Assembly (NCBI GenBank): GCA_000091205.1
Contig: AP006500.2
Strand: one strand, 5' to 3'
Source of the DNA: Cyanidioschyzon merolae
Lineage: Eukaryota
Length of the DNA stretch: 64,000 nucleotides
Below, one piece after another: positions 1-64,000 of this stretch (position 1 is the stretch's first letter; each line of letters opens with the position of its first letter). The position numbers were made by a program, and so were the translations under genes. The notes beneath the pieces were generated by a model. It had not been told where the DNA came from. It did no database searches and saw nothing but the letters and a program-made list of their open reading frames with translations.

Positions 1-1663
1 AGCAACGGCGGTCCAAGACCAGCGGCCGCTAGCTCTGCATACAAGCTGTTCTCCCGGCGACGGTTAAAAAAGTCACCGGAGCCAAAGATTCGAACGAGAA
101 CCGCGGTGCCGGTAACTGTACTTGTACACCGGTACATTCGGTTCGTAACCCCACCCTGAACTCGCTCCACCGTGCAACACGAGGGCGCCCAGGCGTTATC
201 TGAGAAGAGCTGCCCAAGGACTAGCAGCACCTCACGTTCCTCTGCCTCGGTAGCTCGAGCGGCCTGCGTCGCCAGTTCCACGTCTCGTCGCTTGACTTCA
301 CCCCCCGCATCTTCAAGGGTTTGCAGCACCATTCTACGCACGGTGGCTAAGCATTCGCTTCAGAACAGCGATGCTCTGCCTGTTCTTATGCTCCGAGGCA
401 GTTCAACGTCTACTCGGCTATTGTGCTGGTCAACTCGAGCCGAGCCCTTACCGTTCAGGAAGATCCTGTGAACTGAGAAAACGATCTGAGACGTTGGGAA
501 ATTCTGCGCGCGGCGCCGACGCTGCGTTTCAGGCGAAGTCGCAGCAGCAGCAGCAGCCGTAGTAGTCGTAGTTTGCGGATCTCGATTGAACCATCGAAGC
601 TCGCATGGTCGTCAACAATGTCTACATCTGAGCAGCTGCAGTATTCGATAAATATCGAGTCTCAATGACGAATACATCTTACGATACCGCAGTTCCTTTT
701 CGTGACCGCAAAATCGAGGTTTTCTCTGCGCTGTATCGGCGGAGGCTGGTATTGCATCAGCTCAGAGGCTTCGCGCTCGGTGGCAACGGTTACGACAGAG
801 GGCAAGGAGAGGATCCGAACAGCCCATGCACGCTCCGGGAATGGTAGTCTTGCTTCATTGCAGCATAAAGCACCATCGTCTCACTGGTTGTTTCGGACTG
901 GGCAGCGTTGACGACACCTGCAGAAATGGACGGACGATCCAGACCGCCAGCGAAAAGAGCTTCGATCTGCGCACAGAGCCTCGTACTGCAGGGCATGATC
1001 GACCGAAAAGCAACCCACCTGCTCCGAGAATGGACCCGGGTTCGATTCATGTCCATCGCTAGAAAGCTGTTACGGATCGCGGTCCGCTCGTCATGCAATC
1101 GTTTCCGAGCTGATCGGCAGCTGAGCTGCGGGCGTACGCAAGGCCAGACTCCATCGCAACCTGTCGATACCGCCACGGACCGACGAGGCGCTTGCGGCAC
1201 CGTTGCAGGCGCTTTTACCAGCCTCGGCAGCCGCAGCATCGTTTGAACGGAGCACGATCTCCGAAGACAAACCTGGTTTGTGGTTCATTGAACGAAGACG
1301 TCTCGGAAGGCGGCGTGGCGGCCTCGCTGGATACCCATCATATCTCACGCACTCGTCGATGCCCGCGCCAGCGCATCGGTCCACCAGAATCATCAGCATT
1401 TGCAGCGCGTTGCATCTGACACGTATATAGGTATCAAACTGTCCATATCTATACAATACAGTAGCACTTGCATGGCGCCCCGGCACCGCACCACCCGCAT
1501 CGCTGGACGTGCCGCAAACGCCGCGTCGCGATCGCTCCCGCGATGCGCGATCGGGGCTGATGCGTGCACCACTGCTCCGCGCATCCATGCGGTTGCCGCG
1601 TACGCATTGCTTCTCGCACAACGACGAGAGACTTTGCTCCCGAGGGAGCTGCGCACGTAGGCA

Positions 1664-3199
1664 ATGACGTTCGTGACGCTACCACTCTGTGCAAGCAGAA
1701 GCGTTGTACCTAGCTTGAAGTGTGCTGCCTGTCGGCGCGGAAGTCGTTTAGGGCTTGGCGGCCGATTAAGGTCGAAGCTGCGTTCCTCCCCTGGCTCGTC
1801 GTCTCTGAGGTGCCTGCAACCTAACGGGACACCTAGTGCAGGGCACCAGGGAAATAAAGCAGGAAATGTGAACACTTTTGGTAAAACTGTTCTTGTTCTT
1901 GGGGGGGATGGATTTTGTGGCTGGCCGACCGCTCTCCATCTGTCAGATCTGGGGTACAGTGTCGTAATTGTCGACAACTTGTCGCGGCGCAAGATCGATA
2001 TCGAGCTGGAGTGCGAGTCCTTGACGCCTATTGCGGCACCGAGCGAGCGCATCGCTGTTTGGAATGCCTTGTCCGATCGCGAGATTCGCTTTGAGTTTAT
2101 GGACGTTGCTCATGAGTACTGGCATTTGTTGGAGCTCATCAAAAGGGAGCAACCCTGCGCTATCGTGCACTTTGCGGAACAGCGGGCTGCACCGTACAGC
2201 ATGAAAGGGAGCCGCCAGAAACGCTATACAGTTGATAACAATGTGAACGGCACCATGAGCGTGCTGACAGCGGTCGTGGAGTCCAACCTGGATATCCATG
2301 TTGTTCACCTGGGCACCATGGGCGTCTACGGCTACGGCTCCAGTGGCGGCAAGATTCCCGAAGGCTACCTCGATGTCGTGCTGCCCTCCGGAGAGCGCCG
2401 CTCGATCCTGCATCCAGCCTACCCGGGGAGTGTCTATCACGCCTCCAAGTGTCTCGATGCGCTGCTGTTTCAGTTCTTTGCAAGGAATGATGGGCTTCGC
2501 ATAACGGATCTGCATCAAGGCGTCGTTTGGGGCACGTTCACCCAGAATACCATGCGCCATGAGCTCTTAATGAATCGTTACGACTACGACTCCGATTACG
2601 GCACCGTGTTGAACCGCTTTTTAATGCAAGCTGCATGTGGGCTGCCTCTTACGGTTTACGGAAGTGGTGGGCAGACTCGAGCCTTTATTCATATTAGCGA
2701 TACGTGCAAGTGTATCGCACTTGCGCTAGCAAATCCGCCTAATCGCGGCGATCGTGTCAAGATCTACAACCAAGTCGCAGAGACACATCGCGTGCGCGAC
2801 CTCGCGGCTCTTGTCGCCCGGAAAACGGGCGCCAGTGTGCACCAAATTCCCAATCCTCGGAACGAGGCCTCCGAGAACGAACTCGATGTGAGCAACCAGA
2901 ATTTTCGTTCGCTTGGCTGGGACCCTGTCACACTGGAGGAGAGTCTGCTCGAGGAGGTGGTTGGTGTCGCGGAAAGATATCGGCATCGCATTCGCCGTGA
3001 CAAGGTCATGCCCAGCAGCTTCTGGAACCGGGAGCGAGAAGAGGCGTGTCGCGCGAATGCGACAAACTCGAGCGACGCACTAGCCGAGATATCGGCTGCG
3101 GCGAGTTCCGAGTGGCGTGATGAGGTGTTAAAGCAGCTGGCCAATGGTGACGACAAGAAACTCGAGCGTATGCGCTCGGCGCTGCGAGATGAACCCTAG
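1664..3199 (+). CDS. SQD1: UDP-sulfoquinovose synthase (SQD1), NAD-dependent epimerase/dehydratase family, with a Ser/Arg-rich N-terminal extension of about 70 aa (putative plastid transit peptide)
   Basis: ATG at 1664, TAG at 3197-3199. Rossmann motif VLVLGGDGFCGWPTALHLSDLGYSVVIVDNLSRRKID. The ORF is collinear with plant and cyanobacterial SQD1/SqdB over its whole length (HLGTMGVYGY, YHASKC catalytic YxxxK, VYGSGGQTRAF). The first ~70 residues have no homologous counterpart and are rich in S, R, L, G. Confidence 0.85.
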   Translation: MTFVTLPLCASRSVVPSLKCAACRRGSRLGLGGRLRSKLRSSPGSSSLRCLQPNGTPSAGHQGNKAGNVNTFGKTVLVLGGDGFCGWPTALHLSDLGYSVVIVDNLSRRKIDIELECESLTPIAAPSERIAVWNALSDREIRFEFMDVAHEYWHLLELIKREQPCAIVHFAEQRAAPYSMKGSRQKRYTVDNNVNGTMSVLTAVVESNLDIHVVHLGTMGVYGYGSSGGKIPEGYLDVVLPSGERRSILHPAYPGSVYHASKCLDALLFQFFARNDGLRITDLHQGVVWGTFTQNTMRHELLMNRYDYDSDYGTVLNRFLMQAACGLPLTVYGSGGQTRAFIHISDTCKCIALALANPPNRGDRVKIYNQVAETHRVRDLAALVARKTGASVHQIPNPRNEASENELDVSNQNFRSLGWDPVTLEESLLEEVVGVAERYRHRIRRDKVMPSSFWNREREEACRANATNSSDALAEISAAASSEWRDEVLKQLANGDDKKLERMRSALRDEP

Positions 3200-4789
3200 A
3201 GCAGTTTACGCAGGTGGCTTGTTACCAAGGTCGCTCCGATCATGCGCTTGCGTGTCGCCAAGCGACGCTAGCAGAAAAGTGCGAATATAGAAACCACATG
3301 ACGTGCGGCCTTCCATTCGGATGAAAACGCTGTCCGAGAGACCGCATCCCAGATATAAGTTGTACCGCAAGGGCTACAAAAAGTAAGTCTAAAGCAACGC
3401 CTGAATCCTGAGACAATAGCATTCGACTCGATCGTTCGCGAAATGGGTATCGCGGACCCATCTGAGCGCATCTACCCAGGACGTGCGGATCCGCACCTGA
3501 GGCCGTCGATGGATAGGATCCACCGTTTAAAGCGCGCTGTTCGCCACGGAAAACCCTACAGCCACCAAGCCAGTTGCCGTGAAGCTCCTCAATGCATCGG
3601 CCAATGCTTCTTCCGACACGGCATTTCCATTGCATGCATATTCAAATCGTACCTGGTACGCGTCTATGTGATCAGCGTATACGTAGCAGCCAGCTGAGAC
3701 GCAGTCGACACCCGCTCCGTTTCCTAAGCTTTCCGAGTAAATATTAAAACTCGTACTGGAAAGAGCCACTGCGCAGACGCAGCCGTCAAGGCGAAGCTCG
3801 CTGATGGAAGCGTCTGTGGAGACATGCGGCATGCCAAGTGCACACGAGTCCCGTTAACCTTTATCAGAAGTGCGTGGGCTTCGTTCCTCAGCGAAGCTGG
3901 TTCAGATACAGGTATTTGAAATAAGATCAGCGCTGAACACTCTGCAGATTGCCAAACCCTAAAAACGCTGTGACACCAAGTACGAAAGAGGCCGCGAACG
4001 TGCCCCACTCGAAAGCACGTCGGGCAAGGCGAAGCTGCGTCTTCCTCGGTTAGAGCAAACGGCGCTTCGGCTCGACACTCGTTCGGCCATAGCGCTGTCC
4101 ACCACGAGCAGCAGAGGCAGCTGCGGTGCAAGGACCGTCGTAGCTGCCACGGAAGTGCTGCAACAGCGCTCACCGAAGCAGCGCACGACTCCGAGTCCGT
4201 CGCGGGGTGGTTCATGAAAACCTGCCCTCGGACTAGGTCTGTCTAGCTACGTACCAACGCCTGTCATGATAGTACGACACCAACTCACATCATCGAAACG
4301 ACAACTCGGGGCAGTATACGCAACACTTGTGGCGCAGTAGAGGCTCGTGTAAAACGGTTTTTAATGCACCTGCTGTTGCCAGCTGTGTCGCCAGCAACTA
4401 AGCTTGCGCTCTGCCGGCTCGCGGGGGTATTTTTGATTACCGGAACATTGACAAGGACACGGAATCCCGCTTTACGTGAGGAAGAGCGGCAATCAAGGAT
4501 CATGCTGCGTATCTTTCTATCAACGGAATGTTTGCAATGACGCGGAATACCTGGTCGCGCGATGGACACCGGTCTCCGGGAAAACCATCCAAAACGCCAC
4601 ACCATACCGGCAAGTTCCAGTGGGCAATACCCTCGCTTCCCGTTAGTCATTCTGGTCACTTGCGACCGATCCACCGCAGGCGCTTTCTCGTCGACGCAAT
4701 GAACAATGCTGCTGCTGCCTTGCACGCGAAGCCGGGCGACTCGAATTGCACACTATCGCTGCAGGCAACGCATCCGTTGGAGCTCCGCA

Positions 4790-5455
4790 TGCAGATACCA
4801 GTATGAAGAGGCGCGAAAAGTCATTCCAGGAACCGGCCTTGAATACCCGAACATCCACCATACCAGAATGAAGAGGCACGAAAAGTCAGAATGGTAGTGT
4901 GCCCTATGTACCCGAACATCCACCACACCAGATTGAAGAGGCACGAAAAGTCAGAATGGTTATGTGCACTACGCACCCGAACATCCACCATACCAGTATG
5001 AAGAGGCACGAAAAGTCATTCCAGGAACCGGCCTTGAATACCCGAACATCCACCATACCAGAATGAAGAGGCACGAAAAGTCAGAATGGTTATGTGCACT
5101 ACGCACCCGAACATCCACCATACCAGTATGAAGAGGCACGAAAAGTCATTCCAGGAACCGGCCTTGAATACCCGAACATCCACCGATACCAGAGTGAAGA
5201 GGCACGAAAAGTCAGAATGGTTATGTGCACTACGCACCCGAACATCCACCATACCAGTATGAAGAGGCACGAAAAGTCATTCCAGGAACCGGCCTTGAAT
5301 ACCCGAACATCCACCGATACCAGAGTGAAGAGGCACGAAAAGTCAGAATGGTTATGTGCACTACGCACCCGAACATCCACCATACCAGTATGAAGAGGCA
5401 CGAAAAGTCATTCCAGGAACCGGCCTTGAATACCCGAACATCCACCGATACCGAA
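4790..5455. repeat. Tandem array with higher-order structure: 130-131 bp unit made of two alternating 65-66 bp subunits sharing the core atgaagaggcacgaaaagtca, about 10 subunits, ending at the G6PD start codon
   Basis: Direct reading: ccagtatgaagaggcacgaaaagtcattccaggaaccggccttgaatacccgaacatccaccatac alternates with cagaatgaagaggcacgaaaagtcagaatggttatgtgcactacgcacccgaacatccaccatac. The 131-bp unit starts at about 4993, 5123, 5254 and 5384, with a variant copy from about 4798. Confidence 0.9.
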
Positions 5456-7369
5456 ATGCAGCGCGACGCGTCCAGGAAAAAATCGCGGCGATATCGAGGC
5501 ATCCGTTGCGTACAAGCAGGTGGAGGTCGCTCTCCAGGAACGATGTTCGTAGCTTTACCAAGTGTGCTGTTCACCAGCAAACCCTCAAGGATACGTACTG
5601 TTAAGATTGAAAAGCGTAGAACGTTATTTGCCTGCGACAGGGCGAAAGCAGGCACCGATGGGAACGCTAGCAACGCTGCGGCGTCAGCACCGAAACCCTC
5701 TGCTGCGAGCAGCGGGCGATCTGCTGGTACTGCAGCTCGAGACCAGGTAACGATCAGTGCCCAGACGAGTTCGTCAAACTCGCGGACGATAGATCGAAGC
5801 ACCGATTCATCGCAAACAGTACAGGTTGCGTCCATGTTTGACTCGATGACGAAGCGCCGTGAGGCTGCTCGCCGCGAGGCGCTGAGCATCGTCGTGCTGG
5901 GCGCGTCCGGGGATCTGGCCCGCAAGAAGACGCTCCCGGCGCTTTTCTCACTCTACTACCACGATCTGCTGCCGAGCGACTTTTATGTGGTCGGCTACGC
6001 ACGATCAAACATGACGAGCGAGGCGTTCCGGAACACGATCAAGTCAAGTTTGACCTGCCGCGTTATCGAAGGCCCCGAGTGCGCACGCAAAATGGAGCAT
6101 TTCCTCTCGCGTTGTTTCTACGTTTCCGGAACTTATCATGAAACTACTGCATTCCGAACGCTGGACGAGTTTCTCGTGAACGAGTTTGAGAAAGAGCGCT
6201 GGAATCGCGGGGTTCCGACCAATCGCCTCTACTACTTGGCGATTCCTTCCAACGTCTTCGCTGAGGCCTGTCGCGGCATCGCCCATGCCCACACCAAGCC
6301 TCCGGAGTCGACCAAGGGCTGGATGCGGGTCGTCTTGGAGAAACCGTTCGGGAGAGATCTGGATACCTTCCAGACCCTGCACCAGGAACTGCAATTGTAC
6401 ATTAGCGAGGAACAAACCTTCCGCATTGACCATTACTTGGGCAAGGAGCTCGTTCAGAACGTGCTGGCGCTGCGCTTTGCGAATTATTTTTTGGAGCCTC
6501 TCTGGAACAACCAACACATCCAATCTATCCAGGTGACGTTCAAGGAGAACTTTGGTGTCGAGGGACGCGCTGGCTACTTTGACCAGTACGGAATCATCCG
6601 CGACATCATGCAGAATCACCTGCTGCAAATGGTGGCGCTCTTTACGATGGAACAGCCGGCTTCTTTGAACGCCGAAGATATTCGTGACGAGAAAGTGAAA
6701 GTCTTGCGCAGTTTGGAAACGCTACGTGCTACAGATTTCGTCATCGGGCAGTATATGGGGTATCGGGAGGAAGACGGCGTTCGTCCGGGCTCCAAGACGC
6801 CTACGTTTGCAGCGTGTCGGATGAACATTCGAAACCGACGCTGGGACGGTGTACCGATCCTGGTCAAAGCGGGGAAGCATTTGGATGAACGCCTCGCGGA
6901 AGTGCGTGTCACGTTCCGCAGTGTGCCTGGTAGTATTTTCTCGCTTGCGAATACCCTGCCGAACAATGAGCTTGTTGTTCGCGTTCAGCCCGACGAAGCC
7001 ATTTATCTTCGCATCGTCAGCAAATCCCCGGGGTTGACCTCTCGCCTAGAAGAGGCGCGTCTGACGCTATTCTACCGGACGGCCTGGGAAGAAGCGCACG
7101 ACATTCCCGATGCCTACGAGCGCCTCATCTTGGACGTCATCTATGGTGACAAATCGCTCTTCATACGAAGCGATGAATTAAAAGTCGCCTGGGAGAAGTT
7201 TACGCCGGCGCTTCACGAACTCGAGCAGAGCGACCGCTATCGACCGGTACCGTACGTAGCGGGCAGTCGCGGCCCTGCCGAAGCCGACTACCTTGCCGCG
7301 CGCTACGGATGCGTTTGGGCCAGCGACCTTGACATTGGCGGCAAGCGACTGCAAAGCAAGGTGCCGTAA
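5456..7369 (+). CDS. G6PD: Glucose-6-phosphate 1-dehydrogenase, plastidic redox-regulated type (C-x7-C regulatory cysteine pair), with an N-terminal presequence
   Basis: The track ORF 5225-7369 runs back through the tandem repeat, so I take the first ATG after the repeat (5456, MQRDAS) as the start; ATGs at 5543 (MFVALPSVLF) and 5834 (MFDSM) are alternatives. Dinucleotide-binding motif VVLGASGDLARKKTLPALF, active-site RIDHYLGKE, EKPFGRD. LTCRVIEGPECARKMEHFLSRCFY matches the thioredoxin-regulated cysteine pair of plant plastidic G6PD (LTCRIDKRENCGxKMEQFLKRCFY). TAA at 7367-7369. Confidence 0.85.
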   Translation: MQRDASRKKSRRYRGIRCVQAGGGRSPGTMFVALPSVLFTSKPSRIRTVKIEKRRTLFACDRAKAGTDGNASNAAASAPKPSAASSGRSAGTAARDQVTISAQTSSSNSRTIDRSTDSSQTVQVASMFDSMTKRREAARREALSIVVLGASGDLARKKTLPALFSLYYHDLLPSDFYVVGYARSNMTSEAFRNTIKSSLTCRVIEGPECARKMEHFLSRCFYVSGTYHETTAFRTLDEFLVNEFEKERWNRGVPTNRLYYLAIPSNVFAEACRGIAHAHTKPPESTKGWMRVVLEKPFGRDLDTFQTLHQELQLYISEEQTFRIDHYLGKELVQNVLALRFANYFLEPLWNNQHIQSIQVTFKENFGVEGRAGYFDQYGIIRDIMQNHLLQMVALFTMEQPASLNAEDIRDEKVKVLRSLETLRATDFVIGQYMGYREEDGVRPGSKTPTFAACRMNIRNRRWDGVPILVKAGKHLDERLAEVRVTFRSVPGSIFSLANTLPNNELVVRVQPDEAIYLRIVSKSPGLTSRLEEARLTLFYRTAWEEAHDIPDAYERLILDVIYGDKSLFIRSDELKVAWEKFTPALHELEQSDRYRPVPYVAGSRGPAEADYLAARYGCVWASDLDIGGKRLQSKVP

Positions 7370-7973
7370 AAACCAGACAGTCCGACTTCCGCCTAGTCTG
7401 GATCGGAGGAGTTTCCAGATGCCCTGGCGATTCCCGAATCCCGGTCGGCGCCTACGAAGCCTACCATCAAGCCGGGCATGCACCGCGAGTAGTCGACGCG
7501 CACAACGCGCTCTACGAAAATCCAAAAGCTCGCGGCACCAGCACTTTACAGCCACAAAACTTGTCTCATGAAAGCGGCGAATAAAACCTCTGTCATCGTC
7601 ATCTGTGAATGTACGGGTGAGGCATCGCGGATCGCGCAGCACAGAACACCTCCACGAGATACACCAGTGAATCGTCGCGATAGCACGTCCGGCTGTGATC
7701 TTTTCGGATACACACACAAGACATGCACTGATGGATTCGCTCAGCGGATACCGCTCGACATGCAATGCCCAGTGCCTGCATCCATTCGTGAACGACGCTC
7801 ACACCTGCACTACGCAACAAGCATCAGCGAGACTTGCGATTCGCCACGCAAAGGATGTACCCGCATTGCCGAAATCGTAGCCGCTATCAAAGTGCAGCGT
7901 TCAACGCATGAAAAACGACTCCGCAATTCCAGTCTATCCTTTTGCTGCATCAACAGTCTCGTTTCGGAAGCGA

Positions 7974-9527
7974 TCAAGCAGGTTTGAAGAATGCCCGAGC
8001 GAGCTGGCGGCGCAGCCAGCGCAGCCACGAGAGCGATCGCGGCAAGCCGAGGCCTCCAAGTGCTCGGAAACGAAAATTGTTCATCGCTCGATTGTACTGC
8101 ACATTGCGGATCCAGGCGGTTGCAGCACACCAACTCCAGCGCTCCGCCTCGCGACGAGCAGCGTCGCCCATCCGTTTGCGCATGACGGCATCGCCGAGTA
8201 GGGCACATACATAGGTTGCAGCCTCGCTGGTGTTGCCCTTGGTGTACAGAAATCCTGTCTCGCCGTGAACAATCAGATCGGGGATACCGCCAGCTGCTGT
8301 GGCAACTACAGGCACACCCGATGCCATGGCCTCCAGTACCACAAACCCAAGGGTTTCGCTCTCTGAGGGCATCACAAATACGTCGGCACAGGCGAATGCT
8401 CGCGATAAATCATCGCCGTGTAGTTGTCCGGTCATGACCACGGGCAGACCTGCGAAATGTCGCCGTACCGTCTCGGCGTACGGTCCGTCACCGACGAAAG
8501 CGAGTCGCGTTCCGGGTGGACAACAGGTGAGGATCCGCTTCAAACTCAGCAGATTCTTCTCGGCACCGAGTCGCCCGATGTAAACCAGCAGCGGCGCGGT
8601 AGGATGGCCATCTGTGAGCCGCGCCCGCATCGCACCACCATCATCGTTGCGGAAACGCGGATGGAAGCGCTCCGTGTTGATGCCTTTTCGCCAGAGGTCC
8701 ACGCGCTCGATGCCGTGTTGTCGAAGTTCTGCGCATATCTGTGGAGACGTCGCCAGCGTCAGGTCTGCGCGATTCAAACAGAAACGCATGAGTGTCCACG
8801 CCAGTCCTATGAGAATCCCTAACCCATAAGTTTTCGCATACATTGGTAGATGTGTGTGATACGATGCAACAAGTGGCTTGCGCAGAACACGCGCCATGAG
8901 AAGGATGGCAAATACCAGGAATCCGGGTGTTGCCAAGTGGATGAGGTCAGGATCGAACTCGCGAACGCGCTGCAGCAAACTGCGCCTTCCGAAAACCATG
9001 CCACTACCAAAGCCGATTGAGAGCGTAATGCGTGGATAGAGTGCAAACTTGAAACCCCGGATGGTTATAACCGGATAACCGAACACTTCTTGCGGTGCGT
9101 CCGGCGAGTTATCGGGGGTTATGATCAATACCTCGTCGCCGGCCTCTTTCAAATACCGTAATAGCTCATTAAAACGATTCGAATACCCGGACACGTGCGT
9201 GAACGGCGTCGGTTCAACCACGAGACACACTCGACGCCGAGGCGCGCGCCGCAGGTCAACGAGGTTCGGGTCATCGCCCGACGTCGGCTGCGGGTACACG
9301 GGACCAGTGGCGACACTCGCCAGTGCGAACGCGCAGCTCGTCCGCGGTACACCCGGTGCCCGCAGCCGGACTGGCGCATAGCGTCGCCTCAAGAGAGCAA
9401 CCTCTAAGGGACACAGCTGCGAGCCGTTTGATGGCGCGCTCTGCCGCCTCAACGTCCGCGCGCACGCGAAAGCGCCAGTGTCCCCGTTGTTAACGCCCAG
9501 GAATGCCGCTGTTCGACCAGTGAACAT
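7974..9527 (-). CDS. SQD2: Sulfoquinovosyldiacylglycerol synthase (SQD2), GT4 glycosyltransferase, with an N-terminal presequence of about 95 aa
   Basis: ATG at 9527 (reverse complement of cat at 9525-9527). Strong collinear identity to plant SQD2: VVEPTPFTHVSGYSNRFNELLRYLKEAGDEV, DLIHLATPGFLVFAILLMAR, SYHTHLPMYA, FVGDGPY, ADVFVMPSESETLGFVVLEAMASGVPVVATAAGGIPDL, and the GT4 EX7E region. The N-terminus is Arg/Ala/Pro-rich. Confidence 0.85.
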   Translation of the reverse strand: MFTGRTAAFLGVNNGDTGAFACARTLRRQSAPSNGSQLCPLEVALLRRRYAPVRLRAPGVPRTSCAFALASVATGPVYPQPTSGDDPNLVDLRRAPRRRVCLVVEPTPFTHVSGYSNRFNELLRYLKEAGDEVLIITPDNSPDAPQEVFGYPVITIRGFKFALYPRITLSIGFGSGMVFGRRSLLQRVREFDPDLIHLATPGFLVFAILLMARVLRKPLVASYHTHLPMYAKTYGLGILIGLAWTLMRFCLNRADLTLATSPQICAELRQHGIERVDLWRKGINTERFHPRFRNDDGGAMRARLTDGHPTAPLLVYIGRLGAEKNLLSLKRILTCCPPGTRLAFVGDGPYAETVRRHFAGLPVVMTGQLHGDDLSRAFACADVFVMPSESETLGFVVLEAMASGVPVVATAAGGIPDLIVHGETGFLYTKGNTSEAATYVCALLGDAVMRKRMGDAARREAERWSWCAATAWIRNVQYNRAMNNFRFRALGGLGLPRSLSWLRWLRRQLARAFFKPA

Positions 9528-10199
9528 TCACCGCCACCAACACCAACACCAGCTGAAGCAACGATACCAACAACAGTTCTATAGTCTGCACGAGAGCGAC
9601 TCTACCTGTCTGTAGCCTCCTTGTGTTGAAGGGTACGCGTTAGCGCCCGTTGGGCCGCCACCGCATCGGCAACGCGCCCCAAGCGTGAGGGCTTGTCCAG
9701 CGAATTACATGCCCACAACACCGCGGCTGCAGGCGATGCGCATCGAATCTTGCTGCCGATGCGCTGTCATATTTTGTTCGATAACGAAATTCGTTTATAT
9801 CGACGCTGGATCCTAGATTGCGGGATGGGTATTCGTAATCGCAAAAGCATCCATTATGATGCAGTTACCCCCAAGTTCCATTATTCGTACTTCATTTCGG
9901 ATATGCTGGTCGGTTTGCACGTTCAGTCGTGCACCTAACCTGCCCTGATCGTCCGCGATAGCGCCTATACCGCTGGAGCAGATCTTTCATAGAGGCAGAG
10001 CGGCGTTGCGATTCCACTGAGGGTAATGGCTCGAGGCGCGGCTCACCGTACACGGAATCGGAGTAGCGAATCATTCTGGGCGCCTGCGAGCCGCGCAGAG
10101 AGACGTACTTTCTGCGACAGCGCGAAGCGATATACTAAGAGTCCACCGCTACCGAGGCGACACCAAGACGCAGCCTAACTGCCCCTAATCCCAGAACAA

Positions 10200-12119
10200 A
10201 CTGCGTTACGGACGAGTTGCTCAGATTTGGCCACAACATAGGGAAACGGAGCGATAGCCTGGCATGCTCGTCCGACTCGTGGGGCCTTCCGTCTAAAAGG
10301 TAAACTTTCGACAATACCGAAATCTTTTCCCCTTTTTGACGTTTATCGTAGATGGTAAAAGGAATTTTTTATCGTTGCAAGTGAGTGGTTAGTCTCTGTC
10401 CTTTGTTCTACATAGTGCGGTCGATACGCGTACCTCCATATCTAGCAGGCATGAGATACGACGTGCATCTTGTCGCTACAGGGAATAGCGACCCTCACCG
10501 TTATCGTATTGATGGAATATACAAGTTGCATTTGCGTAACAGCCGTACCAAAATGCAAGGTTTCCATTCAGTTGTGTTTCAACCCTCAAGTCAGTGTACT
10601 CATGTGATTTTTTTCCGGTTTATATCAGAAGCGTTCAAAGTGCGTTCTTTTTCAGAAAGAAATAAGAAAGGAAAGTTGTCGAAATGGAAGTGGAGGATCC
10701 CGAAGGCCCTGGGTCACCACCTGGCAGAAAAAACGAAAAAAAGTGCCGCGCGAAGAGGAACAGGAGAATACCAAGGAGCGAACATGGACGCCCCACGTCA
10801 CAAGCTGTCTGAATCGAGAACTCGAACGCAAGGCGGAGATGGAGCTGGGTGTCGAAAAAATGAAGAGTCCGTGGAACGGAAGACTGCGCTTCTCGGGAAG
10901 CGATTCGACGCCGTTCCGTGATATGCAACATCAAGTGGCACTCTGCGACCATCGACTCCAGTGTCCGTCATGGCATTATGAGGGAGACCAGCTCCGAGTT
11001 CGATGTAAGCAACAAGGAATTCACAGGTGAAAACCGGGAGACGTACTGGAAGTATATCGTAGACTTGAAACGTCTCGAAACGGGCAAGAAAAGGCATCCA
11101 CGGAGACGATCGAAACCGATGGTGTAGCCATGTGTGTACGCTATCGGCGGTCGAAGGCAGATCGTCCTGGTCCGCCTTCGATATCGCCCTCGGGGAAGCA
11201 TGAAGAAAAGGAAATGGCAGATCCTAGGATGCAGGAGGTGCAGGAGAGCGACTTTGTTGTTGGCGCGGACCCTGGGGCTACGAACATCGTAACCATCGCA
11301 GTACCCAAGCGTGCGGAAAATGGCATTCGCGGCAACTTGCATCAGAAAGATATGCGTATTTTGAGGTTCTCGAGAGCGAGATACTATCGAGAATCGGGAA
11401 TCATGAATACGAGGAAGAAAATCGAGACATGGAATGCAGGAATGAATGAGCACCAGGAAGCTATGAGCCAGGTGACGAGCCGAGGAGCGGACTGTCGAGC
11501 TTTTCGGGAGTTCATGGAAGTTCGTGTTGCCCATTGGGATGCGCTGTGGGAGGAGTATACCAAGCCCCGGTGGGCTCGTTTGCGTATGAATCTATACGGT
11601 GGGAAGCAGCGGGCCTTTACGAATTCTTTCAATCAGTTGAGTGCCCTGAAGGAGGATGAGAGTCAGGGGCTCGTAGTAGCGTACGGGGCAGGGCGATGGA
11701 AGACCCAAAAAGGGACTACGCCAGCTCCAACGACGAGAACGTGTAAGGAGTGCGCACGGCGTTTTGTTACAATACCGATAGATGAGTTCCGAACGTCCTA
11801 TACACACCATGAGCTGGGGTGTACGCTTCAGAGAGTGGAGATGGAAAAGCGCCAAAGGAGTCCTGAGGAAATCGCAAAGTACGGACCGCTGACGGAGGAG
11901 CAAATGGAAAGGAGAGCGAAAGTTCGAGGATTGCTTGCATTAGTAAGTACAACCAACGATGGCAAGAAACGTATGGAGTTTGTGAACCGAGAATTCAATG
12001 CCGCTATGAATATCAGGAGATGTGCGCTGTTGGAGAATAGACCTCCGGAGTCGACAAGAGGGAACTTGTTGGACAACCTCTCAAAGTGGAACTATATGAG
12101 AAAAAATTGGAAGAAGTAG
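10200..12119 (+). mobile_element. AT-richer island carrying a TnpB/Fanzor-like (OrfB_Zn_ribbon, RuvC-fold) transposon-associated nuclease gene; upstream part fragmented across three reading frames (introns or decay)
   Basis: Composition drops visibly (about 48-50% GC against about 60% in flanks) from about 10.2 to 12.1 kb. Adjacent ORFs in three + frames (10385-10921, 10743-11030, 10918-11127) precede the main ORF 11130-12119. The main ORF carries the RuvC-I GxDxG motif ([12 protein letters not shown]), a zinc ribbon (TCKEC...HHELGC) and a RuvC-III-like NAAxNI motif ([13 protein letters not shown]). Confidence 0.5.
11130..12119 (+). CDS. TnpB/Fanzor-like RuvC nuclease homolog (C-terminal RuvC-I, Zn-ribbon and RuvC-III segment); the canonical catalytic Asp of RuvC-III is replaced (DRDxNAAxNI becomes [10 protein letters not shown]), so it is possibly inactive or domesticated
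   Basis: ATG at 11130. Motifs [67 protein letters not shown]. Basic C-terminal tail. The stop TAG at 12117-12119 is followed in the same frame by a 457-codon ORF. Confidence 0.45.
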
Positions 12120-13493
12120 TTGGTGGCCCGTCGAGAAAGACGGGGAGGCGTCCGCACACCAGTTGGCGACGCTATATCTAACACGCGTTCGCCGCCACTA
12201 CTGTACACCGCTGGCGACTGCTTGCGACCTTTGAAAAGCTTTCGGTCGACACGAAACACCCCTAAAAGGCGATACCGTACATCCCTAAGCAACTCGATAA
12301 AAGATTTGCAACCTCCCAGCGCACGCATGCTTCGGTACAGCTTCATTAACGCCGTCTGGCCGTCCAAGTCATGCGGCAGGGTCCACGTTGAGCGCCATCG
12401 AAAGCAGAAGACACAGTCTGTACAAACTGCACAGCGCTGGAAACTGCGGGCGAACTTGAACCGGCGAGGTCCAGACTCAGCGACCTGGGATCGGCAGGGC
12501 GGTGGCCAGGCGGAGCGCCTGCTTATGGAGCAGGTACTGCAACTGAGGCGAGAGTTAGATGCCTTGCGAGCGGAGAATGAGAGTTTGCGTAAATATCGTG
12601 TCAACGAGCACCTGCTCGTGGATGCCGACGACTCTGTCACAACCGAGGACGGACGGACGCGTTGCGGCAAGCACGGGGAGCGCTCGCGCTATTTACCGGT
12701 CTATTCAGTCGCCCCTGAAGAGGTTCTAAGCCGCGTCATCCCCGTCATTGGACCTAACCCAACGATCGAGCAACTCGACGCAGCAATCACGCTGTCGTTC
12801 CAAGTACGCGATGAGCTGGTGAACCGACGTGGGCTCGAGCGTTACGAGGATGTCATGGCTGGTCGATTCCTCGTGTTCCAGACCAGTGAACTACCTGTCA
12901 AGGGGGTCCAGAGAGTCGCCCTTCCTGGTACGGTAGGATCGATGCGCTGGGCGTCGGCACCAGTTGGTATCCTGATGCCTGCCTCCGAGCTGGGACTGGA
13001 GTCCTTCTACCCGAACGCTCCGACGGATGTCAACTGTCTTGTCATTATCGAGGCTGATTTCGATTCAGAGATCCCCGCGGATACCCTGGCATCACCTGAC
13101 ATCATTCGCGACATCCGAGACGGTACCAAAGACGTGCTCGACCGTATCGAAAACGTTTGGTTCGACGAGCAAGGCCGCGCGTCTCGCGATGCCGGCTTTC
13201 CGAGCTCGCTCACTGAAGAGACAGAAACCGACGAGGACGAGCAACCAGACGAAAACGGTGACGGACCGGAATTCAGTCCGGGGAAATTTTACCTCTGGCT
13301 GGAGGAGAGGCCTCCGCAGGGCGTCGAGTCCGGCGAGGAGCCAGCCCACAGGTGGCACGTTCGCTGGTATGAGCGTCGTCCAGACCCCGCGGTTGACGGT
13401 GTGGAATGCGTTGGCCGCGTGATTACCGTGATAGCACCGAGCGCTTCAAGGCGTCGCACCAAGACGTTTGCCGAAGAGGACGATGTGTTCTAA
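12120..13493 (+). CDS. Hypothetical protein (coiled-coil segment LMEQVLQLRRELDALRAENESLRKY, acidic DE-rich C-terminal region). It is in the same frame as the upstream TnpB-like ORF; the first in-frame ATG is at 12327
   Basis: A 1374-nt stop-free frame at about 60% GC is far longer than chance allows. No recognisable domain. The track start is a TTG; ATG at 12327 (SARMLRYSF). Confidence 0.4.
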   Translation: MVARRERRGGVRTPVGDAISNTRSPPLLYTAGDCLRPLKSFRSTRNTPKRRYRTSLSNSIKDLQPPSARMLRYSFINAVWPSKSCGRVHVERHRKQKTQSVQTAQRWKLRANLNRRGPDSATWDRQGGGQAERLLMEQVLQLRRELDALRAENESLRKYRVNEHLLVDADDSVTTEDGRTRCGKHGERSRYLPVYSVAPEEVLSRVIPVIGPNPTIEQLDAAITLSFQVRDELVNRRGLERYEDVMAGRFLVFQTSELPVKGVQRVALPGTVGSMRWASAPVGILMPASELGLESFYPNAPTDVNCLVIIEADFDSEIPADTLASPDIIRDIRDGTKDVLDRIENVWFDEQGRASRDAGFPSSLTEETETDEDEQPDENGDGPEFSPGKFYLWLEERPPQGVESGEEPAHRWHVRWYERRPDPAVDGVECVGRVITVIAPSASRRRTKTFAEEDDVF

Positions 13494-16400
13494 GATGACG
13501 CCGTCAACGCAACAGGGATGCATCGTACTTGAGGGTCCCCGTATACAGCACTGAGCGAGGGCGAGCTACAGATCCGAACAATGCATTCACGCGAAGTCCA
13601 GTTTGGACCGCACAGCATGCAATATATCATCGTTCATGTACGCGTTATGCCGCTGCATCCGATTCTTTTGGTGACGGGCAGATCGAGCGCGTGAACGTCT
13701 GCATCTGCCCGATAAAATGGACGCTGTTGCGCGCAAAACGCATGCTGTTTCGGGATCATATGTCAAGGAGGCATAAGACCGGCTGAACGCGAGGGCACCT
13801 CTGACAGCGAGCGCAAAGCGCAGAGCACCGCCCGGTACTCGACATCAGTGGAGAGCAGGGCTTGTTTTGGGCGGCAACGAGTCCTCGTTGCCGATAGGCT
13901 GCTGCATTTCAGCAGCGCACTGTCATGCAAAGATAACGAGATAGAGAGTGCGTGCATCACGACACGAGCACGTGTTGAAGTTTGCCTCTAGAGCGATCGA
14001 GGAAATAGCAGGAGTGTCGTACATCGCTCGAGTAATGGCGAAAAATGAATGGTTTGTACTCGGAGCAGTGAGGTTTGAAACAGTCGCGTCAGCGAACGCT
14101 TTTTGTTTTGTTTTCTTTTTGTTTTTCTCACGAGTATAAAACAAATAAAAAATATGTTTTAGATTGGAGCAAGGCTGCGAAAAGGCGTGAGTCTAGTCTC
14201 AGTAGAGTACGGAATAGCGTTATCCTCGCCCAAGTAACGTATTCTTGGGTCAGCAGGTGGATGAATCACCCTTCTCGCGACACTTGTCCTGAACGTCATG
14301 TACCCAAAAGCAGAACTTGTGCAACACTGTCCACGCGACTGTGCGTGTTCGTAAATCCATTCCAGTCCATACGCTGTTCAGGAAATACGATCAAAAAAGC
14401 AGCAGAATGCAAAACTTTCGTACCACGGGTACGAACGTTGATGAAGCGACACAGATGGACACAGGGAAAAGAGCACCCCGCTACGGTAGCCCGTCGAAAG
14501 CGGAACAACACACGATCCATGTCGTCCTCGAACGCGAACACAGCGTCCAGGAGCGATGCGTATTTGTCTCTTTGGAAGCGACTTGAATGAAATGGAGGAC
14601 CTGTATGTAGGTATGCGAAACTTGACAACTCACTGATCGTATCCAAGGGAATCGTGAGCAATTCGACGACATTCACTGTAGCTGCGATGCAAACACGTGG
14701 TAGTCTACAAATCGCCACACGAGCAACTTCGATCAACGCCTCATTCTTTTTCAAGGCAAGCTTCATGGCTTCTCTTCGCCGGATTCTCAAGCCCTGCTCT
14801 TAGACAACGCCGCTTTGCATCGCTCACAAGCTGACAAAAAATACGCTCTTCTTCATGCCAGCCTGTGTTTCGTGAATAAATTCAGACGAAGACTTTTTTT
14901 CAGTGTTGTGCAACGCCATCTCTACGCAAACGGAGCAGCAGATGATTGATTCACATCCGCGACACCGTTCTTTGAAGAATCCTTCGACCATACATGGTTG
15001 TCTGCAATATATACCAGTTCCGTTTTGTTCTGCTGGTCATCTTGACGCGCACCGGAGCGAGAGAAAAGTCCGACTTCGGTCAATGGGCGTGCTGGAGAAA
15101 GAGACGATGACGAAAAGGTGCCTGAGCAATGGTATATGTACATTTAGAAAAGGTGCGATTCGGTGCCACCGTCCACCCGGTCCGTCTGAGACCGCCAAAA
15201 GTAATAATATGGAGTAGAGTGTCCCCAGCGATGCCATCCCGCCAAGCGGGGGCGTTGGCGAAAATGGATCCCGTCTGTGCGAGTACCCATCAAGTATTCG
15301 ATCTACATTGCCATGCGCATTGACGAGGCTCGTTCAAGGTTTCTCGTTCACAGGAAGGAAATGAATACAAGTTGATAAGGACTTGTGCGCGATGCTCATC
15401 GATGCGTTCAGGACCACGTGCTCAACTCATGGGCATGGACGAACGCTGAAACTGGTAGAGAAGAAGCGAACAAAAGAGACCCGAATGCACGACGCGGGGG
15501 TTTGTACGGTACGATGACGGAACGTCAGATGGCAAGGCAATCCATCGCAAGCGGCTCGCGATACGGTCTGATCCCAACAGCCGCCCTGCGTCCGCGTACT
15601 TTCTATACTGAAACTTGAACGCTTCGATTCATACTCGGGAAAGTGTCGTGAATCTGGAGCAGTCAGCGAGTTTTGCGTCATGCGACCTTTGGGGTGAATC
15701 ACGTCGTGGTCATTGTCGAGAACGTACTGAAATACTGAACACTTGCATAGAAAGAAATGTCCGTCTCCAGGAGCGCGCAAGCCGCGGGTCGTCCCCGACA
15801 TCAACGCACTGGAATGGTGCGGTCCGCGATCCAGCACTCTTGATGCACCGTGTATACAAACCAGAAACAATTTTCTTGATGTTTATCAACACACGCAACA
15901 CACGCACCAGCAACCTTGCGGCTCTGTGCACCAGACAATAGACTTGCAGCTTAACAGACCTGCTTCCATGAGTTTATCGAATACGTGCGTCGCCAGCAAC
16001 CCTGCGGCTGCGTGCACCAGACAAGAAACTCCCGACCAAACAGCCCGTCTTCCATAAGCATATAGAATACACGCTTCACGAGCCTCGAAAAGCGTACCGT
16101 TGCGACTCCTTCGCGTGGAAACGCTCGAGCACACACCCGCCGCCTCTGTGGCTTCAGGATACGCGCCGCGCGCTGCCGTTGCCCAGCGCAGCAGCTGCTG
16201 CAACGGAAACGTCAGCGTCTCTCCTCGCCGTTGCCCAGCGCTGCAGCTGCAACGGGTACCGGTTCCACGAGTTTCGTGAATTGACGCTCCAGCCGTCGGG
16301 GTGTAAGGGACACCTATCGACGGCACGCATCGTAAGGCGTTGTGTGCTTCTCCTCAGGTGCTCCGAGAACGCACTCACAAAAGGCGAGCGTCACACTGAG

Positions 16401-16579
16401 CTGCACACGCGCTACGGTGCCGTACACGGCCACTGAGCAGCTCTCGCCCAACAAGACTTGCTGAGGCCCTGAACGACGCATCGTTGTGTACGCGAACAGC
16501 TGTTACCGGCGAGTACAGTCTCTGCGGGGAGGCGCTTCCGAAGAGCCCAAGTTGATGCGCACACGCTCCGTCAAGCAAC

Positions 16580-19500
16580 ATGTCGACGACCTCGTCTTCG
16601 TCAACGGGAGCTGTTTCGGCATCACGTGCTGTAGCGTCGCCGCTCATGAACGGCAAGTCTGGACTTGCTGATGCAGCTCCGGTGCTAACAGCGTCTCGCT
16701 CTACACCACCACCACCACCACCAGCAGCAGCAGCACCAGGCACGAGCACGCGAGCACGAGCAGCGTCGCAGGGTGCGCACGCATCAGAGCGCTGGGGTGC
16801 TGCGAATATGACCAGCTTGCCCGCTCTGGCGTCAGGCTCGTCACAACTTCTCGCTGGCTCGACACACGCGCTCGTAGCGCTTCACGATGCCTCCATTGAA
16901 CGCGCGCTTCGGCGCCTGGAACGCGCGACGGGCTCAGAGAGGCGCTACGAGGCAGCACAACGGCTCCGCATGCTCTATGAACGCAAGTTTCAGACCATGA
17001 AACAGCCTGAGGCCATAAGTGTGCTCAGTGACGCCTTGGCATATCGTTTGCAGGCTATGATCAGCTCGGGGAGTCAGCGGGATCGACTAGCAGGCCTGAC
17101 TGGCCTCAGCGCGCTCATCGAGACGCGCGGCGAGGCGTACCGCACCAAAGTCCAACGAACCTACAACGGCTTGCGTCCTATCCTGAGACGTCCTCCAGAC
17201 TGGGAGGCTGCTCGCGCTGCCGCTGATATGCTGGGCCGGCTCAGTCGACTCGGCGGGGTTCTCGTGAATCGTTTTGTCGAAGCGGAGGCCGTTCGTGCAC
17301 TCGAGTACCTGAATACCAATAGCGTGCTTCTGAAGGGAATGGCAATCATGGTGCTCAATGCTTTATGTGAGCACGTTCCCGCATCCATGTATACCTCGAG
17401 AGTTCAGCTGGCGCAGGTGGTGTGGCGAGGCCTCACCGACAGTCGACCGATTCTTCGCCTGGAGAGTGCCAGCTTGCTGCGCTCCTTCCTCGCCCTACTG
17501 GAACAGCGCGCATCCGATGATAGCGCCCGCACCTGTCAGATGATCATTCAGCGTTGCCTTGAGATGTTGATCTCCGATGAACGAGAAACAACCCCACCAG
17601 AAACGCACGGCAGTTTGTTGGCGCTCCACGAACTCGTGCGGAACCGCTTCTCGGCAACGTTCCTAGACGAGCATATCAGTCGAATACGGAAGCGTCTCGA
17701 GAGCTTACGTCTGACTCGCGATAACCTCATCCGAGCGGCGATTCTCCAGCTGCTTCCAGACTTGGTGCGCCTGGATCGAACACTCATCGAACTCGGCATG
17801 AGCATGGCGCTCGAGAACGAGGACCTGGTTGCCCTGGGGAAACTGGCGGTAGCAGTGGGTCCTACCGCTGCGCTCCCTTGGATGGAGCACATCTTTGTGG
17901 TACTGCGTAATAGCGAGGTCGCAGCGGCAGCGAAACACGAATGCATCGCGCTGTTGGCCCCGATCATCGTGGAAAGCGAACAGAGCGAGCGTCTCGCTGA
18001 GCTCCTGGAAGACTCCATCCTAACGCAGGGTCTGAGTCCCTCGCTAGTCGAAGCCCTGGAACGCGTTTGTGAGCATGTTCCGAGTCTGCGAGACCTGGTT
18101 CACGGGCATGTGCTGCGCCTGTGTGCGGAAACGACGGATATCGCGTGCGCGCTGCAGGCATTGCAACGTTTCACCTTCGGGCGTCGACCCTGTTTGGACG
18201 ACTACGTCCGCCAGCATGTCCTGCCCTACATCTACGGCAAACGCAGCCTCAGATCAGCAGCCTTCGCTGCCTCGCTGCACGTCTTGACTGCAGCCGTCCA
18301 GTCAGCGACTCCAGGGCGGCCGCTTCAACCGAAAATCTTCGAGACGCTACAACAACTGATTGTGGTGGTTGTTGCTGACCCCGACAGCCGCATACGCGCA
18401 GAGGTACTGCTGCACTTGGCCAAGCCGGCGTACTTTCCAGTCTTTGAACGCTACCTTGCGCAACCGGAACTCTTGCGAGCGCTCTGCTTGGCACTTCACG
18501 ATGAGGATGCCACAGTACGCGAGCGAGCACTGAGCCTCGTCGGCCGACTCTCCACGGTGAATCCAGCGCATACGTTGCCCTCTCTCCGTCGCCTCTTCAT
18601 GAATCTACGCATCATTCTCGAATGTGAAAGCGAACCGCTGCAGGGATCCCAGGAGGATGCACTCCGCCTTTTGCTCCGCCTCGTCCAGGATGCACCGCAG
18701 CTGATCGAACCCTACACACCCACAACAGCCAAACTACTGGTGCAACGGCTCCAGCAAAACTCGACTAGTGCAGTTGCCGTCGACACTTCAGTGATACACA
18801 CACTCCACAGCATCGCATGCTTGGCAGAGCGTGGCGTTGCAGCAGAACTCCAAACGCTCCTGCATGATGCCATGCCGCACCTGCTGCGCATCCTGCAACA
18901 CACCTCGGTAGAGGCGGACCTTCGGGAGGCAGTTTGTCGGGCGCTTTCGAGTCTAGCGCGAGCTGCAGGTGCAACCACGGAGCTCTACACCCAATACCCC
19001 AGTTTGCTGTCGACGCTGCTGCGCATGCTGCGAACCGAAACCAACTTGTTCGTGCGTCTGGAGATAGAGCGAACGCTGGGGACGCTCGGAGCGGTGGACC
19101 CCGACCGTACCGCACCGCTACTGCTCGACCGGACGCGGTATCCGTATACACGACTCGAGTCGCTCACGGAGGTGTATCACCAGCAGACCGCTCCAATGCA
19201 TTACGCGCCACGCCCAACCGCTACCGGAACTGGAGCTACGAATGCGTTTACAACGGATACGCGCTGCGGACTCGTGGCCGAGGAGCCGGCCTTGCCAGGC
19301 ACTGCTGCTGCTGCTGCTGCTGCAACGACGACGACGACAACGACGACACTTACTGGACAAGCACTGCGTGCCCAGTTGCGCTTTGAAGCGCCGAACGAGC
19401 TCGAGACGCTGGTAGGTCGACTCCCGCACCCGTTCACGGCAAACGAAGAGTACTTTCCCTCGGCAGCACTGGATGCCTTGCATCGCATCCTCGCGAATGC

Positions 19501-22500
19501 CAAACTGACGACACTTCACTACGACACTGTCGGTGCGATTGTGAACATCATGAGCAGTCTCGGGATGAAGTGTGCACCTTTTCTATCCGTGGTGGTGCCG
19601 CGCCTGCTCTGGATGCTACGGCCGCGAACCGAGGATACGCATGACTTGGCGTTCCGCGAGTACGTCATCCGAGGCCTGGCTAGTGTCGTGCTCTCTGCCC
19701 GCCAATACATACGCCCGTACGCAGCTTCGCTGGTGGCGCTCATTCTCGAGTACTGGCCGCTGCAAGTCCTGCATCGCTCGATGTTCGCCCTAATGGAATG
19801 CCTCCGCGTAGCGCTCCATGATGAATTCCGACCCTTTGTGCCGGTTTTGCTGCCGCTCATCCTGCCCTGGATGTCGTTGCGGGTGCTCAAGGTGCTCTTG
19901 GTGTTCGGCACCCACACCAGTGAGTACGTGGTGCTTGTTTTACCGCCCGTGATGCGTTTCCTGGAGGATGCCACCCGTCCGCTTGCGGCTCGCATTGAGG
20001 TTCTCAAGCGCTTGCCGCGACTCTTCGCCATGCTCGATCTATCGGATATGGCGAGCCAGCTGATGCACCCGCTGTGTCGGATGCTGCGCACCAGTGAATT
20101 CCAGTGGCACGCTCGGCAACTGCTCGAGTCGCTGCTCCCTCGTCTGGGATTAGACGCGGCCTACTACACGTTGCTGGTCCGTGAAATGCTCCTTGGAGAT
20201 GCAGCATCGGCATCAGCAGCAGCAACCGGCAATGACGACGAAGACGATGACGGCAACGACGACGAAGACGATGACCAGCACCCAACGGATGAAGCCAGTG
20301 CTCGTGGTGCAGCGGCATCGACCGAGTCTGCCTCGACACAGGCCGGTGCTGCCCTGCAGTCGAGCAGTGCGAGTGCACTTCACCGCCTCGCACGCTATCG
20401 CCATGAACGCACGGCGCTGAGTCGCTCCGAGTCGCTTGACTCGTTGAATGGTGTACCGCGTACCACGTCACTGGGTTCACTCGCTGACCTAGCCTCTGGG
20501 GATGCGTTGCTGGCTCACAGTCCCGACTCGTTGCTCGACAGCACACACGTATCGCTGGTTGCGTCAGCGTCGATGTTGGATTTGCAGCAGCAGCTACAGC
20601 AACAGCAACAGCAACAGGCGCTCCTGGGAAGCGGTGCCAGCAACACCACCACCACCAACACCAACAACAACAACAACAGCGGCCACAATAGCGCCCGTCG
20701 TCACCACGTCAATGAGAAGATGCTCCAAAAGGCGTGGCAAGTCGGTCGACGCACCACCCGCGACGACTGGAACGACTGGATGATGGCGCTTGCGTCGGCG
20801 CTTTTCCGGGAGAGCGGCTCACCGTCGCTGCGCTCATGTGCGCGACTCGCTGAGGTGCACCCGCCACTCGCTCGTGAACTCTTCAACGCTGCCTTTCTGA
20901 GCTGCTGGACGGAACTCTCGGATCCGTGTCGTGCGTCACTGGTGCGCAACCTGGTACTTGCGCTCTCCAGCGAGTCCATACCACTGGACGTGCTGCAGGT
21001 GCTCCTGAGCCTCGTCGAGTTCATGGAACATGACGAGAAGCCCTTACCCATTGACCTTCGACAACTAGCTGCCATGGCGTTCCGCTGCGGTGCCTACGCC
21101 AAAGCGCTCCGCTACAAAGAGGCCGAGTATATGCAGAACCCGGCATCAGCCATGGAAGGTGACGATAGTCTCATTGCGATCTACGAAGCGCTGGGTCAAC
21201 GGGAAGCAGCAATGGGCGCCCTGCTCGATGCCGAACGTCACCAGGTCACGATACGCCACGAGGCGTGTTACGAGCGGCTCCAGCAATGGGACCTCGCGCT
21301 CAGCGCCTACGAACGTCAGGGACCAGCGCACTCGTTTGCAAACCGGCGCGGTCGGATGCGCTGTATGGCACAACTCGGCGAACTGCACCGCATGGAGGCG
21401 CTCTGTAACGACCTCTGGTCCGAGGCAGCCGAGCAGCCGTCGCTTCGCCAGGAACTCGCTGAGGAAGCGGCTCAAGTGGCGTATCAGCTCCAGCTCTGGG
21501 ACAAGTTTACGGAACGCGTTGCGTATACGAGTCGCGACAGCATCCGCGGGAATGTGTTTCGGGCGATGCTGGCTATTCATCAGGGCGACGATGAGGCTGC
21601 TCGCGGCTATATTCGAGCGGGGCGTCGACTGCTGGATACCGGGGTCACAGCACGCGTCGGTGAAGGCTATCCCCGCGCCTATGGCGATATCCTCCTGACC
21701 CAGCAACTGGTGGAACTCGAGGAATGCCTCATGGTAAGGCAGCGTATTCTACCGCAGCGCCACGTGGTGGAACAGCTCTGGAATACGCGCTTGTACGGAT
21801 GCCGTTTCGATTATACCACGTGGCAACAGACGCTGCTCGTTCGACGGCTCCTCTTGGAACCTCGACACGACAAGGACGTGTGGTTGCGCTTTGTGAGCCT
21901 CTGTAGGCGGGCGAATCGACTCCCGATGGCCAACGAGGCACTCGCCATGCTCCAGGATGAGCAGCATCCCGATCCCGAGGTAACGTATGCTTCGCTCAAG
22001 TTGTGCTGGTCGCAGGGTCGGCATCACGAGGCCTACGAATGCCTCCGGCGTTGTGCGGAGCAGCCGGTACCCTCCGCTCGGCTCGCTGCACGTCGTTTTC
22101 TCAAGCTATGCGTCTGGGGTCGGGCGTTACGCGCAGAAGGCACCAGCACGTTCGTCTCTTCGCCTTCGTCATCGCTACGGTGGCATACGTTGATGGAGCA
22201 CGCGCGACGAGCGGTGGTATCGGATCCGTCGTGGTCATCCGGCTGGCATACCTGGGCAGCGTTGAACGCTGATGCCGCCGCAGCACACAGTACCGGGCAT
22301 CGCTTCGGGGGTGCCTGGCCTGCTCGACCGACAGCGGTAGCGGCGGCTGAGTCTAACGTGCTGGTTCGAGCGTATGTGCTCAACGCGGTGAACGGCTTCT
22401 TCCGAGCGATCGCACTAGGTGAAAGCTACGCGGAACAAGCGCAAGATGTGCTCAAGCTGTTAACGCTCTGGTTCCGCTACGGTGCGGTCCCTGAGATCGA

Positions 22501-24130
22501 ACAAGCGCTCCTGAACGGTTTTGCGGAGACCAATGTCGACATCTGGGTCGACGTGATTCCCCAGATTGTCGCTCGTCTGCACTCGCCGGTACCACCGGTG
22601 CAGGCCGGTGTTCGAGCGCTCCTAATTCGCATCGGGCGAGCACATCCACAAGCGCTGGTGTTTCCGCTCGCAGTGGCCGCCAAGTCCAGTAATGCGCGTC
22701 GACGTGAGGCCGCTATCGACGTGCTCCAGGCGCTGCGTCTCGAGTCACCGGCGCTGGTTGCCCAGGCTGAACTCGTATCCCGCGAACTGGTGCGTATCGC
22801 GGTGCTCTGGCCCGAAATGTGGCATGAGGCACTCGAGGAGGCCTCGCGCGTCTACTTTGGCGAACACAACGTGCCGGGCATGTTGGCGATTCTGTCGCCG
22901 CTGCACGACCTGGTCGAGGCAGGCCCTAGCACCGCACGTGAGGCTAGCTTCATTCGCGAGTTTGGCCGTGAACTCGCCGAGGCTCGCGAATGGTGTCGGC
23001 GCTATCTGGCGAGTGGACGCGACTCCGACCTGAATCAGGCCTGGGAGCTCTACTACTCCATCTTTCGCCGGATCAACAAGTCGCTCTCCAGCATGACACA
23101 GCTGCAACTCGCGGAGGTGTCGCCAGCGCTGCTGGAGGCTCGGAACTTGGCGCTGGCGGTGCCCGGCACCCGCGAACAGGTCACCATCGTCTCGTTTGCA
23201 CCGGTGTTGAACGTGATCAGTTCGAAACAACGGCCGCGAACGCTGACCATCTACGGTTCCGATGGCCACGAGTACCCGTTCCTGCTCAAAGGACACGAGG
23301 ACCTGCGTCAGGATGAACGCGTGCAACAGTTTTTTGGCCTCGTGAATACGCTCCTGCCGCCCGAGATGTCCATCGTGACGTACGCGGTGCTGCCGTTGAG
23401 TCAGCAGGTCGGCCTCATTGGTTGGGTCAAGAACTGCGATACGCTGCACGCGTTGATCCGCGAGTATCGCGAACAACGCAAGATCATCCTGAACGTGGAA
23501 CATCGGATCATGTTGTCTGCAGCACCGGACTACGATAACCTGACGCTGCTCCAGAAAGTAGAAATATTCGAGTATGTGCTCGCGAATACCTCGGGCAATG
23601 ACTTGGCCAATATCATGTGGCTGCGTAGTCGCAGCGCGGAGATGTGGCTGGAGCGACGCACCAACTACGCACGTTCGCTGGCGGTCATGTCCATGGTAGG
23701 GTATATTATCGGCCTCGGGGATCGACACCCGTCGAATATGCTCATCACACGCGACACCGGCAAAGTCATTCATATCGATCACGGTGATTGTTTCGAGACC
23801 GCGATGCATCGCGAGAAGTATCCCGAGAAAGTGCCGTTCCGGTTGACGCGGATGTTGGTACGGGCACTGGGTGTCTCGGGTGTCGAGGGCATCTTTCGGG
23901 TGACATGTGAGTCGACCATGGAGATTCTGCGTGCGAACAAACCCGTGCTCATGGCTATGTTGGAAATCTTTGTGCACGATCCGTTGCTGGTACGAACGCT
24001 GCAGCCGGCGGCGGCACCGGGGGCAACAACCACGGGCCTCGAGGCGACTGGGTTGGCGGCTGTTGCAGCCGGCTCGCCGCTGCATACACCGGCAGTGTGG
24101 CCTCGGCAGGCTACTGGAGCAACAGCAGCA

Positions 24131-24169
<39 letters not shown>

Positions 24170-24793
24170 GCAGCAGCAACAGGGCAATGGGGCACGGTAT
24201 CGACGTTTCCTGTGCAAGAGGCACGCCTTGGCGAGCGTGCTGGCGAAGAGCAGCCGCAGCCAGCGTCGACGCTGGTGCAAGTACCTCGAGCGCCAACCAG
24301 GATGCGACGTGTCGACATGTCGGGTGCAGAGGCGACGGCTGCGGCTGCAGCTGCGGGCGAGGCGTCCTTGTCGTTGCGGCTGCTGCAGGGCACCATGTCG
24401 TTACGTGCAGCGCTTCGTCTGGAGCAGTCCAATGCCGGCACAGTCGAGGAGGTCGCTGAAGAGGGTATCGCGGAGACGCCGTCGCCGCTGACAACGCGTC
24501 GACCAGGTGCGGGTAGTCTAACGCCGCGCACGCTGGGCAACGGTACCTTGACGACAGGTGCCGGTGCTGGTGCCGGTGCTCCCACGATACTTCCCGAGGA
24601 TCTACTCGGCGATGAAAACCGCGGTGAACGCGCTGTTGCGATCGTGCAACGCATGTCACAGAAACTGAGTGGGCGCGACTTTGATCCACGACGTGTGCTC
24701 ACTGTCGCTGAGCAGGTCGAACGCCTGATTCAGCAGGCAACGAACTCAGAGAACCTGGCACCTGCTTATGTGGGCTGGTGCAACTGTTGGTAG
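16580..24793 (+). CDS. TOR: Target of rapamycin (TOR) serine/threonine kinase: HEAT/FAT repeats, FRB domain, PIKK kinase domain, FATC
   Basis: ATG at 16580, TAG at 24791-24793. FRB: WHEALEEASRVYFGEHNVPGMLAILSPLHDLV...AWELYYSIFRRI. Catalytic loop GLGDRHPSNMLI. Activation segment HIDHGDCFETAMHREKYPEKVPFRLTRML (canonical HIDFGDCFE). FATC ending AYVGWCNCW. Single 2737-codon ORF with several low-complexity inserts. Confidence 0.92.
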
Positions 24794-26156
24794 CCAGAGC
24801 GGGCCTCTGGTCGAGTCCATGGAACCAGAGTGCACAGCAGGCAGGCAGGCAGGCAGGCAGGCAACCGACTCGAGGATCATGATAGGCAGCGCGCTGGTCG
24901 AGTCTAGTCATGCTCCAGGGCACAACGCCGGGCTATGCGTCGTTCAACAGAGACGCACTGGTCTGTTTTTTGATTCGATGGGTAGAGGCGGCAGCATCGG
25001 GATTCCAACGGGGAATCTTCGCGAACCACATATCGTATCGCACGTTTCACTGGGATTGATTTACGACGCTTTCTTGATACGCAACCTCTAAATACCGATG
25101 CATCATTCATTCGTTCATTCATTGGTTGATTCTAGCGTTGCGCTGTGGATCTGTTGCGGTGGTGCTGGCACGATCACCAACAGGCAACTGCGTACCAGCG
25201 GGCGTACCGTGCGCACCAGCTGCTACATACAACCCGAGTCGGTGTCGCAGCATCCGTTGCTTGGAGTGAGCGCCTACAACCGGATTCTCAACGTTCATGG
25301 CGGTAAGCAACAAAGTGCACCAGCTCGAGTCTGAACGATATGTTTACGGATCGGGACGTGTGCGAGACAAAAGCGTAAATGTCAGCGCAGCTGCTACCAA
25401 GCACGCGAGTTGCTTCGAAGAAAGATGCACCGCTCTGCGAACATATCAGGCACCGAGGACGAATGCTCTCCACGAATGGGCGATGGATCGTGTACTTGGT
25501 CTGGAGTGTTGGCGAATCGTCGTGGAGTGCGCCTCTGCCGGACGCCAGCGTCTGTAGTGACGATACAGAGGCACGGACGTCGTACGGACACCAGGTCTCG
25601 CGAATCCAGCGCATGTGCATCACTCTGGATCGTAGGTACCGCAGCAGGTGACCCGGGAAAGGCGCGCGAGTGAGTTTCCCATCCATCACGTGGAGACGCG
25701 GAAAACGGCAATCGAAACGTATGGGAGCGGTCAAGTGAAGCGTCCCGGTACCTGGTTTGCGCGCTTCTCTAGGAGAGCACAGGTGCGCGGTGCTCGCGCA
25801 CCACCACGCGCGACGGTCGCTGCTGCTGGTGCTAAACTCGGGCATCGGCCAGCGGTATTTTCGTCATTCGCGTCCGAGACGGAGTTAGCGAGTCAGCGGC
25901 AGCTGGGCGGCTCGATATGGGAGAAAGCGCGTACCCGGTGGTTTCCCTGGTCAGCTGTCCATCCGACCGTTATGTGCCGCCTTCGAACCGAGCGCCAATA
26001 CGGGATCAATGAATAGGCTGTGTATCGCATTGCGAGGCTGCAGGCGAACCGAAAAGCGCGCACAAGTCTGCGGCTCCAACAGACGTATTCACCAACATGT
26101 ATCGATATGTGCTGAAAACCCGCAATCGGGAAGTATCCCGGAATACGCACCATGCC

Positions 26157-28457
26157 TCAGCAGACATGGCCTGGACTCGTGCGTCTGGAGCACGATTCCC
26201 TAGTTGTCGATGACATTGCATTCGGGGCGCTGTGCGAATGCTGCTTTTGAGCACGGGCTGCTGCAAGTATCCGCAGCTTTCGCTCATCCTCAATCGCAAA
26301 TTGTACGATCAGGCGTCGCCCCTGGTGCGGAGCAGGCAACACGTTGGGATTATTGTTGACGAGTCGCAAAGCTCGAAGCGCTGCATCGTGCGTTGCAAAC
26401 TCTACAAATGCATACGCACATACCCGTTGCTTGCGACTTCGTTCCCGAGCAATGCGCACCTGTTTGATGACGGCTGGTTTGGCGTCGGTTTCAGTCGATG
26501 CTCCAGCTTGGGCAAAAATCGCCTTGATCTGAGCGATACGCAGGCTGCGCGGAATATTATGAACGCTGAGTAGTGTCCGGGATACAAAGGTATGGGGATT
26601 GCGGCGTAGTTTTCGCTGTTTCGCCTGCTCTAGGCGCTCTCGTAACGCCAACTCGGACTCGCTGAGACCCGCTGCTGCCGGTTGGTGGCGTTCGATGACA
26701 CCCTCTAGGGCGAGATAAAGATTACGACGATCCGAGTGATGCGCTCGTGTCAGCATGGACTGTTGTCTCTGGGTGACGACCTGGGCGACGTCCGTGCGCG
26801 ATAAAGCCCAACTGAACTGTAAACGCTGGCCATGGAGTTGGAAAGCAGATTCATGGAGAGAGGCGGGTGCGTCAGAGGAGGCCTCGTTCAAGACGCGTTC
26901 AGCGGATGCGCGTTCCGCGAAACAGACAAAAGCTCGACCGCGTGGGAGTCCCGTAATCGAATCGCGGACCAGAGCACAGTACCGAATAGGTCCGTAGGGC
27001 TCCAGAAGCGCCTTGACTTGAGCGGCTGTTGCATCCAACGGTACATGACGCACAAAGAGTGTGCACGCGAGCATGGCTCTTGCTCGATCTTCAGAGGTGC
27101 CAGCGCCGACTCGAGACGCTTCACCGTCGCGTCCAGAGGACGTATGAAGTGGCTTTGCCTGATCCGCCTCGGGTTGCATCGAGTCGCTGGAACTCGCCTC
27201 CAAACGCTCTATTCTTGTTGTTGTTGTTGTTGTTGTTGCTGCCGGTCGTTGACGTTTTCGCGATCGATCGCTGGGGGCATGGGCACCGTCTGCAACCGGC
27301 GTCTGCGCGGCTGTCTCTGCAGGCAACGCACTCGCAGGGGTGTCGGCTTCGTGGGAGGCGTGCACCACCTTTGTTGTGCATGCCTCTGACGAAGATGCGC
27401 GACCGTCTCCTTCAGTGTTAGCGTTTGAGTCCCGGCTTGCATCGGATGCGTTGTCTGCGGTCGACGCTTGCCGCTCGCGGTAGTCATCGCGCGAAAGCGC
27501 CCGATCCAACGCAAGCACGCGCCCACAGAACGACTGTCCATTGAGGCGCTGGACTGCAGCGTTTGCGTCCGCCCGGGTAAAGTACTCGGCAAAAGCGTAG
27601 CCAGCCCAGCAGGTATCCGAGGACGCCCCTCCGGTGGACGCTGCTTTGCGAGGCACGTTTACTGCAACCAGAGGTCCAACCTGGCGTAAACGCTCCAGCA
27701 ACGCATCCAATGAAAATCTAAAGGGAAGATTGCGAAGAATGACCCGGCACTGCTTTCTCGTGCTGATACCAACAATCTGGGCACTGAGTCCTTCGCGCTG
27801 ATCCGTACTAGGTTCGTGTTCCAGCACCAGGTCGTGCAACATGCCACAGACGTTCCGTGCATCCACCCAGGTTGGTAAAATGAGCTCCCGCTCTCGCTCT
27901 TGGGTATAGGTCGGTGCGAGCGCACCCGTTGCCGTACTCAAGCCGTTTGTCGATGCCCCGGTCCATACCTGGGTGCCGAATCGCTCTAGGACGCTGCGAA
28001 AGCGCGTCTCTTGGGCAACGCTCCAGGCGGCCGCATCCCGTCGTCGAACACGTACCGTGCGTAGGGGCAGTGCTCCTTCAACGGGTCGTCTGACTGGTTC
28101 AGACCGCTCAGTGGTACGCTGTAGCGGGTTTTTCCCGCGTTGCGCTGGAACCAGTGCAGCTTGCAAAGTGGCACGCACTAGCTCAGAGACGCTGTCGCTG
28201 AGGTTGCTCGCAGGCTCCGAAGCTGCTGCTACTGCTACTGCTGCTAACTGTCTCTGGTGCACAAGTTTCAAGGCCTGTTCGGCGTCTCTAGTGAGAATGT
28301 ACTCAATATAGGCCTCACCTGTTTTCGGTTGCACCAGACAGCGACGTATCGGTCCGATGCGTCCGAAGAGCTCCGTTACCGCAGCTCGACGACAGCTCGA
28401 TCGAGGCACTCCGCTGAGCTTTAGCGCTAAGCGGGGCTCAGCTGCACCAGCTTTCAT
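26157..28457 (-). CDS. Multi-RRM RNA-binding protein, Nop4/RBM28-like (four RRM-type domains)
   Basis: The track ORF starts at a TTG (28469); the first ATG is at 28457 (MKAGAAEPRLALKLSG). RNP-like segments GYAFAEYF, RAFVCFAE, CAYAFVEFAT. Arrangement of four RRMs and a basic tail as in Nop4/RBM28; acidic and Thr-rich linker. Confidence 0.55.
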   Translation of the reverse strand: MKAGAAEPRLALKLSGVPRSSCRRAAVTELFGRIGPIRRCLVQPKTGEAYIEYILTRDAEQALKLVHQRQLAAVAVAAASEPASNLSDSVSELVRATLQAALVPAQRGKNPLQRTTERSEPVRRPVEGALPLRTVRVRRRDAAAWSVAQETRFRSVLERFGTQVWTGASTNGLSTATGALAPTYTQERERELILPTWVDARNVCGMLHDLVLEHEPSTDQREGLSAQIVGISTRKQCRVILRNLPFRFSLDALLERLRQVGPLVAVNVPRKAASTGGASSDTCWAGYAFAEYFTRADANAAVQRLNGQSFCGRVLALDRALSRDDYRERQASTADNASDASRDSNANTEGDGRASSSEACTTKVVHASHEADTPASALPAETAAQTPVADGAHAPSDRSRKRQRPAATTTTTTTRIERLEASSSDSMQPEADQAKPLHTSSGRDGEASRVGAGTSEDRARAMLACTLFVRHVPLDATAAQVKALLEPYGPIRYCALVRDSITGLPRGRAFVCFAERASAERVLNEASSDAPASLHESAFQLHGQRLQFSWALSRTDVAQVVTQRQQSMLTRAHHSDRRNLYLALEGVIERHQPAAAGLSESELALRERLEQAKQRKLRRNPHTFVSRTLLSVHNIPRSLRIAQIKAIFAQAGASTETDAKPAVIKQVRIARERSRKQRVCAYAFVEFATHDAALRALRLVNNNPNVLPAPHQGRRLIVQFAIEDERKLRILAAARAQKQHSHSAPNAMSSTTRESCSRRTSPGHVC

Positions 28458-28599
28458 CACGTCCGTCAATGAACAAGCACGTGTTCGTTAGAGCAACGAA
28501 GCAGTATGGACACGTGCGTGGTGTGTGCCCCGTGATCGCTACGCTTTTTCGACGCAAAGCCGCAACGACCTGCTCCAGGCGAGCGGCGAACGCCCCAGA

Positions 28600-29810
28600 C
28601 GTACAGTGCTGGTGCGAGACGCCCGGAGCGTTCCATGCGGTGGGAAACGTCCCCGCCGCCTCCTCCTCCTCCTCGTGCACACAACCGACACCGCCAAAGC
28701 ACAAAGCGTGAAACGTGATCACTGGTACGGAATAGCGTCAACACTGGGTGCTTGTTCATGGATGGGCTATGGACGGTGGTCCCGGGCAGTGCCGTGCGGT
28801 GGGAAACGTCCCCGCCGCCTCCTCCTCCTCCTCGTGCACACAACCGACACCGCCAAAGCACAAAGCGTGAAACGTGATCACTGGTACGGAATAGCGTCAA
28901 CACTGGGTGCTTGTTCATGGATGGGTTATGGACGGTGGTCCCGGGCAGTGCCGTGCGGTGGGAAACGTCCCCGCCGCCTCCTCCTCATCCTCCTCCTCCT
29001 CCTCGTGCACACAACCGACACCGCCAAAGCACAAAGCGTGAAACGTGATCACTGGTACGGAATAGCGTCAACACTGGGTGCTTGTTCATGGATGGGCTAT
29101 GGACGGTGGTCCCGGGCAGTGCCGTGCGGTGGGAAACGTCCCCGCCGCCTCCTCCTCATCCTCCTCCTCCTCCTCCTCGTGCACACAACCGACACCGCCA
29201 AAGCACAAAGCGTGAAACGTGATCACTGCTACGGAACAGCGTCAACACTGGGTGCTTGTTCATGGATGGGTTATGGACGGTGGTCCCGGGCAGTGCCGTG
29301 CGGTGGGAAACGTCCCCGCCGCCTCCTCCTCATCCTCCTCCTCCTCCTCGTGCACACAACCGACACCGCCAAAGCACAAAGCGTGAAACGTGATCACTGG
29401 TACGGAACAGCGTCAACACTGGGTGCTTGTTCATGGATGGGTTATGGACGGTGGTCCCGGGCAGTGCCGTGCGGTGGGAAACGTCCCCGCCGCCTCCTCC
29501 TCATCCTTCTCCTCCGCCTCGTGCACGCAACCGACACCGCCAAAGCACAAAGCGTGAAACATGATCACTGGTACGGAACAGCGTCAACACTGGGTGCTTG
29601 TTCATGGATGGGTTATGGACGGTGGTCCCGGGCAGTGCCGTGCGGTGGGAAACGTCCCCGCCGCCTCCTCCTCATCCTCCTCCTCCGCCTCGTGCACACA
29701 ACCGACACCGCCAAAGCACAAAGCGTGAAACGTGATCACTGGTACGGAATAGCGTCAACACTGGGTGCTTGTTCATGGATGGGTTATGGACGGTGGTCCG
29801 GGTGCAAACC
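28600..29810. repeat. Tandem minisatellite, about 7 copies of a 159-174 bp unit containing a variable (CCT)n tract, immediately upstream (about 140 bp) of the RRM-protein start codon
   Basis: The unit ggtggtcccgggcagtgccgtgcggtgggaaacgtccccgccgcc(tcc)n tcgtgcacacaaccgacaccgccaaagcacaaagcgtgaaacgtgatcactggtacggaatagcgtcaacactgggtgcttgttcatggatgggttatggac recurs with period 159, 159, 171, 174, 170, 172 bp. The track ORFs 28525-29901 (+) and 28466-28918 (-) are translations of this repeat. Confidence 0.9.
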
Positions 29811-30679
29811 TGCTTGGCGGGTACCAACTTGGTCGTGGTTTACGCGTGTGACAAGCGTACCCGAAGCGCGTATCGTCATGAATGGATTTCGTGCTTGGTA
29901 GGCTGCGGACTGGATGCAAAGCTGCTCGATGCAGTGTAGCAGCGGAGTCGATGTTGGATAGCAGCAGTGTTTGGTTGACGTGCATCACTGGGGTTGCGTG
30001 AGTGAGGCATCAGGAATCACGTTATAGAAAAAGATGTATGTCAACGATGAGCACTCAGGGCATGATCGCGGGGGAGTCGAGGTCGCATCATCCGGCATCC
30101 GCAACGATCGAAAATGATGTTGCTTCCCTGCTGTTGGCGGCTATGTGTTCGGTACCAGGTATTGTGTTCGGGTGCAATACGCAACGTCCATCGCTCAACA
30201 AACATGAAGGATAAGTAGCATGGCGGAGGAGTTTCAGAGGAGCGCGGATCCCTGGACCGGTTGCGCTGCTCGCGCTCGGTAAATGTTTCCGATCCTGTTC
30301 TCGGCGAATAGGATCGATATTCAGAGAGCAGTAGTACAGGATTCGGGACACTAGGTCGACTTTTTGAAACGGCTGGTTCGGCGAGTTGCCGCTGCAATTC
30401 ATCAAGTCACTGAAATCAAGATGAATTGTGATGTCGGCGAACACCGGTGCCGCAAAGTAATCCATTTCGCGATCCAATGCATACGTACATGCCTCCACTA
30501 GTCCCATTTGCTTACACGCAGCACGCTGGAATCATGCGCTCTTCAACTTGTCGATCTTTCTGTTCTAAAAAAACTCCCGGGTGTAGTGATTCGCGTGGCT
30601 GGGTCCCCGGGCTCAGAAACTCAACGTCGTGCCTTGACGACTTTATATACAACTCCGGCCGAAATATCACTGAAACGCT

Positions 30680-30900
30680 CAAGGCAAATACGGATCGAGT
30701 TCATTCGAAAGAGGAATTCCTCTATCTTTGAGTCCATCGCCAAAACCGCATTCGATAGCAGGATGAAACCTCGTACGAGATACGCTCCAAACACGCCCGT
30801 CTCTTTTTTTCGGAATGAAGAAAAAGGGCCCTGGACTCGAACTCGACTCGTCGCAGCGATCACTTGTAACGGAGATTGCGTCACAGTATTGCACGACGGG
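30680..30900 (-). repeat. Copy 1 of a dispersed SINE-like element of about 200 bp carrying a tRNA B-box-like motif (gagttcgagtcc)
   Basis: Shares about 70% identity with 39890-40100 (+) and, more weakly, with 61700-61900 (-). Conserved blocks gacgcaatct, gatcgctgcRaYga, tcRagtYcgagtYcaaggcc. The short ORFs translate to similar peptides (SDRCDESSSSPGPF / NDRCNDSSPSSRPF / TDRCNDSCPYPRPF). Confidence 0.55.
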
Positions 30901-31909
30901 ATCGTAGACGGGGTGGAATTTCTCGACTTGCTCTCTAGCCGAGATTTTCCTTCGGGTTCAAGTTCCATTATGGACGACAATGCGTTCCATGAATCCGGTA
31001 TTAACTGGAACAAAGTGAGTTTTCGTTGGTGCAGAAGAAAGCGATTGCGGTGAGGGCATTGCTCAGAAAAAGCGTGAGATCGTCGAGTACGGCACTGGGC
31101 GGATACCCGGCACAGAGGGTTACCGAGGCGAGCCTTCTCTACCCGTCCAGGGCAGGTACTGGGCTATGAAACAGGCGCATGTCGCACTGCAGGGCGGCCC
31201 ACGGAGCATGCATAATGGTGAATGCACGGGAGTACCTGACGAGTATCCTTTGGAAGCGCTGGGCGGGCCAAACCGGTGCTATATACAAAGAAAATGAAAA
31301 ACGCTCGAAGCGAAGATCATAACCTGCGACTGGGCCTGCATTGCGTCGGTAAAGAAAATGGAAAACGCTCGAAGCGAAGATCATAACCTGCGACTGGGCC
31401 TGCATTGCGTCGATAACAGCGTAGAGCACCGAAATCGGGATTTGAACGCTGTCCCCAACATCCTTCGAATACTGACAACAGAGCTGCAAGAACAGAAGAC
31501 ATCGCCGAATGTACATCCAGAGATAAGAAAGAGTGCGGATAAACAAAACAGTCACCGACAAATCCAGTCATGGCCGGTGTTGATAACATCAGAAACAACC
31601 CACAGCTCTCATGTGAGCGCCCCAGTACGAGCACCCGTTCCAGTTTGATTTGATATGCATATAGACGAACGTGGGAAAACGAACCCCAAACTCTGGATGA
31701 TTTCAAGACATACCCCAGAATATGAGTCCGAGACCAGGATGCATCCGGCAGGGCAGCGGCTGGTTTCGCGTCGCTGGTCGGGTACAGGACGAACACCACG
31801 AGGCCCCAATTAGTTTGCAATCCGAGCGAATCCACTCCGTCGGCACCGCTATCCGAATATCCCCGTCTTTCATCAACAACAGAGCAAGTGGCATGTTGGT
31901 GCTCAAACT

Positions 31910-32748
31910 CTAGGCTAGCGCTACATTACCGGTGAGATGGTGTTGGAGCATCTCGACCAGGCGCGAGATGACCAGTTTTGGTGCCTGCGAGCGCACCACT
32001 AGCGCTACCCGCGGCGGTGTGGACTCGACAACCATTTCGCCCAACATTGGTGCACTGAGACCCATCTGAGCTGCCCAGAACACCTGCCAGACAGACGCAT
32101 CAGTCGGCTGGAGCCAGCGCTCCGCCATGATCGACAAGGTCTGTGTCAGCGCCCGGAGACGCGTCCGAACGTCTGATACCGTCTGCGAGGCGGCTCGCTC
32201 CCAGTTGAAACGCTCTTCAGCAGCGGATCCCAAACGATTCCACTGGTCTAGAAAAGCTGCTCGATCAAGGGAGCGAGGTGTCGCGTGGATCGCCTCCATG
32301 ACCGGTATCGTATCGGAAAAGTAGAGCACCCCCAGTGGTGTGCACTTGATGGCAATTTGCACCAGATTCGCTCGTTGATCAGCGAATGCTTCCTTCTGGA
32401 TGGTGAGCGGGAGCACCACCACCGCACTGTCGCCTCGTTGAAGGATTGGTGGCTCCGTTGTGAAGCGCGGCGGTGCCACGACCCCAAAGATGTTCTTGTT
32501 CAGTTGAATCGCAAAATCACCGACGCCCTGAGCTGCGGCAATATTCTCCAACAGCAAACGCAGCTGCATGCCATGCGTCTCATCAAATGACGATGACGAT
32601 GTCCGAGATCGCACCAGTCCACCGGTAATACGTAGCCCGTGTCCGGCCTCTGTCGATAAGAGCAAGCGAGGCGGAATATGATCAGGAGCCGCAGGCAAAG
32701 GAACCTCATTCCCGCTTGGCACCGAACGGGACGCTGAGGTCGAGCGCT

Positions 32749-32779
<31 letters not shown>

Positions 32780-34816
32780 GGGGAGCGGCACTCTAGCGGT
32801 TGCTTGGACACCACCAGCTCTTTCTGGGTGCATATCTGAGCCCGCATGCGCCAGCGCCTGCGTTTCGAAACGTGTGGAACGGACCCATGCCAGCCTATGT
32901 GACGACAGACCAAGCACCGAAGCGATGGATCCGAGTTCGTCTTGGAACTCTTGAAGCAGCGCCGGGTCCTCGTTGAAAACAGCATGCAGTGGTATTGCTG
33001 GTGGCTTTTCTTCGTGGGCGAGACGTTCCACTTCGCTAAGCGTGATGCTGGACGTCGTTGCCGACGGAGCCTCTTGGTCGAGCAGCCAACGATAAAAGAG
33101 CGCCCGAGCGCGCACCTCGGGGCGTCCGCTCTGCGCGATAGCCACCTGGCACGTGTGCTCCAGGGCCGCTGCAGCAGCACGAAGCTCACTGACCGCCTCA
33201 GGCGTCGACTTGCTAGCCGCGCGCTGCCGAGCACGCCCATACAAACGCGCCAGACTCGATAGTATTTGACTCTGGACGGAATGCGTCTCCGACAGAAACC
33301 CAGCCTCCTGCTCCGCTGCCCAAATGGACCCACGAAGCACATCACAAAAAATGAGTGGTGCGTATGCGCCTACCAGCCAGAGCAGGGCAACACGTGCTCG
33401 CTCATCTTCGAAGCGAACGAGTGCCACTTGGCCATGCTCGTCGTCTGGAGCGGTTGCGAGCTGCACAAATTTCTCTGCTGCTGCCTGGAAGCGATTACCG
33501 TACTGACGGAGAAGCACGGTGACCGCCACCAGCACGCGCTCTGTCATCTGCGGTGCACCGCGTCGCGCAAGGCTCAGCAAAGCCTCTACCGCGGCAGGCG
33601 CAGCGGCCTCGCACCGCAGGCCCGCAAAGCCGATAGCGTCAACGGCGCGTGTCGCCAGGTTTTGCTCGACGTCGTTCGCATAGCGCTGCAGCTCCGCGAG
33701 TATCGCATTCGCATTTGCCGCATTCAACACGTACATGAGAAGGCCGATTTTTTCCTGTTTCACATAACTAGGCTCATTAAAATCACAGAAAAAGCTCTGA
33801 TAGTGCTTTTCTAGATAGGCTGAATTGGTATGCATGAAAATATGCAGGATCCGGAGTGCAACGTATGCAACCTCTGGCGGCTGCGCACTCGATACCAAAG
33901 ACACCAGTGCCGGAAGCATCTTGCGCGTTTTGAAATCACCGCTGCTTGATTCGCTCAATGCTGTGGGGAAGCGCTCCAGTAAACGCCACAGGATCCGAAT
34001 CGTCATGAGGACGACGGCGCAGTTTGCGTGTTGAAGTCGCGAGGTCAGACGCTCGACGATGATTTTCGCCTCAGCAGCGTGCTGGGGATCGTACAGCGAT
34101 AACGCCTCAAGCAGGGTCAGCTGACCCCATTCACCACAGTCCGGAAGCGCAACCAGGAGTCTTCGAATATGGGTCGCTTCGAGCGACAAGTGGCTGCGCG
34201 CAGCGTCATCGCGTTGCGCTGCTCTTCGGCGGATATCCAACCAGGCAGCGATCGCGTTACTGAGGACCACGGCATTGCCGTCTTGAAGAAGGTTGCGAAG
34301 CGCATCTAAAAAGCCGCCCTCTATTGCAACGGTAGGATTCACATCATAGAGTTTGGCGACAGCGAGTGCTGCAGTCTTTCGAACGTAGGGGTCTGGATCG
34401 GTGAGCGCTTGTCGCAGCGGCGGCACCAGGTACTCTGCAATGCGCTCCAGTCGAATGCAACTCATCGTTCGGATAGCGATTGCTCGGATCAGGGGATTGG
34501 GATCCTGCGCATCCTTCACGAAACTGTTGACGGCGAGGATCGCGAGATCCGGCTGATTCTTGGCGTAGTACATGATGTAGAGGTAAACGAGCTTTTTCAT
34601 CTGGAGGTTACTTGTCTGGCCGCAGTTTACCACATCGGTGAACAGCGGCGCCATATCCTTGCCAACGGTCATCGATGCGATAGTCTGTCGCAGAGCGTGC
34701 TTCCGAACCGTGGAGGACGAAGCGTGCAGGTCTTCGCGAATTTCCGAAACCTCGCCCCGCTTTCCACCAGTGAAGAAGTGTAGCGCACGCTTCTTCAAGG
34801 ACGATAAGCTTGCCAT
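31910..34816 (-). CDS. AP-complex beta-adaptin large subunit (AP-1/AP-2 beta type)
   Basis: ATG at 34816 (reverse complement of cat at 34814-34816). The N-terminal 200 aa are collinear with beta-adaptins: TVGKDMAPLFTDVVNCGQTSNLQMKKLVYLYIMYYAKNQPDLAILAVNSFVKDAQDPNPLIRAIAIRTMSCIRLERIAEYLVPPLRQALTDPDPYVRKTAALAVAKLYD. 968 aa. Confidence 0.88.
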
Positions 34817-36189
34817 GGTAGCCTTTAACTCCGATGGTGCTGCGAAGATGAACTCGCTGGGTGACTTGGATCGTTCCCCAGGCCGGTTATACTGCGTTTT
34901 AACGTGCAGTCGATAGCACGGCTGCTCGGGAGCGAGGAGTCCGCGCTCTCAGTTGCCTGACGTCAGCGTAGGAGTGCTTAACGCTGAGCTTCAAGACCGT
35001 TGTCTGCAGAACCTCGTTTGGTTTCTGGCTTTCTCAGTCTGTGGAGAGAACTTGCACAGAATCGTCGGCCCCAACGCAGTGAACGTTACCTATTGAGTGC
35101 GTCGAGGCACATGGGCAACTCGCGAGTCGAAACGGTGCGCCGCCTCAATGGCGAACGCCAGCCACGCGCAGGTACCAGTCCGGTGCTACTGGGTGCTGTG
35201 TGCACCCTCTCGACAGGCCTCGTGTTTACCGCGAGTGCAGCCGTTGGCATCGCTGGGAATAACGTCAACGACGGCTTCGAAGCTTCTCTCATGCACGATA
35301 GAGTTTCCTAGTGTTTTTTAGTCAACGGAGCAGCGCCAGACAAGTTTCGTAGCAACGGTGCGTAACTGCCTGCTCGCTGAGTCGCATCGGCAGAGGCTGT
35401 GTTGCTGGGTTTTGGGTGTTGGAAAAGTTTGTTCGGATGGCAACTGGATCATCACCTAAATTCTGCGTTCGGTAGCCTCTCTGGTCCGTATGGGAAATGG
35501 CAGGCGGTTATCGTGGAGAGATCTCGGGGGGTGTGAAGGCATCCAAACGTGATATTTTTCTGCTTTCACAGCAATGAGGGAACGAGCGGCATCGTGAAAA
35601 CACTGCAACTGGGGTGTAGATTGCCCCGAGCACCGTCACTGCCGCTACAGGTCATTTCCATGCCCGAACAAGATAAGAGCTGCACTAGCACGAGGTGACG
35701 AGCTCAGCGAGCGTCTTCGCATGAGCATCGGAAACTCCGGAAACCAACGACGACGTTGAGCATGCCCTCATAGGTCCAGCGGCATGCATCGCCGCATCAA
35801 CGCATAACTGCGGAAAACAGGAAGAGAGCGAAAATCCGCAGCCTGCGTGATTTGCGCATGCTCCACGTAAGGAAACAACAAACGCGGCGACGTTTACGTC
35901 GTCCTTCGATCACGATATCGGTTCGTGAAGGAACGATGGTTCGAGCACGTTGCGACTCTTCGGGAATACGCTGACGAAACGAATACCAGCGGCATTGCGT
36001 CGAATGATCCACTCCGAAAAGACGACCGTGATTCCTCCAACTTCATACCCCATCCGCAAGCACGTATAGTTGCACTTGGTATGAGGATTCTGCAGATCTA
36101 TTCAAAGTTTGGAACCAGCCGCAAAGCAAGAACGAAGCGAGCACTACCATAGCCCATAGAGACGGGACACCGCCAGAGATCATAGCACA

Positions 36190-36520
36190 CCGGGCGACAC
36201 AATGCATCCATCGATGAATGCCGGGAAGTATCGTCCAATAATATTCATTATTGACGCAATTTTCGAAGCAACCCGACACAATGCATCCATCGATGAATGC
36301 CGGGAAGTATCGTCCAATAATATTCATTATTGACCCAATTTTCGAAGCAACCCGACACGATGCATCCATCGATGAATGCAAGGAAGTATCGTCCAATGAT
36401 ATTCATTATTGACCCAATTTTCGAAGCAACCCGACACGATGCATCCATCGATGAATGCCGGGAAGTATCGTCCAATAATATTCATTATTGACCCAATTTT
36501 CGAAGCAATCCCCTGCGGGA
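36190..36520. repeat. Tandem array, 4 copies of an 81-bp AT-richer unit containing two near-palindromes, about 150 bp upstream of the NusG-like ATG
   Basis: Unit gacacRatgcatccatcgatgaatgccgggaagtatcgtccaataatattcattattgacccaattttcgaagcaaccc repeated from about 36193, 36276, 36356 and 36437. Near-palindromes: gcatccatcgatgaatgc and aataatattcattatt. Confidence 0.9.
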
Positions 36521-36667
36521 CACGTTTCCATCCAGCGCCGCCTCTGAGCGCGTCGCGGCGCTTTCTCAAGCGCTATCCCGGTCGCGTTCGCGTTGCTGGA
36601 ATATGCGGAGCAACGCTCATACCGACTAGACGCTGGACTGCATACCGCTCGAGCTGGTACCGCTACT

Positions 36668-37978
36668 ATGTTTACGGAGGCAGCGATACCGTTCCCTTGG
36701 CGACAACGAGGGACCAGGCTTATGGCCTGTTCCGGGCGCGAGTTCCTGTGTGGGTTGCGACGCTGGAACTCGAGCTGTAACACGTTGCGAGAACCGCAAC
36801 AGGCTACGGTGCGGCAGCTGCTCACCATGCGTGGTCGAAAGAAGAGCAGCAAAGAGGCAGAGCTGCAGCGTGACGATGACGTGACAAAAGCGGCCTCGGG
36901 AAAGGAGGCCACAGCGGCGGCGGCAGCGGCGGCAGAGGGCTCTGAGCAAGCTGCGGCCTCGGATGCTGCCGGTGTGTTGCGGGACATGCCTGCAGTGCTG
37001 CGAGAGCGGCCACACTGGTACCTCGTGCAGACGGTACCTGGGCTCGAGGATAACGTACGAATCACGCTTGAGGCGAAGGTGCGCAATACGCCGTCGATGA
37101 CGGATAAAATCACGCAAGTGATCGTGCCCAAGCTGAAGGCGATGCAGCTTTCTGCGGGCGGTGAGCGTGTCGAGTTCGAAGAAAAAGTTTTTCCTTGCTA
37201 TGTCATGGTAGAGATGGTGCTAAACGAGGAGACCTGGGAGTTTGTTCGCTCAACTGCCTATGTTGTTCAGTTCGTAGGCCGGGACCGTGCTCGTCGATCG
37301 CGGGCGGGTGGGGTCGTCGGCGGACGCGGTCTCGTCCAACCGCAACCGCTTTCAGAGAGCGAAGTGCGTCGAATATTCGATCAGATCTCCGTAGGATCAT
37401 CCATTGTCTCGCAGGAGCTGAAAATCCAGGCCGGTGACTTTGTAAGGGTGCGGCAGGGGAACCTCGCTGGTCACGAAGGAGTCGTAGCCTCGGTTAGCCC
37501 AGGTCGAGGCAAGCTTACTGTGAACCTCCGCTGGCTCAATAGAGACGTGCCTACAGAATTTGGATTAGAAGAGGTCGAGAAGCTCGATCGAAAATTCGTC
37601 GATCTGCCGGCGCCTCCACCAGACGAGGAGTCAGAGGCTGAGCCTAGTGAAGAGAGCGCAGCCACGAAAATACCACGCACCGTACGGCGGGTTCTCCCTG
37701 AGGATCGAGTGGAGGCCCTCGAGGCACTCGCGCGACTTGACTACGATTGGAGAATGCTTGTTGCGATGGAACGTCTGGATCGGGTCCCGATGCAGGCCCT
37801 GCGTCAGTACTGTCGAGCGTATGGGCTGGGAGCATCTGGTCGGAAAGTCGCCCTCATTGAACGTGTTCGACAACACGTCATTGAAGCGATTCGCAAGGAG
37901 GAGGAGCAGGAGGAGCAGGAGCAGGTTGCTGAGAATCCCCCAACGCCCAAAGAGCACTCGGAAACCGTACGCGAATAA
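36668..37978 (+). CDS. Bacterial-type NusG transcription elongation factor homolog (NGN + KOW), nuclear-encoded, with an N-terminal presequence plus KE-rich linker and a C-terminal SAP-like helix extension (probable plastid NusG)
   Basis: The track start 36593 is a TTG; the first ATG is at 36668 (MFTEAAIPFPW). NGN: WYLVQTVPGLEDNVRITLEAK...FPCYVMVEMVLNEETWEFVRSTAYVVQFVG. KOW: IQAGDFVRVRQGNLAGHEGVVASVSPGRGKLTVNLRWLNRDVPTEFGLEEVEKL, collinear with E. coli NusG. C-terminal ALRQYCRAYGLGASGRKVALIERVRQHV is SAP/Rho-N-like. TAA at 37976-37978. Confidence 0.75.
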   Translation: MFTEAAIPFPWRQRGTRLMACSGREFLCGLRRWNSSCNTLREPQQATVRQLLTMRGRKKSSKEAELQRDDDVTKAASGKEATAAAAAAAEGSEQAAASDAAGVLRDMPAVLRERPHWYLVQTVPGLEDNVRITLEAKVRNTPSMTDKITQVIVPKLKAMQLSAGGERVEFEEKVFPCYVMVEMVLNEETWEFVRSTAYVVQFVGRDRARRSRAGGVVGGRGLVQPQPLSESEVRRIFDQISVGSSIVSQELKIQAGDFVRVRQGNLAGHEGVVASVSPGRGKLTVNLRWLNRDVPTEFGLEEVEKLDRKFVDLPAPPPDEESEAEPSEESAATKIPRTVRRVLPEDRVEALEALARLDYDWRMLVAMERLDRVPMQALRQYCRAYGLGASGRKVALIERVRQHVIEAIRKEEEQEEQEQVAENPPTPKEHSETVRE

Positions 37979-39889
37979 ACATACGGGCGCGACCAAGTAC
38001 TGCGCCCTGGACGCACTGTGGCTGGTCGCGAATGGAAGCCAGCGTGCATCTTTCCGTGAACACGGCATCCCGTGGCAGCAACTGCAGCAGCAGCAGCAGT
38101 AGCTGCAACGGCAGCAGGTACGGAAGCGATTGGGGTTGCGCTCAGCGTCGGGGCGCCAGCCTTGAGCGCCCTTTTGGATGCACACAGCGATCAGCATGGG
38201 CTCCGGGAGCACCAGCTGCTCAAGAGCTCTGGATTATGATCTCTCAGTCGAGGCGCTATCCGCTAGGAACCGCATTTGCGTCGTGTGGCGAGGGCGGGAA
38301 GAGTGCTTGGCACCCGAGACGCTCGGCTGGACTCGGGACGTATGCGGCTGTTGCGATGATCCTCACCACCGTATTCATGAGCGAACGGAACCTTCGAGAT
38401 GTTCAAGTCGTATGTCGCTGCCGCTATGAGCGCAGTAAACACGCTGATCCTAGGATTTGCGGTTAAACGAGCCAGCTGGACCTTGCATGGATGTGTTGCG
38501 AGACTGCTTCCGCAGACAGTCTGCCTAGCTCCACAAGCATAGCGCTGCAGTGCGTCCCCGATGGTGCAGCGAACGCCCGAGGACGCTCCACTCTGACGCG
38601 ATACCGGCATTGTGGGTAGAGCGGACCTTGCCACATCGCCTTTTTCCGCGCTGTGGAAGACGCGCTCGATCGCGGCGCTGCTCACGTTCACACGTGCGAT
38701 GCAACCAGTACTGGATACGATCAGCAGTATCAGGCCGCAAACCCGGGAACGTATGGCGTCGGTACGAAGCGTACAAAGCGGCTGGCTCGCAAGTGCAACG
38801 CGTTCATCGCATTCTGGGGCAAGAAACGCGCTCGCTTCAGGAGGATCCGTCATTCGGGTAGCAGCGGAGACGAATGGCGCCTGCGAGAGGTACGGCGTCG
38901 CGCGGGCGTCTGTGGATACGTCAACGGCACGATGCTGAACCCGAAGACTGGTTTTGAGCGTGTTGAACGCAGGAACGCCAAGGCCAACAGCAACGCTCGT
39001 CGTTTCCGTGGTTGCGTAGAGCTCGCGCGCCTTCACGTGGAACCTGACGCGATCCACGGAGGCGACACCACACAGAAATACTCCACTGCGGACAGAACGG
39101 CAGCATCGGGTATATGGTGGCAACTCGGGTGCAAACACAAACGCTGTTTACACGGCGAGATGCCGGTATGTACGCATACCAGGATAAGAAGAGACGCGTC
39201 TGTCGCGATGACTCGAGCGTGCACCCTAAAATGTTGAGCCTCTTTCCGGTGTCATGAGCATCGGCCGGTGCGGGCTTCTCTACGACTGCTTGGTTTTCCG
39301 CTCTCACGGATCCCTGGATCGAAAAACGCCGGTCTCTCTTTTGTTGTCAGACTCGATGTCGACTGCCCAATGATGCTGATGGCAGTGTTCAGGAAGTCGC
39401 CACAACGTCGCACACAGCTGCTGGCACGGCATGACATGGACTGACAGAAGTTTCCATCTACGCTTTGCTCGCTGAGTTCATCTTCTTTGGGTGCGGCCTC
39501 GGAGCGCATGTCGCATTCGTGACGCATTGCTGTGTGGTGAGGTGCTCCCGTCTATCCACGGGATATCGTTAGCACGCGCGCCCTCTGAGCACTGCCTTGG
39601 GGCCCGTAAACGCTCGCTTCATCGTTCGGTACCCGCAATCGACGGGCGGCCAGACGCCTCCGGTCGATGCTCACTTCCGTTTCCGCGTCACGGGGCGGGA
39701 TTCTATGATCTCGGGCCTTTTCTAGGGAACCTCGCGGACTAGTACGCTGTCTGCTGCACGCGCAAGTGCAAGCAGTCCAATTCGGTAGAGGATCTGTGGC
39801 GCACAATGTTTTCCATGATGAAAAAGATATCAAACGGAAACCAAGGCGAGAGAAGCATCCAAGAGTGATTCCGATACGTCTACAGTGCC

Positions 39890-40100
39890 TTTGTGCAAAG
39901 CGACGACGCAATCTGCACTCGAAATGATCGCTGCAATGACTCAAGTCCGAGTTCAAGGCCGTTTTCCATGCAAGCACAAGGGATGTATGCTGCTGGGCGC
40001 AAATCCCGTGCCAGATACCGTGATGCTGCTTTCAAATGCCGTTTCGCCAATGGCCAGAAAGACAGCAGGATTTTGCCTGTCGAACGATATCGATTCTTTG
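39890..40100 (+). repeat. Copy 2 of the dispersed SINE-like element of about 200 bp
   Basis: See copy 1. Contains gatcgctgcaatgactcaagtccgagttcaaggcc. Confidence 0.5.
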
Positions 40101-40629
40101 ACGTGGCAAGTTCAGTGAACGTGTAGCATCAGTGTGTAGGGCGACTCGTCAATCACGAGGCGCGAACTGCTGCTTCCACCAGTTGCCTTGAAACCAAAAG
40201 ATCGAAAACCAGAATCACATGTGATTTGATCATGGTCCATGTAAGGCAACGAGATGCTTCCTGGACGGAATGTCTGCACTGCACCAGGGTACCGCGGGGC
40301 TACGAACGCTCGTTCGTGCGGGCGCGTCTCGTCGTCTGATGTCGATCGCAATGAAGCTGTGATTTTCAGCTGCGGTTCGTCGAGTGATCCAACACGGAAA
40401 GACTGATCGAAAAATACCTTTAGAACGACGGACGCAATCGTAAGCCCCCGTTTTTCGCCGCACTTTGCCTGCCAAAGCTGTATATCTGAACGTGCTCGAC
40501 AAGGAGCACGCGGCAAGCACCGGACAAACGGCGCGCTAGTCGATGATCGTCGCGCACACTGCGGACCTTCGAGGCGGAATCCGTTGATAACGTGTACATA
40601 AATGTTCATTTGCGGAACAATCGCCCTTA

Positions 40630-42906
40630 ATGGTTGAGTACAAGCCTATATCTTTCTGGACAAATCAGAGACACCATCGACAGCGACCTGCGATGGCATC
40701 CCTGTGGACGCGCGCGGCGGCGCCTCTGTCGCGCACCCAGCACACCCGCGTCCGACGGACAGCTCGCGGATGCGCTTCTGGTGCCGAACACCAGAGGCCG
40801 GTGTTCATGGCAACCACCGCAGAGGCAGCGGCGGCCTTGGCTTCAGATATAACACCCGAGGACTTTGCAGGCTATGAGTGTTTGCTGTGCCAACGCCGGG
40901 GTGCTCTCGTGGTCTGCAGCAACGCAGAGCGGTACACTTGTCGTGCTTGCGTCTGCAGGGCCTGCTTCCGACGCTGGGGCTGGTCGTGGGAGCGCTACAC
41001 AAGCGCCTCGGTTGACGTACCCTTTCTCTGTCCGAGATGTTTGGTGAGCGAGCCCATTCTAAGCTTCGAGACTGGAATGCTAGAGGAGGAGGAGGAGGAG
41101 GCGTCGCCACGCGCGTCAGAAGTTAGCGACACACCAACGTTGAGGGAGAAACTAAGCATGGTACAAGCGTTCTACGCGTGCAGCCGCAGCCCTCTTTTCC
41201 GCAGCGAGGACACGTACCGGAACGGTCGACGCCGTCCTGGGACCAAGTTCGGCACCACAGCATCCGAAACGCTCTCTGGCGTGAAGCGCTCGCCGAATCG
41301 AGTCTGCGTCTGGCGGCGGCTCGACGCTGCACCCGTCGCACGCTACACATCGGATGGGCGCGAGTTCTTCTGTAGACTCGGGGATGGGACGCATAGTCAT
41401 CATCCGCTTTTATGGTGCAGTGCATGTCCGGCAGCGTATCATGCGCCGAGTTGTCTCAGCGCCGCCGCTGCTGCTGCTGCTGCTGCTACATCAGTTACAA
41501 CGACAAGTCTGACATCGGATGAGCAGGAGCAGCAGAACGTTGCGACGACACCACGCACTGGTGTCGACGCAGACCGGCAAACATTCTGGCTCTGTCCGTT
41601 TTGCCGTCGCCAGCGTCTACCATGGTGGCAGAACAGCTCAGAATCAGCACCCGGTACCGTGCTGCAGAAACGACATCGACACCAGCGGGTGCAGCAGCGA
41701 CTGCGACAACCAGCGGCGCTGCTGGAGGCACTCGCGCGCTATTGTCGCAGAACCTGGCCGCCGCGTGTCTTCAGCGGACCCCGGTTCGTAGTGCTCTCTC
41801 TCTTTGACGGTTTGGCATCTGCGCGTCACGCGCTGGCCTTGCTGCAGATACCACCGACGCTCATCCGGTACTACGCTTCCGAGATCGATCGAGACGCACT
41901 GGCTGTGGCACAGTCGCAGTACCCGGACGTGCTTCAGCTGGGGCCAGTCGAGCACCTGGCCGCCTTTGACGACATTCCCGAGCAGATCGATCTGCTGATC
42001 GGCGGCTCACCGTGTACTTCCTTGAGCGGCCTCGGGAAGCGCAAAGGACTGTATCACGGCACATCGGCACTGTTTTTCGAGTTCCTGCGCATCAAACGCG
42101 TCATGAAACCGCGTTTTTACCTGTTCGAAAATGTAGCGTCCATGCGTTGTGCCGACAAGCGTCGCATTCACCAGCTGCTGAACGCGAGCAGACTCAACGA
42201 AGCAAGCACAAGTGCCGACCAACGAAAAAACAGTGTCCTGGTCGAGTTGGATGCAGCCCGTGTGACCGCGAGCCTGCGTCGACGCCTCTATGTGGCGAAC
42301 TTCCCGTTGCCCGCGACGGATGCCGCGCTCCCCGATTGGAACCTGCGTCTCCAAGACGTTCTAGATCGCGACGGTAGTATTGCCGAGTCGGCCAAGGCGT
42401 TCTGTATCACGACGAATAACATGCAGGGTCGTCCAGGAGATTCCCGTTTCAATGTGATTGCAATGCCGGAGCAGGGCGTGCGACGCGGAGTGCGCATCCA
42501 CGAAGCCGAAAAATGTCTCGGCTTTCCGGCAGGCTACACAGCGGTGTTGGCAAAGCGATCCGAGGGAGCAATGCCCCGACGCTGGCGACTCTTGGGGAAT
42601 GCGTTTGCACCACCGTTGATTGCGCTGCTTTTGAGGCCGCTGCTAGAGCACAGCGTGATCGGCGCGTATCTGGAGCGAGCTGCGGTGCTCCCGCACCTCG
42701 AAGCGGCCTGTCGGGAGCAACTCCGGGGTGATCGCCCGGAGGCGAACACGCTTGTGCTCGTGAAGGTTATGCTCCAGAGGCCATCGCATGCCCAGCTCAC
42801 TGGAGACGATGAGGGCACGGTGTCTTGCGAGTCGCGTATGCGCTCCGTGGCGGGCGCTCAGCGCACCAACAGCGATACCTGTCTTGTTCGGGGGAGCACG
42901 AGATAG
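40630..42906 (+). CDS. DNA (cytosine-5)-methyltransferase, DNMT3-like, with N-terminal Cys-rich PHD/ADD-type zinc fingers
   Basis: ATG at 40630, TAG at 42904-42906. Motif I VVLSLFDGLASARHAL, motif IV GGSPCTSLSG (PC), motif VI FYLFENVASM (ENV), motif X RLLGNAFAPPLIALLL. N-terminal Cys clusters: YECLLCQRRGALVVCSNAERYTCRACVCRAC, FLCPRCL, WCSACPAAYHAPSC, FWLCPFCRRQ. Confidence 0.8.
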   Translation: MVEYKPISFWTNQRHHRQRPAMASLWTRAAAPLSRTQHTRVRRTARGCASGAEHQRPVFMATTAEAAAALASDITPEDFAGYECLLCQRRGALVVCSNAERYTCRACVCRACFRRWGWSWERYTSASVDVPFLCPRCLVSEPILSFETGMLEEEEEEASPRASEVSDTPTLREKLSMVQAFYACSRSPLFRSEDTYRNGRRRPGTKFGTTASETLSGVKRSPNRVCVWRRLDAAPVARYTSDGREFFCRLGDGTHSHHPLLWCSACPAAYHAPSCLSAAAAAAAAATSVTTTSLTSDEQEQQNVATTPRTGVDADRQTFWLCPFCRRQRLPWWQNSSESAPGTVLQKRHRHQRVQQRLRQPAALLEALARYCRRTWPPRVFSGPRFVVLSLFDGLASARHALALLQIPPTLIRYYASEIDRDALAVAQSQYPDVLQLGPVEHLAAFDDIPEQIDLLIGGSPCTSLSGLGKRKGLYHGTSALFFEFLRIKRVMKPRFYLFENVASMRCADKRRIHQLLNASRLNEASTSADQRKNSVLVELDAARVTASLRRRLYVANFPLPATDAALPDWNLRLQDVLDRDGSIAESAKAFCITTNNMQGRPGDSRFNVIAMPEQGVRRGVRIHEAEKCLGFPAGYTAVLAKRSEGAMPRRWRLLGNAFAPPLIALLLRPLLEHSVIGAYLERAAVLPHLEAACREQLRGDRPEANTLVLVKVMLQRPSHAQLTGDDEGTVSCESRMRSVAGAQRTNSDTCLVRGSTR

Positions 42907-44219
42907 CGCATTCGCTGCGCTGCGCTGCGCTGCGCTGCGGTATCGAAGGACGCATTCAGTAGCATGCCATTCGACAGCGGAGTCGTTTCGCCGCTCGTCG
43001 CATCTGTGTAGAGGACGCTCTTGCGCCTCAGAGTGCACTTGGCCAGAGCGCTGGATCCAGCCAGCCTCAAATCGACGACGAAAGAGGCGAACGCACCTGT
43101 AGGCTGCTACGACTGCTGTGGGTTGCGCTGACCGCTGTTGCTGCTTCCGATTGCGTGCAGAAACAAAAAACGCGCAGTGCAGAACGGCTTGGTGTCACGG
43201 GACGCACAGGACGTAGGCTCTGGACGCAAATCATCTGCGACTGGTGTCCGGACGCCTCGTGGAGCAACTCCGCTCCACGTCCTGTGCCTGGGTAGATTGC
43301 AGCATGCGATTCCAGCGGGAGCGCTGCTCGCTAGTCAGTGCACCGGGAAAAACATCGCACGAGCACCCAGGTACGGGTCCAGGCCTGGAGCAAGCGACTC
43401 GAACATGCCGTCTGCGCTCTGCTATAGAGGCGTGCAGCGTGCTTCGGGGCGATTGCATCTGGGTCTCGAATACGACCTCGTGCGTTTCGTATCTGTTCGC
43501 TGGCGCGTTCACTCGTGCGTATCGCGTCATCGTTGGCGTTCGTGTATACACATCCGGTGGACGCGTCGATCAAGCGCTGCGAAACGCTTCCCGACGCCTT
43601 GACGAGCATACCGCTCCGAGCTGAACACAGTCTCTCGGACGATGCTAGGCGAGCCAGTAATTCGCGGTGTCAACCAGATAATATCCGAGCTGGGTGCAAG
43701 CGTCATGACGCTGCGACACCAGCAGAACGTGAATGCAGGTCTCGGGAAGTGTCGTACCAGGAAGCTGCACCTCGGATGCACGGCAGCATCCGATCTCTGC
43801 GGTTCCATATCACTTCAGCGCCTCCACGCGAGCGCTCTTCCCTGTCTGTAGACGATATGCATGAGGCTCACGCGACGCGACACCACGCCATGGTTGATCC
43901 CGCGCAGTGCCGTGCGACAAGCAGCAGCAGCAGCAGCAGCAGCAGCATGAACAAGCGCAGCAGTGTCGCGTTCGGAGGTAGCTGATGCGACGCCCCCGCT
44001 TGCCCGCCTCCCCTCGGCACCGCACTATCATCCAAGAAACCGTCCCGCAAGAGATGCGGCAACAACTCGGGTGCTGCACCGAGCGCTGGACGTTGCACTC
44101 TGTGTACAGCATGCGTTCACAATGTGTATAAAACACATCAAGCTCGGCTTTGGAGCTGCTGGTGAGCGCCATACCCGCGCTCCGTACGAGCCGGTGCTCG
44201 TGAAGACGCCCCGCCCCAG

Positions 44220-47200
44220 TTAACCTTTCTCGAGTAAACTCAATGTCAAGAGCACGATAAAAAGCAAGACCGCTGTGCGGTAAGTTGCCCCCAGACCAGG
44301 CCACTGTGCGAGCACGATCTGCACCAACAAGGACAACCAGAAGAGCGGCTCCGTCCAAACAGGCCAGGGTTTGGGCACCGGCTGTCGCTTCAGGAAACCG
44401 TTCTCGCCTATGACGAGCCGGGGAGAGATTCGTAAGCGTCGTAGTCGGCCCGAGGCCTCGTTGCCGTGTTGACGGGAACGTGCTACGGTCCGACTAGCGG
44501 AGGTGCGGCTCTGAAAGGCCGCCAAAACATACGCAGAGATGATACTCGAGGTCGCGTCAATCTCAATCCACTGAAAACAACGCGGATATGGCACGTCGTT
44601 CCAGCCATGGGCGAAGCTATAAACCGTCGTAACGAGCACAAGAACGTTACTCACGACTGCGGTCCATTCGATGAGTCCGTGGTCGGCCCAGGTGAGCTGC
44701 TCAGGTGGCCAGTTGCCTCCGAGGAGGCAGCTCAGCACGAAAAAGTGCCAAGTGATGTGCAAGATCCACAGCCCAATGGGCATGGACGGTTGATGCTCCA
44801 CAAGAGCAGATTCCACGACCAAGGATGCTGCGGACTGCTGCAATGCTCTCGCTCGTACCATGGCGAGATGTTGGTGCAGAATATGCCTACCGAGGCGCGG
44901 CAATAAGATAGCGTAGAGCGCCAGAAAGCCGGTATCCAGCGAGAAGAACATCTGGCTGAAGCGCTGAAGCAAACGACGACGCGAGCTACGACGCCAACGA
45001 GTTCCCAGTGAGGCACTCCGTAGACGTTGCAGAATCGCTACCCATCGTATCCCAGAGGCATCATGCTGGAGCCGAAACTGACTCAGAATTCGGATGAAAC
45101 ATTTTGCGGGATACCAGAGCGACGCCAGTGCCGAGGTATAGCGGCAGTGCAGTGCGCGTCGAAGCCATGAGCGCGGAGCTGCAGTTCGGGGCCTCCAGAG
45201 CCGCCCTGCTGAGCACGCAAGACGAAGACAACTGAGAAGCTTCCAAGTCGATCGTCGAGGCGCTCGCACAGCGGCTGACATGATCAACGCTCGCTCCGTA
45301 ACATTGCACGCTGGTGCTGGTGATATCGCTCCCGCTGGGACGAACTCGGAGGATCCAGACAGAATCTCGTGGACTGGACACGGTGCTCCATGTGCCCGAG
45401 TCTGCGCTCGTGTGCGGCTCACGCTGTGTAGGCCAGGAGACGAAGATGCATCCGCCGCTGATAATGACGACGATGACGATGACGATAAGGATATTGATGT
45501 TGATGGCGGAGCATTTGTGGCGGGAATACGCCTCCAGTGAGCATCCGCTGCGATAGGCTCCTGTGAGGCGTTGCAACTGCCGCTGCAAGCAGAGGTTCCC
45601 GGAGTCGTCACGGAGCGATGCGGGGAGCTCGAGGCAGCTGGCCTCGTGCGGTACGCTCCTGCCTCACTCGTGCTGCCTTTTGCCTCCTCCGCTTCGACAG
45701 CATCCATAGTAGGCACCGAGGCGGTAGCCGTGCCTGCAGCAGTTTCGTTCGCTGATGCAGTCTCGCTCTGGATAGCATCGGATGCAGATACCGTAGCAGG
45801 TATCGTATACCGAGTATCGCTTCTAGCATTGTGGTTCGTTGTTGCACTCTCGTGCTTAGCACTGGGTAGCTGGGTAGTCGCATTGGTGCACTGAGTGGAG
45901 ACTGTCTCCCCTGATTGTCCGTTTTCGCTACGAACGAGACGTTGCGAGACTGTCGGCTGCACCGCACTGGTAGCGCCTTGAAGCATCAACGGGACCTGCG
46001 GCGAGTTCTCTGGGGCTACGCTGTGCGCTGAGCTGCGCTCGACACCAGGTGACGATAAGACAGCAGCAGCAGCAGCAGCAGCGCTACGATGGACTGCTGG
46101 CTGCCTTAACCCCGCGGGCGACGCATTTGCAGGTGCAACACTCGGTTTTGGCAGACATGTCTGGTCCCAGAAAGGTCTCGTTGAGACAGGGCAGCGTGAT
46201 ACTCGCTCCGCGTCACTGATACGATCGCTTGACGCTGAGACCGGCGTCAGTATCGTCTGTCTAGAGACTTGTGTCGTAGCAATAGGTTTGACGAGTGACT
46301 CCCGCGAGCTTCTCTGAGTAAACGTACCCAAGGAGACGTTCTGGAGGGACGACCATGGACCCGGTGTGCAGGCGCTGAAGCGTTCTCTTTCATCCACCGG
46401 TATGCAAGGCGTGTCTGTGACAATGCTAAGCGGAAGTTGGAGGCTTGGTGTATTTTGCTCTGCGGCGGCATGGGAGCTGCGTATTCTTGGCGACAAAGCA
46501 GCAAGACTCGCGCTGTTTGATGCTTGCGAGTGATCCTTGCCCAAAGCAGGGATCCTGTCCACACCCTGACCGTGCATCATTGGCGGCAGCAGTGTTGCCA
46601 CATCCGCAAGATGCAATCGGTCCCGGGACTCGCTTTCACCAGTGCGAAAGAGCGCCCCTCGTACGTCGCTGTCGTCAGTTGAAGGCAACTCTGGGACTTT
46701 CCGTCGTCGCCATCCCCAGTCCTCTACCTGCATCGTCGCTGCATCGTTGCCGTGGCTCCAGTGACACTTGAAGGGCGCCGAGGCCGCCAAGGGAGTGCTC
46801 ATCAGAGATGCCCCAAGGCAGTCAACCGGAGCAGACGTGCTCGGCGACGGAGATGGATTGTCCAGAGTCTGCATTTGCTCCTCCTGTTGCTGCCGTTGAT
46901 GTTGTTGTTGTTGCTTCCAAATCGGGGAGAGACGCTGTTGAAGCGTCGGCAACAGGCTCGAAAATTCCAATTCCGAGCGATTCTCCGGATAATTTGTGAG
47001 CCACCACACGAGATATTTGTAAGCATCCTCCTCATCTGCCGGATGGAAAAATCGACAACGACTTTCACCACGGTAGCAGTTCGGCCAGAAGCGACACAGA
47101 CCGCGAGCTTTCTTCTTTGCCAATCCAGCCTGTGCTTTCTCGGATATCGATGTCGAGCTCGCTGCGGACGTCGTAGGCACGAAAGGGGTTCCGGTTTCCG

Positions 47201-48287
47201 ACGGCAGCGAACTGTTCGTGTGCCGCAAAGCTTGGTCTGCAGGTCGCGGCTCACGGCTCAAGCCTGCTCTGCGAGTTCCACTCGGTCGGCTGGAGAAGGG
47301 TCCAGCACGATGCCTAGACGACGACTCAGGTCCGTGATTTCCTTCACCAGGTTCAGTGCGTTCCTGACGCAAGTGACGCTGTGTGCTTGAAGGCAAGCTG
47401 GGTATGTCCCGCCCGAACGCATATCGCGGAGATGGCGACACTGCTCGATCGTAATGCCAACCCCGATCAAGCAGGCTCTCACTTACGCGCTCCATATCCT
47501 CGGTATGAGACGTCAAGTTGGGACTGTGCTGCCTGTTGGTAACGCTGGCTGGCGGCAGGACCACGTCCTCCGGTTCCAGCAAGTCTCGAATCATCGCGAC
47601 CATCAGGGAACTGCAACCGAGACTGATTTCGATATCCTCAGGTTCCTGGTCATGATCAGGATTATCTCTCAGTGATGCTTGTGCCGCAGATGCAACTGCC
47701 GGTGCTTGGAAGGTTGTCTTCGCGGACCCGGATTGCAAGCATGTCTCATGCCTGACGCTCGGCGGTAAGTTCGGGAAACGAGCGGGGAGGTCGCTTACAC
47801 TGGCCCCTCGATGCTCGGATGTGTGCAACGATACATACTCAGTGGCTTCAAAGGTCCCAAGTCCAGTCTTCGTCGCCGGACGGCCAACCCAGGCGGGGGA
47901 AGGCTGTTGCCGCGTCCCTTGGAGGCTCACTGGCGAAACCGGTGCACTTGCAGGAATGCGCTGATCGAACTGAGGTTCAGAACTCCAGTGAGGAGTTTCC
48001 CACGAAAATCTGCCAGACGCAGCTTCGGCCAGCAATGGGGGGCTGCTCGCGTCCCCGGGCGACAAGCCGCCACTGATGTGCCGCGCCTGTTCAACGTCCG
48101 CCCGCTCCGCACGCTGCGAACTCTGCTTGGTGCGTGAACCCTTAGAGCCCAAAGAAGGGAGGGCGAAACTTCCCGTCCGTGTACCCTCTCCGGGTGATGT
48201 CGCCATATCAGTCTTCAGGCGGGATGAAGCTTTGCTGCGCAAACCAGAGAAGCCATGTCCCTGTGCAGCATCGAGCGCCAACACCAT
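44220..48287 (-). CDS. Hypothetical large protein: about 800-aa Ser/Pro/Ala-rich low-complexity N-terminal region, a CCCH-like zinc-finger motif (CRFWPNCYRGESRCRFFH), and a C-terminal multipass membrane domain
   Basis: ATG at 48287. A 1355-codon open frame is far beyond chance length. The C-terminal about 300 aa have several hydrophobic helices (LWILHITWHFFVLSCLLGG, VVSNVLVLVTTVYSF, LFWLSLLVQIVLAQW, AVLLFIVLLTLSLL). Whether it is one gene or a fusion of two cannot be decided without transcripts. Confidence 0.4.
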   Translation of the reverse strand: MVLALDAAQGHGFSGLRSKASSRLKTDMATSPGEGTRTGSFALPSLGSKGSRTKQSSQRAERADVEQARHISGGLSPGDASSPPLLAEAASGRFSWETPHWSSEPQFDQRIPASAPVSPVSLQGTRQQPSPAWVGRPATKTGLGTFEATEYVSLHTSEHRGASVSDLPARFPNLPPSVRHETCLQSGSAKTTFQAPAVASAAQASLRDNPDHDQEPEDIEISLGCSSLMVAMIRDLLEPEDVVLPPASVTNRQHSPNLTSHTEDMERVSESLLDRGWHYDRAVSPSPRYAFGRDIPSLPSSTQRHLRQERTEPGEGNHGPESSSRHRAGPFSSRPSGTRRAGLSREPRPADQALRHTNSSLPSETGTPFVPTTSAASSTSISEKAQAGLAKKKARGLCRFWPNCYRGESRCRFFHPADEEDAYKYLVWWLTNYPENRSELEFSSLLPTLQQRLSPIWKQQQQHQRQQQEEQMQTLDNPSPSPSTSAPVDCLGASLMSTPLAASAPFKCHWSHGNDAATMQVEDWGWRRRKVPELPSTDDSDVRGALFRTGESESRDRLHLADVATLLPPMMHGQGVDRIPALGKDHSQASNSASLAALSPRIRSSHAAAEQNTPSLQLPLSIVTDTPCIPVDERERFSACTPGPWSSLQNVSLGTFTQRSSRESLVKPIATTQVSRQTILTPVSASSDRISDAERVSRCPVSTRPFWDQTCLPKPSVAPANASPAGLRQPAVHRSAAAAAAAVLSSPGVERSSAHSVAPENSPQVPLMLQGATSAVQPTVSQRLVRSENGQSGETVSTQCTNATTQLPSAKHESATTNHNARSDTRYTIPATVSASDAIQSETASANETAAGTATASVPTMDAVEAEEAKGSTSEAGAYRTRPAASSSPHRSVTTPGTSACSGSCNASQEPIAADAHWRRIPATNAPPSTSISLSSSSSSSLSAADASSSPGLHSVSRTRAQTRAHGAPCPVHEILSGSSEFVPAGAISPAPACNVTERALIMSAAVRAPRRSTWKLLSCLRLACSAGRLWRPRTAAPRSWLRRALHCRYTSALASLWYPAKCFIRILSQFRLQHDASGIRWVAILQRLRSASLGTRWRRSSRRRLLQRFSQMFFSLDTGFLALYAILLPRLGRHILHQHLAMVRARALQQSAASLVVESALVEHQPSMPIGLWILHITWHFFVLSCLLGGNWPPEQLTWADHGLIEWTAVVSNVLVLVTTVYSFAHGWNDVPYPRCFQWIEIDATSSIISAYVLAAFQSRTSASRTVARSRQHGNEASGRLRRLRISPRLVIGENGFLKRQPVPKPWPVWTEPLFWLSLLVQIVLAQWPGLGATYRTAVLLFIVLLTLSLLEKG

Positions 48288-48349
48288 CGAAATGCGTCGA
48301 GCGCACGCCGCCGGCGATGCGGATGCTGGCCCTGGCGGGAACTGGAGAA

Positions 48350-48480
48350 CGTGAATCTTATGAAACTATATTATATAAAAATATAAAGAATTGGATTCAT
48401 AGGGATTATCATGATATAAATGAGAAATAAATGACATACACGTTTGAATATAAAATGGTATAAGTATGCACTATACGGAC
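48350..48480 (-). promoter_or_regulatory. AT-rich patch with TATA-like runs (tatataaaaatataaag) 65-190 bp upstream of the ATG of the 44220-48287 gene; candidate core promoter
   Basis: About 130 bp at roughly 20-25% GC embedded in about 60% GC sequence, located just 5' of a minus-strand start codon. Confidence 0.3.
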
Positions 48481-49380
48481 TGTGATCGATGGAGTCCTGG
48501 GCGCACGCCTCAGTCGCTTCCTGGTGAATCGCGGGCCCGTCGGGTTCCGTACGCGTTGCCGCCTCGGTCGGTATGCCTGGCGTATTCCGTGCTGCTCTCC
48601 CAAGAGCAAGGTGCGTCTACCGACAAGCAAGCAGATCGAGTTCAACGCTGCACAACAGCCGCGGAGAGTAAGCGCCAGAACATGCACGAGGTCACCAACC
48701 GGTTGACCACGTCCCTATGAGGTCGCGTACGAGCGCATTTTCGGTTTGCCAGCACGTTTACACGGACCGGTAAACATTGATGGTGCGCTTTATATCGTCG
48801 ATCCGGAATGCATCCATCATTCCACGCCCTATTTTCCATCTCTATCACGCATACTTCCCCTCAAAGATATCGGTGATGTCTCGGGTTCCACCACGAGCCG
48901 AGCTCGCCGTCAGCCTTGAACATGTCGCCTCTAACGCCGGTGCCGACGATACCCGGAGAAAGAACAGCCCTGCCATATCGCGCAGCGCATCCGCTCAGCG
49001 ACGCACGTTCGATGTACTGGCCACAACGGGCGATGCCCCGCGACGCTAGGGCGTGAAACGCGGTACGACTGCTCAGGCAAGTTCTCCGTGGGAGCGTAGG
49101 CGTCCTGGAATTTGAAAATGAGGTGTGGAATGACGGACGCATTCCCGATCAAAGATACGTAGCGCACGTTCAGGAATCACCAGTCATTGGAAACGCTTTG
49201 TCAAAACAGGAGTTTGCGGTCGCTGTCGCTCTGGAAGCGCTCCTGTACGGTGAGCTTTCGATAACGCCGCCAGCGCAACAAAGTGCACGATCGATGCCTG
49301 CGCCTCGGGTGCCGTTCTTTCAGGAACACCAGAATCTGAGTCCGAACGACCCGTATCCCAAGAAAAAAAAACCTGCCTGG

Positions 49381-52083
49381 TTAGGCCAAGAGTTTTCTGG
49401 AGGCTTTACGCGAGCCTCTACGGGCTGCAGGTTTCTTTTTTCCCGTCGTTCGCGGCTGAACGATGAGCGCATCCGCCGCTGTATCCGTTTCCGATTCGGT
49501 GCCGGTGTCTGGTGCAGCTGCTCCACGGGTGTCATCAATGACGACAGCACCATCCGCATCGAGTAGACCTGCGTTGCCGTCGCCGACGCTTTCGTTTTCG
49601 TTGTCCTGGGGGCGCTCGGGAACACCGCGGCGCCCAAGCGGCACCAGATGAACGGGGTGCTCGTGCTGCTGGTACGCTCTCGTCAGCGCAGCCTTGATAC
49701 TAGCGGGCACCTCAACACTTGGTCTAAGCCATAATTCATCCAGAAGCGAACGCCAGTGTTCCAGGGTCAACGAGTACACATCCATCGTATCCATGACGCC
49801 TGGAAGCGCATCGTTACCCTGCAGTACAAGAGGCACGACGAGCCGGTACGGTAACATCGGCCGATAGTCGAGCACCAGGGCACGCCTGTCGACAGCGCCG
49901 CCAAGAGCGCCCCCTGGACCACGTGCAGCCTGAAATCGTAACACCCAGTCGCTCAGCATACGCTGCATTTTCCCTGTTGTGCTGTTCTTGCCCAGCCAGG
50001 ATGGGAAATTAGGTCGTCCGCTCATCTGGGATCCGGCCATGGCGTGACCCGGCAGGATGCACGATAAAAAGGCCAGCACGTTGCTGAGGTCCCAGCGATT
50101 CTGTCGACGAATCTGATCGTTGGTGAGGTCTCCCCAGGAAATCGCGTCCGCGGCATCAGCCATGCAGCGCAGAGCGTACGGTGCATGTGTGGGATTCCGC
50201 TTTCCATTGGTGAAGAGCAGATAATTCTCCTGAACCATAAGCGGAAGGAGATCCGCGTCCATGAAAAAAGTTTCAAACAGGTCGCTCAAACCCGGTAGTT
50301 GTGCCGATGACTCGAGTGCTCCATGGTCGACGCGCGGGTCCACGTGCGGCGTCTGTCCTGGGAGGTGCCATCCCGGGCTGTGGAAGAACAGACCGAACAA
50401 CTGGAAAACAGACTGATCCTCAAAAGTCTTGCCCAGGAATTCGTTCAACTGCTTCACATCCATGTAACTGAGGCGTTCTGAACTGCTTCCGCTGTAGAGC
50501 TGCATCATGGTAATCATTTGACGAATGTCCCCGTGGCACGCTTCAGCAAGCTTCTCCAAGGCGGCATCGTCAACGCGCAGACCCTCTTTCTGGGCGATCT
50601 CCTGCAGACGTTTCCTAATCTGGCTCCACATCGGGCGGCGGAAGCGCAGGTAAAGCGTTGAATATTTGAGCGTTCGTAAATTCGGACTCGAATCGTCGTT
50701 GCAGATGCAGATAATGGGTACTCGCGACTTTCTAATGAGTCGCGAGAGTTCCGCGAGACCCCCGCGATCACCCGATGACATGCCGTCGATTTCATCCATG
50801 ATGAGTACCTGGCCCTGCGGAGCGGGTAATTTGTTTCTCCAAAGACCCTTGCTGGTGCCGGCTAACTCCAAGTGTGGGCGCCCCTGACCAAAGGCATGCA
50901 TCGTTCGCGAGCGCAGCAACTCGGCTACGGTTTCATGGAGCGAAGAACGGTTCCGTGTATCACTCGCATTGAACTCGATAGGTTCGTAGCCACATTGCCG
51001 AGCAACAGCATGAGCTGCACTCGTCTTTCCGATTCCAGGCGGACCTGCAAGCAGCGCTGCCCGCGGAAGTTTGTTGTTCCCGTTCGTAATGCGGCCTCTT
51101 GAACCATTCGCTGAACTCGATCGGTTGCTGGTATGATCAGCTGCGCCATAGACCTGGCTCCAGGTACGTAACCAATCCTCGAGTTGCTTGAGTACACCCG
51201 GATTCGCTAGGAGCTCTGTCGCCTGCCGCGGATGATACTTCACTGTCCACAGCTCTGCTTGGGCATTCATTCGCGCGGGCACATTCTCCTTGGTCTCCTG
51301 TCTCGGCACAGCGGCATCAGAGCGGGGACGCGGTGGCGACGGCCGTCGACCTTTTGGTGGCGGAGCCAGTGCCTGCTCCAACTGAGGGTTCACAGGCGGC
51401 TTGGTGTCTCTCGAGCGCTCTCGAATCAGCGCAAAAACACCATCCTCATCAAGAACCGTGATGCTGGGCCTGCTTGCAGCGAGCTGCATCTTCTTGGGTC
51501 CTGGATCCGCCCCGGCAACAAGATAGTTCAGGTTGCGCGTGACGCTCTTGCAAACATGACCACCGTTGGCACGAATGAGATCCTCCATCTCCTCGCGCGT
51601 CAAAGAGTCCATTACGCCTGTGATGCAAAAGTTCAAGCCCGAAAGACAGTCGGGGCTTCCACGAGGTGGCGGGGCCTTCTTCCCACGTAACGGAGGCGAC
51701 ATGACCTGTTGAACGTGCTCCCAGACGCGCTGTCGTATGCTCTCTCGACTGGGTGTTGGTGTCTCAGCTTCCGCGACGTTCTCACCTGGTGAAGAGCCCC
51801 GAGGTGCTCCCGCTCGGGCTTGCGTCACTCTGGGTGGCGTGACAAGGTGCTCGTCCACGTTGACTAACGATCGCTGAGGGCTTTGCTCGAGCCCAGTGGA
51901 GCGCGCTTCAGCTTCTTCAACTGCGCTCTGCCTTGCCCGTTTGCGTGGCGTCGTTTCTCGTGCTTGCGCTGTAGCCGCTGAGGCCGACTCCGGTTCCCAG
52001 TCTGCACCAAGGGCATCCTCCTCGTCATCGTCGATGATGACGCGCCTCCTGGAAACGCTTGACTTGCGGCTCGGGCCCGGCAT
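49381..52083 (-). CDS. RFC1: Replication factor C large subunit (RFC1): BRCT domain plus AAA+ clamp-loader module
   Basis: ATG at 52083. BRCT: LNFCITGVMDSLTREEMEDLIRANGGHVCKSVTRNLNYLVAGADPGPKKMQLA. RFC1 box: ELWTVKYHPRQATELLANPGVLKQLEDWLRTW. Walker A GPPGIGKTSAAHAVA, Walker B/DExD VLIMDEIDGM, sensor-1 ICICND. 900 aa. Confidence 0.88.
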   Translation of the reverse strand: MPGPSRKSSVSRRRVIIDDDEEDALGADWEPESASAATAQARETTPRKRARQSAVEEAEARSTGLEQSPQRSLVNVDEHLVTPPRVTQARAGAPRGSSPGENVAEAETPTPSRESIRQRVWEHVQQVMSPPLRGKKAPPPRGSPDCLSGLNFCITGVMDSLTREEMEDLIRANGGHVCKSVTRNLNYLVAGADPGPKKMQLAASRPSITVLDEDGVFALIRERSRDTKPPVNPQLEQALAPPPKGRRPSPPRPRSDAAVPRQETKENVPARMNAQAELWTVKYHPRQATELLANPGVLKQLEDWLRTWSQVYGAADHTSNRSSSANGSRGRITNGNNKLPRAALLAGPPGIGKTSAAHAVARQCGYEPIEFNASDTRNRSSLHETVAELLRSRTMHAFGQGRPHLELAGTSKGLWRNKLPAPQGQVLIMDEIDGMSSGDRGGLAELSRLIRKSRVPIICICNDDSSPNLRTLKYSTLYLRFRRPMWSQIRKRLQEIAQKEGLRVDDAALEKLAEACHGDIRQMITMMQLYSGSSSERLSYMDVKQLNEFLGKTFEDQSVFQLFGLFFHSPGWHLPGQTPHVDPRVDHGALESSAQLPGLSDLFETFFMDADLLPLMVQENYLLFTNGKRNPTHAPYALRCMADAADAISWGDLTNDQIRRQNRWDLSNVLAFLSCILPGHAMAGSQMSGRPNFPSWLGKNSTTGKMQRMLSDWVLRFQAARGPGGALGGAVDRRALVLDYRPMLPYRLVVPLVLQGNDALPGVMDTMDVYSLTLEHWRSLLDELWLRPSVEVPASIKAALTRAYQQHEHPVHLVPLGRRGVPERPQDNENESVGDGNAGLLDADGAVVIDDTRGAAAPDTGTESETDTAADALIVQPRTTGKKKPAARRGSRKASRKLLA

Positions 52084-53104
52084 ACTTGACTATTGCAAGT
52101 CTATAGCAAATACGTTGTTCGGTGGTATGGCAAGGTGTTGACGGCAGTAGCGCCTGCGAAGCGCAGACATGTGCGCGCGCAGCCGTCGAGGTCGTTTACC
52201 GGTGATGCTTTTCGCAGAAGCGCGATGCTCAGAGTACACACGCCTTGTGCGGAAACGACGATCGAATAAATGAGCAGAAAGAACTTGCAGGGCGAGTCAG
52301 TCGCACTCGTGCGAGATGCAGGATGCTCGCTTTGCGCATAAAACGTCATCGGTACACGCGCATGGTACATGTTTTCGGGTGGTATATGGATCGCACCATG
52401 GCAACCCACAGGTGCATTCTGTACGCGAGGTAGCGACAGCGACTTGTGTATCAGGCGGCTCGTGTCCAGGGCAGGGGGTCCAGGCTAGGCACGCCCCGTG
52501 CTCGGGTTCGTACAACGACTCGCAGACCGTGTGCTTGGATTTCGATTTCCCTCACCCAATATGATAGCGTGGGAGCGAGCGAGAGAGACAGAGAATCTCC
52601 AGGGCGTCCAAGCAACGTGAAACGTGCGGTTGCGCTTCGTACTGCTGGCATTCGCGCAGCCGAGTGCCGCTGACGAGGTCCGTGAATCCTGTCACAAAAA
52701 AAAAGCTTTGTCTTCTCTCCAGAGCTCTGGACGCCGAGTGAACGCTCCGCAACTACCTCGATCCAGGAAGCACAGGTCCAGAGATGCCCAGAGCGCTTCC
52801 ACTTTTAGTCCCAAACGAGCGTATCTGTCCGGCACCTGCTCTGAAAATGAAAATGCCCCATGCAACCCAGTCGGTCCGCCTTGAACCGAAAAGGTGCACA
52901 CATCCCACGCAAGAGCGTACCGTACCGCCTTGATGCTCAAGGTATATGGTTCGACACCGGCTCCCGTCCCCTGGAACATGCCACATCCAGAGCGCAGGAT
53001 GAGGTGTTTCCCGGGCACAGGAAGCGTGCAAAGCGCCGACGCTCGAACGCCGCCTTCTCATCAGCGATGTCTTGCCTATACTAAAAACATCGCAGTACAG
53101 TGAT

Positions 53105-53830
53105 CATCATTAAGGTCATCATCACCATCATCATCAGCGATGCCTCTGTTATGATATACATCATACTACATTGATAATCATCATCTTCATCATCATCGTC
53201 AGCGATGCCTCTCATATTCCATACATCATTATACATTGATAAGCATCATTATGGTCATCATCATCATCTTCTTCTTCTTCATCAGCGATGCCTCTCATAT
53301 TCCATACATCATCATACATTGATAAGCATCATTATGGTCATCATCATCATCTTCATCTTCTTCTTCTTCTTCGTCCGCGACGCCTCTCATATTCCATACA
53401 TCATTATACATTGATAAGCATCATAATCGTCGTCGTTAACATCATCATCATCATCTTCTTCTTCATCAGCGATGCCTCTCATACTCCATACATCATCATA
53501 CATTGATAAGCATCATTATGGTCATCATCATCTTCTTCTTCTTCTTCGTCCGCGATCCTCTCATATTCCATACATCATCATACATTGATAATCATCATAA
53601 TCGTCGTCGTTAACATCATCATCATCATCTTCTTCTTCATCAGCGATGCCTCTCATATTCCATACATCATCATACATTGATAAGCATCATTATGGTCATC
53701 ATCATCATCATCTTCTTCTTCTTCTTCTTCGTCCGCGACGCCTCTCATATTCCATACATCATTATACATTGATAAGCATCATTATCGTCGTCGTTAACAT
53801 CATCATCTTCTTCTTCTTCAGCGATAACCG
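53105..53830. repeat. Tandem array of about 8-9 units (about 80-100 bp), each = (CAT)n/(CTT)n microsatellite + agcgatgcctctcatattccatacatcatYatacattgataagcatcatta; each unit carries a GATA-type motif (TGATAAG); the array ends about 200 bp upstream of the S2P protease ATG
   Basis: Direct reading. agcgatgcctct recurs at about 53126, 53200, 53283, 53369 (variant), 53463, 53539, 53643 and 53733. Track ORFs in this interval (MPLIFHTS...HHHH) are translations of the repeat. Confidence 0.88.
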
Positions 53831-54037
53831 TTGCTACAGCGCCAAAGCAGCGTGTGCGGCAGGCGCGCCGCGCACCCCCAACGTGAAGATCGACTGCCTC
53901 CGACGTCGCCGACTCACGGTTTTCAGTACCAAGCAGAGGTCGTGAGCGTCTCCTGAGGCGTGTGCAATTCTTGAGTGCTTGTTTCCATTCGTCCCTCGAA
54001 AATCTATCGATTTGAGTAGGTTCCGGATCCAGACTAT

Positions 54038-55330
54038 ATGGTTGAGGCATTCGTTTGGTCGGTTGCAGCGGCAAAAGTCCCACGTACGGGCCGTCACACT
54101 CTTGGGGCGCAGCGGCAAGCCTACAAGCCAGGGAGTGCAGAGCTGTCGGCGTGGCGGTGTCCGCAGAGACGCCTGAGTGCTAGCAAGAGACCAGCACTTG
54201 TCGCATCAATAGCTACCGAGGCTGGCGTGAATCTAACGGGAGTTTTCATTCTCGCGGGGACGGTGGTGATCCACGAGCTTGGGCACTTTCTCGCTGCTCG
54301 CCTGCAAGGTATTAAAGTGAAAGGGTTCTCTATAGGCTTCGGGCCTCGCCTTTTCAGCTTTCGACCGAAAAACTCGGAAACAGAGTTCGCGATTCGGCTC
54401 CTTCCACTTGGGGGCTTTGTCGCCTTCCCCGAAGACTATCGATACGATGAGGAGTCGAAAACCATCGTCAAGAATGACGATCCTGATTTGTTGCAGAATC
54501 GGCCGTTGATGCAGCGTGCACTGGTGATCGCTGCGGGCGTCCTTGCGAATATCGCGCTCGCTTGGACGCTGCTTTTCACTTCAGTTGAGACGGTTGGCGC
54601 TCCGCGGATGCAGTTTGAAACGGGAGTTTCAGTGCCGGCGCTTACGGACATGAGCGCTCCTGCAGCGAAGGCCGGACTCAAGCCAGGTGACGTCATTGTC
54701 GCAGTGAACGGCCAAGCGCTGGCACCCGGTGCGGAATCCGCGTTGGAGGCTGCGAACATGTTACGGCGCCTCGCCGCAGATCCCCAGCACAAACCGATCG
54801 AGCTGCAGCTTTCAGACGGAAGAGTAGTACGAGTGGATCCCGAAGGGGGCCGCATCGGCGTGCAGCTGGTCCCCAATGCGAAAGTATCGCGTGAGCGAGT
54901 CCCTCTACGGAATGCTGTACCAGAGACCAACAAGGAGTTTGTGAATACCTTACGCAATACGATCAACGGTTTCATCACGCTGTTTTCGAATCTCAAAGAA
55001 AACAGCAAGGAGCTCAGCGGCCCGCTCGGCGTGGCATCCATAGGTGCCGAAATCGCTCGCCATGATGCCTCTGTCCTCCTGCAGTTTGCTGCAGTCATTT
55101 CGCTGAATTTAGGGATCATCAATGCGTTACCGTTGCCGGCTCTGGATGGCGGTCAGATGGCCTTTTTGATTGTCGAAGCGATTCGTGGGAAACCGTTGCC
55201 ACGGAACCTCGAGAATGCGATCAATGGGACTGCGCTAACCCTGTTGCTGGTGATGAGTGGGTTCCTGCTCATAGGCGACCTTGAACGGATTCAGGTGCTG
55301 TCGTGGCTGATGAATGGCCCTTCGCCGTGA
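54038..55330 (+). CDS. Site-2 protease / RseP-like M50 intramembrane zinc metalloprotease with PDZ domain (plastid ARASP/EGY-type), with an N-terminal presequence
   Basis: ATG at 54038, TGA at 55328-55330. HExxH in TM helix: VVIHELGHFLAARLQG. Second M50 motif near the C-terminus (LNLGIINALPLPALDGG, LDG). PDZ-like LKPGDVIVAVNG between membrane segments. Architecture as in bacterial RseP. Confidence 0.8.
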   Translation: MVEAFVWSVAAAKVPRTGRHTLGAQRQAYKPGSAELSAWRCPQRRLSASKRPALVASIATEAGVNLTGVFILAGTVVIHELGHFLAARLQGIKVKGFSIGFGPRLFSFRPKNSETEFAIRLLPLGGFVAFPEDYRYDEESKTIVKNDDPDLLQNRPLMQRALVIAAGVLANIALAWTLLFTSVETVGAPRMQFETGVSVPALTDMSAPAAKAGLKPGDVIVAVNGQALAPGAESALEAANMLRRLAADPQHKPIELQLSDGRVVRVDPEGGRIGVQLVPNAKVSRERVPLRNAVPETNKEFVNTLRNTINGFITLFSNLKENSKELSGPLGVASIGAEIARHDASVLLQFAAVISLNLGIINALPLPALDGGQMAFLIVEAIRGKPLPRNLENAINGTALTLLLVMSGFLLIGDLERIQVLSWLMNGPSP

Positions 55331-56770
55331 GCACCCCTGACGGCGGTAGCTGGTATAGGCGATGGCGAGCGTGCTCTCAGACGCCATCGATAACCTTGGG
55401 TGTTTTTTGCGAGCCGCATGCTGCCGAGGACAGGACAGGGGCACGAGTTTTTCGAGGTCGCCTGCACATAACAGACGCGTTTCTCAAGGGCACAGCACCT
55501 GATCGCCGGTTTGGCAATCGCAATCGAGCAGGTCCCTGGGGAGGAAAACCCGTAGCGTTTGTTCGGCATGGACATCGCTCTGGTGGACCATAATTTTGAG
55601 GTCGAATACATCTTGATAGATACTGTGTCAATGGAGCGAGGCGTACACTTCCTCTGTATGCCGCGGTACCAACTGCACATGGCGCCTGTAGCCTGCCCGC
55701 TGTGCGAGCGGTTTGCAGCGCAGCTAGCAGTGGAACGCTCCGATGGTACGATGTGCAACGGTAGCTCGTCAAAGGAATACATGGGTGCATCTATTGAGCG
55801 CTCGTTTACTAGAGGTGTGAACAAGAGGCATCGCATCGGTGCGATACCATTCGCAACTGCAACTCGGGAAAGGAGTACATGGTTGCGTCTACTGAACGCT
55901 CGGTTATCCAAAGTATGAAAGAGAGGCATCGTGCTGGCAGACACTGGCGCTGGACCCATTGGACTCGCCTTAAATGGCTGCTGTTTTCATTCAAGGTTGT
56001 GATTGGTGCATCGTTAACAGGGCGCTGCATATGGACGCTGCACGGTACGCTTGGGTGAGTGTTCGTTCAAGTGCGTCCGCTGTGGCGCCACACCGCCGTG
56101 CGCAGTATCAGTTGTTGCTCCCGTTGTTGTAAACAACCTGGAGGCCTGCCCAAGGCGACGAAGAACTCCAGCTCGAGCCAACACGCGCTTTAGTCTGTCC
56201 AAGGCACGATTTCTATGCAGGGCACCCACGGCAGCGACACATCCGACACGGGTGCTGGCGTCTGAGGCAGACTTGGCACCCCGCAGGTTCGCTGCAGCGA
56301 TCGAGCTACGATCGTATACGTGAAGCCGTTTTTGGAATCCGTCCGATATTGAGGTGTCTGGTGCGAAATGGTCGTCCGATTCCTGAATATCGACAGCCAC
56401 CGCATGTCCAGAAAAGTCGTATTGGACCTATCGATTGTACTTTAAACGAAAAAGATGACCATTCAGCGGCAGAGGTGGCGTTCTTATTCAACAACGAGCT
56501 CCAGAATCGGAGTGCGCGCGTATCCCGAGGCCATAACGCCCAGCAGTGCCCTGGGTTCTCTAGCGAGTAGCGAACTCACCGGTTATTGATCATCGGCCTA
56601 AGCAAGTCCACCATTGTAGTCCCCAGGCACAGCTGATCGACCCGCAGACACAGACTCGTACCTGCTATTCACTCGCGTCCTAACTAGCGCACCCGCAGGT
56701 TCTCAGATATTCATTTTTGAAAGCATTCAAGCGTGATCTCGATGCACCTTCCCCCGTCGCTACGTCACCA

Positions 56771-57886
56771 TTAAATTGCATAGACGTAGACGAGCCCCGC
56801 ATCACCTCCAAAGGCAATCAACCGTTCAGTTTGAATGATATCGAGACTGTTCGCGAAATCGGCTCCGGGTCCTCCACGAACCACTGGACCCAAGTCTGCC
56901 GCTGTACTGCCAAAGTACACCCGCCCGTCTGTCCCACAAGAGGCGATCTTGCGTTGCCCACCCGCACACTGGACGCTGCGAGCATCAAGGACCGGGCCCT
57001 CGTGCAGGCGGTCCGCTCGCAGCAGGCTCGCCGGCTGACGTCGATCCCACTCCAGAACGTCGCCGCAGTCGGTGCCGGCAACCAGGTACCGCTCATCGAC
57101 ATCCATACACAGCGGAATCGAGCCTTGTGGTCGCGGGAATGCGCTAATGGATGACGCCAGTAGAGCGCTGGGGAGTTCAGAGGCAGCGCTACAGGCATCA
57201 GCGCGAACACGAAGGTCCCAGCATCGCACGGCACCGTCAAGGGTTGCAGTCATGACCTCAAAACTGTGCTCGAGCGCCGCAAAAGCGCTAAAACCTGTTC
57301 CAACCATCCCATGAAGCTCAAAACATGCGCTTTCGAGGTCTATACGGTATAAGTGTCCCGCATCCGTGGCTACTGCTTTGGAGTTCAGCCCGATAATCGA
57401 GCTGTGCGCTGTTTGCATGATGACCTCGAGCTCGTAAGTCTGGTAGCTAGGAGCTCTCGCAGGCTCACGGTTGTCTGCACTTGTATTCGGTAGTCGCAGG
57501 ATCGTACCGCGTGCCGTTCCAACAAGGGACAACTCCGCACACAGCGCCGTGATGGGGTCTGTGTGCAGGCCGCGGCACCAGTGGTCCCACTGCAGCACCC
57601 GTGCCGAACTTGAGGAGCGTTGCAGCTTGCGTTCGTCCTCTTCAGTCACTGCAGGTCTTGGCTCGTGTTCCGATACGCCGGGCTCTCTCGAGCGCAGAGC
57701 GCCTATCACCCACGAACGGCCGCCCACGATCGTCGCTATCCCGCTTTCTCCCAGACGAAGCCAACGCACCGGTCCGGTGAGTACGACTGCCGCTGGCGCC
57801 GGTACACTTTCGAGAAACCCCATATCATGATTGACGTCCGCATCCTGCTCGAGAAAGGCGGAAACGGGCGTCCTGACTTGCTGCAT
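56771..57886 (-). CDS. WD40-repeat protein (hypothetical)
   Basis: The track start (58036) is a GTG; the first ATG is at 57886 (MQQVRTPVSAF). WD-like strands/turns: GAVRCWDL, LVAGTDCGDVLEWD, IASCGTDGRVYF, LIAFGGDAGLVYVYAI. The upstream in-frame extension contains a (GT)n/HTHTH microsatellite, so it is unlikely to be coding. Confidence 0.5.
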   Translation of the reverse strand: MQQVRTPVSAFLEQDADVNHDMGFLESVPAPAAVVLTGPVRWLRLGESGIATIVGGRSWVIGALRSREPGVSEHEPRPAVTEEDERKLQRSSSSARVLQWDHWCRGLHTDPITALCAELSLVGTARGTILRLPNTSADNREPARAPSYQTYELEVIMQTAHSSIIGLNSKAVATDAGHLYRIDLESACFELHGMVGTGFSAFAALEHSFEVMTATLDGAVRCWDLRVRADACSAASELPSALLASSISAFPRPQGSIPLCMDVDERYLVAGTDCGDVLEWDRRQPASLLRADRLHEGPVLDARSVQCAGGQRKIASCGTDGRVYFGSTAADLGPVVRGGPGADFANSLDIIQTERLIAFGGDAGLVYVYAI

Positions 57887-59537
57887 GAACGCGATGCCTC
57901 GGCACCAGGTGTGTCGCCTGTACGGAAGCAGCGCGACCACGGCGCTGGTGTGTGTGTGTGTGAACGCGTGCTGGCCCCCAGGCCGTACAGCAACTCGCCA
58001 CGGCACGCCAGTTCTGCCCAGAAACAGCCCGAGCACAAGAGTCTACGCTTTCTATCGCCGGGGTCTTCCTGCAAACGCTCCGCACGGAACGCTGAACCAA
58101 TGTAGGTCGTGCATCCGCAGCCGAGAAATGTGCGGGGAAATGGGTGTGCGTCAGCAGCTGCGACCGTGCCCCGGACCTCCAGCATCGCTCTATTCATTTC
58201 TACTCTGAAAGAGAAGAACTGTAAAGGATATCGTTTATCGAGATCGGGACTCGTTTCGTATAGAACCTGCGACGCGAACTGCGTACTCGGTATGCCACCC
58301 GCTTCATGGAGCACACCTGGGCCTTCTGCGTAGCACCACACGTACAAGAGCACAGAGCAAGGCGCCACTTGTGATGAATGCTGGGATGCAATCAGTCCGA
58401 ACGCTCAAATGATGACGGCAGCTGCTCGCGTCGAATTCCAGGAATCAGACGTGAAGGAGAAGATGATGACCGTCCATTTCGCTGCAGAGGAAGCGTCCGC
58501 GCTCGACACCGTGCAGGGATGCGTTCTGGGGCGCATTCGAGAGCGCAGCAGCTACCGATGTGCAGCTATCACTCGCGATAGAAACGTTTCATATCCTGGG
58601 AGGGTATGTATATACCCACTCGGAGACGACTCCCAGCCTTTCTTGACTGGCCACCATCAACCGGTTTCGGTTCATCAAGGCACACTTCGAGGGTTAGGGA
58701 CTGCCTCACAAAGTTGGATCGTGGCAGCTCCGCGGATGTCGACTTCAACACCATACACGTTCTGATATTCATGGCGGCATAAAGTCTCGGTTCACGGACT
58801 CCATGCGTTTGTTGCCTCTACTCAAACTCACCATTGCTAGGATTCCTCAAATACGTGTCCTTTGAGCCACTAGAATCCCGTCATCGTCCTGTCGGGCAAA
58901 CAACACTCCTCTTCTATCTCCGCTCTTCGACCTCTTCTTCATACCTAGATCGTCGTCGCGCCCTATAGTCGGCGAGTAGAGGATTTTATCGTTTTGTTTT
59001 ATACCATCCGACGATAACGTGTCTCCGGGATCCTCGACCTGCATATCCATGACTTTCCCCTGTGTTTTTATGTCCTCAAATCAACGCTCTTCGAAAACGC
59101 CTGCTATGAACCGAGGAAAAGCATTTCGGTGACACGCACCTTGGAATTGGAACGCAATTGAGATGAAATGCCATGATATACAGGTTTATACAGGATTGAT
59201 GAACCCAGTTGCTTCTGCTGGGAAACGCAGGTGCTCGACGAGACGTCATCGCCACCTGAAGACAACGTCATTTTTCAAAAACTAGGCTCCAGTTTGGGCA
59301 GACGCATTATTTCAACAGGACTTGTGTGCGCTTGGGAGTAGACGGAACGCTTTCGAGCACTTGGGACGGGAGCGCTTTACGGGTGCGTCCGAGGTCATAC
59401 TTCCAGTCGTGCGCGTCGCTACGAAGCAGGCGAGCGCTTGGCGGCAGGAGTCTTCGTGGAGGTGGTGCTTCGTCTCGAATAATCTCGAGACTACAAAGAC
59501 GTTAATACGCTGGTTTGAACCTGGACAGCTCCAACTC

Positions 59538-61043
59538 ATGGCCCGCCGAGGGCGCGGTGCTGCAGCCAAGTCAGCTGGCCGTGCCGGTTCGCAGCCGCGA
59601 GACGACACTCCCGTAATAGGTACTTTGCGGCCGTTGGTGCCATTTTACGTGCCAGACGGCGCGGAGGGTGCTGGCAAAGTGAACACTGAGCTACGCTCTT
59701 ATGAAAGAGGGAAAGCTAGCCACGATAGTTGGTCACGAAACGAGAGGCCGGCTGTTTCTGCGGAAGCGAGCTCTGGCGGTGCGGCTCCTGATAACCGTAT
59801 CCCTGTTCGAGTGAGACGCTGGGACGCACTCCAGGGCACCTTCGGACCTGAAGACGTTCATTACGTCCAGGTTGCCACTTCGTCACTAGACGGCGAGCAG
59901 CAGTCAAAAGCGCCCGTAACGCTTCCATATTCCAGCGCTCAAACACTCGTCACCGGACAACAAGACACCGCGAGGAATCTCCTGACTCCGGATAGCATTC
60001 TACAGCAGAGAACTGAGCCCAAACCACACTACGCCAATCCCGCATGCACTATATCAAAAGAACTTGCAACATCTCTGGTGCAGTACCCAAATCACGGCGC
60101 CCGTGAACGTCCGGAATCGTATACACCTGGACAAGCGGCGAACGCATTAGGAGCGCCTACCTCGCACCACCCGATGCAGAATGCTTCACGTCGTCATTCC
60201 ACGAGCGCATCGGAGCGCATCCGCTACGAAACAGCAGCCCCACTGAAACATCACACGCACCGTAATGGATCCACATCGACAACGTCTCATGTGCGATTGG
60301 ATCAGGGAAAGCGCTGCAGCACCGTGAATGACGGAATGCGGTACGCAGGAGCGAGCTATTCTGCAACGGTACCGACACCGCAAGCCGTTCCGATTCCAAA
60401 GTTCGCGAGGCGATATCTAGAAATGCAAACAGCAACACCAGGTCCCAGCACAGGAGCATCCTCATCCGCATCAACGACGGCATCGGGACACACCACAATG
60501 TTGCCCACAAACATTCCCATGGACTTGAATGGGACCTATTCTCATTCTCGAAGCGCCTTGACGGCCGCAGAACGTTGCACACTCATGGATGGAACGCAAG
60601 TCGAGCGATGTTTGCTCGCGCGGAGCGACTACGGAGAACAAGCCGGATCGCCAGCTGTGCTTTGCCCAACAGCGAGCACAGCGTGGGCGCCACCGATGCA
60701 TTCGGGAACGGGCCACCAGTCAGTGGACCGACCGATGCCGCCATGGAGTGTGTCGGGGTATCAACTCTATCAAAACCTGGGATGCGAACAAGCGCCCAGC
60801 ACACATGCATTGCGCCCTTGGCCTGCCAGCGAGCACCCGCTGGGACCCGCAAGTCTGGCGCCTATCACGACGGTGCCTGTATCGAGTCAGACGGCGTCAT
60901 CTGTAGGGACAACGTCGACTGGTCACGATGCGGAGGATCCTATAACCGCACAACTTCGCCAGGTGCTGAGGCTCGCCTCGCCAGCGGCGGTGCCGCAGCA
61001 GCAGCAGCAGTCGAAGATGCAGCGCTCACCGCGCTCGCGTTGA
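59538..61043 (+). CDS. Hypothetical Ser/Thr/Pro/Ala-rich low-complexity protein
   Basis: The long frame 59322-61043 starts at a TTG; the first ATG is at 59538. No recognisable domain. Retained only because of its length. Confidence 0.3.
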   Translation: MARRGRGAAAKSAGRAGSQPRDDTPVIGTLRPLVPFYVPDGAEGAGKVNTELRSYERGKASHDSWSRNERPAVSAEASSGGAAPDNRIPVRVRRWDALQGTFGPEDVHYVQVATSSLDGEQQSKAPVTLPYSSAQTLVTGQQDTARNLLTPDSILQQRTEPKPHYANPACTISKELATSLVQYPNHGARERPESYTPGQAANALGAPTSHHPMQNASRRHSTSASERIRYETAAPLKHHTHRNGSTSTTSHVRLDQGKRCSTVNDGMRYAGASYSATVPTPQAVPIPKFARRYLEMQTATPGPSTGASSSASTTASGHTTMLPTNIPMDLNGTYSHSRSALTAAERCTLMDGTQVERCLLARSDYGEQAGSPAVLCPTASTAWAPPMHSGTGHQSVDRPMPPWSVSGYQLYQNLGCEQAPSTHALRPWPASEHPLGPASLAPITTVPVSSQTASSVGTTSTGHDAEDPITAQLRQVLRLASPAAVPQQQQQSKMQRSPRSR

Positions 61044-61699
61044 GTGCTCGGCACGGACCTGAGAGCCGCAACGTTCCCCGTGCATAAAAGCAAAACACGC
61101 GCCGGCGTGTGGAATGATGCCGATGATCGTGACTTGTTTTTGCCAAGACACGGAAATGATGATACGCTTGGTTGATCACGCGCTGTCAGCTTACGTGAGC
61201 AGCATCTACTCGGGCGTCAGATGAAAATGGAACACTGAAGCTGTGGCTCCATTCGGGTCTTTCAATTTTCCCGAGCTTTTTTACGTGTACAGCCTCGACA
61301 TGCGAAAAGCAGGTGCAAGTGCTGCCGGATTCACGCGTAATTTTTGGATCCGCGGTCGGCTTTTCGCAGAGGAGCCTTTCACGCTGTGCCGCTGGACGCT
61401 TTTACGTCATCTTCATCAGGATGATTCGCGACACCCCCGAGCTCGGATTCGTCAAATAACCGATATCGTAATCGAAGTTATAGAAACGAGCTGCCACTGT
61501 TCTTGAATCCTTTTCTTACGTGTACCAGAATCGAATCACGCATTCTACGAGTGTTGGATCCTTGTGTTCCCGGGCAACTCGAGGCGTATCCATTGGCACC
61601 GCACACTTGACGACGCAAAAAATTGTCGACGTCGAGCTTTGACGACTTGTTTACAAGCGCATGCCGAAAACCTCGTGGAGCTGCCGACGTCGCATAATC

Positions 61700-61900
61700 G
61701 TCTCCGGTCTAAAGATGAAGCTTCATTTCCTGCAGGTCATCGACGAAGCCGGTCGCGAATGCACCATCACCATGCCTTCGACGGGATATGCGCGCAGGAG
61801 TTCCCGTCTCTCCTAGCTCTATAAGAAATGGTCTTGGATATGGACATGAGTCATTACAGCGATCTGTCTCTATGGAGCGCGCATCTCCGCTTTGCACGAA
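61700..61900 (-). repeat. Copy 3 (more diverged) of the dispersed SINE-like element of about 200 bp
   Basis: See copy 1. Reverse-complement blocks tgcaaagcg, gatcgctgtaatgactcatgtcc. Confidence 0.4.
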
Positions 61901-62949
61901 GCGAGCATATTCGGTTCGATACTTTTCGACGTACTCTGGAGCCTCGATTCCCTCTCCGATACCTGTTTCATCACAGGCAACAACAAGGTCCTAAAATCCT
62001 CTATTCGTTAGAATAGCATGCACTTGCAAGTGCAGCGGACAACGTACTCGCCGAGCGTATCGCCCAGATACAGCTCCTGGTCTTCGAGTGCAGCACTGGG
62101 CCAGGAACCGAAGCACAGGATCGTTGGAAGCTTTTTCGTTTCCTGCCAGTCAACGGCATGTGTCGAGCGATGCAGCGAGCGTTCACGCGTCACAGGGCGG
62201 CGCTCAGCGGACGAAGTCTTGTGATGGACGTATGGGAGCACCTGATGACACTCAAGTGTAAACGTCGCGGATCGAGAGCTACCGATGTATACAAGAAAGA
62301 TGCAAATCGTTACCGAATCGTAGATCACAGCTTCCATCTGTGCACCAAATGCGTCGGTAAGAGCTGCAAAACGACGTAACCGAGACTCGGGGGCAGCCAT
62401 AAACATCCTTCGACTGCTGGCAACGGACCTGAAGAGACAAGAAAGGCCGGCGTATGTAAAATCCGGAGACAAACAAGAACGAGGATCGGGAAGCAGCATG
62501 AGAGAGAGCCCGCAAAGGCTTGTGCCAATAACAGTGGGAACAGTTCCAGAATTCATTCGTATACGCCCGAGTTCCCTCCATGAGCCTCCTTTATTTCATT
62601 CTGATACGAGTGCAATGACGCTACCCCGGACGGTATTGGGACAGTTGGGACGTAGGGCAGGGCGCTTCGTTGCCACCCGCCGAACGCTGCCTCAGTGAAG
62701 AACGCGAGTGTGTCCGTTGTTGCATGTCTGGGGCCTGGGGCACGCTTGCGATGCGCACAAACTGCAATGCTCTAGCCGCCGGGCACTTGGGTCCACCACC
62801 GGCACGACCCCGGTCATCCTGGAGGTGCACCAACTAGGCAGCCCAGTGGCGTGCAGGAACAGAACGCGCTTCGCAAAGATCGACGCGGGACCACGTGTGC
62901 GAAGCTTACAGAGATGCCGCTAGGTTTCATCTAAAAGATCACGTAAAGC

Positions 62950-63978
62950 TTAAAGAAACGATTCCCAGAAACGACCACCAAAAAGACGATTCTTACGGGC
63001 CAGACGCTCAGACAAGTTCTCAAAGGCGCTGGCATCGTTCTGCAGACCTGCACTTGAGATATGCAGGTTGCGCAGCGCTTCCCCGCGCTGAGCCAAACGC
63101 TCCCGGGCTCGCTCTACGCGTTGCTGCACGAGCGCGGCTGAATATCTTGGTGCCATACGCGACGTAGCAGCAGGATGCTGCTGCTGCTGCTGCTGCTGAC
63201 GCTGACGCTCATGCTCAGGCGTTGGCAGCACCGAGCCAGCATCGATGAGTTGTGCACGTTCGTTCGCATAGCGACTCGTGTATCCCGTAGCTGCAGCACT
63301 TGCTGTATCAGCCGCATCTGCCCACTCCCAGTGGCGGACAGGCGAAACGGAATGTGTTCGCTTGCGATAAGCGGACTGTTCTATAGCGTCATCGAACGAA
63401 GCGGATCGATACTCCTGGGCTGAGCTCGGATCGACGACGTCGTCTGCTGCCGTCTGCGGCCGAGGCATCGTCTGTGAAGACGTATGTGTCGTGTACGCTG
63501 GATTATCTTCGCGTTCGAATTCCGCTGTCCAGGATTCGGTGGGTACTTCATCTGCGTGGATGTGTGCGGGTGCTGTTGCATCCCGACGACCTGTGTCCTC
63601 GGAATGTAGCCGCAGCGGCTCCGTCTGCCCAGCAGAAACGGCCGCGTCATGCTTGAAATGCTGACGAGTCTGAAAGGAGATCGCGTTTGGCTCAGCAGTA
63701 GCCTGCCAGAGATCCTCTTCCTCTACTTGGAGCATCGCGTCGGCAATATCATCGAGACACTTGTTCAGCTTTTCTCTTCGGGTCTCGAGCATGCGCAGCC
63801 GGGCTAGCGACTCGCCTGTATGGCCGTCGTTCTGGGATCGATGCGAATGTTCATGCCACAGACGAATCTGGCGCTCAACCTCGTTCAGTTGTTCGCTCTG
63901 TTCAACACTGAGCTCTCTTAGCTCGGCAAGGCTTAGCCCAGCAAGCGTAGCTTCAATCGGGTCGGCATCTGCGCTCAT
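62950..63978 (-). CDS. Coiled-coil protein with a C-terminal R-SNARE-like heptad motif (LAQRGEALRNLHISSAGLQNDASAFENLSERLARK) but no transmembrane anchor in this frame
   Basis: The track start 63993 is a TTG; the first ATG is at 63978 (MSADADPIEA). The C-terminal 55 aa align with the VAMP core ([25 protein letters not shown]) including the zero-layer Arg. polyQ stretch upstream. The N-terminus lies within 25 bp of the window edge, so the gene may start outside the window. Confidence 0.35.
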   Translation of the reverse strand: MSADADPIEATLAGLSLAELRELSVEQSEQLNEVERQIRLWHEHSHRSQNDGHTGESLARLRMLETRREKLNKCLDDIADAMLQVEEEDLWQATAEPNAISFQTRQHFKHDAAVSAGQTEPLRLHSEDTGRRDATAPAHIHADEVPTESWTAEFEREDNPAYTTHTSSQTMPRPQTAADDVVDPSSAQEYRSASFDDAIEQSAYRKRTHSVSPVRHWEWADAADTASAAATGYTSRYANERAQLIDAGSVLPTPEHERQRQQQQQQQHPAATSRMAPRYSAALVQQRVERARERLAQRGEALRNLHISSAGLQNDASAFENLSERLARKNRLFGGRFWESFL

Positions 63979-64000
63979 GTCTCCACTGCGCAACGGTTCC

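Follow-up and report, generated by a model that had tools for sequence, protein, structure and literature searches.

The gene at positions 40,630–42,906 is CMR026C, the single-exon, already annotated DNA methyltransferase-3 gene of Cyanidioschyzon merolae 10D, and its product is probably a vertically inherited DNMT3 that carries a truncated CDCA7-like finger and a PHD finger, for which de novo methylation in the diploid phase is proposed. The gene itself is known from its GenBank annotation, from published DNMT phylogenies, and from reports of diploid-biased expression. What may be new is its N-terminal make-up, of which no description was found in the searchable literature: standard domain scans overlook both fingers in the C. 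merolae protein, and a truncated member of the CDCA7-like finger family, reported to be absent from red algae, is apparent in it.

The CMR026C locus and its catalytic domain

The window is the whole stretch of DNA that was analysed, 64,000 nucleotides in length. Within it, the intronless open reading frame of 758 codons (758 aa) on the plus strand runs from an ATG start to a TAG stop at 42,904–42,906, and its product is an exact match of XP_005538347.1/BAM82311.1/UniProt M1UW44. The identifier CMR026C is taken from the supplement of PMC13353863; Dnmt3 is the sole predicted DNA methyltransferase of C. merolae, and the DNMT1 partner is absent (PMC13353863). The neighbours of the gene in the window are housekeeping genes, its GC content agrees with that of the window, and the gene order NusG/SAP, DNMT3, RFC1, M50 peptidase is common to three genera, i.e., C. 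merolae, Cyanidiococcus, and Cyanidium. In the ortholog alignment, the Cyanidiococcus and Cyanidium proteins show 45–60% overall identity, with every motif residue invariant, and a natural strain variant of CMR026C has an additional Ala codon and differs by 3 nonsynonymous and ~5 synonymous changes, with no motif or ligand residue affected. CMR026C is vertically inherited within this conserved housekeeping neighbourhood. Approximately 27 kb away lie the open reading frames that we took to be the supposed Fanzor island; quick checks did not confirm their Fanzor identity.

Table 1. Features of CMR026C and its 3' flank, in window coordinates.
Feature	Position	Strand	Basis or remark
N-terminal extension (aa 1–59), not conserved	40630..40806	+	Ortholog alignment; rich in R, A, S, T
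Finger 1 with conserved TPEDFAG lead-in (aa 75–137), predicted	40852..41040	+	Exhaustive hmmsearch, hhalign, shuffle controls
Conserved segment LREKLSMVQAFYACSRSPLFRSEDTYR (aa 171–197)	41140..41220	+	Ortholog alignment; predicted helical
Finger 2, predicted PHD (aa 242–326)	41353..41607	+	Pfam PHD, PDB matches to CHD4/AIRE/PHF12
Predicted DNMT3-type C5 cytosine methyltransferase domain (aa 385–675)	41782..42654	+	Motifs I–X in canonical order, short TRD
Predicted catalytic Pro461-Cys462, motif IV	42010..42015	+	Aligned to DNMT3A GGSPCNDLS; invariant in all orthologs
C-terminal tail (aa 676–758), not conserved	42655..42903	+	Ortholog alignment
(CGCTG)5.4 perfect microsatellite	42913..42939	+	27 nt; presumably 3' UTR

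All of the C5-MTase motifs are present in canonical, non-permuted order: motif I (VVLSLFDGLAS, aa 387–397), motif II (YYASEID, aa 414–420), motif IV (GGSPCTSLS, aa 458–466, which includes P461-C462), motif VI (YLFENV, aa 497–502), motif VIII (SLRRRLYVANFP, aa 548–559), the TRD/motif IX (AFCITTNN, aa 590–597), and motif X (RLLGNAFAPPLI, aa 653–664). The predicted key catalytic residues are Cys462, the nucleophile of motif IV, and Glu500 of the ENV motif. While the Pfam PF00145 match is restricted to aa 388–515 (E 2e-21), the alignment with DNMT3A reaches further, over aa 387–674, and CMR026C looks like a complete and intact C5 cytosine methyltransferase.

The true start may be M60 at 40,807, and the Cyanidiococcus upstream frame is unrelated to the N-terminal extension; the metagenome protein P0001 also starts at M60, because its contig ends there. 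The segment between the two fingers contains the invariant residues L175, A180, F181, Y182, C184, D194, and R197, and a helix occupies the equivalent place in a low-confidence AF2 model. The pentanucleotide repeat, which had been placed immediately after the stop codon, is real, although it begins 6 nt past the stop. In window shuffles, the expected count of a 15-nt version is 0.08, and the window holds several further short perfect microsatellites; a tract of equal length occurs in the metagenome contig L001, and the sequence 3' of the orthologs in Cyanidiococcus and Cyanidium has none. It is an ordinary, species-specific slippage microsatellite that gives no sign of function.

The two N-terminal fingers

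The Cys-rich fingers that the sequence-only reading had seen at the N-terminus are borne out as two Cys clusters (aa 82–137 and aa 242–326), both of which are kept in the Cyanidiococcus and Cyanidium orthologs. The first cluster comprises C84, C87, C96, C104, C107, C109, C112, C134, and C137, all of which except C107 are proposed as zinc ligands, with the spacing C-x2-C-x8-C-x7-C-x4-C-x2-C-x21-C-x2-C. Apart from orthologs and a pair of repeat-rich proteins, an exhaustive hmmsearch with finger 1 against 1.84e9 proteins matched just P0068, P0070, and P0071, and these three are the sole significant non-self matches of matching architecture (E 5e-4 to 9e-4). Two of them, P0071 (33.1 bits) and P0068 (24.6 bits), score above the 22.7-bit cut-off of Pfam PF10497, the zf-4CXXC_R1 family, and finger 1 shares 42% identity with P0068, every ligand column being in register. 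Applied directly to CMR026C and its orthologs, PF10497 gives no match, and only FYVE_2 appears, below threshold; the putative link from finger 1 to zf-4CXXC_R1 is transitive, via P0068/P0071. An hhalign comparison with zf-4CXXC_R1-type fingers yielded a probability of 97.8% (P 6.6e-13, score 65.6, 57 columns), while control scores reached at most 17.4 when columns were shuffled and 26.5 when the shuffles preserved the Cys, which places it at z ~17 above the latter.

Of the zf-4CXXC_R1 signature of 11 Cys (three zinc sites), finger 1 retains Cys 1–8 only, with no Cys after CPRC. Its R115-W-G117 stands opposite R304-Y-G of CDCA7, while CDCA7 R274/Q275 are replaced by Q88/R89 and G294 by A106; among the CDCA7 ICF residues R274, G294, and R304, just the equivalent of R304 (R115) is kept. 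The PDB chains of CDCA7 align over the entire finger at a non-significant E of 0.5–3, and the AF2 models are of low confidence (pLDDT 35 and 52), with an uninformative fold search. These profile comparisons point to a finger with two zinc sites, homologous to the part of the CDCA7-type zf-4CXXC_R1 that spans its first eight Cys, with predicted zinc binding. Alternatively, finger 1 could be a mere divergent PHD, RING, or FYVE-like cross-brace finger whose kinship with zf-4CXXC_R1 is not specific, a reading that would suit the subthreshold FYVE_2 signal as the sole direct Pfam signal, the absence of Cys 9–11, and a PDB profile search that ranks LIM and PHF21A fragments slightly above CDCA7. We consider it rather unlikely, since the library-wide matches are specifically zf-4CXXC_R1 proteins, the hhalign significance extends over the entire finger and far above the Cys-preserving shuffles, and finger 1 scores just 15 against the PHD finger of CMR026C itself.

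Finger 2 is a predicted PHD finger, closest to those of CHD4, AIRE, PHF12, and BHC80. Its cluster consists of C248, C263, C266, H271, C275, C322, and C325; the Cyanidium copy has 8/8 of the C4HC3 ligands and the C. merolae copy has 7, for which H255, H257, and H258 are candidates for the eighth. Pfam PHD (PF00628) matches 2/5 orthologs at 1.9e-4, the Cyanidium finger retrieves CHD4 (3e-8), AIRE PHD1 (1.2e-7), and PHF12 (5e-6) from the PDB, and a four-ortholog profile matches CHD4 at 1.9e-5. The best solved matches, i.e., AIRE PHD1, CHD4 PHD1/2, PHF12, and PHF21A (BHC80), have the CDxCPxxFH core in common with finger 2; however, the C. merolae copy differs from them in a first CxxC that has lost its second Cys (C248-RLG), in a His-rich THSHH insert, and in a 45-residue loop before the last CxxC, within which lies a poly-Ala run at 41,461–41,487. 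AIRE PHD1, BHC80, CHD4 PHD2, and KDM5A PHD1 are readers of unmodified H3K4. The acidic residues of AIRE PHD1 that we take to contact H3K4me0 and R2 are not kept in the finger 2 alignment, so that any histone specificity ascribed to finger 2 is conjecture.

The fingers had also been likened to the ADD domain of animal DNMT3, and this likeness does not hold. The ligand spacing of finger 1 is compatible with a C4C4 PHD-type cross-brace and comes near that in the PHD subdomain of ADD, hhalign aligns the PHD half of animal ADD to it (70%, P 4e-5, exceeding shuffle maxima of 21–25), and an acidic lead-in, E77 and D78, is found where hhalign puts the acidic stretch preceding the ADD PHD. However, it is the PHD half alone that aligns, and its score of 31.2 is close to the 28.2 that a generic PHD (finger 2) reaches; the ADD models PF17980 and PF21255 match neither CMR026C nor any ortholog; and no DNMT3 ADD occurs among the library-wide matches of finger 1 (1.84e9 proteins) or its PDB matches at E<=10. 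Upstream of finger 1 there are ~22 conserved residues with no Cys and no GATA-like C4 finger, and therefore no ADD domain; by these profile criteria, the N-terminal region of CMR026C is predicted to be something other than an ADD domain.

Methylation, expression, and a proposed diploid-phase role

The ADD likeness had been part of a wider proposal, in which CMR026C is an animal-like DNMT3 whose ADD fingers read unmodified H3 tails and which serves an active, methylation-based defence against transposons. For the sequenced strain, such a defence is unsupported. In a bisulfite re-analysis of haploid 10D, nuclear 5mC was not above the organelle background, so that haploid cells are without detectable cytosine methylation of the nuclear genome, an outcome that the sequence-only reading had itself named as speaking against it, and transposons of 10D are repressed by H3K27me3 (bioRxiv 10.1101/2022.10.24.513474). 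[quoted passage not shown] Together with the missing PWWP domain and GATA-like finger, these observations make the animal-like reading as a whole very unlikely.

The supplement of PMC13353863 gives, for the Cyanidiococcus ortholog, mRNA values of ~64 vs ~5, protein recorded as '2n only', and an H3K27me3 logFC of -3.17, which is read as higher H3K27me3 in haploid cells. In the mechanism that we propose, CMR026C would be Polycomb-silenced in haploid cells, which would account for the lack of nuclear 5mC in the haploid 10D bisulfite data, and would be turned on in the diploid phase; the PHD finger would then dock onto the histone H3 tail, most likely at unmodified K4, finger 1 would give a second contact with chromatin or DNA, and the MTase domain would carry out SAM-dependent de novo C5 methylation. 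A further and quite unlikely extension is that finger 1 is a working CDCA7-type sensor of methylation state, such that one polypeptide would set and re-recognise (hemi)methylated CpG and thereby provide diploid-only DNMT3 maintenance without DNMT1; if true, it would contradict both the reported absence of zf-4CXXC_R1 from red algae and the view that no chromatin-reading domains occur in microalgal DNMT3s. Since C. merolae is genetically tractable and its haploid-diploid cycle can be followed in culture, targeting by a lone DNMT3 and DNMT1-free maintenance are directly testable.

The missing nuclear 5mC of 10D could also be accounted for if CMR026C were a decaying or non-catalytic relic, with which the degenerate first CxxC of the C. 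merolae PHD finger and the low-complexity poly-Ala and poly-Glu inserts would be consistent. This is highly improbable: the 758-codon frame is intact, no catalytic residue or zinc ligand varies across genera with just 45–60% identity, and the strain comparison shows fewer nonsynonymous than synonymous changes even though nonsynonymous sites are ~3x as numerous, by our estimate. Additionally, in the sister genus Cyanidiococcus, detection of mRNA and protein is specific to diploid cells, which would explain haploids without 5mC.

Relation to known methyltransferases and finger proteins

In a phmmer search of the PDB, CMR026C matched human DNMT3A at 8e-27, DRM2 at 2e-8, HhaI at 1e-6, and DNMT1 at 3e-4, which, with the canonical motif order, bears out the initial identification of a DNMT3-family cytosine methyltransferase with all motifs. 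The sequence-only reading had suggested a phylogeny of the MTase domain and had named grouping with bacterial RM methylases, or contamination, as the outcome that would speak against it. In an NJ tree with E. coli Dcm as its root and one outgroup, with limited sampling and with DRM, DNMT5, and DNMT6 sequences left out, the Cyanidiales joined animal DNMT3 in 168/200 bootstraps (84%), and the three-genus synteny likewise argues against a contaminant. DNMT3 is also where a published tree puts the enzymes of C. merolae and Galdieria, and the patchy distribution of DNMT3 in algae, as had been supposed, agrees with the same survey (PMC9998398). The assignment of the catalytic domain to the DNMT3 family, as predicted from these comparisons, holds.

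Phage orphan C5-MTases (for example, Pseudomonas phage Epa40 gp50, Roseobacter phage CRP-9 gp12, and E. coli jumbo-phage MTases) are ~30–33% identical to CMR026C across as much as 90% of the domain and have the motifs LSLFDG...YYASEID...LLIGGSPC in common with it; some are similarly short, and many have long TRD inserts. Unlike CMR026C, they are prokaryotic-virus genes without fingers, and they form their own clade in 184/200 bootstraps. That the MTase is a contaminant, or was recently acquired from a bacterium or phage, in place of a eukaryotic DNMT3 is extremely improbable. In its favour, phage enzymes match 90% of the catalytic domain, at a level similar to animal DNMT3 (115 bits, E 8e-27), the best full-length match outside Cyanidiales is the phage-type P0005 (114 bits vs ~95 for animals), P0005, like P0014, comes from a phage-like contig, motif X of CMR026C has a bacterial-style GN, and the Cyanidiales fall with the phage clade in 32/200 bootstraps, but against this stand the identical flanking genes in three genera, a GC content that fits the window, the fusion to eukaryote-type PHD and zf-4CXXC_R1-like fingers, the more frequent joining with animal DNMT3, and a short TRD that aligns with DNMT3A throughout. 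The whole DNMT3 clade may reflect an ancient phage-eukaryote relationship.

Animal DNMT3A and DNMT3B resemble CMR026C in the end-to-end catalytic alignment, the motif order, and the short TRD (E 8e-27), and in a histone-reader-type zinc finger N-terminal of the MTase domain. However, they have GR/GK in motif X where CMR026C has GN, and, by our reading of the phmmer alignment, N596 and A638 of CMR026C stand opposite the DNMT3A residues that we take to be R836 and D876. The animal enzymes are built as PWWP-ADD-MTase, whereas the reader region of CMR026C is predicted to consist of a zf-4CXXC_R1-like finger and a PHD finger; PWWP (PF00855) matches neither CMR026C nor any ortholog, while animal matches do carry it. 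Plant DRM2 is likewise a de novo C5-MTase related to DNMT3, but it matches CMR026C over motifs I–IV only (E 2e-8). The motifs of DRM2 are circularly permuted, and it has UBA domains; the motif order of CMR026C, unlike that of DRM2, is canonical.

With the zf-4CXXC_R1/HMZF domain of CDCA7 (Pfam PF10497; PDB 8TLE, 8TLK, 8YV8), finger 1 has Cys 1–8 in register, and its shifted Cys4 and substituted G294 resemble the 'class II' variants of PMC10538959. It differs in the lack of Cys 9–11, of the CHxC histidine, and of the C-terminal helices, the last of which are necessary for DNA binding by CDCA7 (PMC11343034). Class I HMZF domains, which bind hemimethylated CpG, require R274, G294, and R304 as well as these helices (PMC11343034, PMC10538959), and the 5mC-reading R274/Q275 pair is not kept in finger 1. 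While CDCA7 is partnered with HELLS, finger 1 is fused to the DNMT itself. Among microalgal DNMT3s of the same family (Phaeodactylum Phatr3_J47136 and those of red algae, dinoflagellates, and Goniomonas), the survey describes all as lacking chromatin-associated domains (PMC9998398); unlike this description, the Cyanidiales DNMT3 appears to carry a PHD finger, with a significant match, and another finger that goes undetected in standard domain scans.

Gene structure and the catalytic domain

The ORF and the N-terminal Cys-rich fingers that the sequence-only reading had described are both present in the region it named (see table). The gene is CMR026C, as listed in the supplement of PMC13353863, and the window thus comes from the nuclear genome of C. 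merolae 10D, in keeping with a GC content of 50–60% and long, uninterrupted ORFs. Orthologs occur in Cyanidiococcus yangmingshanensis (~60% identity) and Cyanidium caldarium (45%), and JGI metagenome contigs carry near-identical copies of the C. merolae DNMT3. Since conservation of the first 59 codons is not seen in the orthologs, translation may in fact begin at M60 (40807). The apparent M60 start of P0001, a near-identical metagenome protein with a 700-aa "start", is explained by the position of the contig end, which lies 22 nt upstream of this codon. Organelle targeting via the basic N-terminal extension was rejected, as the extension is not conserved and PHD fingers point to a function in the nucleus.

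Features of the DNMT3 gene and other elements in the window
Feature	Position	Strand	Remarks
DNMT3 ORF (758 codons, single frame)	ATG 40630 to TAG 42904-42906	+	sequence reading
N-terminal extension, 59 codons rich in Arg, Ala, Ser and Thr	40630-40806	+	superficially transit-peptide-like
Cys-rich clusters, N-terminal half	aa 82-137 and aa 242-326	+	sequence reading
C5-MTase motifs I VVLSLFDGLAS; II YYASEID; IV GGSPCTSLS; VI YLFENV	C-terminal half	+	canonical order
C5-MTase motifs VIII SLRRRLYVANFP; IX-region AFCITTNN; X RLLGNAFAPPLI	C-terminal half	+	canonical order
Perfect (CGCTG)5.4 tract	42913-42939	+	starts 6 nt past the stop codon
Two ORFs, same frame, one stop codon between	11130-12119 and 12120-13493	+	lower GC, strong positive GC and AT skew
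Tandem minisatellites	4795-5452, 28659-29799, 36195-36508, 53116-53819		periods 65, 171/345, 79 and 92 nt

All C5-MTase motifs are in place, as had been claimed for a DNMT3-type enzyme, and human DNMT3A and DNMT3B align end to end with aa 387–674 (E 8e-27 to 1e-23, all PDB sequences), followed by weaker matches to DRM2 (2e-8), HaeIII and HhaI (1e-7 to 1e-6), and DNMT1 (3e-4). The caveat is that phage orphan C5-MTases match the catalytic domain almost as well as animal DNMT3. The top match outside Cyanidiales in the full-length search is the phage-type protein P0005 (114 bits); its contig and that of P0014, another such protein, are phage-like, encoding DnaB, beta-clamp, SSB, RNR, ThyX, PhoH, and homing endonucleases, and the Epa40 MTase, from a Pseudomonas phage, aligns with 90% of the domain (32% identity, E 8e-27). 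For this reason, a rooted tree was built by neighbour joining with 200 bootstraps, using 253 trimmed columns from 4 Cyanidiales proteins, 8 animal DNMT3s, and 9 phage MTases, with E. coli Dcm as the outgroup. The Cyanidiales sequences joined animal DNMT3 in 168/200 bootstraps and the phage clade in 32/200, while the phage MTases formed their own clade in 184/200; as this is a small tree with a single outgroup, built without DRM, DNMT5, and DNMT6, the support is moderate rather than strong. The flanking genes encoding a NusG/SAP protein, RFC1, and an M50 peptidase are common to the three genera, and a large ORF with no Pfam match also adjoins the gene in C. merolae and Cyanidiococcus. Descent from a bacterial restriction–modification methylase, or contamination, is thus disfavored by the shared flanks and by the grouping with animal DNMT3. 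Given the PDB alignment, the rooted tree, the shared neighbors, and the placement of the C. merolae and Galdieria enzymes within DNMT3 by a published tree (PMC9998398), the assignment of the predicted MTase to the DNMT3 family stands, with moderate support from the tree. The encoded protein thus has what appears to be an intact DNMT3-type catalytic domain, kept by purifying selection; N-terminal to it lie a putative two-zinc finger of zf-4CXXC_R1-like type and a PHD finger.

In the small tree, the phage orphan C5-MTases are the sister clade of eukaryotic DNMT3, and the motifs LSLFDG, YYASEID, and LLIGGSPC are common to both. These phage genes make up a large and diverse clade (contigs L002-L005, L007-L009, and L013-L091), stemming from aquatic metagenomes, Epa40, Roseobacter phage CRP-9, and E. 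coli jumbo phages. A metagenome scan for finger-bearing Galdieria-type relatives found none; apart from a single C. merolae-like contig, its matches were phage-type MTases, which aligned with the catalytic domain only.

The two N-terminal fingers

The fingers had been compared with the ADD domain of animal DNMT3, a claim that does not hold. With a threshold as loose as E<=10, the protein and its orthologs gave no match to the ADD models PF17980 and PF21255 or to the PWWP model, whereas the animal DNMT3 matches all carry both ADD and PWWP. Finger 1 is preceded by only ~22 conserved residues with no Cys among them, and the GATA-like half of the ADD domain is thus absent. In hhalign, finger 1 does resemble the PHD half of animal ADD (probability 70%, P 4e-5, score 31.2); however, finger 2, which is a canonical PHD finger, reaches 28.2 against ADD, and the maxima are 21.2 for column shuffles and 24.9 for shuffles with the Cys spacing retained. 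By these controls, the likeness is generic. A helix after finger 1, LREKLSMVQAFY, was weighed against the animal W..RL..MF pattern and rejected, as the spacing differs and hhalign stops short of it.

An exhaustive hmmsearch of 1.84 billion representative proteins with a profile of the Cyanidiales finger 1 and helix gave seven matches at E<=1e-3, with no DNMT3 ADD among them. These comprise the two orthologs, the repeat-rich proteins P0067 and P0069, which are unlikely to be related, and the proteins P0068, P0070, and P0071, which have a finger in common (E 5e-4 to 9e-4). Two of the latter score above the curated cut-off (22.7) of PF10497, the CDCA7-type zf-4CXXC_R1 family, at 33.1 bits for P0071 and 24.6 bits for P0068; the third, P0070, comes from a red alga, Porphyridium purpureum (KAA8497634.1). 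The Cyanidiales finger aligns with this trio over 57 columns (hhalign probability 97.8%, P 6.6e-13, score 65.6, versus shuffle maxima of 17.4 and 26.5), and finger 1 is 42% identical to P0068, with all ligand columns in register. The contigs bearing these relatives are L092 for P0068 and L093 and L094 for P0071, and L094 carries two such genes.

Neither the window protein nor its orthologs match PF10497 directly in Pfam; the link of finger 1 to zf-4CXXC_R1 is thus transitive. Among PDB sequences, CDCA7 chains span the full finger at E 0.5-3 only, and phmmer searches with the N-terminal region and the Cyanidiales-only finger profile returned no meaningful match. The AF2 models are of low confidence (pLDDT 35 for aa 60–386 with a 4-sequence MSA; pLDDT 52 for finger 1 with a 6-sequence MSA), and the Foldseek comparison with PDB was uninformative, giving only E>5, with the ATRX ADD at E 6. 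Word-indexed searches with N-terminal profiles gave 0 matches, missing the known orthologs too, and are treated as uninformative; the words may be of low complexity or the domain too short to be indexed. Since the link is transitive, the CDCA7 matches lie at E 0.5-3, and the structure models are of low confidence, we call finger 1 putatively zf-4CXXC_R1-like and truncated, and do not place it in the CDCA7 HMZF class.

The second finger is a PHD finger. Pfam PHD matches 2/5 orthologs (best E 1.9e-4), and the Cyanidium finger, which has all eight ligands, matches CHD4 (3e-8), AIRE PHD1 (1.2e-7), and PHF12 (5e-6), as well as KDM5A PHD1 and PHF21A; CHD4 is also matched, at 1.9e-5, by a profile of four orthologs. 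The C. merolae and Cyanidiococcus fingers have another residue in place of the second Cys of the first pair, along with a His-rich insert (THSHH); the final CxxC comes after a 45-residue loop that includes a poly-Ala run. Strain 10D and metagenome contig L001 differ in this run (41461-41487) by a single codon. AIRE PHD1, BHC80/PHF21A, CHD4 PHD2, and KDM5A PHD1 are readers of unmodified H3K4. As several of its nearest solved relatives read this state, our best guess is that finger 2 may do likewise, which we infer rather than assert because the acidic residues that AIRE uses for H3K4 reading are not conserved in the alignment.

Life phase, methylation, and surroundings

Strain 10D is a haploid clone in which Dnmt3 is the sole predicted DNA methyltransferase, and in Cyanidioschyzon, Cyanidiococcus, and Cyanidium alike it is mainly the diploid cells that express Dnmt3 (PMC13353863). 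The supplement of that paper gives, for Cyanidiococcus Dnmt3, mRNA of ~64 versus ~5, protein as "2n only", and an H3K27me3 logFC of -3.17. The latter is read as more H3K27me3 in haploid cells, which fits the report that most phase-specific genes are marked by H3K27me3 in the opposite phase (PMC13353863). An active methylation-based genome defence, as previously suggested, is contradicted for the sequenced haploid strain: re-analysed 10D bisulfite data show nuclear 5mC not above organelle background, and 10D transposons are repressed via PRC2/H3K27me3 (bioRxiv 10.1101/2022.10.24.513474). We propose that the Dnmt3 gene would be Polycomb-silenced in haploid cells, whereas in diploid cells the PHD finger could dock on the H3 tail, finger 1 could contact chromatin or DNA at a second point, and the MTase would methylate cytosines de novo.

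The neighbors of DNMT3 are housekeeping genes (TOR kinase, G6PD, beta-adaptin, RFC1, and others). The supposed Fanzor island beside it is not confirmed: the ORFs taken for it (11130-12119 and 12120-13493) lie ~27 kb away, and quick checks found no match in Pfam, NCBIfam, or PDB and no TnpB/Fanzor signal. The window's minisatellites, one array of which (28659-29799) overlaps a mechanical ORF at 28525-29901, may be what had been described as SINE-like repeats. Convergent with DNMT3 is a minus-strand ORF of 1354 aa (44220-48287) with no Pfam match, apparently CMR027C. For Cyanidiococcus, the ortholog of this ORF is listed as "n only" (~3 versus ~80), with an H3K27me3 logFC of opposite sign to that of Dnmt3 (PMC13353863 supplement); the two adjacent genes thus have opposite life-phase specificity.

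The pentanucleotide repeat after the stop codon, presumably in the 3' UTR, is present and statistically non-random, although separated by a short gap rather than following immediately. A functional role was rejected: the tract is absent in the 3' regions of the Cyanidiococcus and Cyanidium orthologs, is identical in length in the natural strain variant on contig L001, and is accompanied by other short perfect microsatellites in the window, among them (GCAG)6.8 at 24837 and (CTGTCG)5.2 at 32749. It is an ordinary slippage repeat.

The reader module and known systems

CMR026C is a known, annotated gene, for which the DNMT3 call was right and the ADD call wrong in detail. Only its reader module, in which a truncated CDCA7-like finger and a PHD finger are joined to the sole DNMT, may be new; the literature search found no paper on CMR026C domains or on any zf-4CXXC_R1–DNMT fusion. 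The module is testable in a tractable model organism.

Compared with CDCA7, finger 1 retains Cys 1–8 of the family pattern (C84, C87, C96, C104, C109, C112, C134, and C137) and has an invariant R115-W-G117 at the place of CDCA7 R304-Y-G. Unlike zf-4CXXC_R1, it has neither Cys 9–11 nor the CHxC His; since all of these are missing, the third zinc site may have been lost as a unit. The 5mC-reading pair R274/Q275 corresponds to Q88/R89, and the C-terminal helices needed for DNA binding by CDCA7 (PMC11343034) have no evident counterpart in the C. merolae protein. Finger 1 resembles the published "class II" variants (PMC10538959) in its shifted Cys4 and substituted G294. The Porphyridium purpureum protein KAA8497634.1 bears a C-terminal zf-4CXXC_R1-like finger (aa 571–629), despite the family being reported absent in Rhodophyta (PMC10538959). 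The reader module is at odds with two published generalisations: that microalgal DNMT3s are all without chromatin-associated domains (PMC9998398), and that concerning zf-4CXXC_R1 in Rhodophyta (PMC10538959).

What the first reader, a model, noticed from the sequence alone, without database searches (positions are those of the whole stretch)
53105..53830. GATA-motif-bearing tandem array upstream of the plastid-type S2P protease gene
Each of the roughly 8-9 units contains the sequence attgataagcatcatta, i.e. a WGATAR (TGATAAG) site, next to CAT/CTT microsatellite tracts, and the array stops about 200 bp before the S2P ATG. A periodic array of GATA sites is a plausible cis-regulatory module; GATA factors mediate light and nitrogen responses in plants and algae. 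It could equally be a neutral satellite.
Basis: partly seen in the sequence, partly recalled or inferred. Interest (0 to 1): 0.5.

Follow-up and report, generated by a model that had tools for sequence, protein, structure and literature searches.

The report
Hypervariable minisatellite upstream of S2P gene
The periodic GATA sites are real, but they are one short motif copied along a young, copy-number-variable tandem repeat between two genes of the red alga Cyanidioschyzon merolae, so this is most likely an ordinary unstable minisatellite and not a dedicated GATA regulatory module.

Summary
The window is Cyanidioschyzon merolae 10D. The array is real. It runs 53058-53835 and holds one degenerate unit plus eight units of 65-92 bp. 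All eight carry TGATAA and six carry TGATAAG. It lies in the 1.95-kb divergent intergenic region between RFC1 (-) and an M50/PDZ site-2 protease (+), and ends 203-219 bp before the S2P ATG.

- The array is absent from the syntenic RFC1-S2P spacer of Cyanidiococcus, related lineages and Cyanidium. WGATAR there is at chance level.
- Outside the array, WGATAR is not enriched in intergenic DNA of the window (0.84/kb against 1.42/kb expected).

In C. merolae-like environmental contigs with 98-99.9% identical flanks, the same locus carries 3-8 units in different orders (289-757 bp). A metagenome scan found the unit nowhere else. The GATA hexamer is no better conserved than the rest of the unit. Five other unrelated minisatellites lie in the same 64 kb; none has a GATA site and at least two differ in copy number.

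Best reading: a lineage-specific, single-locus hypervariable minisatellite with GATA as a passenger. Any effect on expression is untested. Low interest.

The parts
49381..52083 (-). RFC1 (replication factor C large subunit) coding sequence. It is the left, divergently oriented neighbour. Its ATG at 52083 lies about 975 bp from the array.
   Evidence: 900-aa ORF. Pfam RFC1, BRCT and AAA domains. Identical to BAM82313.1 of C. merolae 10D.
52084..53057 (.). Unique, non-repetitive part of the intergenic region, GC about 57%.
   Evidence: 98.3-99.2% identical among C. merolae-like haplotypes. No blastn or tblastx similarity to the Cyanidiococcus or Cyanidium spacers. No Rfam match outside the array.
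53058..53134 (.). Degenerate first unit (u0, 73 bp from the CAGCGAT anchor at 53062). It carries no GATA site and marks the 5' edge of the array.
   Evidence: Direct-repeat family D2 starts at 53058. Unit parse. Shared by all haplotypes, with 2-3 differences between the two haplogroups.
53135..53199 (.). Unit u1, 65 bp, site TGATAAT.
53200..53282 (.). Unit u2, 83 bp, type A (TTATGGTCATC tail), site TGATAAG.
53283..53374 (.). Unit u3, 92 bp, type A, site TGATAAG.
53375..53466 (.). Unit u4, 92 bp, type B (AATCGTCGTCGTTAAC tail, CCGCGA head), site TGATAAG.
53467..53549 (.). Unit u5, 83 bp, type A, site TGATAAG.
53550..53640 (.). Unit u6, 91 bp, type B, site TGATAAT.
53641..53732 (.). Unit u7, 92 bp, type A, site TGATAAG.
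53733..53818 (.). Unit u8, 86 bp, type B. This last unit is near-identical in most haplotypes. Site TGATAAG, 268 bp before the S2P ATG.
53819..53835 (.). Partial repeat at the 3' edge (CAGCGATAACCGTTGCT). It repeats the CAGCGAT head of the unit, so the same short direct repeat bounds the array on both sides.
53836..54037 (+). Unique proximal upstream region of S2P (presumed core promoter and 5' UTR). It contains no WGATAR.
   Evidence: 98-100% identical in all haplotypes. The nearest WGATAR site to the ATG is at 268 bp, inside the array.
54038..55330 (+). Site-2 protease (Peptidase_M50 + PDZ, RseP-like) coding sequence.

Best explanation
The feature is a lineage-specific, single-locus, hypervariable minisatellite (VNTR) in the divergent RFC1<->S2P intergenic region of Cyanidioschyzon merolae.

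A segment of about 70-90 bp bounded by the short direct repeat CAGCGAT, and ending in (CAT)n/(CTT)n microsatellite, was duplicated after the split from Cyanidiococcus. Since then the array has expanded, contracted and reshuffled by replication slippage and unequal exchange. The first and last units stayed fixed while the interior turned over. The mechanism of expansion is inferred, not shown.

The single WGATAR (TGATAA[G/T]) site of the founding unit was copied along with everything else. That explains why all sites share one orientation and sit at unit-length spacing.

Nothing in the sequence shows that the sites are maintained for a GATA factor. The most any function is likely to be is a non-specific effect of an AT-rich, variable-length spacer on the S2P promoter.
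For: Shown:
- Array anatomy. There are 8 units of 65-92 bp plus a degenerate edge unit, with the CAGCGAT repeat at both borders.
- The array is non-coding. There are 8-35 stop codons in each of the six frames, and unit lengths are not multiples of 3.
- Copy number and unit order differ among contigs whose flanks are 98-99.9% identical. Array spans are 289, 381, 473, 587, 587, 650 and 757 bp, equal to 3-8 GATA units, in two haplogroups. The edge units are conserved. The same 587-bp allele was recovered from two independent samples, and a third contig (L027), cut off inside the array, matches that allele over the units it holds.
- Many short-read contigs end exactly at the array edge.
- Every multi-copy hit of the unit in the metagenome collection is this same locus. 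No dispersed copies were found.
- The array is absent from the syntenic spacer in Cyanidiococcus, three related lineages and Cyanidium. In Cyanidium the spacer is only 125 bp.
- WGATAR in those spacers is at chance: 1 against 2.7 expected, 3 against 2.6, 4 against 3.3, and 0 against 0.1.
- Of the 53 non-microsatellite columns, 37-39 are invariant. TGATAA is not more conserved than its neighbours. The base after it is split between G and T, and two units read CGATAA.
- WGATAR outside the array is 0.84/kb in intergenic DNA against 1.42/kb expected.
- Base rate: five other unrelated minisatellites lie in the same 64 kb, mostly intergenic, and none has WGATAR. The 79-bp array at 36195-36508 has 2-4 copies in relatives. 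The 171-bp array has 6.7 copies here against 1-2 in relatives.
- GATA spacings of 65, 83, 92, 92, 82, 92 and 92 bp are not multiples of the helical repeat.
Against: - A C2C2-GATA family is reported in C. merolae (PMC4827209), so a reader for the sites may exist.
- GATAA is invariant in all 20 units first compared and in every further unit read. The distal-most site lies only about 270 bp from the S2P ATG, where a promoter element could act.
- Copy-number differences come partly from short-read metagenome assemblies, which can collapse tandem repeats.
- The GATA enrichment test covers one 64-kb window, not the genome.
- No expression, chromatin or binding data were available.
Confidence: 0.75

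Rival explanations
1. GATA (or I-box) cis-regulatory module. The repeated TGATAAG sites recruit a GATA zinc-finger or I-box-binding factor cooperatively and place S2P (or RFC1) under light or nitrogen control.
For: Eight same-strand WGATAR sites in 778 bp, six of them TGATAAG, which also contains the I-box core GATAAG. The array ends about 200 bp before the ATG. GATAA is kept in every unit of every haplotype. The C2C2-GATA family is reported in C. merolae.
Against: - No array and no excess of WGATAR in orthologous spacers.
- WGATAR is depleted, not enriched, in other intergenic DNA of the window.
- Site number varies 3-8 among near-identical haplotypes.
- The hexamer is no better conserved than the rest of the unit, and the flanking G/T is not fixed.
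- Spacing is not helically phased.
- A random 92-bp unit of this composition has roughly a 1-in-3 chance of containing a WGATAR (my arithmetic base counts).
- Nitrogen regulation in C. merolae is attributed to the MYB factor CmMYB1, not to a GATA factor (PMC4620153).
Confidence: 0.08
2. Non-specific 'tunable promoter' VNTR. The AT-rich (37.5% GC) array of variable length changes nucleosome occupancy or the distance between upstream elements and the S2P core promoter. Copy-number alleles would then give different S2P (or RFC1) expression, as described for unstable promoter repeats in yeast (my knowledge: Vinces et al. 2009, Science).
For: The array lies inside a divergent promoter region, 203 bp from the ATG. 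It is the lowest-GC stretch of the window at the 750-1000-bp scale. Copy number is polymorphic while the 202-bp proximal region is 98-100% conserved. Other minisatellites of the window also sit just upstream of genes, for example 36195-36508, which is 160 bp before the NusG/SAP gene.
Against: There are no expression data. Intergenic location is where neutral repeats are tolerated anyway. This reading is compatible with the best explanation and adds only an untested consequence.
Confidence: 0.12
3. Core of the regional centromere of this chromosome. C. merolae centromeres are single 2-3-kb stretches of relatively low GC (48.4% against 55%) per chromosome.
For: The array is the lowest-GC island in the window, and the 2-kb window around it is 49.1% GC. 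A+B unit pairs of 175-184 bp are close to a nucleosome repeat length. The centromere description comes from 10.1101/096016, citing Kanesaki 2015.
Against: - At the 2-kb scale two other regions of the same window are equally low, at 49.2% and 49.9%.
- The low-GC part is only 0.78 kb.
- The 1.95-kb spacer is about the genome-average intergenic length (16.5 Mb with 4775 genes).
- The published description says the centromeres show no pattern other than low GC.
- The prior is about 5% that any 64-kb window holds the one centromere of a 1.25-Mb chromosome.
- The ChIP-chip coordinates could not be obtained.
Confidence: 0.02
4. Tandem cluster of box C/D snoRNA-like genes on the minus strand. There, (CAT)n reads as UGAUGA (C box) and TCAG as CUGA (D box).
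For: Sub-threshold cmscan hits to archaeal C/D sRNA families on the minus strand of several units, with best E = 0.0008 and 28.9 bits.
Against: - Scores of 17-29 bits fall well below the gathering thresholds of 35-50.
- The alignments rest on the (GAA)n and (GAU)n low-complexity tracts, and the model's only stem is scored as non-pairs.
- CUGA is replaced by CGGA in 3 of the 8 units (u4, u6, u8).
- Both flanks are purine-rich and cannot form a terminal stem (read directly from the sequence).
- The putative guide region differs between units and haplotypes.
- No Rfam family reaches its gathering score anywhere in the window.
Confidence: 0.01

Closest known systems
Hypervariable minisatellites / VNTR loci (Jeffreys-type; my knowledge)
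   Same: Head-to-tail units of tens of bp. Copy-number polymorphism between close relatives. Interspersed unit variants (types A, B and C) whose order differs between alleles. Stable, more diverged edge units. A single chromosomal locus.
   Different: The array is small (under 0.8 kb, 3-8 units), AT- and pyrimidine-rich rather than GC-rich, with embedded trinucleotide microsatellites. It sits in a compact, nearly intron-free algal genome. Mutation rate and mechanism were not measured.
Unstable tandem repeats in yeast promoters that modulate expression (Vinces et al. 2009; my knowledge)
   Same: Located in a promoter region, AT-rich, variable in copy number among strains, next to a conserved proximal promoter.
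   Different: No evidence here that copy number changes expression or nucleosome occupancy.
GATA / I-box elements of light- and nitrogen-regulated promoters (WGATAR; GATAAG)
   Same: TGATAAG matches both consensus sequences, and multiple sites lie within 1 kb of a start codon.
   Different: The sites arose by tandem duplication of one site. They are absent from orthologous promoters, variable in number and not specially conserved. The known nitrogen regulator of this alga is a MYB factor.
C. merolae regional centromeres (Kanesaki et al. 2015, as summarised in 10.1101/096016)
   Same: Locally low GC in a gene-free stretch.
   Different: The low-GC stretch is shorter (0.78 kb against 2-3 kb). 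At the 2-3-kb scale it does not stand out within the window. CENH3 data are not available here.

Membership tests
Minisatellite / VNTR | Tandem head-to-tail units of roughly 10-100 bp | tested here: met
   TRF periods of 65 and 92. Eight units of 65-92 bp plus a degenerate edge unit.
Minisatellite / VNTR | Copy-number polymorphism among closely related genomes | tested here: met
   3-8 units (289-757 bp) in contigs with 98-99.9% identical flanks. Unit order also differs, which assembly collapse alone cannot explain. One allele was recovered independently in two complete contigs and matched by a third, cut-off one. Caveat: these are short-read assemblies.
Minisatellite / VNTR | Single locus, not a dispersed or satellite-block repeat | tested here: met
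   All multi-copy hits of the unit core in the metagenome collection map to the RFC1-S2P spacer. No other copy in the 64-kb window. The complete 10D genome itself could not be scanned.
Minisatellite / VNTR | Non-coding | tested here: met
   8-35 stop codons per frame. Unit lengths are not multiples of 3.
GATA-factor cis-regulatory module | Cluster of WGATAR sites near a promoter | tested here: met
   8 sites in 778 bp, the nearest 268 bp from the ATG.
GATA-factor cis-regulatory module | Sites or array conserved in orthologous promoters | tested here: not met
   No array in L011-L016. WGATAR there is at the chance level expected from composition.
GATA-factor cis-regulatory module | Motif more constrained than surrounding sequence | tested here: not met
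   37-39 of 53 columns are invariant. The W position varies in 2 of 20 units, and the base after TGATAA is split between G and T.
GATA-factor cis-regulatory module | Motif enriched in promoters of the genome | tested here: inconclusive
   Within this window only: 0.84/kb in intergenic DNA against 1.42/kb expected, so no enrichment. A genome-wide test was not possible.
GATA-factor cis-regulatory module | Occupancy by a GATA factor and dependence of expression on the sites | not testable with these tools
   Needs ChIP or DAP-seq and promoter mutagenesis. The C2C2-GATA family is reported present in the species.
C. merolae regional centromere | CENH3 enrichment, one site per chromosome | not testable with these tools
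   Kanesaki 2015 and Maruyama 2008 are not held. No other paper gives coordinates for this chromosome.
C. merolae regional centromere | 2-3 kb of GC about 48%, distinct from its surroundings | tested here: inconclusive
   49.1% GC over 2 kb, but two other 2-kb regions of the window reach 49.2% and 49.9%. Only 0.78 kb is strongly AT-rich.
Box C/D snoRNA cluster | Match to a curated family at its gathering score | tested here: not met
   Best hit 28.9 bits against a threshold of 50. The alignments are to low-complexity tracts.
Box C/D snoRNA cluster | C and D boxes conserved in every copy, with a terminal stem | tested here: not met
   CUGA is absent from 3 of 8 units. The flanks are purine-rich on both sides and cannot pair (read directly from the sequence).
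Box C/D snoRNA cluster | Guide complementarity to rRNA | not tested

The most novel reading that the evidence does not exclude
The array is an evolvable promoter 'dial'. Its 3-8-unit alleles, each unit carrying a TGATAA[G/T] site in AT-rich DNA, would set different expression levels of the plastid site-2 protease (or of RFC1) in different hot-spring populations of C. merolae. The effect could come from the dosage of a GATA or I-box factor, or from nucleosome exclusion.
Probability: 0.12. Interest if true: 0.45.

Novelty: new member of a known kind. Interest (0 to 1): 0.15.

Why it matters
As a neutral minisatellite it matters little biologically. It has three practical uses:
- It is a ready-made, highly discriminating VNTR marker for typing C. 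merolae strains and environmental populations.
- It explains why short-read assemblies break at this locus.
- It warns that motif 'arrays' inside tandem repeats count as one observation, not many.

This 64-kb stretch of a genome described as unusually simple holds six minisatellites, and at least three differ in copy number between relatives. Interstitial tandem repeats may therefore be a larger source of intraspecific variation in Cyanidiales than the literature found in the searches made here suggests. Only if copy number were shown to tune S2P expression would the locus become a useful model, since C. merolae allows homologous-recombination engineering.

Tried and rejected
- **Coding acidic repeat on the minus strand.** (CTT)n/(CAT)n reads as GAA/GAT, that is Glu/Asp. 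Rejected: 27-35 stop codons per minus-strand frame, and unit lengths are not multiples of 3.
- **C/D snoRNA cluster.** Rejected as a low-complexity artefact.
- **Dispersed repeat or transposon fragment.** Rejected: every multi-copy metagenome hit is the same locus.
- **Conserved hidden gene or RNA in the unique part of the spacer.** No blastn or tblastx similarity to orthologous spacers and no Rfam hit outside the array. The short ORFs called there by metagenome pipelines change length between haplotypes.
- **Inverted repeats or cruciform.** None found.
- **Centromere.** Could not be tested. Kanesaki 2015 and Maruyama 2008 are not held. The 2007 genome paper gives no coordinates. A literature search for this chromosome returned nothing.
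- **Locating the window on the chromosome through CAP-D2 (CMR484C).** The 1355-aa neighbouring ORF has no Pfam domains, so there is no anchor.
- **Exact-protein look-ups.** Those for the 10D S2P, NusG/SAP and G6PD proteins found nothing. The adaptin look-up worked and gave the comparison for the other arrays.
- **Literature on interstitial minisatellites in Cyanidioschyzon.** Only telomere papers were found.

Full report
**Identity of the window**

The two genes flanking the finding are identical to proteins of Cyanidioschyzon merolae strain 10D. The 900-aa RFC1 (49381-52083, minus strand) is BAM82313.1. The 430-aa Peptidase_M50 + PDZ protease (54038-55330, plus strand) is BAM82314.1. Both lie on a 1,253,087-bp chromosome. 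The accessions are consecutive, so no gene is annotated between them. The protease's closest relatives outside red algae are cyanobacterial RseP proteins at about 45% identity. The finding therefore lies in a 1,954-bp divergent intergenic region. This is about the average intergenic length for a 16.5-Mb genome with 4,775 genes.

**Observation**

The array is real. TRF reports a 92-bp period with 6.2 copies at 53255-53819 and a 65-bp period with 2.3 copies at 53116-53266. A 20-nt core matches eight times, only inside the array, and never in shuffles.

I parsed the array on the anchor C[AC]GCGA[TC]. The parse gives:
- a degenerate 73-bp unit u0 (53062-53134) with no GATA site;
- eight units of 65, 83, 92, 92, 83, 91, 92 and 86 bp (53135-53818);
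- a partial repeat, CAGCGATAACC..., at the 3' edge.

The same short direct repeat, CAGCGAT, therefore bounds the array on both sides. All eight units carry TGATAA (WGATAR). Six carry TGATAAG. Each unit ends in (CAT)n(CTT)n, with or without a (CGT)3-TTAAC insert. This defines two unit types that alternate in the distal half of the array.

The array has 37.5% GC against 56.6% for the window, and its plus strand is 64% pyrimidine. It is non-coding: every frame has 8-35 stop codons, and unit lengths are not multiples of three. No inverted repeats were found.

**Is the GATA excess meaningful?**

Eight same-strand WGATAR sites in 778 bp exceed the roughly 3.4 expected from the array's own composition (my arithmetic from the base counts). 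But the sites are copies of one ancestral site. A single 92-bp unit of this composition has about a one-in-three chance of containing a WGATAR on either strand. With the composition of ordinary intergenic DNA of this window the chance is about one in eight (density).

Site spacings of 65, 83, 92, 92, 82, 92 and 92 bp are simply unit lengths and are not helically phased. Across the 20 units of four haplotypes, 37 of the 53 non-microsatellite columns are invariant. The TGATAA hexamer is not better kept than its neighbours. Two units read CGATAA, and the following base is split between G and T.

**Comparison with relatives: the decisive evidence**

RFC1(-)/S2P(+) synteny is conserved across Cyanidiales. 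The spacer is 125 bp in Cyanidium caldarium (L016). It is about 1.46-1.62 kb in Cyanidiococcus yangmingshanensis (L011) and in most related lineages, where S2P is about 77% identical (L012-L014). In L015 it measures 2.1 kb, because the RFC1 call there is truncated.

None of these spacers contains the array or anything similar by blastn or tblastx. Their WGATAR counts are at the chance level expected from composition: 1 against 2.7, 3 against 2.6, 4 against 3.3, and 0 against 0.1. L012-L015 carry an unrelated 79-bp x 2 duplication in the same spacer.

Within C. merolae-like environmental populations the flanks are 98-99.9% identical to 10D. The 202 bp between the array and the ATG are 98-100% identical. 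The array itself differs greatly. Complete arrays span 289, 381, 473, 587, 587, 650 and 757 bp, which is 3, 4, 5, 6, 6, 7 and 8 GATA-bearing units. Unit orders differ and include a 65-bp unit type absent from 10D. The first unit or units are shared within each haplogroup, and the last unit is near-identical in most haplotypes.

The 587-bp allele was recovered from two independent samples. A third contig, cut off inside the array, matches it over the units it holds. Several contigs stop exactly at the array edge, the usual sign of a repeat that short reads cannot span. A pattern scan of the metagenome collection with the unit core returned six multi-copy contigs. All were this same locus, and there were no dispersed copies.

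**Context within the window**

WGATAR is not enriched in intergenic DNA outside the array: 0.84/kb against 1.42/kb expected. In coding DNA it is 0.64/kb against 1.09/kb.

The window holds five other minisatellites of unrelated sequence:
- 4795-5452
- 15907-16070
- 28659-29799
- 31287-31416
- 36195-36508

They are mostly intergenic and often just upstream of genes. None contains a WGATAR. In environmental relatives the 79-bp array has 2-4 copies, against 4 in 10D. The 171-bp array has 1-2 copies, against 6.7 in 10D. The 64-bp duplication is stable. Unstable intergenic minisatellites are thus a recurring feature of this genome, and one in six carrying a GATA site is what chance predicts.

**Mechanism**

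Shown: a tandem array bounded by a short direct repeat; a diverged edge unit; interior turnover with fixed edges; two-unit (A+B, 175-184 bp) duplications; length variation of the internal trinucleotide tracts; restriction to the C. merolae lineage.

Inferred: the array began with a duplication between the CAGCGAT repeats. It then expanded and contracted by replication slippage and unequal sister-chromatid or homologous exchange. The embedded (CAT)n/(CTT)n tracts probably favour this. Homopurine-homopyrimidine (GAA/CTT) runs are known to stall replication (my knowledge).

The GATA site is a passenger. Any function would most plausibly be a non-specific effect of a variable AT-rich spacer on the S2P promoter, as described for unstable promoter repeats in yeast (my knowledge). 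That is untested.

**Rivals**

- **GATA or I-box module.** Not excluded in principle, because C2C2-GATA proteins are reported in C. merolae. It fails the conservation, constraint and enrichment tests above. Nitrogen control in this alga is attributed to CmMYB1.
- **Centromere.** C. merolae centromeres are single 2-3-kb regions of about 48% GC. The 2-kb window around the array is 49.1% GC, but two other regions of the same window match it, and only 0.78 kb is strongly AT-rich. The ChIP-chip coordinates were not obtainable. I give this about 2%.
- **C/D snoRNA cluster.** Minus-strand sub-threshold hits to archaeal C/D sRNA models rest on the (GAA)n and (GAU)n tracts. They score 17-29 bits against thresholds of 35-50, and CUGA is lost in three of the eight units. 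No Rfam family reaches its gathering score anywhere in the window.

**Verdict**

The 'neutral satellite' alternative is supported. This is a new example of a well-known kind of sequence, a hypervariable minisatellite. Its practical value is as a strain-typing marker, and biological interest is low unless copy number is shown to affect S2P expression.

Noticed in passing
window 4795-5452, 15907-16070, 28659-29799, 31287-31416, 36195-36508: Five further minisatellites of unrelated sequence lie in the same 64 kb, with periods of 65/131, 86, 171/345, 64 and 79 bp. They are mostly intergenic and often just upstream of genes: G6PD at 5348, and a NusG/SAP-domain gene at 36668. This density is high for a genome described as unusually simple.
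   Followed up: partly
window 36195-36508 and 28659-29799; loci L032-L041: These arrays also differ in copy number in environmental C. merolae-like contigs. The 79-bp array has 2-4 copies against 4 in 10D. The 171-bp array has 1-2 copies against 6.7 in 10D, and four contigs end at its edge. Part of the 171-bp difference could be short-read assembly collapse.
   Followed up: partly
window 28762-29901 (+): A 379-aa ORF runs through the 171/345-bp array (97% identical units). It has no Pfam match. It could be a repeat protein or simply a stop-free repeat.
   Followed up: no
L012-L015, about 660-817 bp into the RFC1-S2P spacer: Cyanidiococcus-like lineages carry an unrelated 79-bp x 2 tandem duplication in the same intergenic region. 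Tandem duplications have therefore arisen independently in this spacer in sister lineages.
   Followed up: no
L016 5876-6000 (Cyanidium caldarium) against window 52084-54037: The divergent RFC1/S2P gene pair is syntenic across Cyanidiales. The spacer ranges from 125 bp in Cyanidium to 1.95 kb in C. merolae, with no detectable sequence conservation.
   Followed up: partly
window 40630-42906 (+): A 758-aa ORF with a C-5 cytosine DNA methylase domain (Pfam PF00145, E = 2e-21). A DNA_methylase gene is also near RFC1 in Cyanidium (L016).
   Followed up: no
window 53244-53733 (-): Sub-threshold cmscan hits to archaeal C/D box sRNA families (sR52, sR5, sR55, sR2). They are caused by (GAU)n and (GAA)n tracts that mimic C boxes and A-rich spacers. 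This is a low-complexity artefact worth remembering for other CAT/CTT microsatellites.
   Followed up: yes
protein cluster of window 54038-55330 (P0124): A 45-aa 'hypothetical protein CL3_33390' from a human-gut bacterial genome (butyrate-producing bacterium SM4/1) sits in the same 90%-identity cluster as the C. merolae S2P. This may be contamination or a clustering quirk.
   Followed up: no
window 44220-48287 (-): A 1355-aa ORF next to RFC1 is conserved as a 1356-aa gene in the Cyanidiococcus-like contigs L012-L015. It has no Pfam domain at E <= 1e-5.
   Followed up: no
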